Shown: piece by piece, positions 1-34,679 of the stretch
How positions within the stretch are numbered: position 1 is the stretch's first letter
Layout: each line of letters starts with the position of its first letter
Assembly: GCA_018238625.1 (NCBI GenBank)
Contig: JABCSY010000040.1
Span: forward strand, 1 to 34,679
DNA: 34,679 bases
Reading direction: 5' to 3'
Origin: Promethearchaeota archaeon
Lineage (GTDB): Archaea; Asgardarchaeota; Lokiarchaeia; Sigyniarchaeales; SOKP01
Program-made: the position numbers and the translations under genes
The notes under the pieces: generated by a model
Database searches by the model: none
What the model was told of the DNA's origin: nothing
The model's input: the letters and a program-made list of their open reading frames with translations, nothing else

Positions 1-837
1 CAAATGATTAAATGGAATGTGGATTATTTTTTCTCCCGCTCCTTCACTCTTTAATTTAAAAATTACGTCTTCCTTAATGTTAATTTTTTCAATATCAGAA
101 AATTTTATGTTAAAATCTTTTTCAAATTTCGTTATTTGATTCTTTTCAAAAAAGAAGTTTTCATAACAGAATAAGCCAAGACATATCTCCACATTTTCAG
201 AAGGAGTCACTCCTAAATCTTGCATACACCGGATCGTGTATAATTGACAAGGGGTACCTACTACCGCTAGTTTTTTGAATTTATAATGATTAAGTTCTGG
301 AATTGAATGAGTGTAAGTACTAAACTTCTGTATCTCGTCTAATTGAGGCGAAATATCCAATTTAGCTCCAGAAGATTTTATTAAATCAGGTTTGTTATCG
401 GCAAAAGCTGCTTCTCTGGAAAAAGGAGCGTCAGTTCTCGAAACAATTGCTCCATCAACCATTTTTTTTTCTACTAAATAATTTATTATTGAGTTCACTA
501 CACCGCCATCAGTCCCGTATTCTAAGAACTCCTTATCGGTAGCTTGGCAAGAATATATATCTTCATAGTATCCAATTGGCATAGAAGAGAAATCAGAGAA
601 TTTATAAGTTTTGTTGAGGTCATCGTCTAAAACATGTGTTTGTGGACAAATATAATAACATATTCCACATTCTAGGCATTTATCTTCGTTAATATATATG
701 GGAGGCGAATATTGATCTTTAAATCCAATAACATCGAATTCTGCCGAACTACAAAAAGAAACGCAGCCCCCACATTCTTGACAAATGCCTCTATCGTGTA
801 CTTCCTTTATTAGATCCTGAAACGATTTAGTGCTCAT
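1..837 (-). CDS. FrhB/FdhB-family (F420 hydrogenase/dehydrogenase beta subunit-like) protein with N-terminal 2x[4Fe-4S] ferredoxin; 3' end runs off the window
   Basis: Not in the ORF track. ATG at 837 overlaps the upstream stop, and the frame is open to position 1. Translation MSTKSFQDLIKEVHDRGICQECGGCVSFC...CLECGICYYICPQ...GTDGGVVNSII...VVGTPCQ...LGLFCYENF has the typical FrhB motifs DGG, GTPCQ and GLFC. Confidence 0.9.
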   Translation of the reverse strand, partial: MSTKSFQDLIKEVHDRGICQECGGCVSFCSSAEFDVIGFKDQYSPPIYINEDKCLECGICYYICPQTHVLDDDLNKTYKFSDFSSMPIGYYEDIYSCQATDKEFLEYGTDGGVVNSIINYLVEKKMVDGAIVSRTDAPFSREAAFADNKPDLIKSSGAKLDISPQLDEIQKFSTYTHSIPELNHYKFKKLAVVGTPCQLYTIRCMQDLGVTPSENVEICLGLFCYENFFFEKNQITKFEKDFNIKFSDIEKINIKEDVIFKLKSEGAGEKIIHIPFNHL

Positions 838-2335
838 CTTGATTCTCTTTCAAATTTATTGATTTACATTTTTTTCGTTTAATTCCACCAATTTTTTCCA
901 CTAGAAATTGGCCGGGCTTTACATCCTTTAAACTGTTAGATTCGATTAATCCTGCTTTAACTATATCGTTATATAGTTTATCTGCATCTTTCGATCTCGT
1001 TATTACAGAAGACCATCCATCTTGCGACCCAATCGATCCTACAGAAATGTCGGCGTAATCTGACGTTAGATCTTCACAAAAATGACAATTATCGCGCGCG
1101 TATTTTTGCACTTCTTTAAGAGGTACATCCATTTGCTCTCCAGATTTCAAGTTTATAATAAATTTACCGCCTCCAATATTCATTTTGGTTAGTTCGTTTA
1201 TGTCCTTGTTAAACTGTTCTTTAGCTAAATTAATTATTCCATCGTAAGGAAATGATTCCATGCAAAAAAGCCCGATTTTGTACTTGATATTATTAAAAAA
1301 GGGTAACCCACTTGGAAACATAGTCCCCTTTTCTATAGCTTTCATCATGCAAGGAACTCCTACGAAAGCTATCTTCTCGTATTTCTTACATTGATCTATG
1401 ATGGTTAAAGAAGGCGAATTTGCATATTTGGTTCCACCCGTTTTATATAAATCTTTCACATTCTCTACTATTATAGGCTCTGGTCTCCACAATTCCTCAG
1501 AGTGCTGCACAGCTACAATTGCATCGACAAGATTATTATCTAAAAGATATTCCAAGATAGAAGTTACAATACCACCATCTTGACGGACTTTCTTAATACC
1601 ATCTTTAGTCGTTGATGCTGAGTAAGCGTTAATGTAAGCTCCCGTTTTGTCAGACCATCTTAAAGATTTGTCTAACTTTTTAATGCTTTCGTTAGCTTGG
1701 TCTATCGAAAAGGAACGAGGACAGACCGAAAAACACAACCCACATTTCATGCAAACGTCTTCGTCAATTTCAAGAGTGTCTGCCGTCACTACGATGGCGT
1801 TTACAGGACAGATCGCAGAGCACCATCCACATTGACAACAGACTCCCGCGTTAAAAACTATAGAAACAGGTTCAAAATAATACTCAATAAAATCGTCTGG
1901 TAAATCTCTTACTTGGTACCTGTAAAAGAATTCCTTTACTTCAACTTCTTTTTCTTCTCCCTTGATTTTTTTTATAACCGTTTTAGTCTTGATTTCCACG
2001 TGTTCCTGAACGTATCCTTGTTCTTTTAGATAAATAACATCTCTAATAACATTTTCAGGAGGGAAGTCTTTGACGATCTTTACTATTTCTTCTAAAAATA
2101 ACGGCTTATTACCCGTTAATTCTTTTAGTACTAATTTCCGCTCAGTTTCTGCATCTATCATAGCATCAAGGATTTCGTAAAATTCGTTTTCAGAAAATTT
2201 ACCTACTTTCAATATCTCTTCTTTTGCTTCAAAAAAAGCTCTTACTTGAAAGTTTCCCGAAGCTTGATAAGTAGCTTCCATTAAGTCTTTAGGAGAGATT
2301 CCCTTAAACAACTTGCTATTTACAACTTGAACCAT
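827..2335 (-). CDS. FrhB/FdhB-family protein with ~150-aa N-terminal helical/winged-helix-like extension and a 2x[4Fe-4S] ferredoxin
   Basis: Motifs CCQCGWCSAICP, CMKCGLCFSVCP, QDGGIVTS, GGTKY, VGVPCM, IGLFCMESF and CHFCEDLTSDYADISVGSIGS. Confidence 0.9.
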   Translation of the reverse strand: MVQVVNSKLFKGISPKDLMEATYQASGNFQVRAFFEAKEEILKVGKFSENEFYEILDAMIDAETERKLVLKELTGNKPLFLEEIVKIVKDFPPENVIRDVIYLKEQGYVQEHVEIKTKTVIKKIKGEEKEVEVKEFFYRYQVRDLPDDFIEYYFEPVSIVFNAGVCCQCGWCSAICPVNAIVVTADTLEIDEDVCMKCGLCFSVCPRSFSIDQANESIKKLDKSLRWSDKTGAYINAYSASTTKDGIKKVRQDGGIVTSILEYLLDNNLVDAIVAVQHSEELWRPEPIIVENVKDLYKTGGTKYANSPSLTIIDQCKKYEKIAFVGVPCMMKAIEKGTMFPSGLPFFNNIKYKIGLFCMESFPYDGIINLAKEQFNKDINELTKMNIGGGKFIINLKSGEQMDVPLKEVQKYARDNCHFCEDLTSDYADISVGSIGSQDGWSSVITRSKDADKLYNDIVKAGLIESNSLKDVKPGQFLVEKIGGIKRKKCKSINLKENQDEH

Positions 2336-2379
2336 ATTTCCTTCATTTACCTATTTATTTAATACAGATTTTAACAAAT

Positions 2380-2436
2380 TAAAATTTAATTAAACTCCCA
2401 CCTTCGCAGGGTAAGTCATCTTATAACTAAAATTTT
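2380..2436 (-). promoter_or_regulatory. Candidate SECIS element (AUGA...GA core) in the mvhD 3' intergenic region
   Basis: Minus-strand RNA AAAAUUUUAGUUAUAAG-AUGA-CUUACCCU-GCGA-AGGUGG-GA-GUUUAAUUAAAUUUU. It is a GC-rich hairpin in an AT-rich spacer with an AUGA/GA kink-turn-like core, directly 3' of genes carrying in-frame UGAs. Folded by eye; the upper stem is imperfect. Confidence 0.65.
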
Positions 2437-2447
2437 TTTTATAAGAT

Positions 2448-2906
2448 TCATTCTTCTACGGGAGTAGTTAGTGTTTTTTGTTTTATTTTTTTAATATCCA
2501 TGCTTTTTAACGGATTGGGTCCAGATCTCTTTACCTTTTCGTACGCATCCTCGACGCTTTTAACAAACTTTTCTGCTTCAGCACTACTTAGCCAATACAT
2601 ATTAACTCTTCGACTACCGAATCCTCGCTTTTCCAAAATTCTATTAGCAAAATCAACATGTCTTTGGGCGTTAAAATTTCCTTCTTTAAACTGACATTCA
2701 TTTGGGCGTCATCCAACAACCATAACTCCGTCAGCTCCAGCTTTTATGCTATATAAGATGTGCTTTACATCGACTCTTCCAGTGCATCTTACTTTAATAA
2801 TCTTTACTGATGCTGTATATTTCATACGAGAGACCCCTGCTAAATCTGCAGCGCTGTATCCTCACTTTAAACAAGCAAATATTACAATTTTATAATTATT
2901 CTCCAT
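2448..2906 (-). CDS. mvhD: MvhD/VhuD [2Fe-2S] hydrogenase iron-sulfur subunit, selenoprotein with 2 Sec (152 aa)
   Basis: ATG at 2906, 5 nt after the hdrA stop and preceded by GAGGT. Translation MENNYKIVIFACLK-U-GYSAADLAGVSRMKY...VRCTGRVD...GADGVMVVG-U-RPNECQFKEGN...WLSSAEAEKF. UGA at 2864-2862 (U15) and 2711-2709 (U66), at conserved Cys positions of MvhD. Confidence 0.93.
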
Positions 2907-2911
2907 TCTGT

Positions 2912-4852
2912 TTAACCTCTTTCTAAAATTCCATCAATTTCAGTAAATAGTTGATAATCTCGATAATATCTAATGTCTATTGCTTGAGTGGGACAACATG
3001 TAACGCAAATCCCGCACCCATCGCAATTTATCTCGTCTACAACAGCACCTTCGTCGCCAACAACCGTAATTGCGTTTTTTGGGCATGCTTTTTCGCACCT
3101 TTTACACGAAATACAGAGCTCGTTATTAACTTCAGCGGTTATTAGTTCAATATCTATTTTTCCAGGGGCGGTTAATTCAGCTACTTTACTTGCAGCTGCA
3201 CTTGCTTGAGAAACCGAATACGCAATATTTTTTGGTCCTTGAGCAAACCCAGCTATAAAAATTCCCTTAGTATTAGTCTCTACTGGCATCAATCCAAAGT
3301 GAGCTTCTGTTAAAAATCCGTTTGTATCGACATCTAAGTTTAATACTTTAGCTATTTGCTCTGTACCTTTTGATGGTAATGCCGCTGTAGATAAAACGAC
3401 TAAATCCGCGCTAATCTTAATGATTTCGTCAGTTAAAGACGAATAAACTCGAACATTTACGTTTTTAGTCTTAGGATCTTCAGTAATTTCGCCAACCTTT
3501 CCCCGGATCATCCTAATATCAGAATCTTTAGCTCGTTGATAATATTCTTCGAATCCTTTTTCGTTCGTTCTTATGTCTATGTAACAAATGGTAATGTTCG
3601 CGTCCGGAAACTCTTCTTTAAGCAACTTTCCGTTTTTCAACGATAACATACAACAAACGCCACTACAATAAGGTCTTTCCGTGTTACGACTCCCCACGCA
3701 TTGAATAAACACAATTTCTTTAGGTTTTTTGACGTCCGAAATTCTATGGACATGACCTTCTAATGGACCATTCGGTGCTAAGATTCTTTCGAGTTGGGCT
3801 TGTTGAATCACATTTTCGAACTTTCCGTACCCGTATTCTCCAAATGGTTCGTAAATATCCCATCCAGTTGCGATTATTATCGTTCCTACATTAAACATAA
3901 CTTCTTCGGGTACTTGACTGAAATCAATGGCATCTAACTCGCAAGCATCCACACAACTAAAACATTCAACGCATACATCTCTATTAACGTCGTACAAGAA
4001 AGGTACTGCCTGTCCAAACGCTATATCAATTGCTTTTCTCACCCCTAAGTTTTCGTCAAAATAATTCGAAGTATATACCGGACACACTTCAGAACAGGCA
4101 CCACAACCATTACAATCGTTATTTACGTAACGCGGCTTCTTCTCAACGGTGATTTTATAATTTCCGACATATCCTTCAACCTCTTTCACTTCGCTATAGC
4201 TTAGAATCTCGATATTTTCGTGGCGATTGACTTCAAGCATTTTGGGTCCACAGATTCAAATTGAACAGTCGTCGGTTGGGAAGGTTCTATCTAACTGAGA
4301 CATCCTTCCTCCGATTGTGGTATTTTTCTCGACTAAATAAACTTTTATCCCTCCATTCGCTAGGTCTAATGCGGCGTTCATCCCAGCTATTCCTCCGCCA
4401 ACCACTAAGGTTGCTTTTTCAACGGGAACTGTTCTTATAGGGATGGCCTCCAAACATTTTGCTCTATTGATTCCTCCATTAACCAAGATTTTTGCTTTTT
4501 CTAAAGCTTCTTCGTTATCTTCAGTACACCAAGCACAATGTTCTCTTACATTAACCATTTGAAAAAAGTAAGGATTCGCAGCGGTCTTAGCGAGTGATGC
4601 CCTGTAAATTGGTTCGTGTGTCCTAGGCGTTCAAGCAGAAGCTACAATACAATTTAAGTTTTTTTCTTCTATATCTTTGACTATCTCGTTTTGACCGCTT
4701 TCTGTTCATAGAAAGGCATGAGTTTTAGAAATTACAACATCATCAATACCTTTAGCAAATTCTACTAACTCGTCGCAATCAACTTTACTACGTATGTTAA
4801 TTCCTCACTGGCATGAATAGTATCCAATCCGATGATTTTCAGATTTTTCCAT
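2912..4852 (-). CDS. hdrA: Heterodisulfide reductase subunit A (FAD, Fe-S), selenoprotein with 4 Sec (646 aa)
   Basis: One frame from ATG 4852 to TAA 2912 joins the two ORF-track fragments. UGA at 4807-4805 (YSCQ-U16-GINI), 4708-4706 (FL-U49-TESGQ), 4633-4631 (ASA-U74-TPRTHE) and 4258-4256 (TFPTDDCSI-U199-ICGPKM). Also GGGIAG FAD motif, IQCVGSR, YCSGVCC and two ferredoxin domains. Confidence 0.95.
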
Positions 4853-4863
4853 TTTTTTTCTTA

Positions 4864-4872
4864 CTCCACCTC
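4864..4872 (-). promoter_or_regulatory. Shine-Dalgarno-like sequence of hdrA
   Basis: GAGGTGGAG ends 11 nt before ATG 4852, supporting this upstream start. Confidence 0.6.
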
Positions 4873-4922
4873 AAGTTTTACAATTTTGATTTTCTATTTA
4901 ATTGTCAATTAATTTTCGATAC

Positions 4923-4942
4923 ATTAGATCGAAAGATCTAAT
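4923..4942. promoter_or_regulatory. Perfect inverted repeat upstream of hdrA (candidate operator or hairpin)
   Basis: ATTAGATC-GAAA-GATCTAAT, about 70 bp upstream of the hdrA start. Confidence 0.4.
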
Positions 4943-5110
4943 TTATTTTATTATAGATTATTTTAATTTTTATATTATTAATAATTATATTTTTTTCTAT
5001 TTAACGGTAAAAGTTAATTTAATAACATAATCAGTAAAATAAGAATCAAATCGAAAATATTCGCAAAAAGGATAATTGAAGAGAAGTTTATATAAAGAGA
5101 AGTAATAAAT

Positions 5111-6256
5111 TTAGCTTAGCGATTGAGTTTGATTTATGGTCGTTAAATCGCTTCTTTTTTCGACTAAATTAGAAGTTAATTCTTCCAACGTCTCGATTTT
5201 TCTTTCTAAAAGTTCGATCCTATCAAAATTAGTTGAAAGAATTTTTCTAATTAATTTATTTTCCGAAACTGTAAATGCTCCAGCTTTCTTCTTAAAAAAT
5301 CTAAACCTTTTGTAAAATTCCGATTTTTTCAAGAGATTCAATCGAATTATCCATTTAACCATTGGCACAAAACGTCTTTTAGTTCGTACTTTTTTTTCAA
5401 CTTCTTTATAATAATCGTTAAGCGTGTGTCGTTGGTAATGTAATAGGTTTTCGGACTTCTGAGTGTCGCAAAAGCCACAATGGAAATCTTTTACAGCAAA
5501 TCCTTCTTTAGGTAAAAAATTTGGACCTAGCCCAAAAATTTCCATCATATCATTAAGGTACTCTCTATAAGTTATTCTACATCTATCTCCGCCAGCTATA
5601 TTGAACGTATCACCCCATACTCCATCGCTCTCAACAGCGTTAGCGAGCGCTAGTCCAACATCTTTAGTATCGCAAATTTCGATTGAAGTATCTAAAGGCA
5701 TATGAAACATCAATGGGTCCATATTTAACTTGTTTACAGAAGTAATATATGTCAATCTAAATATTGCAAAATCTACACCCGAATCCCTTATCAATTTTTC
5801 CGCATTAATTTTAGTTAAAGCATAATAATCTCCGCGACTTGGAGCGAGGATGTCAGTAGTTTTAATCATTGGGTTATCTAATCTATCTCCGTAAACCGCA
5901 ATTGAACTAGTAAAAATTAATTTTGGTTTTTTGACTTGATTTTTTATCGCATTGAGCAAATTTTTAGTTCCTCCAACATTTACGGCGTCAGCTAAGCTTG
6001 TGTTATCATCAGCTAAAGGTGGAATAATGGCTGCTAAATGAATAATAACATCTTGTTCTTTAACTGCGCTTTCCACGTCTTCTTTACTTCTAAGGTCGCC
6101 CCAAACAATATCAATCTTGTTTTTGAATTTTTTAGCTACTTTTCTATTTTTCCGGTTATATACTTCAAATACTCTAACATTTAAACCTTTATACAGTAAT
6201 TCTTTTAATGTACTTAACCCAACATTTCCAAACGCACCTGTTAGTAAAATATTCAT
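5111..6256 (-). CDS. NAD(P)-dependent epimerase/dehydratase (extended SDR)
   Basis: TGAFGNVG Rossmann motif, HLAA, FTSSIAVYG and catalytic YALTK (YxxxK). Confidence 0.88.
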   Translation of the reverse strand: MNILLTGAFGNVGLSTLKELLYKGLNVRVFEVYNRKNRKVAKKFKNKIDIVWGDLRSKEDVESAVKEQDVIIHLAAIIPPLADDNTSLADAVNVGGTKNLLNAIKNQVKKPKLIFTSSIAVYGDRLDNPMIKTTDILAPSRGDYYALTKINAEKLIRDSGVDFAIFRLTYITSVNKLNMDPLMFHMPLDTSIEICDTKDVGLALANAVESDGVWGDTFNIAGGDRCRITYREYLNDMMEIFGLGPNFLPKEGFAVKDFHCGFCDTQKSENLLHYQRHTLNDYYKEVEKKVRTKRRFVPMVKWIIRLNLLKKSEFYKRFRFFKKKAGAFTVSENKLIRKILSTNFDRIELLERKIETLEELTSNLVEKRSDLTTINQTQSLS

Positions 6257-6354
6257 ATAAATCTCCCTTTAAACCTTAAATTTTTTTTTTTATTTTTTAA
6301 AAATAAAACAAAATCCCTATAAAAAAAGAATTAATACTTACTAAAGAGTTGAAT

Positions 6355-6370
6355 TGTTGCGATCGCAACA
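6355..6370. promoter_or_regulatory. 16-bp perfect palindrome, candidate operator between divergent genes
   Basis: TGTTGCGATCGCAACA is self-complementary and GC-rich within an AT-rich divergent intergenic region. Confidence 0.55.
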
Positions 6371-6433
6371 CATAATAATGTGCATTTATACTTCAAATTA
6401 AAGAAAGAATTACTCGTAGATGGTTTTAATTTA

Positions 6434-7114
6434 ATGAAAATTATACGATTACAAATACCGGGAAACTTTTTGGAATATGTGGGGTTTGCCGATTTATTGC
6501 AAAATCTCGAATTTATTGAAATTTTAAACGCTTTTCAGTACGACCAAAACCACTTCTTTGCTCTTCAGCGAATACAATTTAAGCCAAATACAATAACGAA
6601 CTTGGAAGAATTTATTAAAACTAAGTTTAATCCACAATCTTTCCATTTATTAAACCAAACTGGAAACGAGATAATTTGCATTATGAATCAAAATAATACT
6701 TCGGGGTTTTTTCCGATCGTCGATTCTGGACCGTGGGCTTTTCTATTTCCTATTCATATTTCACAGGAACATCTATTAATTAATATGATTTCTCAAAATG
6801 AATACATTAAGCAGTTATTTAAAGTTATTTCCTCATTTACAGAAAATTATAAAATTATTGGAATGACCGATTTAGATAAAATAGATCGCGTTGACGAAAC
6901 TATTTGGAAATCCGCTATTCCTTTCCCTAACTTTACAAAAAGACAACAAGAGGTTGCATCTTACGCCGCTAAAAATGGGTTTTTTAAATCACCAAAAAAG
7001 ATTAGCGCAACTCAAATAGCTAAACATTTCAAAATATCAGAATCTGCCGTAAATCGTCATTTAAAAGAAGCGAGGAACCTATCTATGGAGTATTTTTTTG
7101 GTAATTTTTTTTAG
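6434..7114 (+). CDS. Transcriptional regulator with C-terminal Bat-type (HTH_10) helix-turn-helix
   Basis: C-terminus FTKRQQEVASYAAKNGFFKSPKKISATQIAKHFKISESAVNRHLKEA matches the archaeal Bat-like HTH pattern. ATG 6434 preferred over GTG 6380. Confidence 0.8.
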   Translation: MKIIRLQIPGNFLEYVGFADLLQNLEFIEILNAFQYDQNHFFALQRIQFKPNTITNLEEFIKTKFNPQSFHLLNQTGNEIICIMNQNNTSGFFPIVDSGPWAFLFPIHISQEHLLINMISQNEYIKQLFKVISSFTENYKIIGMTDLDKIDRVDETIWKSAIPFPNFTKRQQEVASYAAKNGFFKSPKKISATQIAKHFKISESAVNRHLKEARNLSMEYFFGNFF

Positions 7115-7222
7115 ACTCGGTGCAACTAAATTGAAAATATTTTTATAAGCTAACAACCTAAAATGTAAATATAATAAAGAAAATAAAATAATTTACTTGT
7201 TAAAATTAAATCTTATTCTACT

Positions 7223-8824
7223 ATGATTGATCCAAAACCTTCACCACAAGAAATATTTGAGAAAAGGGAGGAATTTGGGTTAGAAAATTCAATTAAATTG
7301 TTAACTGATATTGTTGAAACTGAAAAAGATTACGGTAAAAGGAAAGGAGCGGTAAAATATTTAGGATTAGTAAGTAGGGAAGTTCCCTCGCTGAAGAAAG
7401 AATGTTTTAGCACATTAGAAAATGTATTAATATCTGAAGACGGTATTGAAATTAAATGCGAAGCTGCGAAAGCTTTAGGTAAACTGAGGTTTGATAAAGC
7501 TTTAAAGCCGTTGATGTGGATATTGGAACAAAAATTGGATAATATGGAAGTTAAATTAGCTGTTTTGAAAGCTATAAAGAAAATAAAATTCGAAGAACCT
7601 CAGATAAACCTGTTTATCAATGAATTAGATTCACATTATAATTCTATTAAAGACTTTGTCAAAAACCAATTATTAAGTATAGGACCAGAAATTCTAATAA
7701 AATCGTTATTGATTTATTTAAAAAGCGAAAACATCTCAAATGAACACAAATCAGAGATAATTAAACTTATAGGATACGAATTGTCGAGCATTAACGTTTC
7801 TTTTGAGGATATTAGTTATCTAAGGGTTAAGTATCCGGAAGTTATCTCTAATTTGCTTCAAAACAAACAGCTTTTATTAGATGAAATTACTCGAATTTTA
7901 AAAGAATTAGATTCTGAATTAATGGATTCTGCGGTTTCGATTCTAAAATTATTAGGTCCTGATATTAAGCAGGATGTGATAAGATTATTACTGAGCGATG
8001 ATTTTATCGTCAAAAAGAATGCAATAACCCTTACCGGAAAATTAAAGTTAATAGATGCTGTAGATTTCTTAACACAGAATTTGGATAATATCTATAACGA
8101 AGTAAGCATAGCTACAATTGAAGCTTTGGGAGAGATCGGGGACCTTTCGGCAGTTCCCGAAATGCTAGGCATATTAGACATAGAAGATATTAGCTTCGAG
8201 TACACCGATCTGGATATGAAGCTTTACATAATAGACGCAATAAAAAAGATTTATCTGAGTAATAAAAACGCTGATTACGATTCCCTATTTTCGTACTTAA
8301 ATTCAGATAACGATACGATCAAAGAAAGCATTGCGTTTATTCTGGGAGAAATTGGAAATGAGGAATTTGTCAAACCACTAAGAAGTTTGTTAAAGAATAG
8401 AAATTTGGATGTTAAAAAAAACACAATAATCGCTCTTGGAAAAATAGGAAACATTGAACCTGTTGGCGACCTAATAGACATTTTAGAGAATCCTGAATCA
8501 TATTGGCTTATAAAAAAAGTAGCAATAGATGCTATCTATAATATTTTTCAAAGAAATTGGTATAAAGTAAAAGACGATGATGTAGAATTAAAAAGTACTT
8601 TAATTAAAGATGTTGCAATTATAATAGATTACTTAAAAAGAAGCGATGACGAAAATTTCAAAGTTAAAGTAAGTTTAATAAAATTTTTAGAAATATTTGG
8701 AGAAAAACACGCTTTAAGCGCCTTACTATTGAGAGTAAACGATTTTCCTCGAATAGTGCGCATTCATGCCTCAAATGCTATTAAAAAAATAGAAGAGAAA
8801 CTGGAACTTGAAAATGCAGAATGA
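7223..8824 (+). CDS. HEAT/PBS-lyase repeat protein
   Basis: Repeated alpha-solenoid motifs: EAAKALGKL, ATIEALGEIGD, IAFILGEIGN, TIIALGKIGN. Confidence 0.85.
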   Translation: MIDPKPSPQEIFEKREEFGLENSIKLLTDIVETEKDYGKRKGAVKYLGLVSREVPSLKKECFSTLENVLISEDGIEIKCEAAKALGKLRFDKALKPLMWILEQKLDNMEVKLAVLKAIKKIKFEEPQINLFINELDSHYNSIKDFVKNQLLSIGPEILIKSLLIYLKSENISNEHKSEIIKLIGYELSSINVSFEDISYLRVKYPEVISNLLQNKQLLLDEITRILKELDSELMDSAVSILKLLGPDIKQDVIRLLLSDDFIVKKNAITLTGKLKLIDAVDFLTQNLDNIYNEVSIATIEALGEIGDLSAVPEMLGILDIEDISFEYTDLDMKLYIIDAIKKIYLSNKNADYDSLFSYLNSDNDTIKESIAFILGEIGNEEFVKPLRSLLKNRNLDVKKNTIIALGKIGNIEPVGDLIDILENPESYWLIKKVAIDAIYNIFQRNWYKVKDDDVELKSTLIKDVAIIIDYLKRSDDENFKVKVSLIKFLEIFGEKHALSALLLRVNDFPRIVRIHASNAIKKIEEKLELENAE

Positions 8825-8951
8825 ACCGTTTTTTTATCGAAAGCAAGCGATTATTTTTTAATAAATTTTATTATTAGTAATCCATTTCCATTACATAGAT
8901 CTACAAACAAATAAATTAAACTAATACAGAGTTTTTGATGATTAATTAACT

Positions 8952-10451
8952 ATGACTGAGAATCAAACGGACAAAGAACAACCGGCTACTCAATATGATT
9001 ATTCCTTCGATTATATTCAAAAGAAGCTTGAAGGGAAAAAGGATTCTTTCGGTATGTTAATGAAAGAAATTGTGCGGGCAGGAATATGCACGGAATGCGG
9101 GACATGTGCCGCAGTTTGCCCAGTTCTCGAGTGGGACCATTTGGCAGGACAGCCTAAGTTAATAGGGAAATGTACGGGGTGTGGTATCTGCTATAACCAA
9201 TGTCCCCGAACTATAACAGACCCTATCCAACTAATGGGAGAGTTCAAAACAGGATATGTAGCGAATACAGATATCCCAGAAGTTATTGGTGGCCAAGATG
9301 GAGGAACTGTGACTTCTTTACTAATTTATTTATTTGAGGAACATTTAATTGATGCTGCAATCGTTGCAATGAGAGATCCTAGTAATCCGTGGCATCCAGT
9401 TTCTCAGATAATTACCAGTAAAGAGGACGCTATAAAAGCTTCCGGATCGATTTACTGTCATACTCAAACTGTCGAAGCGTTAATGGATGCTATACGACAA
9501 GATTATAGATCAATAGCTTTTGTTGGTACGCCTTGTAATATCGATGCCGTAGATAAGATGATGAGTTCTCCGTCGGGAATGTTAAAATATTTTATGCGCG
9601 CTCACATTCTTAAAATTGGTTTGTTTTGTATGGATTCTTTTTCTCCAGAAGCACTTTATCAATTTTTCGAAAAAGATGGGATTGACCTTTCAAAAGTAGT
9701 TAAAATGGATATTAGTAAAGGAAAATTTCACTTATATAACGACGCTAAGGGAGAACCAATAAAATCATATACCATCAAACAATTACATAAGTTTAAATCT
9801 CCAAGTTGTAATTTTTGCACAGATCTGACCGCCGAAAATGCGGATATTTCTGTTGGCTCAGTAGGTAGTGGAGCAAACAAAAACACAGTATTTGCAAGAA
9901 CTGGAATTGGATCTGAGATTATGGAAGATGCTGCTAAAAAAGGATATCTTAAAATTGAACCTTATAACGCTATAAATTTGAACGCAGTATTGTTTCTGGC
10001 TAAACTTAAAAAAGTTTCTCAATACAACATTCAAAAACGTAAGGTCTTCATCGTTAGAGATCCTATGGAGAAAGAGGGCCCGAAAATTGAGACTAAGCCT
10101 GAAGAAGAGAAACCTACTACGAAAACGCTAGGGACTAGAAAATTCTTGCGCGTATCTAAAGATGTAAATGAAAAAGAAAAGATATTAAAAATATCGTTAA
10201 CTAACAGTATAGGTTATCTTTTAGAAGACATCAAAATCAGAATCGCTATAGTCGAAGAATTATTTGAAAAGAAACCTTGGATAACTAATATTAGAGAATT
10301 ATTCCCTTATGAAACTATTGAGATAGGATATCCCTTAGAAACTGAAAACAACGAAATAATTTATGGTAATGTGTTAGTAGAGGCCTCAACTGAGGCGTTT
10401 GGAAAAGTTTTTTCAAAAACTTTTAAATTGACACCTAAAGAAAAAAAATAA
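8952..10451 (+). CDS. FrhB/FdhB-family protein with ferredoxin domain and ~130-aa C-terminal extension
   Basis: Motifs CTECGTCAAVCP, CTGCGICYNQCP, GQDGGTVTS, VGTPCN, IGLFCMDSF and CNFCTDLTAENADISVGSVGS. Confidence 0.9.
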   Translation: MTENQTDKEQPATQYDYSFDYIQKKLEGKKDSFGMLMKEIVRAGICTECGTCAAVCPVLEWDHLAGQPKLIGKCTGCGICYNQCPRTITDPIQLMGEFKTGYVANTDIPEVIGGQDGGTVTSLLIYLFEEHLIDAAIVAMRDPSNPWHPVSQIITSKEDAIKASGSIYCHTQTVEALMDAIRQDYRSIAFVGTPCNIDAVDKMMSSPSGMLKYFMRAHILKIGLFCMDSFSPEALYQFFEKDGIDLSKVVKMDISKGKFHLYNDAKGEPIKSYTIKQLHKFKSPSCNFCTDLTAENADISVGSVGSGANKNTVFARTGIGSEIMEDAAKKGYLKIEPYNAINLNAVLFLAKLKKVSQYNIQKRKVFIVRDPMEKEGPKIETKPEEEKPTTKTLGTRKFLRVSKDVNEKEKILKISLTNSIGYLLEDIKIRIAIVEELFEKKPWITNIRELFPYETIEIGYPLETENNEIIYGNVLVEASTEAFGKVFSKTFKLTPKEKK

Positions 10452-12984
10452 CATTAGAATACCTCTCTCTTGCCCGTTTTCTCCTCAAGCCTTCTGGAAT
10501 CTGATTATTTTCAAGATCTAATATTTGTAGATTAAAGAGGGATTCTAATCCCTTGATCTCGGTAATCCGATTATTCATAAGATGTAACTTTTGTAGGTTA
10601 GCGAGGGATTCTAAACCCTTGATCTCGGTAATCTTATTATAATTAAGATTTAATTCTTGTAGATTAGCGAGGGATTCCAAGCCCTTGATCTCGGTAATCA
10701 GATTACTATAAATATCTAATCTTTGTAGATTAAAGAGGGATTCCAAACCCTTGATCTCGGTAATCTGATTTTTATTAAGACGTAACCATTTTAGATTAGC
10801 GAGGGATTCTAAACCCTCGATCTCGGTAATCTGATTATTTTTAAAACATAAATATTGTAGATTAGTGAGGGATTCCAAGCCCTTGATCTTGGTAATCTGA
10901 TTATTTTCAAGATGTAAATATTGTAGATTAGCGAGGGATTCCAAGCCCTTGATCTTGGTAATCTGATTACTATCAAGAAGTAACCTTTGTAGATTAGCGA
11001 GGGATTCCAAGCCCTTGATCTCGGTAATCTGATTACAATCAAGACGTAAAATTTGTAGATTAGCGAGGGATTCCAAGCCCTCGATCTCGGTAATCTGATT
11101 AACTTCAAGATATAGCGCTTCTAAATTAGTCAAGGTTTCCAAGCCCTTGATCTTGGTAATCTGATTACCAGTAAGAGATAGCTCTTCTAAATTAGTCAAG
11201 GTTTCCAAGCCCTTGATCTTGGTAATCGGATTACCACCAAGATATAATGTTTGTAGATTAGCGAGGGATTCCAAACCCTTGATCTTGGTAATCGGATTAC
11301 CACCAAGATATAATGTTTGTAGATTAGCGAGGGATTCCAAACCCTTGATCTCGGTAATCTGATTACTAAAAAGACTTAAATCTTGTAGATTAGTCAAGGT
11401 TTCCAAACCCTTGATCTCGGTAATCTGATTACGAAAAAGACTTAAATATTGTAGATTAGTCAAGGTTTCCAAACCCTTGATCTCGGTAATCTTGTTCCGA
11501 TCAAGAAGTAACTTTTGCAGATTTGCAAGGGATTTCAAGCCCTTGATCTTGGTAATCTGATTATCCTGAAGATCTAATGTTTGTAGATTAGCGAGGGATT
11601 CCAAGCCCTTAACATCGGAAATCTTTTTAATATTCATACTTGAAAGGCCCAAAAATCCATCTTTCTTAACCTCAATCTTTTTTCCGTAAACCCTAACAAA
11701 TTGCGAATCTTTTTTTTTTTTTTTTTTTTTTCTAATGTTAGTATTTAATATAGAATTTTTTGTCTCTGGAGGTATATCATCCAAATCCTCATCTAATAGT
11801 AATTTCTTAGCAGTTTCTACATTATCTAACCTAGCTTCATCAGATAAATTACTTAAATTTAGAATTCCAACTTCTTCTTCAGCCACAATTCTCTCTTTTG
11901 GGTATTCCTTTTCTCTCTTCTTAACTTGAGTGATTATTTCATCTAAGATTTTGGTTTTATAATATCTGTCAGTTATCTCAACACCACTCTCTTTTAATAT
12001 CGTAAGTTGAGCTTTTGCTTCCTCACTCAGCAATGTTTGATTAATAATCAGGTTCTTTAAGGATGATAAGTTTGAAAGAGATTTCGGTAGCATTTTTATA
12101 GGATTCTCGCTTAAATTTAGTATTTCAAGATTTTTTAAATCGCCAATTATTTCGGGGATCTCTTCTATCTGGTTTTTGCTTAAGTCTAATTCCAATAAAT
12201 TTTTGAGATTACCAATAAATTTAGGGATTTGTTTAATCATTTTTTCCGAAAATAAGGAAGGACTTATCTTAAGAATTTTAAGAGCTTTCAGATTACCTAT
12301 AAACTCTGGGACTTGCGATAATGCAATATACTCATAATCCAGCCATAATAAGGAAGTAAAATGTTCTATTACTTTGGGGATATATATAGATTTATAGAAT
12401 TTCATAGTAAGACCAATTACTCTAGTATTTTCTACAAAAGCTTTAAGTGAAGCATACATAAATTTCAATCTATCATTCATCCCAACAATTACAAATTGAG
12501 CGGGATCTACGCTTTCCATCTCTTCAAGGAAATTAACTTCACTTTGAAGCAAAGCTCTTCCCCTAAAATTCACAATCTTATCGGGATCCTTACTCTTATT
12601 TACGATTTTTGTGTGAGAGAGGAAAGGCTCAAATTCATAAAAATTACTAAAAGCAGCATTTTCTGGCCATATAATTAATGAATGTCCCTCTGAAATACGA
12701 TGAGTAATAAAATTAAATATTTCGTCTTCATGAATATCCGTTTCTGGACCAGTATCGTCAAGAAAATAATCTTCATGATGTTTTAGTTCAAAATAGGATA
12801 ATTGGATTTCGTTCTCTTCCTTAGTTAAGTAAACCTTTCTTATTTGAGAGGGATGAGTGATTCCTACATTCGCTAATTCTTCTTTTAATATAGAGATAGA
12901 AGGATGTGGGGGTGAGTACCCACAATACCGACAGAATTTATATCCAATATCCCATTTCTCATTACATGATTCACATTTTTTCAT
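10435..12984 (-). CDS. Leucine-rich repeat protein: N-terminal zinc ribbon, central LRR block and C-terminal SDS22-like LRR array
   Basis: CESC...CRYC at the N-terminus, IPEIIGDLKNLEILNLSENPI-type repeats, then ~17 22-aa repeats LQxLxLxxNQITEIKGLESLAN. Confidence 0.92.
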   Translation of the reverse strand: MKKCESCNEKWDIGYKFCRYCGYSPPHPSISILKEELANVGITHPSQIRKVYLTKEENEIQLSYFELKHHEDYFLDDTGPETDIHEDEIFNFITHRISEGHSLIIWPENAAFSNFYEFEPFLSHTKIVNKSKDPDKIVNFRGRALLQSEVNFLEEMESVDPAQFVIVGMNDRLKFMYASLKAFVENTRVIGLTMKFYKSIYIPKVIEHFTSLLWLDYEYIALSQVPEFIGNLKALKILKISPSLFSEKMIKQIPKFIGNLKNLLELDLSKNQIEEIPEIIGDLKNLEILNLSENPIKMLPKSLSNLSSLKNLIINQTLLSEEAKAQLTILKESGVEITDRYYKTKILDEIITQVKKREKEYPKERIVAEEEVGILNLSNLSDEARLDNVETAKKLLLDEDLDDIPPETKNSILNTNIRKKKKKKKDSQFVRVYGKKIEVKKDGFLGLSSMNIKKISDVKGLESLANLQTLDLQDNQITKIKGLKSLANLQKLLLDRNKITEIKGLETLTNLQYLSLFRNQITEIKGLETLTNLQDLSLFSNQITEIKGLESLANLQTLYLGGNPITKIKGLESLANLQTLYLGGNPITKIKGLETLTNLEELSLTGNQITKIKGLETLTNLEALYLEVNQITEIEGLESLANLQILRLDCNQITEIKGLESLANLQRLLLDSNQITKIKGLESLANLQYLHLENNQITKIKGLESLTNLQYLCFKNNQITEIEGLESLANLKWLRLNKNQITEIKGLESLFNLQRLDIYSNLITEIKGLESLANLQELNLNYNKITEIKGLESLANLQKLHLMNNRITEIKGLESLFNLQILDLENNQIPEGLRRKRARERYSNVIFFL
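10498..11610 (-). repeat. Coding tandem repeat, ~17 x 66 bp
   Basis: Recurrent + strand unit tgtagattagcgagggattccaagcccttgatctcggtaatctgatt at a 66-bp period. Confidence 0.95.
11710..11731 (-). repeat. 22-nt homopolymer (A22 on the coding strand) inside the LRR gene
   Basis: T run from 11710 to 11731, encoding R-KKKKKKK in frame. Confidence 0.9.
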
Positions 12985-13119
12985 TGCGTTACTCCTAATT
13001 CTCGTCTTAACTTAATTAAGACATATACAAATTTAAATCTTTTTTTAAAAATAATCCCGTTTTCTTTTAAATATCGGAATTGGAAAACGAAAACGATTTA
13101 AAGATCATGAAATCACACA

Positions 13120-15000
13120 TTATTTTATTTTATCTTTTTTAAACCTTGGTTTTTTACAAGAACATTTATTATTTTTATCGATTAAATTATTGCAATATGG
13201 AATAAAGTTTGTAGCATCCAAATCCATTACTGAACTTATAATTTTTGGAGATATATTCTCATACTTCTCTTCTCGATATTCTTTCTTTTTTTTTAAATAT
13301 CTTTCCCATGATTTTTCGAAATCCTGTTTTATTATTTTCAAACTCTTTTTGAAATTTGGATGTAAATATTTTTCAACTAATTTGTTAAGTTTCTTAAAAT
13401 TTATTTTCTTCCAATCACCATATTTAGGAAGATACTCATAAATATTATGAACCCAATCGAAATCACATAAACGAGACTTAGCTAATTCGATAGAATCTTG
13501 ATTCCAATTTAAGAATTGCAAATCATTTAAAATTTCAGAATCGTTATTTTTTGTACTATTACATAAAATTCTCAGAAACTTTTTTATTATATTTTTTCCT
13601 TCTTCTGCATGTACAGATGCGTGAGTGTGATAAGTGTAAGAGACATCTTTACCGCGATCAACTTTTCTTTTTTTGGGAAGGAACAAAAAATTAAATATTT
13701 CATCGTTTTCCTTTACCATATCAGAATGATGAAAGATAGCTGTATTTTCAGTACTAATATAATTCAAATCTCGAAGATGTGAAACTAAATCATAATCATC
13801 AAAGGAGAAACCGAGTGTTTGAAGGAATCGTAAAATTCTTACTTCAATAGATTTATAATTATTACCATATTTTTCTTTTACTTCCATATTTCGTCTTCTT
13901 GCTTTCTCAGATGTTTTCCTAATCTCCTCATTATAATAATCTAAATAATCTTTATAACCTACTAATGCTACCTCAGACTTATCATTATCTTTAATAGATT
14001 GAATGAACGGAAATATATTATTTTCTAAGGTTTGGGATTTAAAATAATAATTAATTTCTGATAAATTGTCTAACGCAACGTTTACTTTACCTTCAAACAT
14101 TCCTGTAATTTTCAAAAGTTTTCTTAAATTAAGATTTGAACATTTTAGCAGAATATTAACAAGGTTTACTTCCTCTTTGTTTTTATTTTTTTTAAGAAAA
14201 CTCAGAATTTCTTCATCTAATATTTTTCTATTTTTTAATCTTCGTTTTAAATACTTTTCAGCAATTACCACTCTATTTTCATATAAAGAAAGTAATCTTT
14301 GCGTACTTCCTATTCCTAATAAAGCTCTTAAATTATTCAAACTTGCATAAGTCACTTGATTACCAGAACGCACTTTATATGTTAATTCAAATTCATCTTT
14401 AAAGAAATGAATTAATATAGCTCCAATATATTTAGGATGATATAAATTATAATCTCCTTTATAAATAATATCATTTATATCAAATTTACTAATTTCAAAT
14501 TTATTAAAATACTCGTAAAGCTCTTTTGCTCTATTTTTTAGTTCAATTTTAAATTCTTCAGATAAACTTATATTAAAGTTTATGGAAAGTTTGTTAAGCA
14601 AATCTTCAAAATATTGAAATATTTTATTTTTAAATTCATTTATATTAAGTGAAATCCTTTTACAATAATTATTATAATATTTACTAAATGTATCATCATT
14701 TATAGAAAGTAATTTTGAATATTTAGTTTTATTCAAGATGAGTGTATCTAAATCTTTATAAAACATTAAATGCATGAATAGGCTCACGGCAGAAGCATAA
14801 ATAGGATTCTTTAATCCTAAGTATGTGTAAAGTTTATTCTTCTTAAAAAAATTAATAATTTTCTCACTATCTATCATTCCTATGATTTTAAAATCAGCCG
14901 AATTCATTAAACATTTGATGTGTATATTCAAATTAGTTTTAAATTTCTCATCAAATGTTAAATTTTCTATAAAAGAATCAAAATTATTATTACTATCCAT
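13120..15000 (-). CDS. Hypothetical protein with possible cyclin/TFIIB-like helical repeats and an HNH-like motif
   Basis: 626-aa ORF, very AT-rich. IFHHSDMVKENDEIFNFLFL...HTHASVH resembles HNH. KNPIYASAVSLF and YHPKYIGAILIHF resemble TFIIB/cyclin box helices. Confidence 0.55.
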   Translation of the reverse strand: MDSNNNFDSFIENLTFDEKFKTNLNIHIKCLMNSADFKIIGMIDSEKIINFFKKNKLYTYLGLKNPIYASAVSLFMHLMFYKDLDTLILNKTKYSKLLSINDDTFSKYYNNYCKRISLNINEFKNKIFQYFEDLLNKLSINFNISLSEEFKIELKNRAKELYEYFNKFEISKFDINDIIYKGDYNLYHPKYIGAILIHFFKDEFELTYKVRSGNQVTYASLNNLRALLGIGSTQRLLSLYENRVVIAEKYLKRRLKNRKILDEEILSFLKKNKNKEEVNLVNILLKCSNLNLRKLLKITGMFEGKVNVALDNLSEINYYFKSQTLENNIFPFIQSIKDNDKSEVALVGYKDYLDYYNEEIRKTSEKARRRNMEVKEKYGNNYKSIEVRILRFLQTLGFSFDDYDLVSHLRDLNYISTENTAIFHHSDMVKENDEIFNFLFLPKKRKVDRGKDVSYTYHTHASVHAEEGKNIIKKFLRILCNSTKNNDSEILNDLQFLNWNQDSIELAKSRLCDFDWVHNIYEYLPKYGDWKKINFKKLNKLVEKYLHPNFKKSLKIIKQDFEKSWERYLKKKKEYREEKYENISPKIISSVMDLDATNFIPYCNNLIDKNNKCSCKKPRFKKDKIK

Positions 15001-15194
15001 ATTAAAGGTTTATTGTTTTATGTTTAAATTTCTATCATTATTTTTTTAATTTAATAACAATTTATTATTAGCAATACTTAATACAAGTATAAGGTATTAT
15101 AATTTTTTATAAAATATTCAAAAATATGTAAATAATTCTGTTTTTAACAATTAGAGTCTTATTTAATAATATAATAATAAAATTAAAAAAAAAG

Positions 15195-16115
15195 GTGAAA
15201 TGTACTATTAAAATAAGTTTAGTTGGCTTAGGCGGTTGCGGTAAGACAAGTCTTTACTCCGTAGCGTTTGCTGAAAAAACGCCCGAAGACACAAAAAGAC
15301 TTAGCCCGACAATCCTTTATGAAACTCGAAGACATCCGTTTCTGGGCTTACAGGTTGGGATTTTCGACTTTGGGGGTCAAGAGCAGTACCGTAAGGAGTA
15401 TATGGAAAAGCCCGAAGTATTTCGAGGAACGGATATTTTGATTTGTATCGTTGATTTACACGACCCAAATTCCTTCGATCAAGCAAAAGAATATTTTGAG
15501 GGATTGTTGGATATACATCGTAAAAACAACGAGAAGCCGAAAATCTTTTTATTCCTACATAAATACGATACTGAAGATTACCAGAAAGAATTACTTGATA
15601 CTAACGTAAAGAACGCTAAGGAAGTCTTCTTGGATATATTTAAAGATTACGATTTTGATTATATGTTGACGAGCATTTATCAACAAGACGAATTAGCCAA
15701 AGTTTTTCGGGATATATTAATTTCGTCATATAAAGATTTGAAAAAATCCGTAGAAAAAGCTGAAAGCCAATTAGAAGAAATTAAAGCAAAAATAATTATT
15801 TCTGATGTTTCTGGAAATGTCATAGTTCATAACGTTCAAGGTGTAAGCAGTGGTTTAACGCTTCGTGGAGATCTAAGAGACTTCATCGACGCGTGTAATA
15901 CGGTAAGAGAAAACATCTTTATGTCTGATTCTGCTCAATTTAAAGGGTTGAACGAGGACGGAAAAGAAATCGAGCTCCACATCTTTAAATACATTATTTC
16001 GGTACTCGTAATGAAAACAGGAGAGTTGGATAGAGACTCTCAAGATAAATTAAATGTATTGTTAAAAGATATGTCTCTCTTTGCAGATTTGATCATCTCT
16101 GCGCATTCGGATTGA
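15195..16115 (+). CDS. Small GTPase, Rag/Gtr-like, with C-terminal roadblock/longin-like domain
   Basis: G1 GLGGCGKTS, G2 SPT, G3 DFGGQ, G4 HKYD, G5 TSIY. C-terminal IIISDVSGNVIVH strand pattern. Confidence 0.85.
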   Translation: MKCTIKISLVGLGGCGKTSLYSVAFAEKTPEDTKRLSPTILYETRRHPFLGLQVGIFDFGGQEQYRKEYMEKPEVFRGTDILICIVDLHDPNSFDQAKEYFEGLLDIHRKNNEKPKIFLFLHKYDTEDYQKELLDTNVKNAKEVFLDIFKDYDFDYMLTSIYQQDELAKVFRDILISSYKDLKKSVEKAESQLEEIKAKIIISDVSGNVIVHNVQGVSSGLTLRGDLRDFIDACNTVRENIFMSDSAQFKGLNEDGKEIELHIFKYIISVLVMKTGELDRDSQDKLNVLLKDMSLFADLIISAHSD

Positions 16116-16230
16116 AATTCTCACAGAATTAATTTAATTTTTACTTTTATCTCTTTTTAGTATTCAACTCTTTGAACAAATGTTTTCGAAAAATTTTTTT
16201 TATTTGCATTCTTTTTTGTAATAGTATAAT

Positions 16231-17367
16231 ATGTCCGAAAAAGTAGAAGATAGAATAAAAGAATTAGAAGAACGATTGGCTTCCACTAAAGTCAACAAGG
16301 CTACGCAAAAAAGCATAAATTTCATTAAAGCACAACTAGCCAAACTCCGCGAAGATGTGATTCGCATTGCTAGTTCTAAAAAGGGTGGCGGTGGTGGCTT
16401 CGGCATTAAAAGAACAGGAGATGCCCAAGTAGCTTTCATTGGATTTCCCTCAGTTGGGAAATCTTCTTTATTAAATTTACTAACTGAAGGTAATACTCAG
16501 TCTAAAGTTGCATCATATGATTTTACTACTGTTACAGCAATACCTGGTATGATGGATATCGAAGAAGCGAAGATTCAACTTATTGATTTACCTGGAATAA
16601 TTTTGGGTGCTGCTGCTGGTAAAGGGCGAGGAAAGGAAGTATTAGCAGTAGTACGCTCGGCAGAGTTAGTTTTAATTATAATATGTTTTCGTTCTGATGG
16701 AACGATTAATCTTTCTGATTTGAAAACTATTAGAATGGAGTTAAATAACGCAGGAATCCGGTTAAATACAAAACCGCCTAGAATTGTAATTAAAGAGCGC
16801 ACACGTGGAGGGATTCATTTTACTTACAAAGGTCAACAACTTATGGATGCTGATGAAGTTAAAGCTCTGATGAATGAGCTTAAAGTCCGGAACGCAGGTG
16901 TTTACTTCTCTGAACCAGATATTACGCCCGATCAATTAATAGATTTCGTGTTTGGAAATCGTATCTACACAAGAGAGTTTGTAGTAATTAATAAATCAGA
17001 TTTAATGGAAACTCCAATTTCCCCTGAAGAAATTACAGAAGCAATTGGTCACGAACATTGGGTTATGATCTCAGCTAAAAATAAAGAAAATATCACTACG
17101 CTTAAGCATAATATCTTCACGGAGCTGAATTTAATACGAGTGTTTTTAAAACCTCCAAGACAGGAAGCTGATATGGATGAGCCAATAATTCTCCATCACG
17201 GCGATACGCTCGAGAAACTCTGTCTTAAAATTCACAAACGATTCGTAAGCGATTATCGCTACTCGCTAGTATGGGGTAAATCGGCAAAACACCCAGGTCA
17301 AAAGTTTGATAACCTAGATCATGTAATTGAAGATGGCGACATAATTTCGATTTATTTGAAGCGATAA
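16231..17367 (+). CDS. drg: DRG/OBG-family GTPase with TGS domain
   Basis: KVNKATQ, GFPSVGKSSLL, YDFTT, DLPGII.GAA.GKGRGKEVL, NKSD and a C-terminal TGS domain (VWGKSAKHPGQ). Confidence 0.93.
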   Translation: MSEKVEDRIKELEERLASTKVNKATQKSINFIKAQLAKLREDVIRIASSKKGGGGGFGIKRTGDAQVAFIGFPSVGKSSLLNLLTEGNTQSKVASYDFTTVTAIPGMMDIEEAKIQLIDLPGIILGAAAGKGRGKEVLAVVRSAELVLIIICFRSDGTINLSDLKTIRMELNNAGIRLNTKPPRIVIKERTRGGIHFTYKGQQLMDADEVKALMNELKVRNAGVYFSEPDITPDQLIDFVFGNRIYTREFVVINKSDLMETPISPEEITEAIGHEHWVMISAKNKENITTLKHNIFTELNLIRVFLKPPRQEADMDEPIILHHGDTLEKLCLKIHKRFVSDYRYSLVWGKSAKHPGQKFDNLDHVIEDGDIISIYLKR

Positions 17368-17372
17368 AAAAC

Positions 17373-18005
17373 TTATCCATAAAATAAGATATATAACTCG
17401 TTATAAAGCTCCGCAAGTTTGGAGATTCTATATGGATCGTTTTCTTGTAATGAATGGAGGAGATAAGAAGTTAAACCTTGAGGATTATTAATCCAATCAA
17501 CAAATCCTTCCACCTCCGCCTTGAGATATGGATCGATTGTAGGTTGTACCATACTACTACTTTTTGCGATAATTTCGTTCTCAACGGAAACATCTACTTC
17601 AGTCTCAACAAATTGTGACTTTGATCCTTTTTTCATCATAGCTGCTGCTCTCGTAACTGCGGGATACGCCATATGTATCCACCCCTTTGCTTTAGGTTTG
17701 ATATGAGCTATGATATATAGGTCGCTACCAAATATCGATGAGCCAACTAAGTGTCCTTTTTTCTTTCTATTAGTTGCTATAAATCTTTCGGGTGACATTT
17801 GAAGTACTGAATATCTGATACCGTTCATATTCACAAATTGGGCGCTGCCACTACCCCAACTAGCTAAGACAGTCTTAATATCTTTCGATACGCTCCAATT
17901 ACTAGTGGAATAAATGACCTTCCCTTTATTGCCAACAACTACTACTTCATTTGCGTCAGAATAATGTTTTTGCAAATTTTTAACAATAGACTTATAATTT
18001 ACCAT
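17373..18005 (-). CDS. Asgard profilin-like protein with ~85-aa C-terminal extension
   Basis: GKVIYSTSNWSV and GIRYSVLQMSPERFIATNRKKKGHLV resemble, from memory, the Loki profilin motifs (TxNW; GIKY...ER..TN..KGH). Confidence 0.7.
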   Translation of the reverse strand: MVNYKSIVKNLQKHYSDANEVVVVGNKGKVIYSTSNWSVSKDIKTVLASWGSGSAQFVNMNGIRYSVLQMSPERFIATNRKKKGHLVGSSIFGSDLYIIAHIKPKAKGWIHMAYPAVTRAAAMMKKGSKSQFVETEVDVSVENEIIAKSSSMVQPTIDPYLKAEVEGFVDWINNPQGLTSYLLHSLQENDPYRISKLAELYNELYILFYG

Positions 18006-18028
18006 AGTCAGATACCAATTTTAACTAA

Positions 18029-19399
18029 TTATCTTTTTTCTATTAGGTTAATCCATTCATTGATTTTTTCTATTAATTCGAATTTTTCTTTGGGGCTCAA
18101 CCCTAAATTAGGTTCTGTGTGTTGATAGATATTGGCAAATTTACCCATATCCCATAAAATATTTGAATGTAAGATCATGCTTTTGATGTAATCTCGTGCA
18201 GTTTCAAGCGTCTTCCCTATAGATATAACGTCGTAATCTTTATTTACGATATCCTTTACGGTTAAAAGAATATCTAATGTGTTACTAGTTGGCATGTTAG
18301 GGAGTGGTTTTAACTCAACAATAGGTCTCTTCATTGTCCTAATTTCAAATTGGTCTTGCTCGTTCCTGTATTCCTTGAAGGGTAATGCAATTTTATCAAC
18401 TTCGTTAGGTTGATAAATCTTAGTAGCTACTTGTACGACCGATTTTTCCAATTCGTCTTTTGTTTTTCTTTTAAATTGTTCTGGCCAATCGACGAATGAA
18501 TTAATTCGGGGTTCAGCAGAGATGAAAATTGATTCTTTTAGTCTTTTTTTATTATCTTTATCACTTTTTTGAAAGTTAGTAGATGCTATTTCTGATCTCA
18601 ACAAAGCAGAAGCATTTCTGATTATTGAGAACAAATACATAGGGTCGTATTCCATCATAGAATATACCTTTTTCAATTTTAAAGTCGATTCTTGAATGTA
18701 TTGTAACTCTTGCTGTGAAAAGTAGCTTTTTAAGTGGTTTTTAGCACCAATTTTGATTCCGTCTAATCCAGCTGTAGGGCTCGTATAATTTGCTTTCAAT
18801 TCGTGATCCATTTCGGAAGAAATTAAGATTTGATTGTAGAAATCCAAGTGTGTGCTTAAGAGCATGGGACCAGTTATATCTATTTGGAAAGATTGGGGTT
18901 TTTTCAAAGTTTCCATCAATTCTAAAATGATATCTTTATACGGAATGAATAGATTTCTCATAAGCGTTCCTTGAATGAACGTACGCTTAGTTTCAGATTT
19001 ATAAGACAAATCTATTGGCAACTTAAATAGGTTCTCACTAACGATTACATCGCGATCGTTTTCTAGCGTAATATTTTTTGACGTTGCTAAATGATCGTAC
19101 ACAAAATCTGACAGGATTAAACCCGTTAATTGCCTATTATCGGTAATATATCTTCCACTTTGAAGCTCAAATTTAGTATAATAATATCCTATGCCAAAAA
19201 GATAATATGAAGTTCCTCTTTCCGTTGAGACGGCATGTTCAGATCCCCCAAAAAATATAACTAGATCTTGGGTTATTTTTGATACTTTATGGTTAGCGTA
19301 TTTCCCTAAAGTTGGATACCCGATTAGATTTCCCCAACTTGGTATTATAAAAAAGGTATAATTATTCAACAGATTACCTTCTGTATTATTGTTTGACAT
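18029..19399 (-). CDS. Hypothetical protein
   Basis: 456-aa open frame with no motif recognised, 23 bp upstream of the profilin-like gene on the same strand. Confidence 0.8.
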   Translation of the reverse strand: MSNNNTEGNLLNNYTFFIIPSWGNLIGYPTLGKYANHKVSKITQDLVIFFGGSEHAVSTERGTSYYLFGIGYYYTKFELQSGRYITDNRQLTGLILSDFVYDHLATSKNITLENDRDVIVSENLFKLPIDLSYKSETKRTFIQGTLMRNLFIPYKDIILELMETLKKPQSFQIDITGPMLLSTHLDFYNQILISSEMDHELKANYTSPTAGLDGIKIGAKNHLKSYFSQQELQYIQESTLKLKKVYSMMEYDPMYLFSIIRNASALLRSEIASTNFQKSDKDNKKRLKESIFISAEPRINSFVDWPEQFKRKTKDELEKSVVQVATKIYQPNEVDKIALPFKEYRNEQDQFEIRTMKRPIVELKPLPNMPTSNTLDILLTVKDIVNKDYDVISIGKTLETARDYIKSMILHSNILWDMGKFANIYQHTEPNLGLSPKEKFELIEKINEWINLIEKR

Positions 19400-19648
19400 A
19401 CAAATTACTTGTTATATTTTCTAAATTTTCTAAATTAAATGTTATTGAGTTTTTTTAATAACTTGAATTCCTCTATAATTTCAATTGTAGTTATAGAGTA
19501 TTTAACTTTTTCTCGTAATTTGATTGATTATTTATAGGTATAAACCTATTCCTATTAAAAATTAATAACCGAATAATTTTTTAATCTAAATTAATGATAA
19601 ATATTATCGAATTTTTAAATAAATAAACTCATCAAATTTTTGATTTAA

Positions 19649-20479
19649 ATGAAGCTTGGACTTGGCTCTATAGCATTTATTTACGATAATATTAATCGCG
19701 GGAAATTCAAAAGTTCAAAAGAATTATTGCTCAATGCAATTGAGAGAACATTTAATTTCGCTGAAAGCAATGACATAAAAATCTGTGAATTAATCTTAGA
19801 CCCTCCTGAAATCTTAGTTTCTGAAGAAAAACAAGCGTTTATCGATTTATGTAATTCATTCCCTTCCATCAAAAAACAATTCCATGCGCCTTATGCGTAT
19901 TTAGGCTTGTGTACTCATAATCCATGGATTTTAAACGCTACAATAGAATGTTACTTAAAGTCAGCTGAAGTAAGCAAGGCAATTGGAGCAGAAATCTTTA
20001 CTATACATCCCGGAAATGCACAATTTTTACACCAGTCATATAATGGCATTAATAATCGCCTTATAGACGCTGTTAATTTATTGCTAGAAAAAATAAAAAG
20101 CTTCCAATTAATTACTTCTTTAGAGAATATGCCGAAAACTTCTGGGTTTTTTCTGAAACACGACGAGTTTATGAAATTCTTTTCCGATATTGATCGGGAA
20201 GATATCTTCTTAACGTGGGATACAGGTCACACTGCATCTTGTAACGATAATATTGAAGAGTTATGGAATAAATTACATAATCGTATTAAGAATATCCATT
20301 TATCTGAACATTTTAAGAATGAATTAGATCTCCATCCTACTCTGGGAAAAGGTTCAGTAGATTTTCAATTAGTATTTGAATTAGCAAAAAAATTTAATTA
20401 TAAAGGTGCAATGATTATGGAACTGCATAAAGTGGAAGATTTACCGGAAAGTATTGAATACATCCAACGCTTCTTTTAG
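19649..20479 (+). CDS. Sugar phosphate isomerase/epimerase / AP-endonuclease-2 family TIM barrel
   Basis: Metal-binding motifs HAPY, TIHPG, LENMP, WDTGH, IHLSE, HPTLGKG and IMEL. Confidence 0.88.
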   Translation: MKLGLGSIAFIYDNINRGKFKSSKELLLNAIERTFNFAESNDIKICELILDPPEILVSEEKQAFIDLCNSFPSIKKQFHAPYAYLGLCTHNPWILNATIECYLKSAEVSKAIGAEIFTIHPGNAQFLHQSYNGINNRLIDAVNLLLEKIKSFQLITSLENMPKTSGFFLKHDEFMKFFSDIDREDIFLTWDTGHTASCNDNIEELWNKLHNRIKNIHLSEHFKNELDLHPTLGKGSVDFQLVFELAKKFNYKGAMIMELHKVEDLPESIEYIQRFF

Positions 20480-20621
20480 AAATTCTCGAATCTAAAATTT
20501 AAACTTATCTCCCAATTTTAATTAGGTATTAAATGTTCTCAAAGCAATTAATGGACTCCTATAATGATATTAAATGACAAAAAATATATTAAGTAACGAA
20601 ATCAAAAAAGGATATATAAAA

Positions 20622-21368
20622 ATGTCAAATATGGATGTTAGAAAAGATTTCTACGAATTTGGGAGAAATATGCAAATTGTAGCAATTTGTACCGTTTTAA
20701 GTATAGCAACTGGTGTGACGGGCTTAATAGCGTTAATCTTTATATTTATTGCTTTGGGAAATATCAAAAACGCAAATCTTAAATTAAATAACGAATATTT
20801 AAAGCAATTTCGTTCGAAATATATTAGGGCTTTCATTTTAAGAATATGTGGTACGATCGTGTTGATAGTAGGAGTTATAAATATTTTATTTGGTGTATAT
20901 ATGCCGATGGATATCACTTCTTATTGGATAACCGTTTCTATAAGCATTATTGTTATTACATCTGGTTTAGTATTTATGATAACAAGTGTATTTGCTGAAA
21001 TAAAAGCATGGAAAAATTTGAAGCGATTCTTTGAAGAAAATAGGAGTATGTTTCCAGATAACCTTTATTTTGAATTAATTGAGGGGTGCGATAAGTTAAA
21101 AACGGCTACCTTATTGAACGCGTTATTTTTTTTAATAATCACTATAATAATTGGATTTATATATCAAATTATAGGATATTTTAAATTAGCAAAATTGAAC
21201 AACTTGATGTTATATGATGTTCCAAAAACATCGCCGACACAAGTGATCTTACCGGAGTCTCGATCAAGTGGCATAAACGAAGTAGCAAGCAATTTTTGCC
21301 CAAATTGTGGAAGCAAATTATCCGGATTAGGAAAATTCTGTCCCTTATGCGGTTCGGATATTAGGTAA
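20622..21368 (+). CDS. Membrane protein with C-terminal zinc ribbon; paralog of 24240..24965
   Basis: Multiple hydrophobic helices and CPNCG...CPLCG. Start at ATG 20622 chosen by alignment to the paralog (MSNMDVRKDFYEFG vs MVKVDVSIEFSEFG). Confidence 0.85.
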   Translation: MSNMDVRKDFYEFGRNMQIVAICTVLSIATGVTGLIALIFIFIALGNIKNANLKLNNEYLKQFRSKYIRAFILRICGTIVLIVGVINILFGVYMPMDITSYWITVSISIIVITSGLVFMITSVFAEIKAWKNLKRFFEENRSMFPDNLYFELIEGCDKLKTATLLNALFFLIITIIIGFIYQIIGYFKLAKLNNLMLYDVPKTSPTQVILPESRSSGINEVASNFCPNCGSKLSGLGKFCPLCGSDIR

Positions 21369-21436
21369 TACATGAATAAAAACTATTCTTTTTTTATTTT
21401 ATATAATTATTCTATAGCCCTAAAAAAATTAACTTC

Positions 21437-21538
21437 CTAAAACTATATAAATATTTTTGTGTATTTTAGATTAAAAGACTTGTAAGAAGGTTAATAATAA
21501 TGGCAAAAGTCGATATTAGTGAGGAATTTTCGGAATTT
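21437..21538 (+). pseudogene. Duplicated promoter plus first 13 codons of the 24240 gene family (truncated remnant)
   Basis: Closely similar to about 24174-24278 (shared ttagattaaaagacttgtaagaaggtt). ATG 21500 gives MAKVDISEEFSEF vs MVKVDVSIEFSEF, then similarity stops abruptly. Confidence 0.85.
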
Positions 21539-21555
21539 CACAATAACACAAGTTA

Positions 21556-21602
21556 TTGGCTTTCTAAAACTATATAAATATTATTGTGTATTTTAGATTA
21601 AA
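21556..21602 (+). repeat. Third copy of the TATA-containing promoter segment
   Basis: ttggctttctaaaactatataaatattattgtgtattttagattaaa matches 21437-21474 and about 24166-24215. Confidence 0.85.
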
Positions 21603-21710
21603 TTTTTTACTTACTTTAAATAAAGATTTATAAACAAAAAATAAGGCTATACATATAAAAACCCAATGAAATCTTTTTTGGGTATAATTCTTTAGTGAAA
21701 GGTTAAAAAA

Positions 21711-23026
21711 ATGACGAAAAAAAAATCTTTGATAATATATTTTATAGTATTGCAATTTTTCTTCAGTGGACTTTTATTAAGTACATTGAACCATAAAACA
21801 GCTTCTTCTAGCACTTGTAATAATTGCGATCTTAAATCAAGTGCGGTGGATTTCTCTAATGGCACCGTAATTTCAGACGGTTATAATGGTGTTTACTGGA
21901 ACGATGGAAGTAGTTCCGAGACCGCAATCGCTGTTGATAGTAGCGGCAGGGTTCACGTAGTTTGGGAAGATGGTACTAACGGTGTGTGGGGTACAGATGA
22001 CGAAATAATGTACGCTACTTACACAACCGCAACAGGATGGTCTAATGCCACCGTAATTTCAGACGGTTATAATGGTGTTTACTGGAACGATGATAGTAGT
22101 TACGACCCCGCGATCGCTGTTGATAGTAGCGGCAGGGTTCACGCAGTATGGCACGATCATACTAACGGTGTGTGGGGTACAGATGCCGAAATCATGTACG
22201 CTACTTACACAACCGCAACAGGATGGTCCAACGTCACCGTAATTTCAGACGGTTATGGTGGTGTTTACTGGAACGATGGTTATAGTTTATATCCCGCGAT
22301 CGTTGTTGATAGTAGCGATAAAGTTCACGTAGTTTGGAGCGATGGCACTGACGGCGTGTGGGGTACTGATAAAGAGATAATGTACGCTACTTGCACAACC
22401 GCAACAGGATGGTCCAATGTCACCGTAATTTCAGACGGTTATAATGGTGTTTACTGGAACGATGGCGATAATTACGAACCCGCGATCGCTGTTGATAGTA
22501 GCGGCAGGGTTCATGTAGTATGGCAAGATTATACTACTGGTGTGTGGGGTATGGATACCGAAATAATGTATGCCAATTTCACAACCGCAACAGGATGGTC
22601 TAATGCCACCGTAATTTCAGACGGTTATAATGGTGTTTACTGGAACGATGGCGATAGTTACGAGCCCTCAATCGCTGTTGATAGTAGCGATAAAGTTCAC
22701 GTAGTTTGGAGCGATGATACTGTCGGTGTGTGGGGTACTGATAACGAAATAATGTGTGCCAATTTCACAACCGCAACAGGATGGTCTAATGCCACCGTAA
22801 TTTCAGACGGTTATAATGGTGTTTACTGGAACGATGGTAGTAGTTACGACCCCACGATCGCACTGACGGTGTGTGGGGTACAGATAAAGAGATAATGTAT
22901 GTCAACTTTGAGATACCTGTTCCTCCCACTACTAGTCCGGGGGGTATTCCTTTCGGGAATTTTTACCTTCTGTTTATAGCTGTTAGCATAATCGGGCTTG
23001 TAGCATATAAGAAGCGAAAAATATAA
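21711..23026 (+). pseudogene. Secreted 6-repeat (probable beta-propeller) surface protein with Loki-CTERM-like anchor, frameshifted near 22861
   Basis: N-terminal signal peptide and six 62-aa repeats. The annotated frame stops at 22895. A shifted frame 22862-23026 gives TDGVWGTDKEIMYVNFEIPVPPTTSPGGIPFGNFYLLFIAVSIIGLVAYKKRKI*. Confidence 0.85.
21855..22905 (+). repeat. Coding tandem repeat, 6 x 186 bp (last unit 43 bp short)
   Basis: accgtaatttcagacggttat recurs at about 21864, 22050, 22236, 22422, 22608 and 22794. Confidence 0.95.
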
Positions 23027-23119
23027 TTAACACTTAATTAATTTTTTATTTTTTTATTTATTTTTATTTTTTATTATGTCTATCGAAATAGGTTTATATA
23101 GGTTTAATTGTTTTTATAG

Positions 23120-23182
23120 GATTCTTAGTGTTATCGCTTTATACCAGATTTTTACGCCTGGTTTCACAATAACACTCAAGTC
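23120..23182 (-). other. Imperfect ~60-nt hairpin between convergent genes
   Basis: Minus strand AGUGUUAUUG-UGAA-ACCAGG-CGUAAAAA-UCUGGU-AUAAAG-CGAUAACACU, with two G-U pairs that form only on the minus strand. Confidence 0.55.
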
Positions 23183-23204
23183 AAAATAAATAAAAGAATT
23201 GAGT

Positions 23205-24077
23205 TTAAGATTTTAAAGTTTCAAAAATTTCATCTAGGTGATTTTGACCAACGGAAAGATGTCCTTCATTAGGATAAAATTTACCTTGACAATTTGGAAT
23301 TAATTCACACATCTTCCGTCCAAATGAACTCGGAACGAACACATCCATCTCACCATGCCACAAATATACTTGCATATCTGAAGATATATCTTTTAGATCA
23401 AATCCCCATGGTTTTGCATATATTTTGTCTTCCATTACCACACCATCTATTCCGGGACGGAAAGCTTCTTTAGTTTCTTCTATAAAAATATTTAATATTT
23501 GAGGATCTTGAAACACTATTCTGTCTGGCTCGGGAAGTTTTTTAGCAAAATCTTCAATTGATTTTTGGTCTTCAAACGCTTTCTTTTCTGCCTTTAATAT
23601 TGTTTTTATAAGGAATGGAAGTCTTCGCGAGATAAAAAAAGAAATTCGATTCGATAGCATCATTCCCTTTCTACTCCAATTAACTAATCCCATCCCGGCA
23701 ATTATACCACAACACATTAATCTTTCAGGTATTTTATACGCACAAGCAACTGCGTAAGGACCTCCGCCCGACATCCCCTCAACAGCAAACTTGCTTAATC
23801 CTAAATGATCAGCTAGTTCTATAATATCATCTGGCCAATCTAAAAGCGTTCGCTTAGGTAGGAAATCAGAAAGTCCAATTCCCGGGCGATCAACCGATAT
23901 AATGTGAACCTTGTGTTCCTTTGGTTTTTCGCCAAAAAGTCTACCTTCAAGACGAGATCCGGGATGTCCGTGGAAATGAAACATTGGTTTGCCATTTAAA
24001 TCTCCATATTCAGCATATCCAAGCTTACGACCATCTTTTAGTTCAAAAACTTGATTTTCTTTATTAGATTCGACCAT
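23205..24077 (-). CDS. Alpha/beta hydrolase
   Basis: HGHPGSR, DRPGIG, nucleophile elbow GMSGGG, WHGEMD and EGH. Confidence 0.92.
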   Translation of the reverse strand: MVESNKENQVFELKDGRKLGYAEYGDLNGKPMFHFHGHPGSRLEGRLFGEKPKEHKVHIISVDRPGIGLSDFLPKRTLLDWPDDIIELADHLGLSKFAVEGMSGGGPYAVACAYKIPERLMCCGIIAGMGLVNWSRKGMMLSNRISFFISRRLPFLIKTILKAEKKAFEDQKSIEDFAKKLPEPDRIVFQDPQILNIFIEETKEAFRPGIDGVVMEDKIYAKPWGFDLKDISSDMQVYLWHGEMDVFVPSSFGRKMCELIPNCQGKFYPNEGHLSVGQNHLDEIFETLKS

Positions 24078-24239
24078 GTTTTATAGTTAGATTATAGATG
24101 TTTTTAAATATTGCGTTTAAATTATCTGTCAATATTACATTTTTTGTGTTGCAAACCCAAAAAAATTGGTTTTCTAAGATTATATAAATATTATTGTGCA
24201 TTTTTTTAGATTAAAAGACTTGTAAGAAGGTTTAAAATA

Positions 24240-24965
24240 ATGGTTAAAGTCGATGTTAGTATAGAATTTTCGGAATTTGGAAAGAAAATGAAAATTATTG
24301 CGATAATGATCGTACTTTCGATCATTCCATTCATAGGTACAATTCTAAGTCTCATAGGATCCATTTTTGCTATTATGGCATTAAGCGATATACGGGACGC
24401 AAACTATAAATTAAAACAATCTTCGCTAGTGAATTATCGCACGAAATATAGTAGGGCGATAGTTTTCAAGATAATTGGTACTGTTATATCTGGAGCTGTG
24501 TCTTTTTACTCTTTAAACAATCCATTCCATATCGGTACTTTTACTATTGTACCAACGATCATAAGCTTTATTATAAGCATCATAGCAGCAGCGATTGAGA
24601 TGGACGCTTGGCGTAGCTTAACAGATTTCTTTAACCAAAATCGCAGTTTATTCCCTAGCTATATCGCATTGTCAGCTTCAGAAGGAAGCGATAAATTAAG
24701 AAGTGCCGCTATAATGAATGCTCTTTCGTTTTTAATAATAACAATTCTTATTGGCTTTATTTTGCAAGTAGTTGGATACATAAAATTGGCAAAATTAGAG
24801 GAGATGATTCGTTTTACTAAGACGACTCCAGCAACCCCAGCGCCAAGTACGCAACAAGTATCGCTACCAGCGCCAACACCTTCGAAAATTAATTTTTGTC
24901 CTGGTTGTGGGGCAAAAATGACTGGAGAGTGGAAATTCTGCGAGGAATGTGGTTCAGAGCTTTAA
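24240..24965 (+). CDS. Membrane protein with Pro/Thr linker and C-terminal zinc ribbon; paralog of 20622..21368
   Basis: Shares EG.DKL..A...NAL.FLIIT...GFI.Q..GY.KLAKL with the paralog. CPGCG...CEECG. Confidence 0.87.
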   Translation: MVKVDVSIEFSEFGKKMKIIAIMIVLSIIPFIGTILSLIGSIFAIMALSDIRDANYKLKQSSLVNYRTKYSRAIVFKIIGTVISGAVSFYSLNNPFHIGTFTIVPTIISFIISIIAAAIEMDAWRSLTDFFNQNRSLFPSYIALSASEGSDKLRSAAIMNALSFLIITILIGFILQVVGYIKLAKLEEMIRFTKTTPATPAPSTQQVSLPAPTPSKINFCPGCGAKMTGEWKFCEECGSEL

Positions 24966-25110
24966 AAAAACAAACTAATAAAAATATATTTAATTTTTTG
25001 GTTTATATTTACTTTTAGTGACCTCTCTCCCTCTGTTATATTTAAAAGCAATGAAATCTCTTCTCTTCACCATTTCAATTATGTCATCTTTTTATTCTTA
25101 ATTTCAACCT

Positions 25111-26511
25111 TTAGTGATATTCAATAGAAAAGGTTTCTAATTTTTTAATTGCCACATGTTTCTGTTTCCATAGTTGGTTAGCTTTCTTTACCCATTGATC
25201 GAATTCGTTCGGATCTTCTGGAAAGGTTTCGTAATGCTTTTTAATTTTTCCAGCAAGTGAATTAGCTGATAGCAATTTTTTCACGTGTTTTAAGGATAAT
25301 TGTCTCTTTAGCATACCGCCAATTAATTTAAACAGAAATTTAAGCATTTCGCCAAGACTCATGTCCTCTTCGTATTCTTTATTAGGTTCTGGAATTTCGT
25401 CTTCGTCCCCAGTTTTGTAAAGTAATCCCGATTTTAAGACGTAATCCCATTCTTTTGCTGAAAAGTTTAGAATACCAGATAATTGCATAAGTAAGCTCGC
25501 AAATTTCGCACCCTGATCTCTAAAATACCTTACATTAATGGGCCATAACCTATCTTTAGAAATGTATCCTTCTTCTTTAAGCGTACTTTCAATAACCTCT
25601 GCTGCAATCATGCACAAATTCCAAGTCGCGGTAACTCCGTGCCCCGAAAATGGATAAGTAATTGCCGCAGCGTCCCCTATGCAGAGTAGTCCATCACCTA
25701 CAAGAGTATAGGGAGGTCTTCTATAGGGTGTAAAACCTTGTTCTTCTTTCACAATTTCATAAGGAGGTAATTGAGCTTTTCCAAGGAACTCTTCTCTTGC
25801 TTTTCTAGCATTTTCGTAAGAACCAGGTTGTCCAACTCCCAAAATGGCACCATTTTCAATCTGACACGGACCAAACCATAACAGGTAGTATTGAAATCCT
25901 GTGTCGGGTAATGGATGTTTTTCTTCTGGGTTTAACCACTTAATGTATTGTAGAAGTACGTACATCACACTACTTGGATCCAATTTAAAGGTTTCAATTC
26001 CGTAGTCTATAGGCAAGGATGTTCTGATTGCGGCACCCGTACCTGAAGCATCGACAACTAATCGAGCGTGGTATTCAATTCGTTCCCCATTTTTTTCGGC
26101 TAAAACACCTACAATTTTTCCGTCGTCAAAAATTAATTCTAAAAATTTACAAGAAAAAACAAGCTTTACTCCATCTGCTTCTAGCACCTTATACATTCTA
26201 TTTAAAAACGGCGTAAGACGCACAATAGTTTGAAGCGCTCTGGTTTTGACTTCTGTTGTAAAATCCGTTGTTACTTGCGTGGATTGTTCTCGAATTTCAA
26301 TACAGTCAGGATCCCCTACTTTAAATGGTGGTATGCCAGCATTTTTAATTCTGTCGGTCTCAAAGTGGATAACATCTAACCTTTTAGCTACTTTTTCCCT
26401 CTCGTCTTTTTCTATGGTTACAACTGAATAACCCTTTTTAGCTAATAGCCAACTAAGATACATCCCGGCAGTTCCAGCGCCCACGACCAGAATATCGCAT
26501 TTTTCAACCAT
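25111..26511 (-). CDS. FAD-dependent oxidoreductase, geranylgeranyl reductase family
   Basis: DILVVGAGTAG, VVDASG and IGDAAAITYPFSGHG. ATG 26511 preferred over TTG 26526. Confidence 0.85.
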   Translation of the reverse strand: MVEKCDILVVGAGTAGMYLSWLLAKKGYSVVTIEKDEREKVAKRLDVIHFETDRIKNAGIPPFKVGDPDCIEIREQSTQVTTDFTTEVKTRALQTIVRLTPFLNRMYKVLEADGVKLVFSCKFLELIFDDGKIVGVLAEKNGERIEYHARLVVDASGTGAAIRTSLPIDYGIETFKLDPSSVMYVLLQYIKWLNPEEKHPLPDTGFQYYLLWFGPCQIENGAILGVGQPGSYENARKAREEFLGKAQLPPYEIVKEEQGFTPYRRPPYTLVGDGLLCIGDAAAITYPFSGHGVTATWNLCMIAAEVIESTLKEEGYISKDRLWPINVRYFRDQGAKFASLLMQLSGILNFSAKEWDYVLKSGLLYKTGDEDEIPEPNKEYEEDMSLGEMLKFLFKLIGGMLKRQLSLKHVKKLLSANSLAGKIKKHYETFPEDPNEFDQWVKKANQLWKQKHVAIKKLETFSIEYH

Positions 26512-26854
26512 GATTTTTAATCTCAAATAAGTATTATATTGTATGATTCTAAGTTTGTTTTAATAATTATAAGTTTTTAGAAATAATCTTACATTAATAT
26601 CCAAGTGCTTTTTTGAATGGTTTATTAGCGTTTAAATTATTTAATTTTTACTTTTACTTTTAACGACCCCCCTCCCCCTCTCTAAAACCTAAAAAAAAAA
26701 TTAATAACTGTGCTGACGAGTAGATTTTTATCTTTTAATTACGTCGGTAATTTGTTGTCCTTTAGTGTGTAAAAAAGTCAATTTTAATAAACTTTATAAT
26801 AGATAATTAACGTTATTTTCATGAGTTTTAATACTTAACTTGTTGGATGCTGAC

Positions 26855-26980
26855 ATGGATAGTAAAGACTCCGAAAAAGAGATATTTTTGAAATACTGCG
26901 AAGAATGCATTAGGTCAAAAATTAATTGTGATAGTCCTCCAGAATTTACCGAAGAAGTAGGGAAAGAAAAAGGACTCTAA
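26855..26980 (+). CDS. Possible 41-aa small protein with CxxC
   Basis: MDSKDSEKEIFLKYCEECIRSKINCDSPPEFTEEVGKEKGL*. Purine-rich coding-like composition within a 600-bp gap, below the ORF-track cutoff. Confidence 0.45.
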   Translation: MDSKDSEKEIFLKYCEECIRSKINCDSPPEFTEEVGKEKGL

Positions 26981-27120
26981 AGATACAACCATTATTATTT
27001 AATTAAAATAATATTCTTTCTATTTTTTAATTCAAACGCTAATATATTATGGCAACTAAATATTTTTAAACAAAAAGAAATATTTATCTTTTAATTAGAA
27101 TTTTTTATTAAGTAGTTGTT

Positions 27121-28290
27121 ATGAATTCAAAAGAACGAGTGAGAGCAGCAATTCATTTTAATCGACCAGATAGAGTCCCAATTTTTAATATAGTATCTGG
27201 TGATGTCGCTCCTATGCCACTTATGCCTTCAAAAGATTGGAATCCAGGTTTTGTAGAAAATGAAATTGGATTATTTCCCCATAATAAAAATCCCAATACT
27301 TGGGAAAGTCCAGATTGGGTAAATAATCGACCTGAATTTGAAGGTGGTAATTGGAAAAATATCCCACATGAAGAAGTAGATGAATGGGGTTGTATCTGGA
27401 ATATGAAGGGAAGGGATAAAGATATGGGACACCCAGGTAGACCTTCTTTAGCGGATATAAAAAACATAAATAATTATTTAACGCAATATACTTTAGATGC
27501 TTCAGAAAAGAGCCGATATAAAGCGGCTTTAGATTTAAAAAAATTATTGAGCAATGATTTGTACAATATGGTAATTATGAGTTCACAGGGACCTTCTCAT
27601 GTAGTTTCTGAAATGAGAGGTTTTTCTAATTATCTAGTCGATCACATTAAGCATCCTAAGGAGTTGAAACTTTTATTAGAACATGTTACTGAGTTCCATG
27701 TAGAATCAATAAAAATGGCGTTTAAGTACGGGTTAGAACCCAATGGATTTTGGCTATCTGACGATTTAGGAGAGCAAAATGGACCGTTCTTTAACCCTCG
27801 TATTTTTAGAGAATTTTACGAGCCAATATATAAAAGAATCGCAGACGCAGCACATGAATTAGGAGCTGATCTACATCTTCATTGTTGTGGCAAGGTAGAC
27901 CGTCTTATACCAGTACTCATTGACTGTGGTTTAGATTCTATCGAGTTTGATAGCCCTAGAATGAGTGGATATAACGATTTAGAGCAATATCGGGGAAAAA
28001 TAATGTTCTGGGGTTGCGTTAACATACAATCTATTTATACTCATGGAACGCCCGAAGAAGTCGAGCGAGAAGTTTGGCATATGGTTCGAAATTTAGGTAC
28101 GAAAGATGGAGGCTTTGGAGCGTATTTTTATCCTCAACCTAAAGTAATAAGGGTTTCTCGAAAGAACATCAAAGCTTTTGAAAAAGGATTAGAAAAATAT
28201 GGAACTTATTCAAACATTCCCTCAAAATGGTGGGATTATCCAACTTTAGAGAATTGGAATGATTCTGTAGTTCCCCCTTTACCACATTAG
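27121..28290 (+). CDS. Uroporphyrinogen decarboxylase (URO-D/MtaA-like) family protein
   Basis: MNSKERVRAAIHFNRPDRVP, DEWGCIW, MRGFSN, DDLG.Q, HCCG and GTPEEV. Confidence 0.87.
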   Translation: MNSKERVRAAIHFNRPDRVPIFNIVSGDVAPMPLMPSKDWNPGFVENEIGLFPHNKNPNTWESPDWVNNRPEFEGGNWKNIPHEEVDEWGCIWNMKGRDKDMGHPGRPSLADIKNINNYLTQYTLDASEKSRYKAALDLKKLLSNDLYNMVIMSSQGPSHVVSEMRGFSNYLVDHIKHPKELKLLLEHVTEFHVESIKMAFKYGLEPNGFWLSDDLGEQNGPFFNPRIFREFYEPIYKRIADAAHELGADLHLHCCGKVDRLIPVLIDCGLDSIEFDSPRMSGYNDLEQYRGKIMFWGCVNIQSIYTHGTPEEVEREVWHMVRNLGTKDGGFGAYFYPQPKVIRVSRKNIKAFEKGLEKYGTYSNIPSKWWDYPTLENWNDSVVPPLPH

Positions 28291-28318
28291 ATTCAAAGTA
28301 GGAATAAAAGAATTTTGC

Positions 28319-30991
28319 TTATTTCTTTTTTATTTCCCAGCAGAGGGGTTTATCTTGTTTATTTTCGCCACTTAAAAGCAATTGGTTTTCTTTTATTGTA
28401 AACTCAGCTTCATTTCCATTTATTAGAATAGAATCAATTTGGTCGAGTTCCTCTTCTCTTAGTTTTAATGATATTTCCCATGTACCTAATTTCAGGGGAC
28501 TGTACCACCCTAAATATCCATTTTTAGTCTTTTCTAATCCAATAAGGGGGGTACTAAACTTATATTCGTCTTTAGGTAAAGTAGGATTAAAATTCACTCC
28601 ATTTCGCGTGAAATTTATACCAATTAAGCGAGTTGTGTCGTATAACGGCCATGCGTGAGGATGCAAATTAAAGACCGGAAAATCAGTCCAAGAAGTTGCC
28701 ATATGCCCTAGAAATTCCTCTTCATCTGATGTACCTTGTTCGCCAGTAATTAAAGCTTCGTTAAAAACAGTTTGACCGGGATATTTAGATAAATCCGAGT
28801 TATAGGTGTCTGGACCACTCCAAATTCCATACCAAACATCGGGATAACTCTCAGCGTGATAAGCCAGTGAGTTTTTTTTCCATTCGTCCCATCCCATCTC
28901 TCCATCTACTAAAGAGAGAGCCCAGATTAAAGTTCCATTAATTGAAGGCCAAATTCCTGCATTTACTCCTTGTCCTTTGCCTCTTATACTATCAATACTC
29001 TTGCTATGAAGCCTAGCGCCAATTTTCGAGGGTTTACGAACTAATTCATCGATATTCTTTACAAGAATCGATTTTTGTTCTTGATTGGTCGCATCGCCAA
29101 TAATTGCCCAAGGTTGAGGTTCTAACCACATTTGATCTTCACCAACCCATCCCAAATCTTCTGTTAACCAAGCTCTTCTAAACCATTTTCCAGTCCACTG
29201 AGCCTTAACTGCTTCTCGTTGAGATTGAGAATACATAAGTGCTTCACTCGCTAAATCGCGTTCACCTACGAATCCCAACATTTCTGAGTATATTTCAAGC
29301 GTGTATATAGCCATTGTGGCGTTTAAAACGCTTTCTCCTTCTTTTTGAATTTCTTTATGTTTCTCAGGCGGAATGTTCCCAATTACAACACCATCGTTCC
29401 AATCTCCATTGGAGATTCGTTGGAGTCCGTGGCGTCCTGTCCCAGTTTTTTTAACTAAATGACGAAAACAGCGCGCTATTACATCTCGAACTTTAACAAT
29501 TTCTGCTCTAGATCCATAAACAGGATATCTGGAGACTTCTTCGTCAAGAAATTCAACATCACGAGTTCCAAGAACATATTCGCTTATTAACCATAGTAAC
29601 CACATTTCCTGATCGCTAGGCTTAAAGGGGACTGGTAATATTTGTCCACTTCCCGTAATACCATAGGGTATTTCGCCATTCTTACGAGTTGTTTTTAAAG
29701 TATACCTTATAACATTTTTTACTATGTCCGGGTTGCTGTAAATAAAAGGAAGTGCGTGTTGCAAGGGATCACGGGCAGCTCCTTGGAAGCCAATGATGTA
29801 TTGATACACATGACCCTGAGAAAGGATATGTTCTTTAAAATAGCTGTCATAAGTCATAGCACCTCTTAAATAATAATAATGCCAAAAAATTTCGCGATTT
29901 ACCCATGGTTCTTCTTTAATTTGTAATTCGATTCTATTATTTTTCCATTGTTCACATGTTTTTTCAAATAATTTAGTTAGATTATTATTATATTTGTTAA
30001 CTAAGGAGGTTATATCGTAGCCATCGGGAAGATATCCATATAAAAAAGATAATGTTTGACTTTCTCCTGACTTTAAGTGTAATTTTTGTTCCAGAAACAT
30101 AGCGCTTTCAATACCTGTAGAACTGAGATCGTTGTTCAACTTATTTTTAAGACCATCTGGAGCTTTGACACCACCACGACCAAAGAATTGTTCACTATTG
30201 GTACTTAATGCGCTTGCTTTAGAATCTAAAGAGATTAAGAAAGTTGATGGAGGAAATTTATCTTCAAATGCAGGTTTAAGATTAGCAGGATCGTATACCT
30301 CTTTTTGATTTTCCAAAAACCTTTTTTCTAGAAGCCCGGCGCCATTATTGATTACACTAAACTCGTGTTTAAATTTATTACTGAGTTCATGGCGAATCTC
30401 TCTCGGGTGTTTACCAGGTTTCTCTGAAAGTAGTGCCGCAAATGCAGACGACGAAAATTGATACATATAACAACCCCAATACTCGATCCATCGTAGATCT
30501 GTAGGCATATCTCGATTATTTGTTATTGTAATTTGAGAAATTAAAACAGGGTCGTCACCAAATGGCGCAAAAATAATTTGGTTAACATTATAACCGTACC
30601 CCATTACTTTTTTTTGTAAGTATCCAATTCCAAAGATCCTTTCGAAGGAATCTATTTTACCCAGATAGTATGTACTTAAAAAATTATCTCCATCAGTAAG
30701 GTATCCAAAACCTCCAGCATATTGTCCTTGTTTAGGATTAAACTCATTTAAATACTTAGGACCTCCTTCGTCTTGTCTTACTTGGATATATCCGTAATTT
30801 GATGCAACAGCTACCAATCTATCGTTGCCAATTTGGTGAAGGTGTTCTGTTTTTGAACGCCACTCTTCATTCATTGGAGTGATTGCTTTCGGATCATTTA
30901 TTTGGTCGCAAGTATAACGATATGCGGGTAATCCAAACCCATCATTAATCCATTCTCCAAAATGACCAGAACCAAACGCTTTTTTACTCAT
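28319..30991 (-). CDS. GH94-like glycoside phosphorylase/hydrolase, (alpha/alpha)6 catalytic domain
   Basis: ARDPLQ, PSDQEMWLLW, GDWNDG, GESV and WLEPQPWAI. Confidence 0.78.
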   Translation of the reverse strand: MSKKAFGSGHFGEWINDGFGLPAYRYTCDQINDPKAITPMNEEWRSKTEHLHQIGNDRLVAVASNYGYIQVRQDEGGPKYLNEFNPKQGQYAGGFGYLTDGDNFLSTYYLGKIDSFERIFGIGYLQKKVMGYGYNVNQIIFAPFGDDPVLISQITITNNRDMPTDLRWIEYWGCYMYQFSSSAFAALLSEKPGKHPREIRHELSNKFKHEFSVINNGAGLLEKRFLENQKEVYDPANLKPAFEDKFPPSTFLISLDSKASALSTNSEQFFGRGGVKAPDGLKNKLNNDLSSTGIESAMFLEQKLHLKSGESQTLSFLYGYLPDGYDITSLVNKYNNNLTKLFEKTCEQWKNNRIELQIKEEPWVNREIFWHYYYLRGAMTYDSYFKEHILSQGHVYQYIIGFQGAARDPLQHALPFIYSNPDIVKNVIRYTLKTTRKNGEIPYGITGSGQILPVPFKPSDQEMWLLWLISEYVLGTRDVEFLDEEVSRYPVYGSRAEIVKVRDVIARCFRHLVKKTGTGRHGLQRISNGDWNDGVVIGNIPPEKHKEIQKEGESVLNATMAIYTLEIYSEMLGFVGERDLASEALMYSQSQREAVKAQWTGKWFRRAWLTEDLGWVGEDQMWLEPQPWAIIGDATNQEQKSILVKNIDELVRKPSKIGARLHSKSIDSIRGKGQGVNAGIWPSINGTLIWALSLVDGEMGWDEWKKNSLAYHAESYPDVWYGIWSGPDTYNSDLSKYPGQTVFNEALITGEQGTSDEEEFLGHMATSWTDFPVFNLHPHAWPLYDTTRLIGINFTRNGVNFNPTLPKDEYKFSTPLIGLEKTKNGYLGWYSPLKLGTWEISLKLREEELDQIDSILINGNEAEFTIKENQLLLSGENKQDKPLCWEIKKK

Positions 30992-31130
30992 CTTTATAAT
31001 CTTCCCTTATTCAAATAAATCTATTTTAGAGAAATTAAGTAGAATTTAATAGTTTTAAGGAAATTGTTTTAAAACTTTTTGCATGGAGAGTCTTACATAA
31101 CAACTCGATATTAAACTGTCAATCCTTAAA

Positions 31131-32711
31131 TTAATAGCCACAATCTCTCATAACTGGGTTACTTAGATTGTTAGCTTTTTTAAACAATCTTAAAAGAAGA
31201 TCAAGTTTAATGTCTTTAAGAGTCTTATCGTTCCACAAATTATTTACTTCATTTTTATCCTTCTTTAAATTATATAATTCTCCATGATCACTAAAAACTG
31301 TGATTCTCCATTCGTCTGTAATTAATGTTCTCGTTCTTTCATGATTGTGGTCATCATCCATTTCAACAAGTATATCATCATTAATTTTTTCTTTAGCGTT
31401 ATCTAATATTGGAATTAAACTTTTTCCTTGCATAAAATCTGGGATTGGGATTCCAGCTAATTCCAAGATTGTCTCAGGAATGTCAATTGAACTAGCTAAC
31501 GAATTACATTCTTCGTTTGTTAACCCGTTAGGGACTTTTATTAAGAAGGGAATTTTGATTAACCCTTGATATAAGAATGGTCCTTTAAAGAAGAACTTAT
31601 GATCTCCACCTAAATCGCCATGATCCGTTGTATATATAACAACTGTATTTTCTGCCAAGTCAAATTTATTTAAAGCATCTAAAATCTCCCCTACGGCATC
31701 ATCAACCATTTTTTCCATTCCATAGGACGCAGCAATTACACGTTTAGCCTCTTCTTCTGTTAAATCTTTTGGAATTGGAAAGATCTTTTTTGCAGTTCCT
31801 TCACTTAATAGAAGAGTATTGTAATGTTTTCTATTAAATTCTGAACTATTTTTATGGTCATCGTTAAATGTTTTAGGTAATATTACATCTTCTGGCTTAT
31901 ACATATCGAAATATTTTCCAGGTGGCGCGAAAGGATGATGAGGGTCGGGAAATGAGCAAAAAGCGAGAAAATTCTCTTTGGAACAAGACCCATTGGAAAA
32001 TCTTTCTAAGAATTCGATTGTGTTTTCTTTAACAAATGTTGTAGAATAAAGTTCCTCAGGGATTTTATGTTTTAGCACTTGTAATTTCACCAAGGGATCA
32101 GAAGTGTTAAAACAGATATTAAGTTTTGTTTGAATTAAATTATCCGGATTACTCAACTTAATCCTGAGCGGTTTTCCTAACGAGGGATTGTTTTCTATTT
32201 TTTTCTTTACCCAATTTATGTAATCAGGGTGGCCACATAGCGGTCCGTGCCCTGAAACTATTTTAACATCCTCCAACCCAAAATAAGGTGAGTAGTTAGT
32301 TAATTTAGGATAATCTCTATGTGTGGCAAATTCTTGACTTTCAACAGCGCTTCTGAATTGACCAGAAGGAGCGCCAAAATAATTCAGATGTATTTTTCCA
32401 AAACTTGCTGTATAGTAATTTCCAGATTCAAGTAGAATATCAACAAAGGTATTTGTACCTTGAGGTAAATTGCGTCCATTTGTTGTGACACCATGCACTG
32501 AGGGATATTGCCCCGTATATATCGTGCTTCGATTAGGCATGCAGATTGGGTTATTACAATAAAAGTTAGTGAATTTAATGCCCTCTTTAGCGATGCGGTC
32601 GATATTTGGTGTTTTTAAAACCATCTTATTATTATAACAATTTAAGTGATCAAATCGCTGTTGGTCGGTTATAATAAATAAAAAGTTTAATCTTTTTTTA
32701 ATTTCTATCAC
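31131..32711 (-). CDS. Cys-type sulfatase
   Basis: TDQQR, TPNID, CMPNRSTIYTG (CxPxR formylglycine motif), GKIH, DPHHP and TDHGD. Confidence 0.92.
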   Translation of the reverse strand: MIEIKKRLNFLFIITDQQRFDHLNCYNNKMVLKTPNIDRIAKEGIKFTNFYCNNPICMPNRSTIYTGQYPSVHGVTTNGRNLPQGTNTFVDILLESGNYYTASFGKIHLNYFGAPSGQFRSAVESQEFATHRDYPKLTNYSPYFGLEDVKIVSGHGPLCGHPDYINWVKKKIENNPSLGKPLRIKLSNPDNLIQTKLNICFNTSDPLVKLQVLKHKIPEELYSTTFVKENTIEFLERFSNGSCSKENFLAFCSFPDPHHPFAPPGKYFDMYKPEDVILPKTFNDDHKNSSEFNRKHYNTLLLSEGTAKKIFPIPKDLTEEEAKRVIAASYGMEKMVDDAVGEILDALNKFDLAENTVVIYTTDHGDLGGDHKFFFKGPFLYQGLIKIPFLIKVPNGLTNEECNSLASSIDIPETILELAGIPIPDFMQGKSLIPILDNAKEKINDDILVEMDDDHNHERTRTLITDEWRITVFSDHGELYNLKKDKNEVNNLWNDKTLKDIKLDLLLRLFKKANNLSNPVMRDCGY

Positions 32712-32827
32712 TAATTTTAATTTTTAATAAGTCTAGGAAGAATTAATTAATATATAACTAGAAATCAAAAAAAATGTTTTTAAAGTTTAACATTAAAGTT
32801 ATATTAAAAAAACAAATTTAAAAAAAA

Positions 32828-34207
32828 ATGTCGATTAATAGATTACCTAAAAAACAAGTTTCGGGTTACATTGTGGGGATGATTCCATTAACGCTTATCC
32901 TTGGTGTGTTCCGATTAGGCTACATAAAATTTTTTTACGATTCATTGGGCTTAAATGAGGTTCTTTTTATTATTGGAATGGCAATATTCATGATTATAAA
33001 CATGTTAAATGATCCTCTCATCGGTCAATGGCAAGATAATACTGATGTGAAGAAATGGGGTAGCCGAAGAATCGTATATATAAAATACTTCAGTCCGTTT
33101 TTGGTGATAGCTTTTGCTCTCATGTGGTTCCCATGGAGTACAGACGCAGCTACACCTATGGGACAATTTGTAATGTTTCTGCATTTTTTGATAAGCATAA
33201 GCATTTTTGATACGCTCTCTAATATCGTAACAATGGCTTGGATGGCGTTACTTCCCGATATGACGAGTGATCTCGGAGAGCGTACTAGAATCAACTTTAT
33301 AGGTGGCATCCTCGGACTATTTACAAGCTTTGTTGTGATTACCGTTCCTACGATGGTTGATAACCGTGAATTTTTTCAAATATTCAACATCTCCGTTGCT
33401 GTGATTAGTTACATCTGTTATGTAATTGTGGTAAAGCTTTCAAAAGAACGCCCTGAGCATCAACACGACCGAAGCCCTCCTTTATGGACGGCAATAAAAC
33501 AAACGATGAAATCTAAATCCTTCATGATGTTTGTTGGATTTAATTTTTTCAAGACGCTCATTGGTGCAATACAACTCTCGTATGTCTTTCTATTTTTAAT
33601 ACTGATCGGTCCTGAAAATGTTGGATTATACTTTTTAATCGTAATAATTGTTGGTTGGAGCTCAAGTATTCTTTGTATGAAACTGAGAAAGAAACATGGG
33701 TTTAAAAAGCTGCTACTTCGGTTCACAACTATTCAATTCATAGGGGGATTTATTCTGTTCTTCTTGGTTTTAATTCCTTCAATCTCAATTCCCGCGATGT
33801 GGATAGGCCTTGCATTCTCGGCATTCTTTGGTGGTGCGAGTGTATTTGGAGTTATAATGCAGACGCTACCTATTGACGAGGATGAAGTAAAATATGGGTC
33901 TCGGCGAGAAGGGATGTTTTATGGTATTAACGCCTTGTTCACTAAACCAACTGAGAGTATTGGCCCTATCATCGTGACTATTGTACTTGTGTTAACGGGA
34001 TATGTACAAAACTCTCCCGTTCAAACAGATTCGGCGATGTTTGGAATTATATTTGTATTTTATTTCATCGTCAACATATTTGTGGCTTTAAGTTTGATTT
34101 TTGTCTACTTCTACCCATTAGAAGGAGAAAAATTAGAACGTCTTGAAGAAGAACTTAAGGAACTTCATCAAAAAAAGAGAGAACAGCTAAATATTAAAAC
34201 TAATTAA
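32828..34207 (+). CDS. MFS transporter, GPH/MelB-like
   Basis: About 12 hydrophobic helices, NDPLIGQWQD, WGSRR and IDEDEVKYGSRREGMFYG. Confidence 0.9.
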   Translation: MSINRLPKKQVSGYIVGMIPLTLILGVFRLGYIKFFYDSLGLNEVLFIIGMAIFMIINMLNDPLIGQWQDNTDVKKWGSRRIVYIKYFSPFLVIAFALMWFPWSTDAATPMGQFVMFLHFLISISIFDTLSNIVTMAWMALLPDMTSDLGERTRINFIGGILGLFTSFVVITVPTMVDNREFFQIFNISVAVISYICYVIVVKLSKERPEHQHDRSPPLWTAIKQTMKSKSFMMFVGFNFFKTLIGAIQLSYVFLFLILIGPENVGLYFLIVIIVGWSSSILCMKLRKKHGFKKLLLRFTTIQFIGGFILFFLVLIPSISIPAMWIGLAFSAFFGGASVFGVIMQTLPIDEDEVKYGSRREGMFYGINALFTKPTESIGPIIVTIVLVLTGYVQNSPVQTDSAMFGIIFVFYFIVNIFVALSLIFVYFYPLEGEKLERLEEELKELHQKKREQLNIKTN

Positions 34208-34296
34208 AATATTTTTACTTCTTATTTTTTTCATTCAAATAAAACTTTTTGATGACTAAAGGTGATTTAGAAGGGATTTCTCTTCAAATTAAAATT

Positions 34297-34679
34297 TTAT
34301 TTGACTTTTTTATACATTGGATAAAAAATAGGTGAGATGTAAGCTCCAATTACCTTTGAATAGAATTTTATAGTATCGCCACCCACCCACATGATTTCAC
34401 ATTTGTCTAAGCCATTCTGTTTCATGTCCCATAAACACAAAAAGAATAGTTCTCTTCCAATGCCTTTTCCACGCAATGATTCCAAGACTCCCGTTGGACC
34501 AAACGAGCTGGGATAGAATTGACTATGGGTAGAAAAACCTACTATTTCATTCTTAATGTTTTTCGCTATAAAAGTCGTTGGAGGATCGATATTAAATGAT
34601 AACTGAACTTCTTCAGCCCAAGTACCGCGAGGAAATTGTTTTTTCACGAACCGAAATGTTTTTTCAAAATCTTTAGCTT
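34297..34679 (-). CDS. GNAT-family N-acetyltransferase (5' part outside the window)
   Basis: Frame open to the window edge. Acetyl-CoA motif A FGPTGVLESLRGKGIG and FYSK. Confidence 0.85.
   Translation of the reverse strand, partial: AKDFEKTFRFVKKQFPRGTWAEEVQLSFNIDPPTTFIAKNIKNEIVGFSTHSQFYPSSFGPTGVLESLRGKGIGRELFFLCLWDMKQNGLDKCEIMWVGGDTIKFYSKVIGAYISPIFYPMYKKVK

Follow-up and report, generated by a model that had tools for sequence, protein, structure and literature searches.

At one end of a 34,679-nucleotide stretch of an Asgard archaeal genome (the window), a gene for HdrA is followed by genes for MvhD and two ferredoxin–FrhB proteins. This arrangement raises the question of which electron carrier serves an HdrA selenoprotein in a presumed non-methanogen, and of whether these four genes are by themselves the F420-linked bifurcating complex that an earlier note on this DNA had proposed.

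Four genes at the window edge and their putative selenocysteine codons

All four genes are located on the minus strand, in the order hdrA (2912..4852; type I HdrA, 646 aa, stop TAA), mvhD/vhuD (2448..2906; 152 aa), frhB1 (827..2335; 502 aa, supported by Pfam, NCBIfam, PDB matches, and an AF2 model), and frhB2 (1..837; the first 279 of 370 codons). The gaps are 5 nt between hdrA and mvhD and 112 nt between mvhD and frhB1, and the frhB2 ATG (835-837) lies upstream of the frhB1 stop codon (827-829) with an overlap of 11 nt. The gene set and its overlapping stop and start were therefore as the earlier note had described, and so was the lack of hdrB/C, NiFe large subunit, and fdhA genes in the visible part: CCG, NiFe-hydrogenase, and molybdopterin domains were absent from all 21 other window ORFs of at least 100 aa. 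Because the contig (C119) ends at window position 1 and truncates frhB2, the visible part is limited by the assembly rather than by biology.

The 646-aa HdrA was obtained only with readthrough of four in-frame TGA codons (U16, 4805-4807; U49, 4706-4708; U74, 4631-4633; U199, 4256-4258). Residues 7-644 aligned to a solved HdrA (PDB chain 9sfi_A; E 4e-198), in which the corresponding columns are Cys, Cys, Cys, and X, the last being taken to be the Sec of that chain. The comparison showed that this HdrA has every domain of a bifurcating HdrA; its score of 776.9 bits with the NCBIfam model HdrA2 did not reach the cut-off (1100). Three or four UGA codons were found at the same sites in five of the eight loci with a pattern-found hdrA. 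MvhD contains two in-frame TGA codons (U15, 2862-2864; U66, 2709-2711), the first conserved in 8/8 loci and the second in 7/8; its terminal TGA (2448-2450) was taken as the stop codon and also forms part of the SECIS AUGA. MvhD scored 148.6 bits with Pfam FlpD (cut-off 22.3) and 165.3 bits with VhuD NF045873, below the cut-off of 215.

Folding and an alignment of 10 loci placed a Loki-type SECIS core on the minus strand at 2416..2451, comprising AUGA (2451-2448), a 9-bp stem (2447-2439 with 2426-2418), a 12-nt A-rich loop, and GA (2417-2416). The core is enclosed by a larger conserved junction at 2394-2465. Across the 10 aligned loci the stem was 94.4% paired; in five of the sequences both bases of one stem pair had changed, and the outer 6-bp helix of the junction contained four pairs with changes on both sides. 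The covariation score was reached by none of 500 shuffles. An Rfam search gave no SECIS hit. The element agrees with the lokiSECIS described by Mariotti et al. (2016; PMC4989117). That study reported tandem HdrA–VhuD selenoprotein pairs of Lokiarchaeota with up to six UGA codons and one shared lokiSECIS, and the features described there recur here: hdrA immediately before vhuD and separated from it by a very short gap, a multi-Sec HdrA including the canonical position near 200, two Sec residues in VhuD, a SECIS of AUGA, 9-bp stem, and A-rich loop right after vhuD, a TAA stop in hdrA, and a vhuD UGA stop adjoining or inside the SECIS. We found no essential difference between the published description and the present pair. 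The main text of the paper contains neither "FrhB" nor "operon" (zero occurrences each), indicating that the downstream FrhB, HdrD, and HdrA genes were not treated there.

A seven-gene cluster conserved in one archaeal family

Another contig of the same bin (C144) was 93% identical over window positions 1-1034 and encodes the full 370-aa FrhB2 (94% identical over residues 1-279), followed by a CCG protein, a 1031-aa double HdrA, and a 145-aa MvhD. The cluster would thus continue beyond the left edge in the source genome, as judged from an overlap at only 93% identity in a bin with 7.6% contamination. Synteny was kept in related genomes: the identical order of seven genes was found in 7/7 orthologous loci examined from four genera (G016, G009, G015, and G007 of genus g1; G177 of g14; G174 of g16; G222 of g12), all belonging to a single family of Loki-type Asgard archaea. 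The four genes at window positions 1-4852, which are confirmed, thus make up the first part of this cluster of seven co-directional genes spanning about 10 kb, with the order Sec-HdrA, Sec-MvhD, FrhB1, FrhB2, HdrD-like protein (an HdrC–HdrB fusion), fused double "type II" HdrA, and Cys-MvhD. Spacing is tight (11-nt overlap, 5-nt and 8-nt gaps), and no NiFe hydrogenase, FdhA, ElpA, or molybdopterin gene was found among the seven.

Both C..CC..CxxC motifs are complete in the HdrD-like protein. The first half of the double HdrA carries the Cys197 site and an inserted ferredoxin domain, and the second half an N-terminal cluster domain and a C-terminal ferredoxin domain; by their sequences, the two halves are complementary. 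A stand-alone complex of four genes, as first suggested, does not hold, given the HdrC–HdrB fusion, the fused double HdrA, and the second MvhD. The earlier note had regarded a conventional Frh/Fdh/HdrABC set downstream as contrary to its proposal; Hdr genes do follow, which speaks partly against the proposal, although together they do not make up a conventional HdrABC.

FrhB-type subunits and candidate functions

FrhB1 consists of helices and a winged-helix domain (residues about 10-150), a 2x[4Fe-4S] ferredoxin domain (160-210), and an FrhB-type FAD/[4Fe-4S]/F420 module (230-495). Besides the ferredoxin domain, Pfam searches identified FrhB_FdhB_N (74.5 bits) and FrhB_FdhB_C (137.5 bits); the score exceeded the cut-off for NCBIfam PRK09325 (276.8 against 269 bits) and was below that for the FrhB equivalog TIGR03289 (238.6 against 331.5). 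PDB sequence matches included FrhB (3zfs_C, E 9.9e-57) and 8rja_E (E 2.4e-52). The AF2 model (pLDDT 87.1, pTM 0.89) matched 4ci0_C by Foldseek (TMt 0.90, rmsd 1.4) and, by VIA, 8riu_E (Z 43.1) and ElpB (8rvu_E, Z 24.8), while residues about 57-150 matched winged-helix domains (Z 7.3-8.6); this domain is probably a docking module. With FAD/F420-site markers drawn from the descriptions in PMC3930138 and PMC3591093, FrhB1 was found to retain QDGG, GTKY, and the four FeS cysteines, with an S-I pair where the F420-proximal S209-V210 lies and IGGGK instead of IGKGK, and these markers were mostly invariant across 24 aligned homologs. An FAD- and F420-binding FrhB fold is accordingly supported for FrhB1, which retains FAD, FeS, and F420-site markers in a fold like those of solved F420 reductase modules.

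FrhB2 has the same ferredoxin domain and a divergent FrhB-type module. Its best PDB sequence match was 8rja_E (E 2.5e-45), and it was below the cut-offs for both PRK09325 (179 against 269 bits) and TIGR03289 (159.9 against 331.5). At four of five site markers FrhB2 is unlike every solved F420 reductase compared, a divergence present in 10/10 orthologs, which makes two equivalent F420 sites, and hence the suggested FrhB heterodimer, doubtful. Our guess is that FrhB2 is a wiring or scaffold subunit in place of FdhA/ElpA rather than a second F420 site.

Profile searches of the genome for the cof/F420 genes on which an F420-linked reading depends detected cofG (369.6 bits, cut-off 213), cofH (465.5, 374), cofD (319.4, 257), cofE (268.7, 181), and Mtd (358.4, 25), all above curated cut-offs. 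F420 is probably made and used by this organism, as far as its gene content indicates; a review notes that F420 itself was never measured in these organisms (PMC8498797). Mer was searched for in the genome and not found, which makes an F420H2 demand of the C1 pathway less certain and counts against an F420-linked reading. McrA was likewise not found, in line with the presumed non-methanogenic lifestyle, so that CoM-S-S-CoB is probably neither made nor the substrate. Elsewhere, the genome contains many genes of the HdrA type and about eight additional ones of the MvhD type. Contig C95 carries mvhG-like (438 aa), mvhA-like (438 aa), hdrC (175 aa), and hdrB (290 aa) genes, with no hdrA or mvhD detected there by tblastn; contig C32 carries a second, stand-alone Sec-type HdrA and MvhD pair. 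Subunits may therefore be shared across loci, which counts against the F420-linked reading of the cluster.

This gene set on C95 would fit a role of the window pair in an H2-dependent complex of the Mvh–Hdr type, with [NiFe] hydrogenase and HdrBC encoded elsewhere and the FrhB proteins serving a separate job or as alternative donors. In Methanothermobacter, Hdr serves both Elp and Mvh, and the Loki HdrA/VhuD pairs are presented as partners of Vhu by Mariotti et al. (2016; PMC4989117). However, the pair on C32 would suit the C95 genes as a partner at least as well, and the window pair lies directly upstream of frhB1-frhB2 in 7/7 loci from four genera, and we consider a hydrogen-fed function quite unlikely. 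A split of the cluster into two enzymes is unlikely as well: the first four genes would encode a non-bifurcating ferredoxin:F420 oxidoreductase supplying F420H2 to the H4MPT Wood–Ljungdahl branch, and the last three an independent enzyme that resembles BamDEF and has partners of its own. Exactly such an HdrA–MvhD–FrhB complex is proposed for Korarchaeia (PMC10667645), Mtd is present, the cluster holds two full HdrA and MvhD sets that could represent two enzymes, and the last three products mirror BamD, BamE, and BamF as described (10.64898/2026.04.10.717634). Against this, all seven genes occur together and tightly spaced in every locus examined, HdrA retains all domains of bifurcating HdrA, and clusters of type I HdrA, type II HdrA, HdrD, and FdhB are predicted to form one complex in methane archaea (PMC12054007).

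We regard as highly improbable that the FrhB-like subunits are F420-independent, using FAD and FeS clusters for another substrate or for electron relay only, as in 7-hydroxymethyl chlorophyll a reductase (HCAR) and related ferredoxin-dependent reductases. HCAR (5dqr) shares the FrhB fold (Z 30.2 with FrhB1; Foldseek E 1.2e-14), FrhB2 lacks four of five site markers, and both subunits score below the TIGR03289 cut-off, but in sequence FrhB1 matches proven F420 enzymes (E 1e-56 to 1e-43) much better than it matches HCAR (E 6.6e-8), its F420-proximal markers are retained, and the tested F420 biosynthesis genes are encoded in the genome.

The most likely function, to which we give slightly better than even confidence, is that of a soluble complex of the Hdr type that is linked to F420(H2), needs no hydrogenase, and bifurcates electrons or, run in reverse, confurcates them. 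Gene content, order, and conservation, the conserved domains and markers, and the F420 biosynthesis genes are observed; for assembly, electron path, direction, and acceptor, we infer the following scheme. F420/F420H2 would be the mid-potential substrate, with no hydrogenase involved; the hydride of F420H2 would pass to the FAD of FrhB1, one electron branch leading to ferredoxin and the other through the HdrD-like subunit to a disulfide or protein acceptor. An F420H2-linked seleno-HdrA, as the earlier note had it, is thus favored by the FrhB1 markers, the cof genes, and the lack of hydrogenase and FdhA in the cluster, but within a larger gene set and with a divergent FrhB2. The lack of an FdhA/ElpA-type scaffold was counted against this reading; the solved FdhB-type Hdr arms described in the sources consulted all contain one (PMC12350162; PMC12054007).

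Comparison with known systems

Elp-Hdr of Methanothermobacter marburgensis, (ElpABC-HdrABC)2, catalyzes F420H2-dependent bifurcation (Nomura et al., 2025; PMC12350162; PDB ID: 8RVU); as described, an FdhB/FrhB-fold flavoprotein oxidizes F420H2 and feeds HdrA via FeS clusters and an MvhD homologue. The FrhB-fold module and the MvhD homologue recur here, and a hydrogenase would likewise be dispensable. Unlike Elp-Hdr, the present cluster has a second, divergent FrhB-like subunit instead of ElpA (a truncated FdhA), a winged-helix domain in FrhB1, fused HdrB and HdrC, and a second, fused HdrA with a second MvhD, in a genome in which McrA was not found.

HdrA clusters of ANME archaea and methanogens, for which F420-linked bifurcation or confurcation, possibly in two coupled steps, is described (Chadwick et al., 2022, PMC9012536; Microbiol Spectr 2025, PMC12054007), share type I HdrA, type II HdrA with complementary halves, MvhD, HdrD, and FrhB/FdhB with the present cluster, and these sources also report ANME-1 clusters that have FdhB but no FdhA. 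According to the same descriptions, they usually include a non-catalytic molybdopterin protein, which is lacking here, and the order of the fused HdrA halves here is the reverse of that in ANME HdrA 3/4 (PMC9012536). Two different FrhB-type genes, Sec codons, and a non-methane-metabolizing Asgard lineage further distinguish the present cluster from those described.

BamD–BamE–BamF of the Geobacter metallireducens class II benzoyl-CoA reductase is described as an HdrBC fusion, a fused HdrA dimer with the bifurcating FAD in the N-terminal TrxR domain, and a Sec MvhD-type adaptor whose winged-helix motif is a protein interface (bioRxiv 10.64898/2026.04.10.717634). As described, the HdrBC fusion, fused HdrA, MvhD-type protein, and winged helix are common to both systems; Bam chains were not among the matches of our PDB sequence searches. 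The present cluster has no BamBC or BamGHI genes, its input module is FrhB-type rather than HydBC-type, and its HdrD-like protein has both CCG motifs complete, unlike BamD, in which the distal cluster is altered.

In ethane-oxidizing archaea, the F420-reducing subunits of CODH and formylmethanofuran dehydrogenase (Fwd), described as an N-terminal 2x[4Fe-4S] ferredoxin domain with an FrhB-type F420 reductase domain (359-370 aa; Lemaire et al., 2024; PMC11493965; PDB IDs: 8RIU and 8RJA), share their architecture with FrhB2 and with the last 350 residues of FrhB1, and gave the best PDB sequence match of FrhB2 and the best fold matches of FrhB1. That module is attached to CODH or Fwd there and to HdrA/MvhD here, and FrhB2 differs from both solved chains at the Tyr of GT(K/R)Y, the S-(V/I) pair, and the GW motif. 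The Fd:F420 oxidoreductase proposed for Korarchaeia, HdrA–MvhD–FrhB (FqoF-like) with simple transfer from reduced ferredoxin to F420 (PMC10667645), shares frhB beside hdrA and mvhD, a non-methanogenic archaeal host, the H4MPT Wood–Ljungdahl pathway, and an F420-linked reading; as described, it has no second FrhB, HdrD-like protein, fused HdrA, or Sec. Much is already published, including the six-UGA pair with one SECIS (2016), F420H2-dependent Elp-Hdr (2025), HdrA–MvhD–FrhB of ANME and Korarchaeia, and BamDEF. The F420-linked HdrA–MvhD–FrhB idea itself is not new, having been proposed for Korarchaeia and ANME, with F420H2-dependent Elp-Hdr shown biochemically. The cluster probably encodes an electron-splitting enzyme with F420 in place of hydrogen as its input, and enzymes of this kind have been described in methane archaea.

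Gene content and selenocysteine codons of the window segment

The source bin (G000) comprised 4.29 Mb in 201 contigs, with 97.9% completeness and 7.6% contamination. The four genes named in the earlier note were all confirmed on the minus strand at the contig end. The hdrA gene (2912–4852) contains 646 codons and is open only with readthrough of four TGA codons (residues 16, 49, 74, and 199). The mvhD/vhuD gene (2448–2906) starts 5 bases after hdrA and carries TGA at residues 15 and 66. It is separated by a 112-nt gap from frhB1 (827–2335; 502 aa), which overlaps frhB2 (1–837) by 11 nt; 279 codons of frhB2 are visible, and the contig end cuts off the rest. The visible part was also correctly described as lacking hdrB/C, a NiFe large subunit, and fdhA, with CCG, NiFe-hydrogenase, and molybdopterin domains absent from the 21 other window ORFs of at least 100 aa.

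HdrA aligned end to end with solved chains (9sfi_A, E 4e-198, residues 7–644; 5odc_A, E 3.9e-195). Its type I domain set was complete, comprising the N-terminal FeS domain, a TrxR-like FAD domain bearing the Cys197 site, and both ferredoxin domains (inserted and C-terminal), and Pfam detected FAD and Fer4 domains. The protein scored below the NCBIfam cut-offs for HdrA2 (NF040770; 776.9 vs 1100 bits) and HdrA (NF041778; 599.2 vs 1400 bits), models of about 770 positions that include a fused MvhD part; the separate MvhD encoded here matched HdrA2 positions 647–773. MvhD/VhuD belonged to Pfam FlpD (PF02662; 148.6 bits vs a cut-off of 22.3), kept the Cys/Sec residues that bind its [2Fe-2S] cluster, and scored 165.3 bits against the VhuD model NF045873, under its cut-off of 215.

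The four UGA codons of HdrA aligned to Cys, Cys, Cys, and X of 9sfi_A, the X being taken as the Sec of that chain. Three or four UGA codons occurred at the same sites in five of the eight loci where the search pattern found HdrA. Regarding the VhuD Sec positions, the first MvhD carried U at site one in 8/8 loci and at site two in 7/8, and the second MvhD of the cluster had Cys in 7/7 loci. The HdrA Sec sites (window 4256–4807, minus strand) occupied Cys positions of the N-terminal FeS domain (CxU, U49, and U74) and the Cys197 site, which in solved HdrA is described as ligating the same N-terminal cluster from the partner protomer (PMC9012536). Because these positions match ligand sites of one cluster, as assigned from the accessible text of that source and the alignment rather than from coordinates, one HdrA [4Fe-4S] cluster may be bound largely by selenocysteines.

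A lokiSECIS core was located at window 2416–2451 (minus strand), consisting of AUGA including the mvhD stop UGA (2448–2450), a 9-bp stem, a 12-nt A-rich loop, and GA. It conformed to the published pattern (Mariotti 2016; apical loop of about 11 nt), the window's loop having 12 nt and those of the nine remaining aligned loci 11 nt. In the alignment of 10 orthologous loci, the stem was 94.4% paired, with one pair changed on both sides in five of 10 sequences, and four pairs were changed on both sides in an outer 6-bp helix around the element. The covariation score was reached by 0/500 shuffles, a comparison in which related sequences can beat shuffles even without structure; slid controls gave a result in the same direction (40–53% paired vs 88.7%). 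The outer helix encloses the SECIS hairpin with a second small hairpin beside it, yielding a three-way junction (window 2394–2465, minus strand).

A GC-richer hairpin approximately 35 nt downstream was rejected as the SECIS, since fold and alignment placed the AUGA and the 9-bp stem at the mvhD stop; it forms a side arm of the same junction. No second SECIS candidate was found in the 5-nt gap between hdrA and mvhD, and an Rfam E-value scan of window 1–6500 returned no SECIS family match. An Rfam S15-leader match inside frhB1 (window 2051–2165, minus strand; 21.4 bits vs a gathering threshold of 39.5, E 0.12) was taken as chance. The Sec-HdrA/MvhD pair and its shared SECIS are real and already in print: HdrA–VhuD tandems, multi-Sec HdrA, up to six UGA codons, and one common lokiSECIS after vhuD are described for Lokiarchaeota in the accessible part of PMC4989117.

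Conservation and probable continuation of a seven-gene cluster

Comparison with other contigs indicated that the four genes, taken in the earlier note as an operon, are not a unit by themselves. Contig C144 of the same bin (positions 8586–9619) overlapped window 1–1034 with 93% identity and then continued, both contigs ending inside the overlap. Strain heterogeneity breaking the assembly is the probable origin of this overlap; alternatively, the bin may hold a second copy of the cluster. The continuation began with complete FrhB2 (370 aa), followed by a CCG-domain protein whose N-terminus is HdrC-like (HdrD-like), a 1031-aa protein with two HdrA-type FAD domains (double HdrA), and a 145-aa MvhD with Cys rather than Sec.

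The order of the seven genes, including this HdrD-like, double HdrA, and MvhD continuation, was kept in 7/7 orthologous loci from the same genus (G016, G009, G015, and G007) and from other genera of its family (G177, G174, and G222). In some of these, MvhD2 was followed by a further 920-aa double HdrA, for which a reading as an HdrA–FrhB fusion was rejected. The arrangement differed in an eighth locus (G070), which had been chosen via a 47%-identical FrhB2 paralog. Orthologs of FrhB1 with at least 67% identity were present in 23 of the 24 other genomes searched in the genus. FrhB2-type matches (E ≤1e-60) occurred in 37/40 sampled genomes of the family and 0/160 genomes that represent 26 further families in the phylum sample, absence meaning that no match was found with this FrhB2 query; matches of at least 55% identity spanned six genera. 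Because of the C144 continuation, the syntenic loci, and the family-limited FrhB2, we conclude that the four window genes make up the front half of a family-specific cluster of seven genes, and we infer its continuity in G000. Half or more of the words sampled were present in nine sequencing runs (labelled metagenome, marine sediment, sediment, or cold seep), each of which was guessed to be DNA, and runs labelled RNA held only small word shares (0.06–0.17).

The full form of the HdrD-like protein, with an ATG start in G009, comprises 408 aa with two cubane motifs and, besides these, two complete C..CC..CxxC motifs (residues 152–231 and 288–368), as expected of an HdrC–HdrB fusion. Pfam assigned CCG (two stretches) and Fer4. 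The N-terminus resembled HdrC (E ~1e-13) and the C-terminus weakly resembled HdrB (E ~1e-4), and no NCBIfam cut-off was reached, the best score being for TfrB (111 vs 385 bits). On C144 (8140–8310, minus strand), the HdrD-like reading frame extends uninterrupted back to the stop codon of frhB2 and includes the first CxxCxxCxxxC motif. No ATG, GTG, or TTG precedes this motif, and an A-rich homopolymer lies just upstream, where G009 has its ATG; the C144 gene has either a non-canonical start or an assembly error.

The double HdrA contained two Rossmann/FAD sites (residues ~5 and 596), and its domain layout was that of a type II HdrA. Half 1 contains the FAD domain, which bears the Cys197-site cysteine, plus the inserted ferredoxin domain and has neither the N-terminal nor the C-terminal domain. 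In half 2, Cys197 and the inserted domain are missing, but the C-terminal ferredoxin domain is present, as is the N-terminal cluster domain, where Cys occupies the Sec positions of the first HdrA. By its domain content, the protein is a pseudo-heterodimer of complementary halves.

Divergence of the two FrhB-type subunits

FrhB1 belonged to the FrhB/FdhB family, with Pfam scores of 74.5 bits (FrhB_FdhB_N) and 137.5 bits (FrhB_FdhB_C) and four FeS cysteines kept. It passed the NCBIfam subfamily PRK09325 (276.8 vs 269 bits) and fell below the FrhB equivalog TIGR03289 (238.6 vs 331.5 bits), so that it was not assigned to FrhB proper. Pairwise HMMER alignments to PDB chains were used for comparison within the family. 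The best matches of FrhB1 were true F420 enzymes, namely FrhB (3zfs_C, E 9.9e-57), the F420-reducing Fwd subunit (8rja_E, E 2.4e-52), and Fsr, with HCAR far behind (E 6.6e-8). A confident AlphaFold2 model built from a 24-sequence alignment (pLDDT 87.1, pTM 0.89) superposed on FrhB 4ci0_C (TMt 0.90, rmsd 1.4) and on 8riu_E (Z 43.1).

The site markers described for M. marburgensis FrhB are 24QDGG, K75-Y76 within G73–T77 (GTKYT), I132–F138 with Cys134, and 163IGKGK; the FeS ligands are Cys104/134/192/195, and S209-V210 adjoins the F420 ring (according to the accessible text of PMC3930138 and PMC3591093). FrhB1 carried counterparts at each FAD/F420-site marker (QDGG, GTKYA, LFCMESF, all four cysteines, IGGGK, and S-I), most of which were invariant across 24 aligned homologs. 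Residues ~57–150, blank in Pfam, folded as a winged-helix domain in the AlphaFold2 model. Fold matches of this domain were Fur, ArsR, MarR, ESCRT-II, and RPA32, with middling Z values (7.3–8.6) in a uniform list. The ESM Atlas leads for the N-terminus were winged-helix only (0.84, below 0.9) and were used jointly with the fold search.

Full-length FrhB2 from C144 (370 aa) also matched FrhB_FdhB_N (51.8 bits) and FrhB_FdhB_C (125.4 bits), and its closest solved chains were ferredoxin-plus-FrhB subunits of ethanotroph enzymes (8rja_E, E 2.5e-45; 8riu_B, E 7.1e-35). It failed both PRK09325 (179 vs 269 bits) and TIGR03289 (159.9 vs 331.5 bits). All 10 orthologs carried TDGG, G(A/V/T)(K/M)L(D/N), IKEDV, G-L for S-V/I, and K(Y/H)T for GW, together with a 12-residue insertion. 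Four of the five site markers deviated from all four solved F420 modules compared; the fourth position of the G(A/V/T)(K/M)L(D/N) loop is Tyr in each of those modules. The FeS cysteines and the ferredoxin domain were retained. Because FrhB1 keeps the markers and FrhB2 deviates from them while keeping these electron-transfer elements, we interpret FrhB1 as holding the F420 site and FrhB2 as serving for wiring or as a scaffold, or as a site with another role. The earlier suggestion of an FrhB heterodimer is therefore weakened as to two F420 sites, given the deviating markers in 10/10 FrhB2 orthologs.

A phmmer census of the FrhB domain in the bin gave eight ORFs, representing seven genes. A large FrhB expansion, suggested by 28 matches per genome to FrhB1, was rejected, since most of these were ferredoxin domains and the census held only seven genes. 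A third FrhB-like gene (window 8952–10451, plus strand; 499 aa) encodes a ferredoxin motif, FrhB_N/C, and a C-terminal extension of ~150 aa without a family, and scored 215.7 bits against PRK09325, under the cut-off of 269. Located on the opposite strand at a distance of 4 kb from hdrA, this gene comes after an epimerase, an HTH_10 regulator, and a HEAT-repeat gene, a placement shared by G016 and G020. Window 10435–16115 holds genes for an 849-aa leucine-rich-repeat protein and a Gtr1/RagA-type small GTPase and a 626-aa ORF without a family, which we regard as eukaryote-like signature genes such as have been reported from Asgard archaea. Another contig of the bin (C162, 5510–8251, plus strand) encodes a 914-aa protein that shares the winged-helix, ferredoxin, and FrhB architecture of FrhB1 and has a C-terminal part that is GltD/NfnB-like by eye; two upstream ORFs appeared, by eye, GltD-like (~3.5 kb away) and PyrK-like (adjacent). 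This protein may be an F420-linked enzyme of the Nfn or glutamate-synthase type.

Proposed F420 linkage and relation to known Hdr systems

Curated cut-offs identified cofG (369.6 bits vs 213), cofH (465.5 vs 374), cofD (319.4 vs 257), cofE (268.7 vs 181), and Mtd (358.4 vs 25) in G000, so that the look for cof/F420 genes suggested at the outset was positive; F420 biosynthesis genes of Lokiarchaeota were previously known, as covered in a review (PMC8498797). At 97.9% completeness, the bin yielded no McrA and, at E ≤0.001, no Mer (TIGR03555), and the methylene-H4MPT reduction step may proceed via another enzyme.

An alternative to F420 entry is that the window HdrA–MvhD pair serves a [NiFe] hydrogenase encoded elsewhere. 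Two [NiFe] large-subunit genes were present in the bin, on contigs C95 and C109. The C95 cluster (3444–10083) has the order mvhG-mvhA-hdrC-hdrB with no hdrA or mvhD on the contig, which keeps the hydrogenase reading alive as a less likely alternative; however, C32 carries a stand-alone second Sec-type HdrA and MvhD, which would be an equally good partner, and the window pair was always syntenic with frhB1 and frhB2. On C109, the large-subunit gene is preceded by an 848-aa ORF that matches both HdrA and MvhD and is read as a fusion of the two. The bin further encodes a 798-aa HdrA–MvhD fusion (C48) and three more sets of double HdrA and MvhD (C68, and two on C138). Next to the C95 cluster, on the other strand, are a YeeE-type gene for sulphur transport and one that is DsrE-like.

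In Elp-Hdr, F420H2 reduces the FAD of an FdhB-type subunit, and, by way of FeS clusters and the N-terminal clusters of HdrA, electrons reach the [2Fe-2S] cluster of the MvhD type and the bifurcating FAD, according to the accessible text of PMC12350162. FrhB-type modules with a ferredoxin domain are described as plug-in F420 reductases of CODH and Fwd (PMC11493965). Because of the Elp-Hdr analogy and these plug-in modules, we slightly favor an F420(H2)-linked, hydrogenase-independent Hdr-type complex as the product of the seven genes. Its low-potential branch would lead to ferredoxin and its high-potential branch via the HdrD-like subunit to an acceptor, possibly with coupling of two bifurcation modules, which is predicted for ANME clusters and has been reported for BCRII. 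Confurcation yielding F420H2 for Mtd and oxidation of F420H2 would be equally plausible; the assembly of the complex, the path and direction of its electrons, and their acceptor are all conjectural here. A fuller version, which we consider rather improbable as a whole, would be one soluble complex of a non-methanogenic Asgard family that combines two HdrA-type bifurcation modules, Sec type I and fused type II. Entry would be via a new heteromeric FrhB pair, one partner providing the true F420 site with a winged-helix docking domain, the other a diverged FrhB without an F420 site that replaces the FdhA/ElpA scaffold or binds a second substrate. Two coupled bifurcations would then allow F420H2 to power the reduction of ferredoxin, or the opposite reaction, the acceptor being something other than CoM-S-S-CoB.

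The closest relatives of eukaryotes known to date are Loki-type Asgard archaea, whose energy metabolism has been deduced mainly from genes. A conserved Hdr cluster that lacks a hydrogenase and has a module of its own for F420 entry would offer a concrete, testable route for ferredoxin/F420/thiol coupling without methanogenesis. If the proposal is true, these archaea would gain a hydrogen-independent link between the F420 and ferredoxin pools, and F420H2-dependent Hdr chemistry of the Elp-Hdr kind would extend beyond methane archaea.

A functional parallel, Elp-Hdr (FdhB-type ElpB, truncated FdhA ElpA, MvhD ElpC, and HdrABC), has been shown experimentally (PMC12350162) and shares FdhB-type and MvhD-type parts with the cluster. 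In contrast to Elp-Hdr, no FdhA/ElpA-like or molybdopterin-domain gene occurred in the window or its continuation, and HdrB and HdrC are fused; by analogy, the cluster may work like Elp-Hdr without being a member by composition. Unlike the F420-reducing hydrogenase, in which FrhB accompanies FrhA and FrhG, it contains no hydrogenase genes. The double HdrA resembles the "type II HdrA" of PMC12054007, and ANME HdrA 3/4 have complementary fused halves in the opposite order (PMC9012536). A cryo-EM study places a complementary HdrA fusion, BamE, beside HdrBC-like BamD and MvhD-like BamF (10.64898/2026.04.10.717634). In the accessible parts of these sources, an HdrA–MvhD–FrhB reading is already in print for Korarchaeia (PMC10667645), as are, for ANME and methanogens, HdrA clusters that contain FdhB, HdrD, and fused HdrA (PMC9012536, PMC12054007). 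No description of the seven-gene cluster in Asgard archaea was found among the open full texts consulted; subscription papers (e.g., Spang et al. 2019) or supplements may contain one. All part types and the general idea have already been published, which limits the value of the finding. Compared with these systems, three features look new, namely the pairing of FrhB-type subunits that are unlike each other, the lack of the FdhA/ElpA scaffold whose place they take, and the winged-helix domain on FrhB1; the fused HdrB–HdrC and the Sec/Cys pairing of two HdrA–MvhD sets likewise look specific to this cluster.

Follow-up and report, generated by a model that had tools for sequence, protein, structure and literature searches.

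A single lokiSECIS element downstream of mvhD and six in-frame UGA codons in an hdrA-mvhD operon of Promethearchaeota

Introduction

How could six in-frame UGA codons, spread over two cistrons, be decoded as selenocysteine (Sec) from one SECIS element lying behind the second cistron? This question is raised by the hdrA-mvhD locus in a 34,679-nucleotide stretch of a Promethearchaeota contig (JABCSY010000040.1, positions 1 to 34,679), called the window below. What gives a shared SECIS of this kind its weight is that, of all Sec recoding proposed in any organism, it is the longest-range, multi-site, cross-cistron case, and that it occurs, with a eukaryote-like core, in the lineage of archaea nearest to eukaryotes; the point was made in 2016.

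The shared, cross-cistron lokiSECIS is already known. Mariotti et al. described a single SECIS after VhuD that is common to HdrA and would serve as many as six UGAs along some 2 kb of a polycistronic mRNA, and the proposal stands nearly verbatim in the Discussion of that paper (Mariotti et al., 2016; PMC4989117). More recently, Huang et al. (2024; PMC11227280) gave the same reading of the shared SECIS and extended it to over 400 Asgard genomes. The window contributes a further clean example and a corrected position of the element, and 77 related operons give a picture with a covarying lower helix, a small helix III, a stop codon inside the core in about two thirds of the operons, and up to seven UGAs.

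Layout of the operon and its UGA codons

The features of the locus are collected in Table 1. The hdrA product matches the PDB HdrA chain 9sfi_A (E 4e-198) and the mvhD product matches the Pfam family FlpD (1e-43). A first-pass annotation of the window had read six in-frame UGAs across hdrA and mvhD, a 5-nt gap between the two cistrons with hdrA upstream, and frhB-like genes further downstream. Translation confirms the six UGAs, the coordinates confirm the gap, and the frhB-like genes are two in number, the first of them matching Pfam FrhB_FdhB_C (4e-40) and FrhB_FdhB_N (7e-21). A FrhB/FdhB-like gene begins 30-141 nt past helix I (median 58.5) in 76/76 operons with flanking sequence, window included; locus L044 was left out of this count, as it runs into a contig end. 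No tRNA gene, and so no tRNA-Sec, was found in the window.

Table 1. Coordinates of the genes, UGA codons and SECIS parts in the window
Feature	Position	Strand	Remarks
Whole SECIS element	2394..2465	-	helix I, K-turn-type core, helix II with A-rich loop, small helix III
Helix I, 5' strand ACUCCC	2460..2465	-	within last mvhD codons; pairs with 2399-2394
5' core AUGA	2448..2451	-	its UGA doubles as mvhD stop
Helix II and apical loop	2418..2447	-	2447-2439 with 2426-2418, 9 Watson-Crick pairs; loop 2438-2427
In-frame UAA, possible back-up stop	2439..2441	-	three codons past mvhD UGA; made by conserved helix II sequence
3' core GA	2416..2417	-	opposite AUGA
Helix III	2400..2412	-	between 3' GA and return strand of helix I; ACC/GGU around loop CUGCGAA
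Helix I, 3' strand GGGAGU	2394..2399	-	pairs with 2465-2460
hdrA (heterodisulfide reductase subunit A)	2912..4852	-	646 codons; TAA stop 2914-2912
hdrA in-frame UGA codons	16 (4807-4805), 49 (4708-4706), 74 (4633-4631), 199 (4258-4256)	-	translation with TGA=U
mvhD/vhuD (FlpD family)	2448..2906	-	stop is UGA 2450-2448
mvhD in-frame UGA codons	15 (2864-2862), 66 (2711-2709)	-	translation with TGA=U
FrhB/FdhB-like gene with ferredoxin domain	827..2335	-	begins 58 nt past helix I
Second FrhB/FdhB-like gene	837-1	-	downstream of gene 2335-827

Three of the hdrA UGAs (U16, U49 and U74) stand opposite Cys in 9sfi_A and the fourth, U199, opposite a residue given as X ('...ptddcamXilapkm'). The two mvhD UGAs, U15 and U66, both align with X in PDB 9sfi_K, and in 5odc_D with Cys. 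Among 76 full-length relatives, hdrA codons 16, 74 and 199 are TGA in every case and codon 49 is TGA in 50, TGT in 18 and TGC in 8, these two Cys codons being the sole replacements of any hdrA UGA; the two mvhD UGAs are present in 77/77 operons. HdrA and VhuD carry in-frame UGAs at Cys-or-Sec positions of their homologues, as expected of selenoproteins. Operons with the element hold 5-7 in-frame UGAs each, at Cys positions, and four relatives reach seven (5+2), compared with up to six in the published account (PMC4989117). Judged by these alignments, the six in-frame UGAs of hdrA and mvhD are predicted Sec codons.

The stop codons divide along the same line as in the published operons, where the hdrA stop was reported never to be UGA and the vhuD stop often to be UGA (PMC4989117). 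Across the 77 operons, hdrA ends in TAA (63) or TAG (14) and never in TGA, and mvhD ends in TGA in 53, of which 51 use the UGA within the AUGA of the SECIS core. An AUGA acting as stop codon has been published for VhuU.1 (PMC4989117); here the gene is mvhD. In the other open reading frames of the window TGA is the stop in 2/23, and none needs an internal TGA. The first hdrA UGA lies 2356 nt ahead of the element, in line with the roughly 2.4 kb first estimated, and all six UGAs lie 258 to 2356 nt away from it. The window most likely holds the usual hdrA-mvhD selenoprotein operon of Promethearchaeota (Lokiarchaeota-type Asgard archaea) with its single lokiSECIS.

Position and anatomy of the SECIS element

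A covariance model, R1, was built from 24 relatives with the window excluded, and it matches the window at 2391-2468(-) with 76.1 bits (E 1.7e-19). The apical loop of the matched element is 12 nt long, AAAAAAUUUUAG, opening with AAAAAA and closing with AG. In helix III of the window, C2409 and A2403 are mismatched at a place that is paired in relatives. The whole element folds at -16.0 kcal/mol (z -2.65; 2/200 shuffles as good), and the core interval 2414-2453 has a z of -2.54 (6/200 shuffles as good).

The first-pass annotation had set the SECIS core elsewhere, at AUGA 2419-2416 and GA 2397-2396 around a GCGA-capped short stem with an AU-rich lower stem below it. The letters AUGA and GA do stand at those positions, a stem can be drawn between them (C2415-G2398, U2414-G2399, A2412-U2400, C2411-G2401, C2410-G2402; -1.4 kcal/mol), and one of its column pairs in the alignment, 57:82, is CG in 70/76 rows. 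These pieces nevertheless belong to the true core, which lies one hairpin upstream (Table 1), and to its neighbours. The supposed AUGA is fully accounted for by the end of the helix II stem together with the true 3' GA, the supposed GA sits in the 3' strand of helix I, and the GCGA-capped stem is the small, conserved helix III. Interval 2380-2436 holds the 3' half of the helix II stem, the true GA, helix III and the helix I 3' strand, and as a unit it is no stabler than shuffled sequence (-9.8 kcal/mol, z -1.03; 29/200 shuffles as good or better).

Its core letters are also variable in the 77 sequences, the column of U2418 reading T52/A10/G8/C7 and that of A2396 reading G43/A33/T1. The two pairs specific to this placement have an ensemble probability of 0.0 and compete with helix I, which covaries in 6/6 pairs, and the A-rich apical loop is missing. 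The published form excludes it as well, because the 18 nt between its motifs are too short for a 9-bp stem with an 11-nt loop (PMC4989117); the general type I model, with a stem of 7-15 bp and a loop of 8-20 nt (PMC11227280), also stands against those 18 nt. By these sequence comparisons the downstream placement is refuted, with next to no probability left to it, and the span relevant to a reporter construct is the 72 nt of 2465-2394, not 2436-2380.

Conservation and covariation

The sample comprised 80 loci, all relatives at 75-94% HdrA identity, so that one inherited change may be counted many times; the 77 operons are those that keep the mvhD 3' end, window included. R1 gives one full-length match per operon in 77/77, at 47.9-98 bits, which supports the earlier proposal that one SECIS 3' of mvhD is common to both cistrons over about 2.4 kb. 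Pair counts were taken from a 77-row alignment, A4, and lean towards the model since A4 was fitted to it. With that leaning, compensatory changes are found in 15/18 base pairs (helix I 6/6, helix II 8/9, helix III 1/3). The share of paired cells is 94.9%, where shuffles give 85.1% and sliding the partners gives 44-58%; none of 500 shuffles reaches any measure.

In the core, AUGA 2451-2448 is invariant (77/77), the 3' core is GA in 65 and AA in 12 with A2416 invariant, and a C follows it directly in at least 90% of rows. In the loop, A2435-2433 and the last base, G2427, are invariant. Loop length over 76 loci is 11 nt in 74, 12 nt in L053 and 10 nt in L036; the 12 nt of the window compare with 11 in L001, a relative at 94% HdrA identity. 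The first pair of helix II is unpaired in 36/76 rows. A descriptor that makes this pair optional finds the element in 76/76 loci, whereas one that demands it misses 30 loci and lands on an unrelated site in 5 more.

Below the core, helix I has 96.2% of its cells paired. A script finds a helix at this place in 74/77 rows, and the remaining three (L043, L054, L059), read by eye, have shorter helix I pairings. Helix III consists in the family of one pair that is CG in 76/76, one that is CG in 73 and UG in 3, and one that varies (UA38, UG10, AU8, CG5, GU2, other 13). The first two are uninformative either way because they are almost invariant; support for helix III is weak, there being three pairs of which one covaries and yet is unpaired in 13/76 rows. 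In the window itself the minimum-energy fold pairs GUAG of the 5' junction with CUGC of the helix III region instead of forming helix III. This pairing, taken as alternative model B, has 73.2% of family cells paired and is the stabler of the two in 5/77 sequences, while helix III is the more stable in 71/77, the window not among them; model B is kept as a minor alternative. RNAalifold run on a plain MAFFT alignment recovered helix II and missed helices I and III because these were out of register. From the family comparison, helix I, the core with helix II, and helix III probably make up a three-way junction.

Could so conserved a structure have mainly another role, with the UGAs read in some other way? 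It might be a 3'-end or stability hairpin of the transcript, mark where the RNA is processed between mvhD and the frhB-like gene, or couple translation. Its place would suit such a role, since it stands 30-141 nt ahead of a conserved downstream gene, helix I extends into the last part of the mvhD frame, and a run of at least four T occurs within 15 nt past helix I in 42/77 operons. Runs of at least five T are found in just 15/77, however, and the T-runs are too inconsistent among the 77 operons to mark a terminator after the element. The SECIS signature is present, with its invariant AUGA and GA, its A-rich loop and the G that closes the loop, and it is reported also behind two unrelated selenoprotein genes, PrxL and VhuU (PMC4989117). 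Each operon with the element has its 5-7 UGAs at Cys positions, and TGA serves as stop in other genes. A role of this sort and the SECIS role are compatible and not mutually exclusive; as the main explanation, it is very improbable.

Search for further or other elements

The claim that this is the sole SECIS-type element of the region was borne out by R1, by a core-only model (R2), by Rfam and by a GAA_A descriptor, none of which gave another. Over 741 kb, R1 found no second match; its next best scores, of 21.8 bits or less, come from the opposite strand of this AT-rich stem. R2, run with filters off on the 34.7-kb window, returned one match of 62.3 bits, followed at 17.3 bits by the reverse complement; on 707 kb of loci (80 loci) it returned one match per operon and no second copy. 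Neither model matched within or upstream of hdrA, where a separate SECIS would have spoken against sharing. Both were trained solely on hdrA-mvhD elements, and a very different SECIS type inside hdrA could escape them. Rfam at gathering scores gave no family anywhere in the window; with the limit relaxed to E 10, the interval 2200-5200 gave three chance-level matches, none to a SECIS family, SECIS_1 included. On 2300-5110(-), our own strict descriptor of the euryarchaeal GAA_A form, in which a GAA/A bulge parts two stems and the upper one is GC only, had 0 matches and a loose version one, at 3803-3843, which is at chance level (shuffled mean 1.1).

Simple patterns are of little help in this window. 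The plain pattern ATGA-N27-33-GA is useless by itself, since it matches 125 times where 155 matches are expected. The loose type I descriptor of Huang et al. accepts 84 stem/loop combinations, mostly with 2 mismatches. With 0 mismatches it keeps two sites, the true element and 21666-21706(+); the latter ends in AA and was rejected, as the models lend it no support.

The 3' element may also be necessary yet insufficient for the distant hdrA UGAs, with further signals in hdrA (sequence context, a conserved 5' stretch or a structure unlike lokiSECIS) assisting it. In hdrA codons 1-20, a stretch that holds the first UGA, synonymous variation is strongly reduced, at 0.19-0.34 where the mean is 0.489 (sd 0.049), and the nucleotides near codons 8-20 are nearly invariant, a CGG Arg codon among them. 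Low synonymous change is common at gene starts, however, for reasons of translation initiation, and a conserved Shine-Dalgarno-like GAGGUGGAG stands just upstream of hdrA. Near codons 49, 74 and 199 synonymous variation is normal. Sliding RNAalifold over the hdrA coding sequence (53 non-redundant sequences) gave no window below -0.74 kcal/mol and no conserved local structure 3' of any hdrA UGA, and hdrA is equally free of R1 and R2 matches. The 2.4-kb reach is without experimental precedent in the archaeal literature drawn on here (PMC9622424), which would favor helper signals. We consider such signals improbable, and a single lokiSECIS after mvhD appears, from the sequence comparisons, to serve all six UGAs of hdrA and mvhD.

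Comparison with known systems

The closest match is the published lokiSECIS itself (Mariotti et al., 2016; PMC4989117). In both, vhuD/mvhD follows hdrA directly, a very short gap apart, VhuD has two UGAs, and one element is found after the second gene only, in the window overlapping the mvhD stop. The AUGA is followed directly by a 9-bp stem, the loop opens mostly with A and ends in a G that usually follows an A, and GA (or AA) comes directly after the stem. The sole published feature from which the window departs is the loop of 11 nt, which here has 12, a length within the 8-20 nt of the general type I model (PMC11227280). A second difference of our description is the covarying lower helix together with the small helix III. 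The terms 'lower stem', 'helix' and 'internal loop' are absent from the main text of Mariotti et al., and the portion of Huang et al. that we draw on reports lower-stem features for frhA and selD only (PMC11227280). The three-way junction of lower helix and helix III is the only detail that is possibly new, and the supplementary figures of both papers may bear on it.

Eukaryotic type I SECIS elements resemble the window element in their unpaired loop A's, in a lower helix beneath the internal loop, and in lying 3' of the coding region while serving several UGAs at a distance. The window element differs in its upper stem of just 9 bp, in serving, as proposed, two cistrons while overlapping a stop codon, in carrying a small hairpin on the 3' side of its 'internal loop', and in matching none of the Rfam SECIS models even at E up to 10. 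No SBP2 is known from Asgard archaea. Several UGAs are likewise recoded from 3' elements in SelP and other eukaryotic multi-Sec mRNAs; SelP, however, relies on a pair of SECIS elements in an mRNA that is monocistronic (PMC4989117), whereas here a single element would act on two reading frames.

Among other archaea, the vhuD SECIS of Methanococcales and Methanopyrus has an invariant AUGA facing GAC or AAC at the place where the main stem meets a short additional lower stem (PMC4989117). The gene is the same, the C after the 3' GA recalls the GAC/AAC, and a lower helix is present; the window element lacks the GAA_A bulge and the GC-rich stems. In those methanogens hdrA has a single Sec and its own SECIS (PMC4989117). 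In a Methanococcus maripaludis reporter, a 3' SECIS acted independently of distance at 520-679 nt (PMC9622424), in a monocistronic gene and with another SECIS type, compared with 2.4 kb and two cistrons here.

In helix order and topology alone, the element may be likened to the k-junction of the TPP riboswitch (Wang et al., 2014; PMC4005666), a K-turn whose third helix stacks coaxially on the C helix. By this analogy helix I would lie 5' of the loop, the G.A/A.G pairs would lead into helix II, and helix III would come after the 3' GA and before the return of helix I. The linkers are much longer here, the GA being preceded by 5-8 nt plus AU and helix III by 4 nt (CUUA).

Proposed mechanism

Under the shared-SECIS reading, hdrA and mvhD would be translated from one mRNA, and the folded element would draw in Sec-tRNASec bound to the archaeal Sec elongation factor, either by direct contact or by way of a putative K-turn-binding protein. 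The complex would then decode the six upstream UGAs as selenocysteine, at codons 16, 49, 74 and 199 of hdrA and 15 and 66 of mvhD. In hdrA, the terminal UAA may be explained by the same logic: a UGA in its place would be taken for a Sec codon. The seventh UGA, within the AUGA, would remain the mvhD stop: a ribosome that has reached it should already have unwound helix I and the core, and it is proposed to escape recoding because no folded SECIS is left at that moment. The in-frame UAA three codons past this UGA would serve as a back-up; in most loci the TGA is followed by a TAA 9 or 12 nt on.

More tentatively, and with less than even confidence, the lokiSECIS of hdrA-mvhD operons may be no plain hairpin but a three-way element akin to a k-junction, its lower helix partly made of the last mvhD codons and its AUGA holding the mvhD stop, so that each ribosome finishing mvhD would dismantle it and it would refold behind. 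Were this so, the terminal UGA would be a true stop, the availability of the SECIS to hdrA ribosomes would be tied to the translation of mvhD, and helix III, with its conserved CC..GC..GG, could dock a putative archaeal SECIS-binding factor.

Selenocysteine codons of hdrA and mvhD

Pfam searches confirmed HdrA-type FAD and ferredoxin domains in the product of hdrA, and the FlpD (MvhD) family in that of mvhD. The gene-level description in the first-pass annotation was right, including the 5-nt gap between the two genes and the spacing of about 2.4 kb between the SECIS and the first hdrA UGA, measured here as 2356 nt. When aligned with solved structures, U16, U49 and U74 of HdrA match Cys residues of methanogen HdrA (9sfi_A, E 4e-198) and U199 matches its unidentified residue X. 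In MvhD, U15 and U66 both align with X in 9sfi_K and with Cys in 5odc_D.

Relatives were collected by an HdrA scan of species-representative genomes, in which 186 stretches matched, giving 150 relatives. The best 80 of the 150, which were kept, are all from MAGs labelled Promethearchaeota or otherwise Asgard, with 75-94% identity. Among 76 full-length hdrA genes aligned by codon (the window and 75 loci), TGA occupies codons 16, 74 and 199 in every one, whereas codon 49 is TGA (50 genes), TGT (18) or TGC (8). Where TGA appears, rarely, at codons 297, 300 and 613, the column otherwise consists entirely of Cys codons. Elsewhere in the window, TGA is the stop codon of 2 of 23 long ORFs, none of which needs an internal TGA. 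Judged from sequence, the six in-frame UGAs of hdrA and mvhD are Sec codons.

Genes, SECIS parts and other features of the window
Feature	Position	Strand	Remarks
hdrA	4852-2912	(-)	unbroken 646 residues with TGA read as Sec; U16, U49, U74, U199; TAA stop
mvhD	starts 2906, ends UGA 2450-2448	(-)	U15 and U66; starts 5 nt past hdrA
FrhB/FdhB-like genes, next two downstream	2335-827 and 837-1	(-)	Pfam; tandem pair (1-2335)
FrhB/FdhB-like gene, third copy	8952-10451	(+)	4 kb upstream of hdrA
SECIS 5' core AUGA	2451-2448	(-)	one hairpin upstream of the first-pass site
SECIS stem (helix II)	2447-2439 with 2426-2418	(-)	AUCUUAUAA paired with UUAUAAGAU
SECIS apical loop	2438-2427	(-)	AAAAAAUUUUAG, 12 nt
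SECIS 3' core GA	2417-2416	(-)
Helix I	2465-2460 with 2399-2394	(-)	ACUCCC with GGGAGU
In-frame UAA	2439-2441	(-)	inside helix II
hdrA codons 1-20	4795-4852	(-)	low synonymous variation
Shine-Dalgarno-like motif	4864-4872		GAGGUGGAG
Spacer	4853-5110		258 nt, very AT-rich
Epimerase-family gene	5111-6256	(-)	divergent-looking
Leucine-rich-repeat protein	10435-12984	(-)	849 residues
Gtr1/RagA-family small GTPase	15195-16115	(+)	Pfam 7e-25
MMR_HSR1/TGS GTPase	16231-17367	(+)
ORF without Pfam match	13120-15000	(-)
ORF without Pfam match	17373-18005	(-)
ORF without Pfam match	18029-19399	(-)
ORF without Pfam match	20574-21368	(+)
ORF without Pfam match	21711-22895	(+)

Position and core of the SECIS

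The SECIS published for Lokiarchaeota (lokiSECIS) consists of AUGA, a 9-bp stem, an 11-nt loop that opens with A's and closes with (A)G, and then GA (Mariotti et al., 2016; PMC4989117). Two sites in the window match the general Asgard type I descriptor with zero mismatches, one of them being the SECIS at the end of mvhD. Its stem, helix II, is present in every ViennaRNA fold run, and its AUGA contains the UGA that stops mvhD. The other site, 21666-21706(+), ends in AA and receives no support from the covariance models.

The first-pass annotation had also placed a SECIS hairpin after mvhD, with its core at AUGA 2419-2416 and GA 2397-2396. One SECIS does lie there, but the hairpin and core that were named are wrong. 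Since the UGA of the AUGA at 2451-2448 is the mvhD stop and the core lies one hairpin upstream, the "AUGA" named earlier is the final two stem bases followed by the true 3' GA. Only 18 nt separate the two motifs of that proposed core, its letters vary in the family, its specific pairs have zero ensemble probability, and the interval is no more stable than its shuffled versions (z -1.03). The observation is thus partly confirmed, the genes and the single SECIS being right.

Conservation and the three helices

In 77 of the 80 loci mvhD lies 3' of hdrA, and the other three (L069, L075, L077) stop at a contig edge; in L009 mvhD is cut after 42 residues. All 76 loci retaining the 3' end of mvhD keep the AUGA/9-bp/loop/GA element there, at its corrected position, and form 8 or 9 of the 9 stem pairs. 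Columns without variation in a plain MAFFT alignment comprise AUGA, three A's of the loop and the G that closes it, the A of the 3' GA, and a G farther along; the invariant SECIS columns are the published hallmark positions. On this alignment RNAalifold recovered helix II, with compensatory changes in 6 of 8 predicted pairs.

Two further helices flank this core. The 5' strand of helix I lies within the last mvhD codons just upstream of AUGA, and its covarying versions in the family include ACCCCU/AGGGGU, AACACCU/AGGUGUU, AGCUCC/GGAGCU, UGCCUCUU/AGGAGGUA and CAUCCUCU/GGAGGAUG, among others. A script located it at this position in 74 of 77 rows, and a shorter pairing was read by eye in L043, L054 and L059. 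Helix III, the "GCGA-capped stem" of the earlier reading, is a small hairpin (CC-N/N-GG, with a near-invariant GC in its loop) between the 3' GA and the return strand of helix I.

A three-helix covariance model (R1) was trained on 24 relatives of identical geometry, with the window excluded. Over 741 kb it gave 77 full-length matches of 47.9-98 bits, one per operon, including 2391-2468(-) in the window at 76.1 bits; the remaining matches reach at most 21.8 bits and for the most part represent the AT-rich stem in reverse complement. In the model-based alignment of the 77 matches, 94.9% of cells are paired, compared with 85.1% in shuffles and 44-58% when partners are slid, and 15 of 18 pairs changed on both sides (helix I 6/6, helix II 8/9, helix III 1/3); these counts lean in favour of pairing, given an alignment shaped by the model and a set of related sequences. 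Even with this bias, the evidence for helices I and II is convincing. The case for helix III is weaker, because two of its three pairs are nearly invariant, the window has a C/A mismatch, and the minimum-energy fold of the window differs. In that fold a GUAG/CUGC pairing lengthens the lower helix instead of helix III forming. This alternative is paired in 73.2% of family cells and is the more stable structure in 5 of 77 sequences, whereas helix III is the more stable in 71 of 77.

Search for other recoding signals

A core-only covariance model (R2), applied to the full window without filters, gave one match at 62.3 bits, the next (17.3 bits) being its own reverse complement; the training set included the window, so only the absence of further matches is informative. 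Over the 80 loci R2 gave 76 matches, one per operon. Rfam gave no SECIS match in the window, a euryarchaeal GAA_A-type descriptor gave 0 strict matches on 2300-5110, and no SECIS-type match fell within the spacer 4853-5110. Sliding RNAalifold along the hdrA coding sequence (60-nt windows, 53 sequences thinned to <88% identity) never went below -0.74 kcal/mol and found no structure after any UGA. The claim of a single SECIS for the region therefore stands, these searches having found no separate one within or upstream of hdrA and the corrected element being conserved behind orthologous mvhD genes.

Synonymous variation is strongly lowered over hdrA codons 1-20 (0.19-0.34 vs a gene mean of 0.489, sd 0.049), a stretch in which the first UGA falls (codon 16), as does a conserved CGG Arg codon, although GC content is 33% genome-wide. 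Ahead of the hdrA start, at 10-18 nt, there is a Shine-Dalgarno-like motif that is also conserved. The low variation could stem from the needs of initiation or from a context signal acting on that UGA. The spacer, bordered by the epimerase-family gene, is likely the operon promoter region.

Operon organization and proposed mechanism

Family statistics refer to 77 operons. The number of in-frame UGAs in hdrA is 3 (26 operons), 4 (45) or 5 (4), with hdrA cut at its 5' end in L045 and L058; mvhD has 2 in 77 of 77, giving 5 to 7 UGAs per operon. L029 (hdrA at L029:4001-5986) is counted under 3, its true number being 4, because counting ended early at the in-frame TAG of a 13-codon insertion (VLI*NDSCSQN) between conserved MVNIR and VREHC. 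This may be an error of assembly, the mark of a damaged gene copy, or a small element that inserted there. L010, L061, L066 and L073 have five UGAs in hdrA, the extra ones at Cys columns 297, 300 or 613, and thus seven per SECIS, one above the "up to six" of Mariotti et al. (2016; PMC4989117). The hdrA-mvhD gap is mostly 4-6 nt, and the 11-nt overlap in three loci (L027, L064, L080) resembles an overlap of 28 nt published for a single Loki pair.

With both frames on one mRNA, a single folded 3' element would act in cis on all six UGAs. By analogy with eukaryotic SECIS and archaeal 3' SECIS, its K-turn-type core may recruit the Sec-specific elongation factor, directly or through an intermediary protein; SBP2 is not known from Asgard archaea. 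Over 520-679 nt in a Methanococcus reporter, the archaeal 3' SECIS acted with no strict limit on distance (PMC9622424).

The hdrA stop is TAA in 63 operons, TAG in 14 and TGA in 0; that of mvhD is TGA in 53, TAG in 12 and TAA in 12, and coincides with the UGA within AUGA in 51. This terminal UGA would not be recodable, because the arriving ribosome unwinds the last few mvhD codons, which form the 5' strand of helix I, and would there have opened helix I and the core. The same "minimal distance" argument was given by Mariotti et al. (2016; PMC4989117). Any read-through would be halted by the in-frame UAA three codons on, which is formed by conserved stem sequence, usually lies 9 or 12 nt past the UGA in loci stopping at AUGA, and looks like a built-in back-up stop.

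An frhB-like gene begins 30-141 nt past helix I (median 58.5) in 76 of 76 operons with flank, window included; the flank of L044 ends at the contig end and is outside this count. In the window it is preceded by purine-rich GAAGGAAAU. Runs of at least 4 T follow the SECIS in 42 of 77 operons, and of at least 5 T in 15 of 77.

Comparison with known systems

The window element is one more instance of the lokiSECIS of HdrA-VhuD pairs, and the finding is already known. One SECIS common to hdrA and mvhD, as first proposed for the window, is supported in substance by one element per operon, and was published in 2016. Huang et al. (2024; PMC11227280) describe hdrA and frhD as always adjacent with the same element in common; that paper reports lower-stem features for frhA and selD only and cites the k-junction paper solely for GA_AA pairs. 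The main text of Mariotti et al. (2016; PMC4989117) does not use the words "lower stem", "helix" or "internal loop", and a full-text literature search returned no paper linking SECIS with a three-way junction, k-junction or lokiSECIS. A lower helix and third helix for the hdrA-mvhD lokiSECIS were not found in the consulted text of either paper, and priority is not claimed. Linkers in the hdrA-mvhD element are longer than in the k-junction, and the likeness is an analogy. The value of the window case lies mostly in the corrected SECIS anatomy and the family-wide structural detail.

Other genes of the window

Three genes of the window encode FrhB/FdhB-like proteins that carry ferredoxin domains: a tandem pair directly 3' of the SECIS and a third copy on the opposite strand. 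Five long ORFs (210-626 residues) had no Pfam match at E 1e-5. The Gtr1/RagA GTPase, the MMR_HSR1/TGS GTPase and the leucine-rich-repeat protein are eukaryote-like and typical of Asgard archaea, which fits the taxonomic placement.

What the first reader, a model, noticed from the sequence alone, without database searches (positions are those of the whole stretch)
2912..4852. HdrA hidden by four in-frame UGA codons: a multi-selenocysteine flavoprotein
Seen: one frame from an SD-preceded ATG (4852) to TAA (2912), interrupted only by four TGA codons (U16, U49, U74, U199). Established: these align with HdrA Cys motifs (CxCG, xCS, AACSPR, DCSxC). The DCSIU site is the classical Sec of methanococcal HdrA, and Sec-HdrA is known in Lokiarchaeota. 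Inference: three further Sec fall among the ligands of the N-terminal-domain [4Fe-4S] cluster, giving a mostly Se-ligated cluster. Two apparent extra Cys (HCAWC for usual HCSWVH; U-ICGPKM) suggest further remodelling. Gene callers split this gene and lose the first ~98 aa.
Basis: partly seen in the sequence, partly recalled or inferred. Interest (0 to 1): 0.85.

Follow-up and report, generated by a model that had tools for sequence, protein, structure and literature searches.

The report
Known multi-selenocysteine HdrA–VhuD gene pair
This is a real heterodisulfide-reductase subunit A gene whose four in-frame UGA codons most likely encode selenocysteine, followed by a two-selenocysteine VhuD gene and one shared recoding hairpin; the arrangement was described for Lokiarchaeota in 2016 and is the commonest form among its relatives.

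Summary
Window 4852..2912 (-) is one 646-codon frame ending in TAA, broken only by TGA at codons 16, 49, 74 and 199. It aligns end to end with solved HdrA structures (E 4e-198), and each TGA falls on a Cys or on the known Sec.

Five bases downstream lies a VhuD/MvhD gene with two more TGA at the classical Sec sites. A Loki-type SECIS hairpin overlaps its UGA stop.

In 63 Asgard species-representative loci, TGA occupies site 16 in 62 of 62, site 74 in 63 of 63 and site 199 in 63 of 63. Site 49 is TGA in 44 and TGT/TGC in 19. All 17 Bathyarchaeia homologues have Cys codons at all four sites. The SECIS pattern sits at the same place in 60 of 60 sequences, with compensatory changes.

Mariotti et al. 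2016 (PMC4989117) reported Loki HdrA with up to four Sec, and one SECIS serving up to six UGA. The window's four-Sec pattern is the majority state (41 of 61 full-length loci).

The only fresh angle is an inference: three of the four invariant N-domain Cys positions, probably the ligands of the HA3 shuttle cluster, are Sec here.

The parts
2912..4852 (-). hdrA coding sequence, 646 codons plus TAA, read with TGA = Sec at codons 16, 49, 74 and 199
   Evidence: translation; full-length match to HdrA 9sfi_A at 4e-198 and 5odc_A at 4e-195. NCBIfam HdrA2 2e-233, below the curated cut-off.
4864..4872 (-). Shine-Dalgarno-like GAGGTGGAG, 11 nt upstream of the hdrA ATG
   Evidence: Read from the sequence printed. 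Not tested further.
4805..4807 (-). UGA codon 16, the second Cys of the CxCG motif in the N-terminal domain
   Evidence: TGA in 62 of 62 Asgard loci that cover it; TGT/TGC in 17 of 17 Bathyarchaeia.
4706..4708 (-). UGA codon 49 in the N-terminal domain
   Evidence: TGA in 44 and TGT/TGC in 19 of 63 Asgard loci; Cys in 17 of 17 Bathyarchaeia.
4631..4633 (-). UGA codon 74, in the AAC(S/T)P motif of the N-terminal domain
   Evidence: TGA in 63 of 63 Asgard loci; Cys in 17 of 17 Bathyarchaeia.
4256..4258 (-). UGA codon 199, the canonical HdrA Sec position in the local motif C196-x-x-U199-x-C201
   Evidence: aligned to X in 9sfi_A and Cys in 5odc_A. TGA in 63 of 63 Asgard loci. Sec197 in M. maripaludis (PMC13518236).
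2448..2906 (-). vhuD/mvhD-like gene of 152 codons, starting 5 nt after the hdrA stop. UGA at codon 15 (2864-2862) and codon 66 (2711-2709); stop UGA at 2450-2448
   Evidence: translation; 9sfi_K 5e-39, with X at both sites; U15 = Cys16 and U66 = Cys67 of 9sw2_D. TGA at site 15 in 61 of 61 loci and at site 66 in 59 of 59.
2416..2451 (-). Loki-type SECIS. AUGA at 2451-2448, whose UGA is the vhuD stop; 9-bp stem 2447-2439 / 2426-2418; 12-nt A-rich loop 2438-2427; GA at 2417-2416
   Evidence: the hairpin is in both the MFE and the centroid structure; 9 of 9 pairs, and the same pattern in 60 of 60 sequences; compensatory changes. Matches the lokiSECIS description in PMC4989117.
2392..2415 (-). Second small conserved hairpin (CCYY-GCR-RRGG type) followed by G-run and U-run. 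Possibly a terminator, or the eaSECIS-like element mentioned in PMC11227280
   Evidence: aligned in 58 distinct sequences; alifold gave no consensus structure. Function not established.
827..2335 (-). FrhB/FdhB-like iron-sulfur flavoprotein gene (502 aa), the conserved downstream neighbour
   Evidence: FrhB_FdhB_N/C plus Fer4; found downstream on the same strand in 58 loci, 547-643 nt after the hdrA stop.
1..837 (-). Second FrhB/FdhB-like gene, which runs off the window
   Evidence: 56 loci have a downstream match to it, about 40 at 65% identity or more; the weaker matches fall on the first FrhB-like gene.

Best explanation
The region is a selenoprotein gene pair of a Lokiarchaeia-type Asgard archaeon. 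It holds hdrA (four Sec) and vhuD (two Sec), probably on one transcript, with a single eukaryote-like (kink-turn type) SECIS hairpin at the 3' end.

How it most likely works. The SECIS, with the archaeal Sec elongation factor and Sec-tRNA, recodes six UGA codons lying 258 to 2356 nt upstream. The UGA inside the SECIS core is too close to be recoded, so it terminates vhuD. hdrA itself ends in TAA, so it is not read through.

The product is a flavin- and iron-sulfur-containing HdrA with its VhuD adaptor. The conserved FrhB-like neighbours suggest that an FrhB-type module feeds electrons, rather than a [NiFe] hydrogenase.

Within the protein:
- Sec199 with Cys196 is the CxxC/CxxU pair next to the bifurcating FAD.
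- Sec16, Sec49 and Sec74 with Cys14 are the four invariant N-domain positions. They most likely ligate the mobile low-potential 'shuttle' [4Fe-4S] cluster HA3.
- VhuD Sec15 is the equivalent of the 'additional' MvhD Cys16 that faces the HdrA CxxC pair.

Shown here: the frame, the homology, TGA/Cys alternation, SECIS conservation and synteny. Inferred: actual Sec insertion, a single transcript, cluster ligation, and the electron donor.
For: Frame and TGA positions.

Homology: full-length alignment to solved HdrA, with every TGA on a Cys or Sec.

Relatives:
- 63 Asgard loci at 75-94% identity keep TGA at site 16 (62 of 62), site 74 (63 of 63) and site 199 (63 of 63).
- Site 49 is TGA in 44 and TGT/TGC in 19.
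- 17 of 17 Bathyarchaeia have Cys codons at all four sites.
- 16 of 16 full-length database relatives carry W at 16, 74 and 199, and W (7) or C (9) at 49. They were presumably called with a TGA = Trp code.

Selection: differences per site at codon positions 1, 2 and 3 are 0.175, 0.086 and 0.500 upstream of U199, against 0.146, 0.066 and 0.492 downstream. The part before the TGAs is under the same coding constraint.

vhuD: present 3-22 nt downstream, or overlapping by 11 nt, in 61 of 63 Asgard loci; the other two loci end before it. TGA at site 15 in 61 of 61 and at site 66 in 59 of 59. The hdrA stop is TAA or TAG in 61 of 61.

SECIS: pattern found in 60 of 60 sequences, with its UGA serving as the vhuD stop in 45 of 60. 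Among 34 distinct stems, 289 of 306 cells are paired, against a shuffle mean of 259 and maximum of 270. T-A/C-G or A-T/G-C exchanges occur at stem pairs 2, 4, 6 and 7.

TGA is still a stop elsewhere: 2 of 22 complete ORFs in the window end in TGA. Reading TGA as a residue materially changes only hdrA and vhuD.

Literature (passages read): PMC4989117, PMC11227280, PMC13518236, PMC13580544, PMC9012536.
Against: - No Sec machinery can be seen. The window has no tRNA at all, and the rest of the genome was not available.
- Rfam gives no SECIS match.
- Folding energies of the 3' region are not better than shuffles (z -0.91; z -1.05).
- My loose SECIS pattern is not specific on its own: 3 hits in the window against 2.1 expected. 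The support is position and conservation, not the pattern.
- There is no protein-level evidence.
- Cluster ligation by Sec16, Sec49 and Sec74 rests on conservation and on secondary descriptions of the structures. PMC4989117, written before the structure, stated that these positions are not cluster ligands.
- The sources disagree on residue 197. PMC9012536 calls it a ligand of the N-domain cluster from the partner subunit. PMC13518236 and PMC13580544 describe a Cys-Sec or Cys-Cys pair holding an unidentified density.
- My AlphaFold2 model was too poor to use (mean pLDDT 50.3).
Confidence: 0.92

Rival explanations
1. The three N-terminal Sec residues are not iron-sulfur ligands. They are free redox-active (catalytic) selenols, as Mariotti et al. 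2016 suggested, and HA3 is held by other residues.
For: [quoted passage not shown] Other Cys exist in the N-domain: C26, C106 and C109. Recent structures show non-ligand Cys/Sec pairs near the FAD.
Against: That statement predates the 2017 structure and assumed four clusters. Later papers place a [4Fe-4S] cluster (HA3/A3) in the N-terminal domain. C26 is Ile or Val in 17 of 17 Bathyarchaeia. C106 is Ser in 15 of 17 Bathyarchaeia and Asp in 9sfi_A. C109 is Val in 5odc_A, 9sfi_A and 3 Asgard loci. Only positions 14, 16, 49 and 74 are invariant, which is exactly four positions for one cubane.
Confidence: 0.2
2. UGA is read in this lineage as something other than Sec (Cys, Trp or general read-through), or the code is reassigned.
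For: Sixteen database relatives were called full length with W at these sites. No Sec machinery is visible in the window.
Against: TGA ends 2 of 22 other complete ORFs in the window and also ends vhuD. TGA occurs in-frame only at Cys-aligned positions and alternates only with TGT/TGC. A conserved SECIS sits at the expected place. A complete Sec machinery is reported for Lokiarchaeota (PMC4989117), and the Sec trait for 85.9% of Lokiarchaeia/Helarchaeales genomes (PMC11227280).
Confidence: 0.03
3. The gene is a decaying pseudogene, or the TGAs are assembly errors.
For: Standard gene callers split it.
Against: The same TGAs recur in 62-63 independent assemblies at 75-94% identity. Third-position changes dominate upstream of the TGAs just as they do downstream. 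There are no TAA or TAG codons in 646 codons.
Confidence: 0.01

Closest known systems
Lokiarchaeota multi-Sec HdrA / VhuD tandem pairs with one lokiSECIS (Mariotti et al. 2016, PMC4989117; extended to Asgard archaea in PMC11227280)
   Same: - HdrA with up to four Sec, including the canonical one, all on conserved Cys.
- vhuD directly downstream on the same strand, with two Sec.
- A single SECIS after vhuD: AUGA, 9-bp stem, A-rich apical loop, GA.
- hdrA never ends in UGA.
- Up to six UGA over about 2 kb.
All of this is seen here.
   Different: The apical loop is 12 nt here, against 11 nt in the paper and in 57 of 60 of my sequences. I could not read their Fig. 3 or supplement to confirm that their five positions are 16, 49, 74, 199 and about 613. 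Their text denies cluster ligation for the N-terminal sites. I think that view is outdated.
Methanococcus maripaludis HdrA (Sec197) and VhuD (two Sec), PDB 9sfi chains A and K
   Same: Full-length homology (4e-198 and 5e-39). Sec at the canonical HdrA site and at both VhuD sites.
   Different: The methanococcal HdrA has Cys at the three N-domain sites and Leu where the window has C201. It has Asp/Val at positions 106/109. It works with the Vhu hydrogenase and HdrBC. Neither hdrBC nor hydrogenase genes are in this window.
All-Cys HdrA of Methanothermococcus thermolithotrophicus (5odc_A) and of Bathyarchaeia (loci L064-L080)
   Same: Same domain order and the same 26 conserved Cys positions.
   Different: Cys codons at all four sites. 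Bathyarchaeia have Glu at 201 and no vhuD within about 900 nt downstream in 16 of 17 loci. Identity is 46-52%.

Membership tests
HdrA (heterodisulfide reductase subunit A family) | End-to-end sequence homology with structurally characterised HdrA | tested here: met
   residues 7-644 match 9sfi_A 4-651 (4e-198). 5odc_A, 8rvu_a and 7bkb_A also match over the full length.
HdrA (heterodisulfide reductase subunit A family) | Conserved Cys set for six [4Fe-4S] clusters plus the CxxC pair (26 positions), and an FAD-binding Rossmann motif | tested here: met
   positions 14, 16, 49, 74, 196, 199, 247-257, 294-304, 385-401, 580-590 and 610-620 are Cys or Sec in every locus that covers them. FAD/NAD-binding domain hits at residues 146-245. 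The assignment of positions to clusters is partly from recall and from secondary sources.
HdrA (heterodisulfide reductase subunit A family) | Score above the NCBIfam equivalog cut-offs for methanogen HdrA/HdrA2 | tested here: not met
   776.9 bits against a cut-off of 1100 (HdrA2), 599.8 against 1300, and 599.2 against 1400. The match covers model positions 1-642 of 777. This is a family member, not an equivalog of the methanogen enzymes.
HdrA (heterodisulfide reductase subunit A family) | Partner genes hdrB/hdrC for heterodisulfide reduction | tested here: not met
   no HdrB/HdrC-type domains among 23 ORFs of the window. The rest of the genome was not available.
Loki-type multi-Sec HdrA-VhuD unit (Mariotti 2016) | In-frame UGA at conserved Cys positions, including the canonical one, with Cys in homologues | tested here: met
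Loki-type multi-Sec HdrA-VhuD unit (Mariotti 2016) | vhuD immediately downstream on the same strand with two Sec; hdrA stop not UGA | tested here: met
   (5-nt gap, U15 and U66); 61 of 61 hdrA stops are TAA or TAG.
Loki-type multi-Sec HdrA-VhuD unit (Mariotti 2016) | A single lokiSECIS after vhuD: AUGA, 9-bp stem, 11-nt loop beginning with A's, GA | tested here: met
   The window has 9 of 9 pairs, a loop beginning AAAAAA, and GA. The loop is 12 nt rather than 11. No second conserved SECIS-like hairpin lies inside hdrA: the one near codon 16 is not conserved.
Selenoprotein (any) | Sec machinery in the same genome (tRNA-Sec, PSTK, SepSecS, SelD, Sec elongation factor) | not testable with these tools
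   no tRNA in the window. The machinery is reported for the lineage in PMC4989117 and PMC11227280.
Selenoprotein (any) | Selenium in the protein | not testable with these tools
   Needs proteomics or 75Se labelling.
VhuD/MvhD | Homology to solved MvhD/VhuD, with Sec at the two classical sites | tested here: met
   9sfi_K at 5e-39, with X aligned to U15 and U66. 5odc_D and 9sw2_D have Cys there.

The most novel reading that the evidence does not exclude
In this and most Lokiarchaeia-type HdrA, the mobile low-potential shuttle cluster HA3 is a natural [4Fe-4S] cluster held by three selenolates and one thiolate (Sec16, Sec49, Sec74, Cys14).

All six Sec of the HdrA-VhuD pair lie on the path that hands electrons between the VhuD [2Fe-2S] cluster, the CxxU(xC) site, the bifurcating FAD and HA3. 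On this reading, selenium tunes the bifurcation hand-over itself rather than a substrate-facing active site.

This contradicts the 2016 statement that these Sec are not cluster ligands. I did not find it stated in six literature searches. The library is limited to open papers. The Mariotti supplement, Wagner 2017 and Appel 2021 were unreadable.
Probability: 0.6. Interest if true: 0.55.

Novelty: already known. Interest (0 to 1): 0.25.

Why it matters
As a gene-level finding it adds nothing. Multi-Sec HdrA sharing one SECIS with VhuD has been in print since 2016, and it is the majority state among 61 full-length Asgard relatives examined here.

It still has practical value in two ways.

First, it shows how badly such genes are annotated. 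Of the 120 best database hits listed, 97 are 441-446 aa stubs, and 16 are read with Trp at the Sec sites. Metabolic reconstructions of Asgard archaea can therefore miss or mis-size HdrA.

[quoted passage not shown] An enzyme that puts Sec at that pair, at the facing VhuD residue and at three of the four probable HA3 ligands is a natural probe. Selenium is visible to EXAFS and anomalous scattering. The 19 natural Cys49 variants, and the all-Cys Bathyarchaeia homologues, provide built-in controls.

Tried and rejected
- Rfam at gathering and at E-value thresholds found no SECIS or other credible RNA family.
- Single-sequence folding of the 3' region gave energies no better than shuffles, so folding energy was not used as evidence. 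I first took the second AUGA-led hairpin (2430..2385) for the SECIS. The conserved one is the first hairpin, which overlaps the vhuD stop.
- A loose SECIS pattern search over the whole window gave 3 hits against 2.1 expected from shuffles, so the pattern alone is uninformative.
- One of those hits starts at the UGA of codon 16 (4808..4773) and could have been a bacterial-style local SECIS. In 63 relatives the same register pairs only 5-8 of 9 positions, so I reject it as chance.
- My first translation of the downstream gene was off by one base. It was corrected.
- The AlphaFold2 model from a 17-sequence alignment was poor (mean pLDDT 50.3, pTM 0.35), and no coordinates are exposed. It could not be used to measure Cys geometry. 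No fold search was run.
- alifold on the second downstream element returned no consensus structure.
- Wagner et al. 2017 and Appel et al. 2021 are not held. The Mariotti 2016 supplement is too large to read. The exact HA3 ligands in the crystal structure therefore remain unread. Anything I say about Wagner 2017 comes from secondary sources or recall.
- Papers read that gave nothing useful on the ligands: bioRxiv 10.1101/2024.09.26.615249, PMC8097209, PMC7289024.
- Not run: complex prediction, protein atlas, representative search. None would have changed the verdict.
Full report
**Observation.** Translating window 4852..2912 on the minus strand gives 646 residues and a TAA. The only interruptions are TGA at codons 16, 49, 74 and 199. 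In this frame there are no TAG codons and only the terminal TAA. The other two frames of the same stretch hold 54 and 61 stops, in a window of 33% G+C. An SD-like GAGGTGGAG lies 11 nt before the ATG. Under table 11 the gene breaks into a 442-aa ORF (residues 205-646) and a 100-aa ORF (residues 99-198), and residues 1-98 are lost.

**Identity.** The read-through protein matches solved HdrA chains over its full length: 9sfi_A at 4e-198, 5odc_A at 4e-195, and also 8rvu_a and 7bkb_A. In the printed alignments:
- U16 lies on the second Cys of CxCG.
- U49 lies on the Cys of (F/Y)MCAD.
- U74 lies on AAC(T/S)P.
- U199 lies on the position that is X (Sec) in the M. maripaludis chain and Cys in M. thermolithotrophicus.

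Pfam finds the FAD/NAD Rossmann region and the two ferredoxin-type regions. NCBIfam ranks HdrA2 and HdrA first (2e-233, 7.5e-180), but all below their curated cut-offs, and the match covers only positions 1-642 of 777. So this is a member of the HdrA family, not an equivalog of the methanogen enzymes.

**Relatives.** A protein search listed 120 best hits:
- 16 are 645-660 aa at 76-94% identity.
- 97 are 441-446 aa, that is, the piece after U199. One of them is 100% identical to the window's.
- 6 are longer than 1000 aa, and one is 421 aa.

The 16 full-length proteins carry W at 16, 74 and 199 (16 of 16 each), and W (7) or C (9) at 49. This is what a caller using a TGA = Trp code would print.

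One scan of species-representative genomes with that alignment returned 80 loci: 63 Asgard ('Promethearchaeota' and related names, 75-94% identity) and 17 Bathyarchaeia (46-52%). Codon tables from my scripts show, in the Asgard loci:

| Site | TGA | TGT/TGC |
|---|---|---|
| 16 | 62 of 62 (L047 does not reach it) | 0 |
| 49 | 44 of 63 | 19 of 63 |
| 74 | 63 of 63 | 0 |
| 199 | 63 of 63 | 0 |

All 17 Bathyarchaeia have TGT/TGC at all four sites.

Among the 61 full-length Asgard loci:
- 41 have exactly the window's four TGA.
- 16 have three TGA (16, 74, 199).
- 3 have five TGA (the extra one at 297, 300 or 613).
- 1 has TGA at 16, 74, 199 and 613.

The window therefore shows the commonest state.

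Differences per site between the window and these loci at codon positions 1, 2 and 3 are 0.175, 0.086 and 0.500 for residues 1-198, and 0.146, 0.066 and 0.492 for residues 205-646. The part a gene caller throws away evolves as coding sequence.

**The rest of the unit.** Five bases after the hdrA TAA starts a 152-codon VhuD/MvhD homologue (2906..2448) with TGA at codons 15 and 66 and a TGA stop. It matches M. maripaludis VhuD (9sfi_K, 5e-39), which has X at both sites. It also matches MvhD of 5odc and 9sw2, where U15 = Cys16, U66 = Cys67, R67 = His68 and E70 = Asp71.

The vhuD stop is the UGA of an AUGA. That AUGA is followed by a perfect 9-bp stem, a 12-nt loop beginning with six A, and GA (2451..2416). 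RNAfold places this hairpin in both the MFE and the centroid structure. This is the lokiSECIS as described by Mariotti et al. 2016: AUGA, 9-bp stem, 11-nt loop starting with A's, GA, only downstream of VhuD, sometimes using its UGA as the stop (PMC4989117, passages).

Across the loci:
- vhuD follows hdrA in 61 of 63 Asgard loci; the other two end at hdrA.
- TGA is at site 15 in 61 of 61 and at site 66 in 59 of 59.
- The hdrA stop is TAA or TAG in 61 of 61.
- The SECIS pattern is found in 60 of 60 sequences (the window plus 59 loci that reach the vhuD end).
- Its UGA is the vhuD stop in 45 of 60.
- The loop is 11 nt in 57, 12 nt in 2 and 10 nt in 1. The 3' core is GA in 52 and AA in 8.
- Among 34 distinct stems, 289 of 306 cells pair, against a mean of 259 and a maximum of 270 in 1000 column shuffles. 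T-A/C-G or A-T/G-C exchanges occur at stem pairs 2, 4, 6 and 7.

Against this evidence:
- Folding energies are no better than shuffles.
- Rfam has no match.
- My loose pattern occurs 3 times in the window against 2.1 expected.

The evidence is therefore place and conservation, not the pattern itself.

**Rivals.**
- *Global reassignment of TGA* is unlikely. Two of 22 complete ORFs in the window end in TGA. Reading TGA as a residue lengthens only hdrA and vhuD materially.
- *A pseudogene or assembly error* is excluded by the recurrence of the same TGAs in 62-63 independent assemblies and by the codon-position pattern.
- *Sec machinery* could not be checked. PMC4989117 reports a complete machinery for Lokiarchaeota. 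PMC11227280 reports the Sec trait in 85.9% of Lokiarchaeia/Helarchaeales genomes.

**Context.** The two genes downstream are FrhB/FdhB-like iron-sulfur flavoproteins. A homologue of the first one follows vhuD on the same strand in 58 loci, 547-643 nt after the hdrA stop. That includes every Asgard locus with enough downstream DNA. No HdrB/HdrC or hydrogenase domains occur among the window's 23 large ORFs. I infer an FrhB-type electron-input module. This is loosely comparable with the F420-dependent Elp module that binds Hdr through an MvhD homologue (PMC12350162, one legend passage). It is not tested.

**What the Sec residues do.** Over the 80 loci, 26 positions are Cys or Sec in every locus that covers them:
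- eight in each ferredoxin-type region;
- four at 385-401;
- the pair 196/199;
- exactly four in the N-terminal domain: 14, 16, 49 and 74.

The other N-domain Cys are dispensable somewhere. C26 is Ile or Val in Bathyarchaeia. C106 is Ser in 15 of 17 Bathyarchaeia and Asp in 9sfi_A. C109 is Val in both methanogen structures and in 3 Asgard loci.

The N-terminal domain carries one [4Fe-4S] cluster, HA3/A3. [quoted passage not shown] Four invariant positions for one cubane make Cys14, Sec16, Sec49 and Sec74 the likely ligands.

It is still an inference, for two reasons:
- I could not read the primary structure paper.
- Chadwick et al. say one ligand of this cluster is Cys197 of the partner subunit (PMC9012536). 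The 2026 cryo-EM papers instead describe Cys/Sec197 and its CxxC partner as holding an unidentified density or selenylsulfide between the clusters and FAD. They describe MvhD Cys16, which is our VhuD U15, as an 'additional' Cys facing it.

Either way, at least five of the six Sec sit at or next to the flavin hand-over, not at a substrate site.

Mariotti et al. wrote in 2016 that the Sec sites are not cluster ligands. That was before the N-domain cluster was known.

**Extra cysteines.** C201 makes the local motif C-x-x-U-x-C. It is present in 63 of 63 Asgard loci, is Glu in 17 of 17 Bathyarchaeia and is Leu in both methanogen structures. Its role is unknown. A third ligand for whatever the Cys/Sec pair binds, or a resolving Cys, are guesses.

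**Comparison and novelty.** Every defining feature of the published Loki HdrA-VhuD unit is met. The only departure is a loop of 12 nt instead of 11. [quoted passage not shown] Here there are six UGA, the farthest 2356 nt from the SECIS. PMC11227280 counts HdrA and FrhD/VhuD as the most abundant Asgard selenoprotein sequences. The finding is therefore already known and ordinary for its lineage.

What I did not find in print is the re-reading of the three N-terminal Sec as HA3 ligands (searches; open-access library only; supplements unreadable). That is a modest, testable point.

**Limits.**
- No genome beyond the window.
- No structure coordinates. The AlphaFold2 model was poor.
- Ligand assignments come from secondary sources.
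- The loci are species representatives picked by two peptide patterns and capped at the best 80 of 527 confirmed relatives. Frequencies describe that set only.

Noticed in passing
window 1..2335 (-); loci L001-L063 downstream of vhuD: hdrA-vhuD is followed by two FrhB/FdhB-like iron-sulfur flavoprotein genes. The first is conserved on the same strand in 58 loci. There are no hdrBC or hydrogenase genes in the window. This suggests an FrhB-type electron-input module for this HdrA.
   Followed up: partly
L042 (codon 297), L010 (codon 300), L041 and L051 (codon 613), in window HdrA numbering: Further in-frame TGA at Cys of the ferredoxin-type CxxCxxCxxxC motifs. This gives five-Sec HdrA genes and at least seven Sec positions in the family. 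Positions 297 and 300 occur in one locus each and could be errors.
   Followed up: partly
window 4250..4252 (-), residue C201: A third Cys two residues after the canonical Sec (C-x-x-U-x-C). It is present in 63 of 63 Asgard loci, is Glu in 17 of 17 Bathyarchaeia and is Leu in 5odc_A and 9sfi_A. Role unknown.
   Followed up: partly
window 2392..2415 (-): A second short conserved hairpin (CCYY / RRGG with a GCR loop) and a G/U-run lie right after the SECIS in nearly all loci. The 3' GA of the SECIS core is itself part of a second AUGA. It may be a terminator, or the 'eaSECIS-like' element that PMC11227280 mentions as co-localised.
   Followed up: partly
proteins P0003-P0018: Public full-length predictions of this HdrA carry Trp at the Sec sites. 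They were evidently called under a TGA = Trp code on short contigs. Most other predictions are 441-446 aa stubs named '4Fe-4S binding protein'.
   Followed up: yes
window 2427..2438 (-): The SECIS apical loop is 12 nt in the window, against 11 nt in 57 of 60 sequences. The closest relatives, L001-L004, have 11.
   Followed up: no
window 8952..10451 (+): A third FrhB/FdhB-like gene (499 aa) lies on the other strand, a few kb from the operon.
   Followed up: no
window 15195..16115 (+), 10435..12984 (-), 7223..8824 (+): A Gtr1/RagA-family small GTPase, an 849-aa leucine-rich-repeat protein and a HEAT-repeat protein. This eukaryote-like gene content fits an Asgard origin. The GTPase and HEAT genes are the two ORFs in the window that end in TGA.
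   Followed up: no
window 13120..15000 (-), 17373..19399 (-), 20574..22895 (+): Five sizeable ORFs (626, 210, 456, 264 and 394 aa) have no Pfam match at E <= 1e-5.
   Followed up: no
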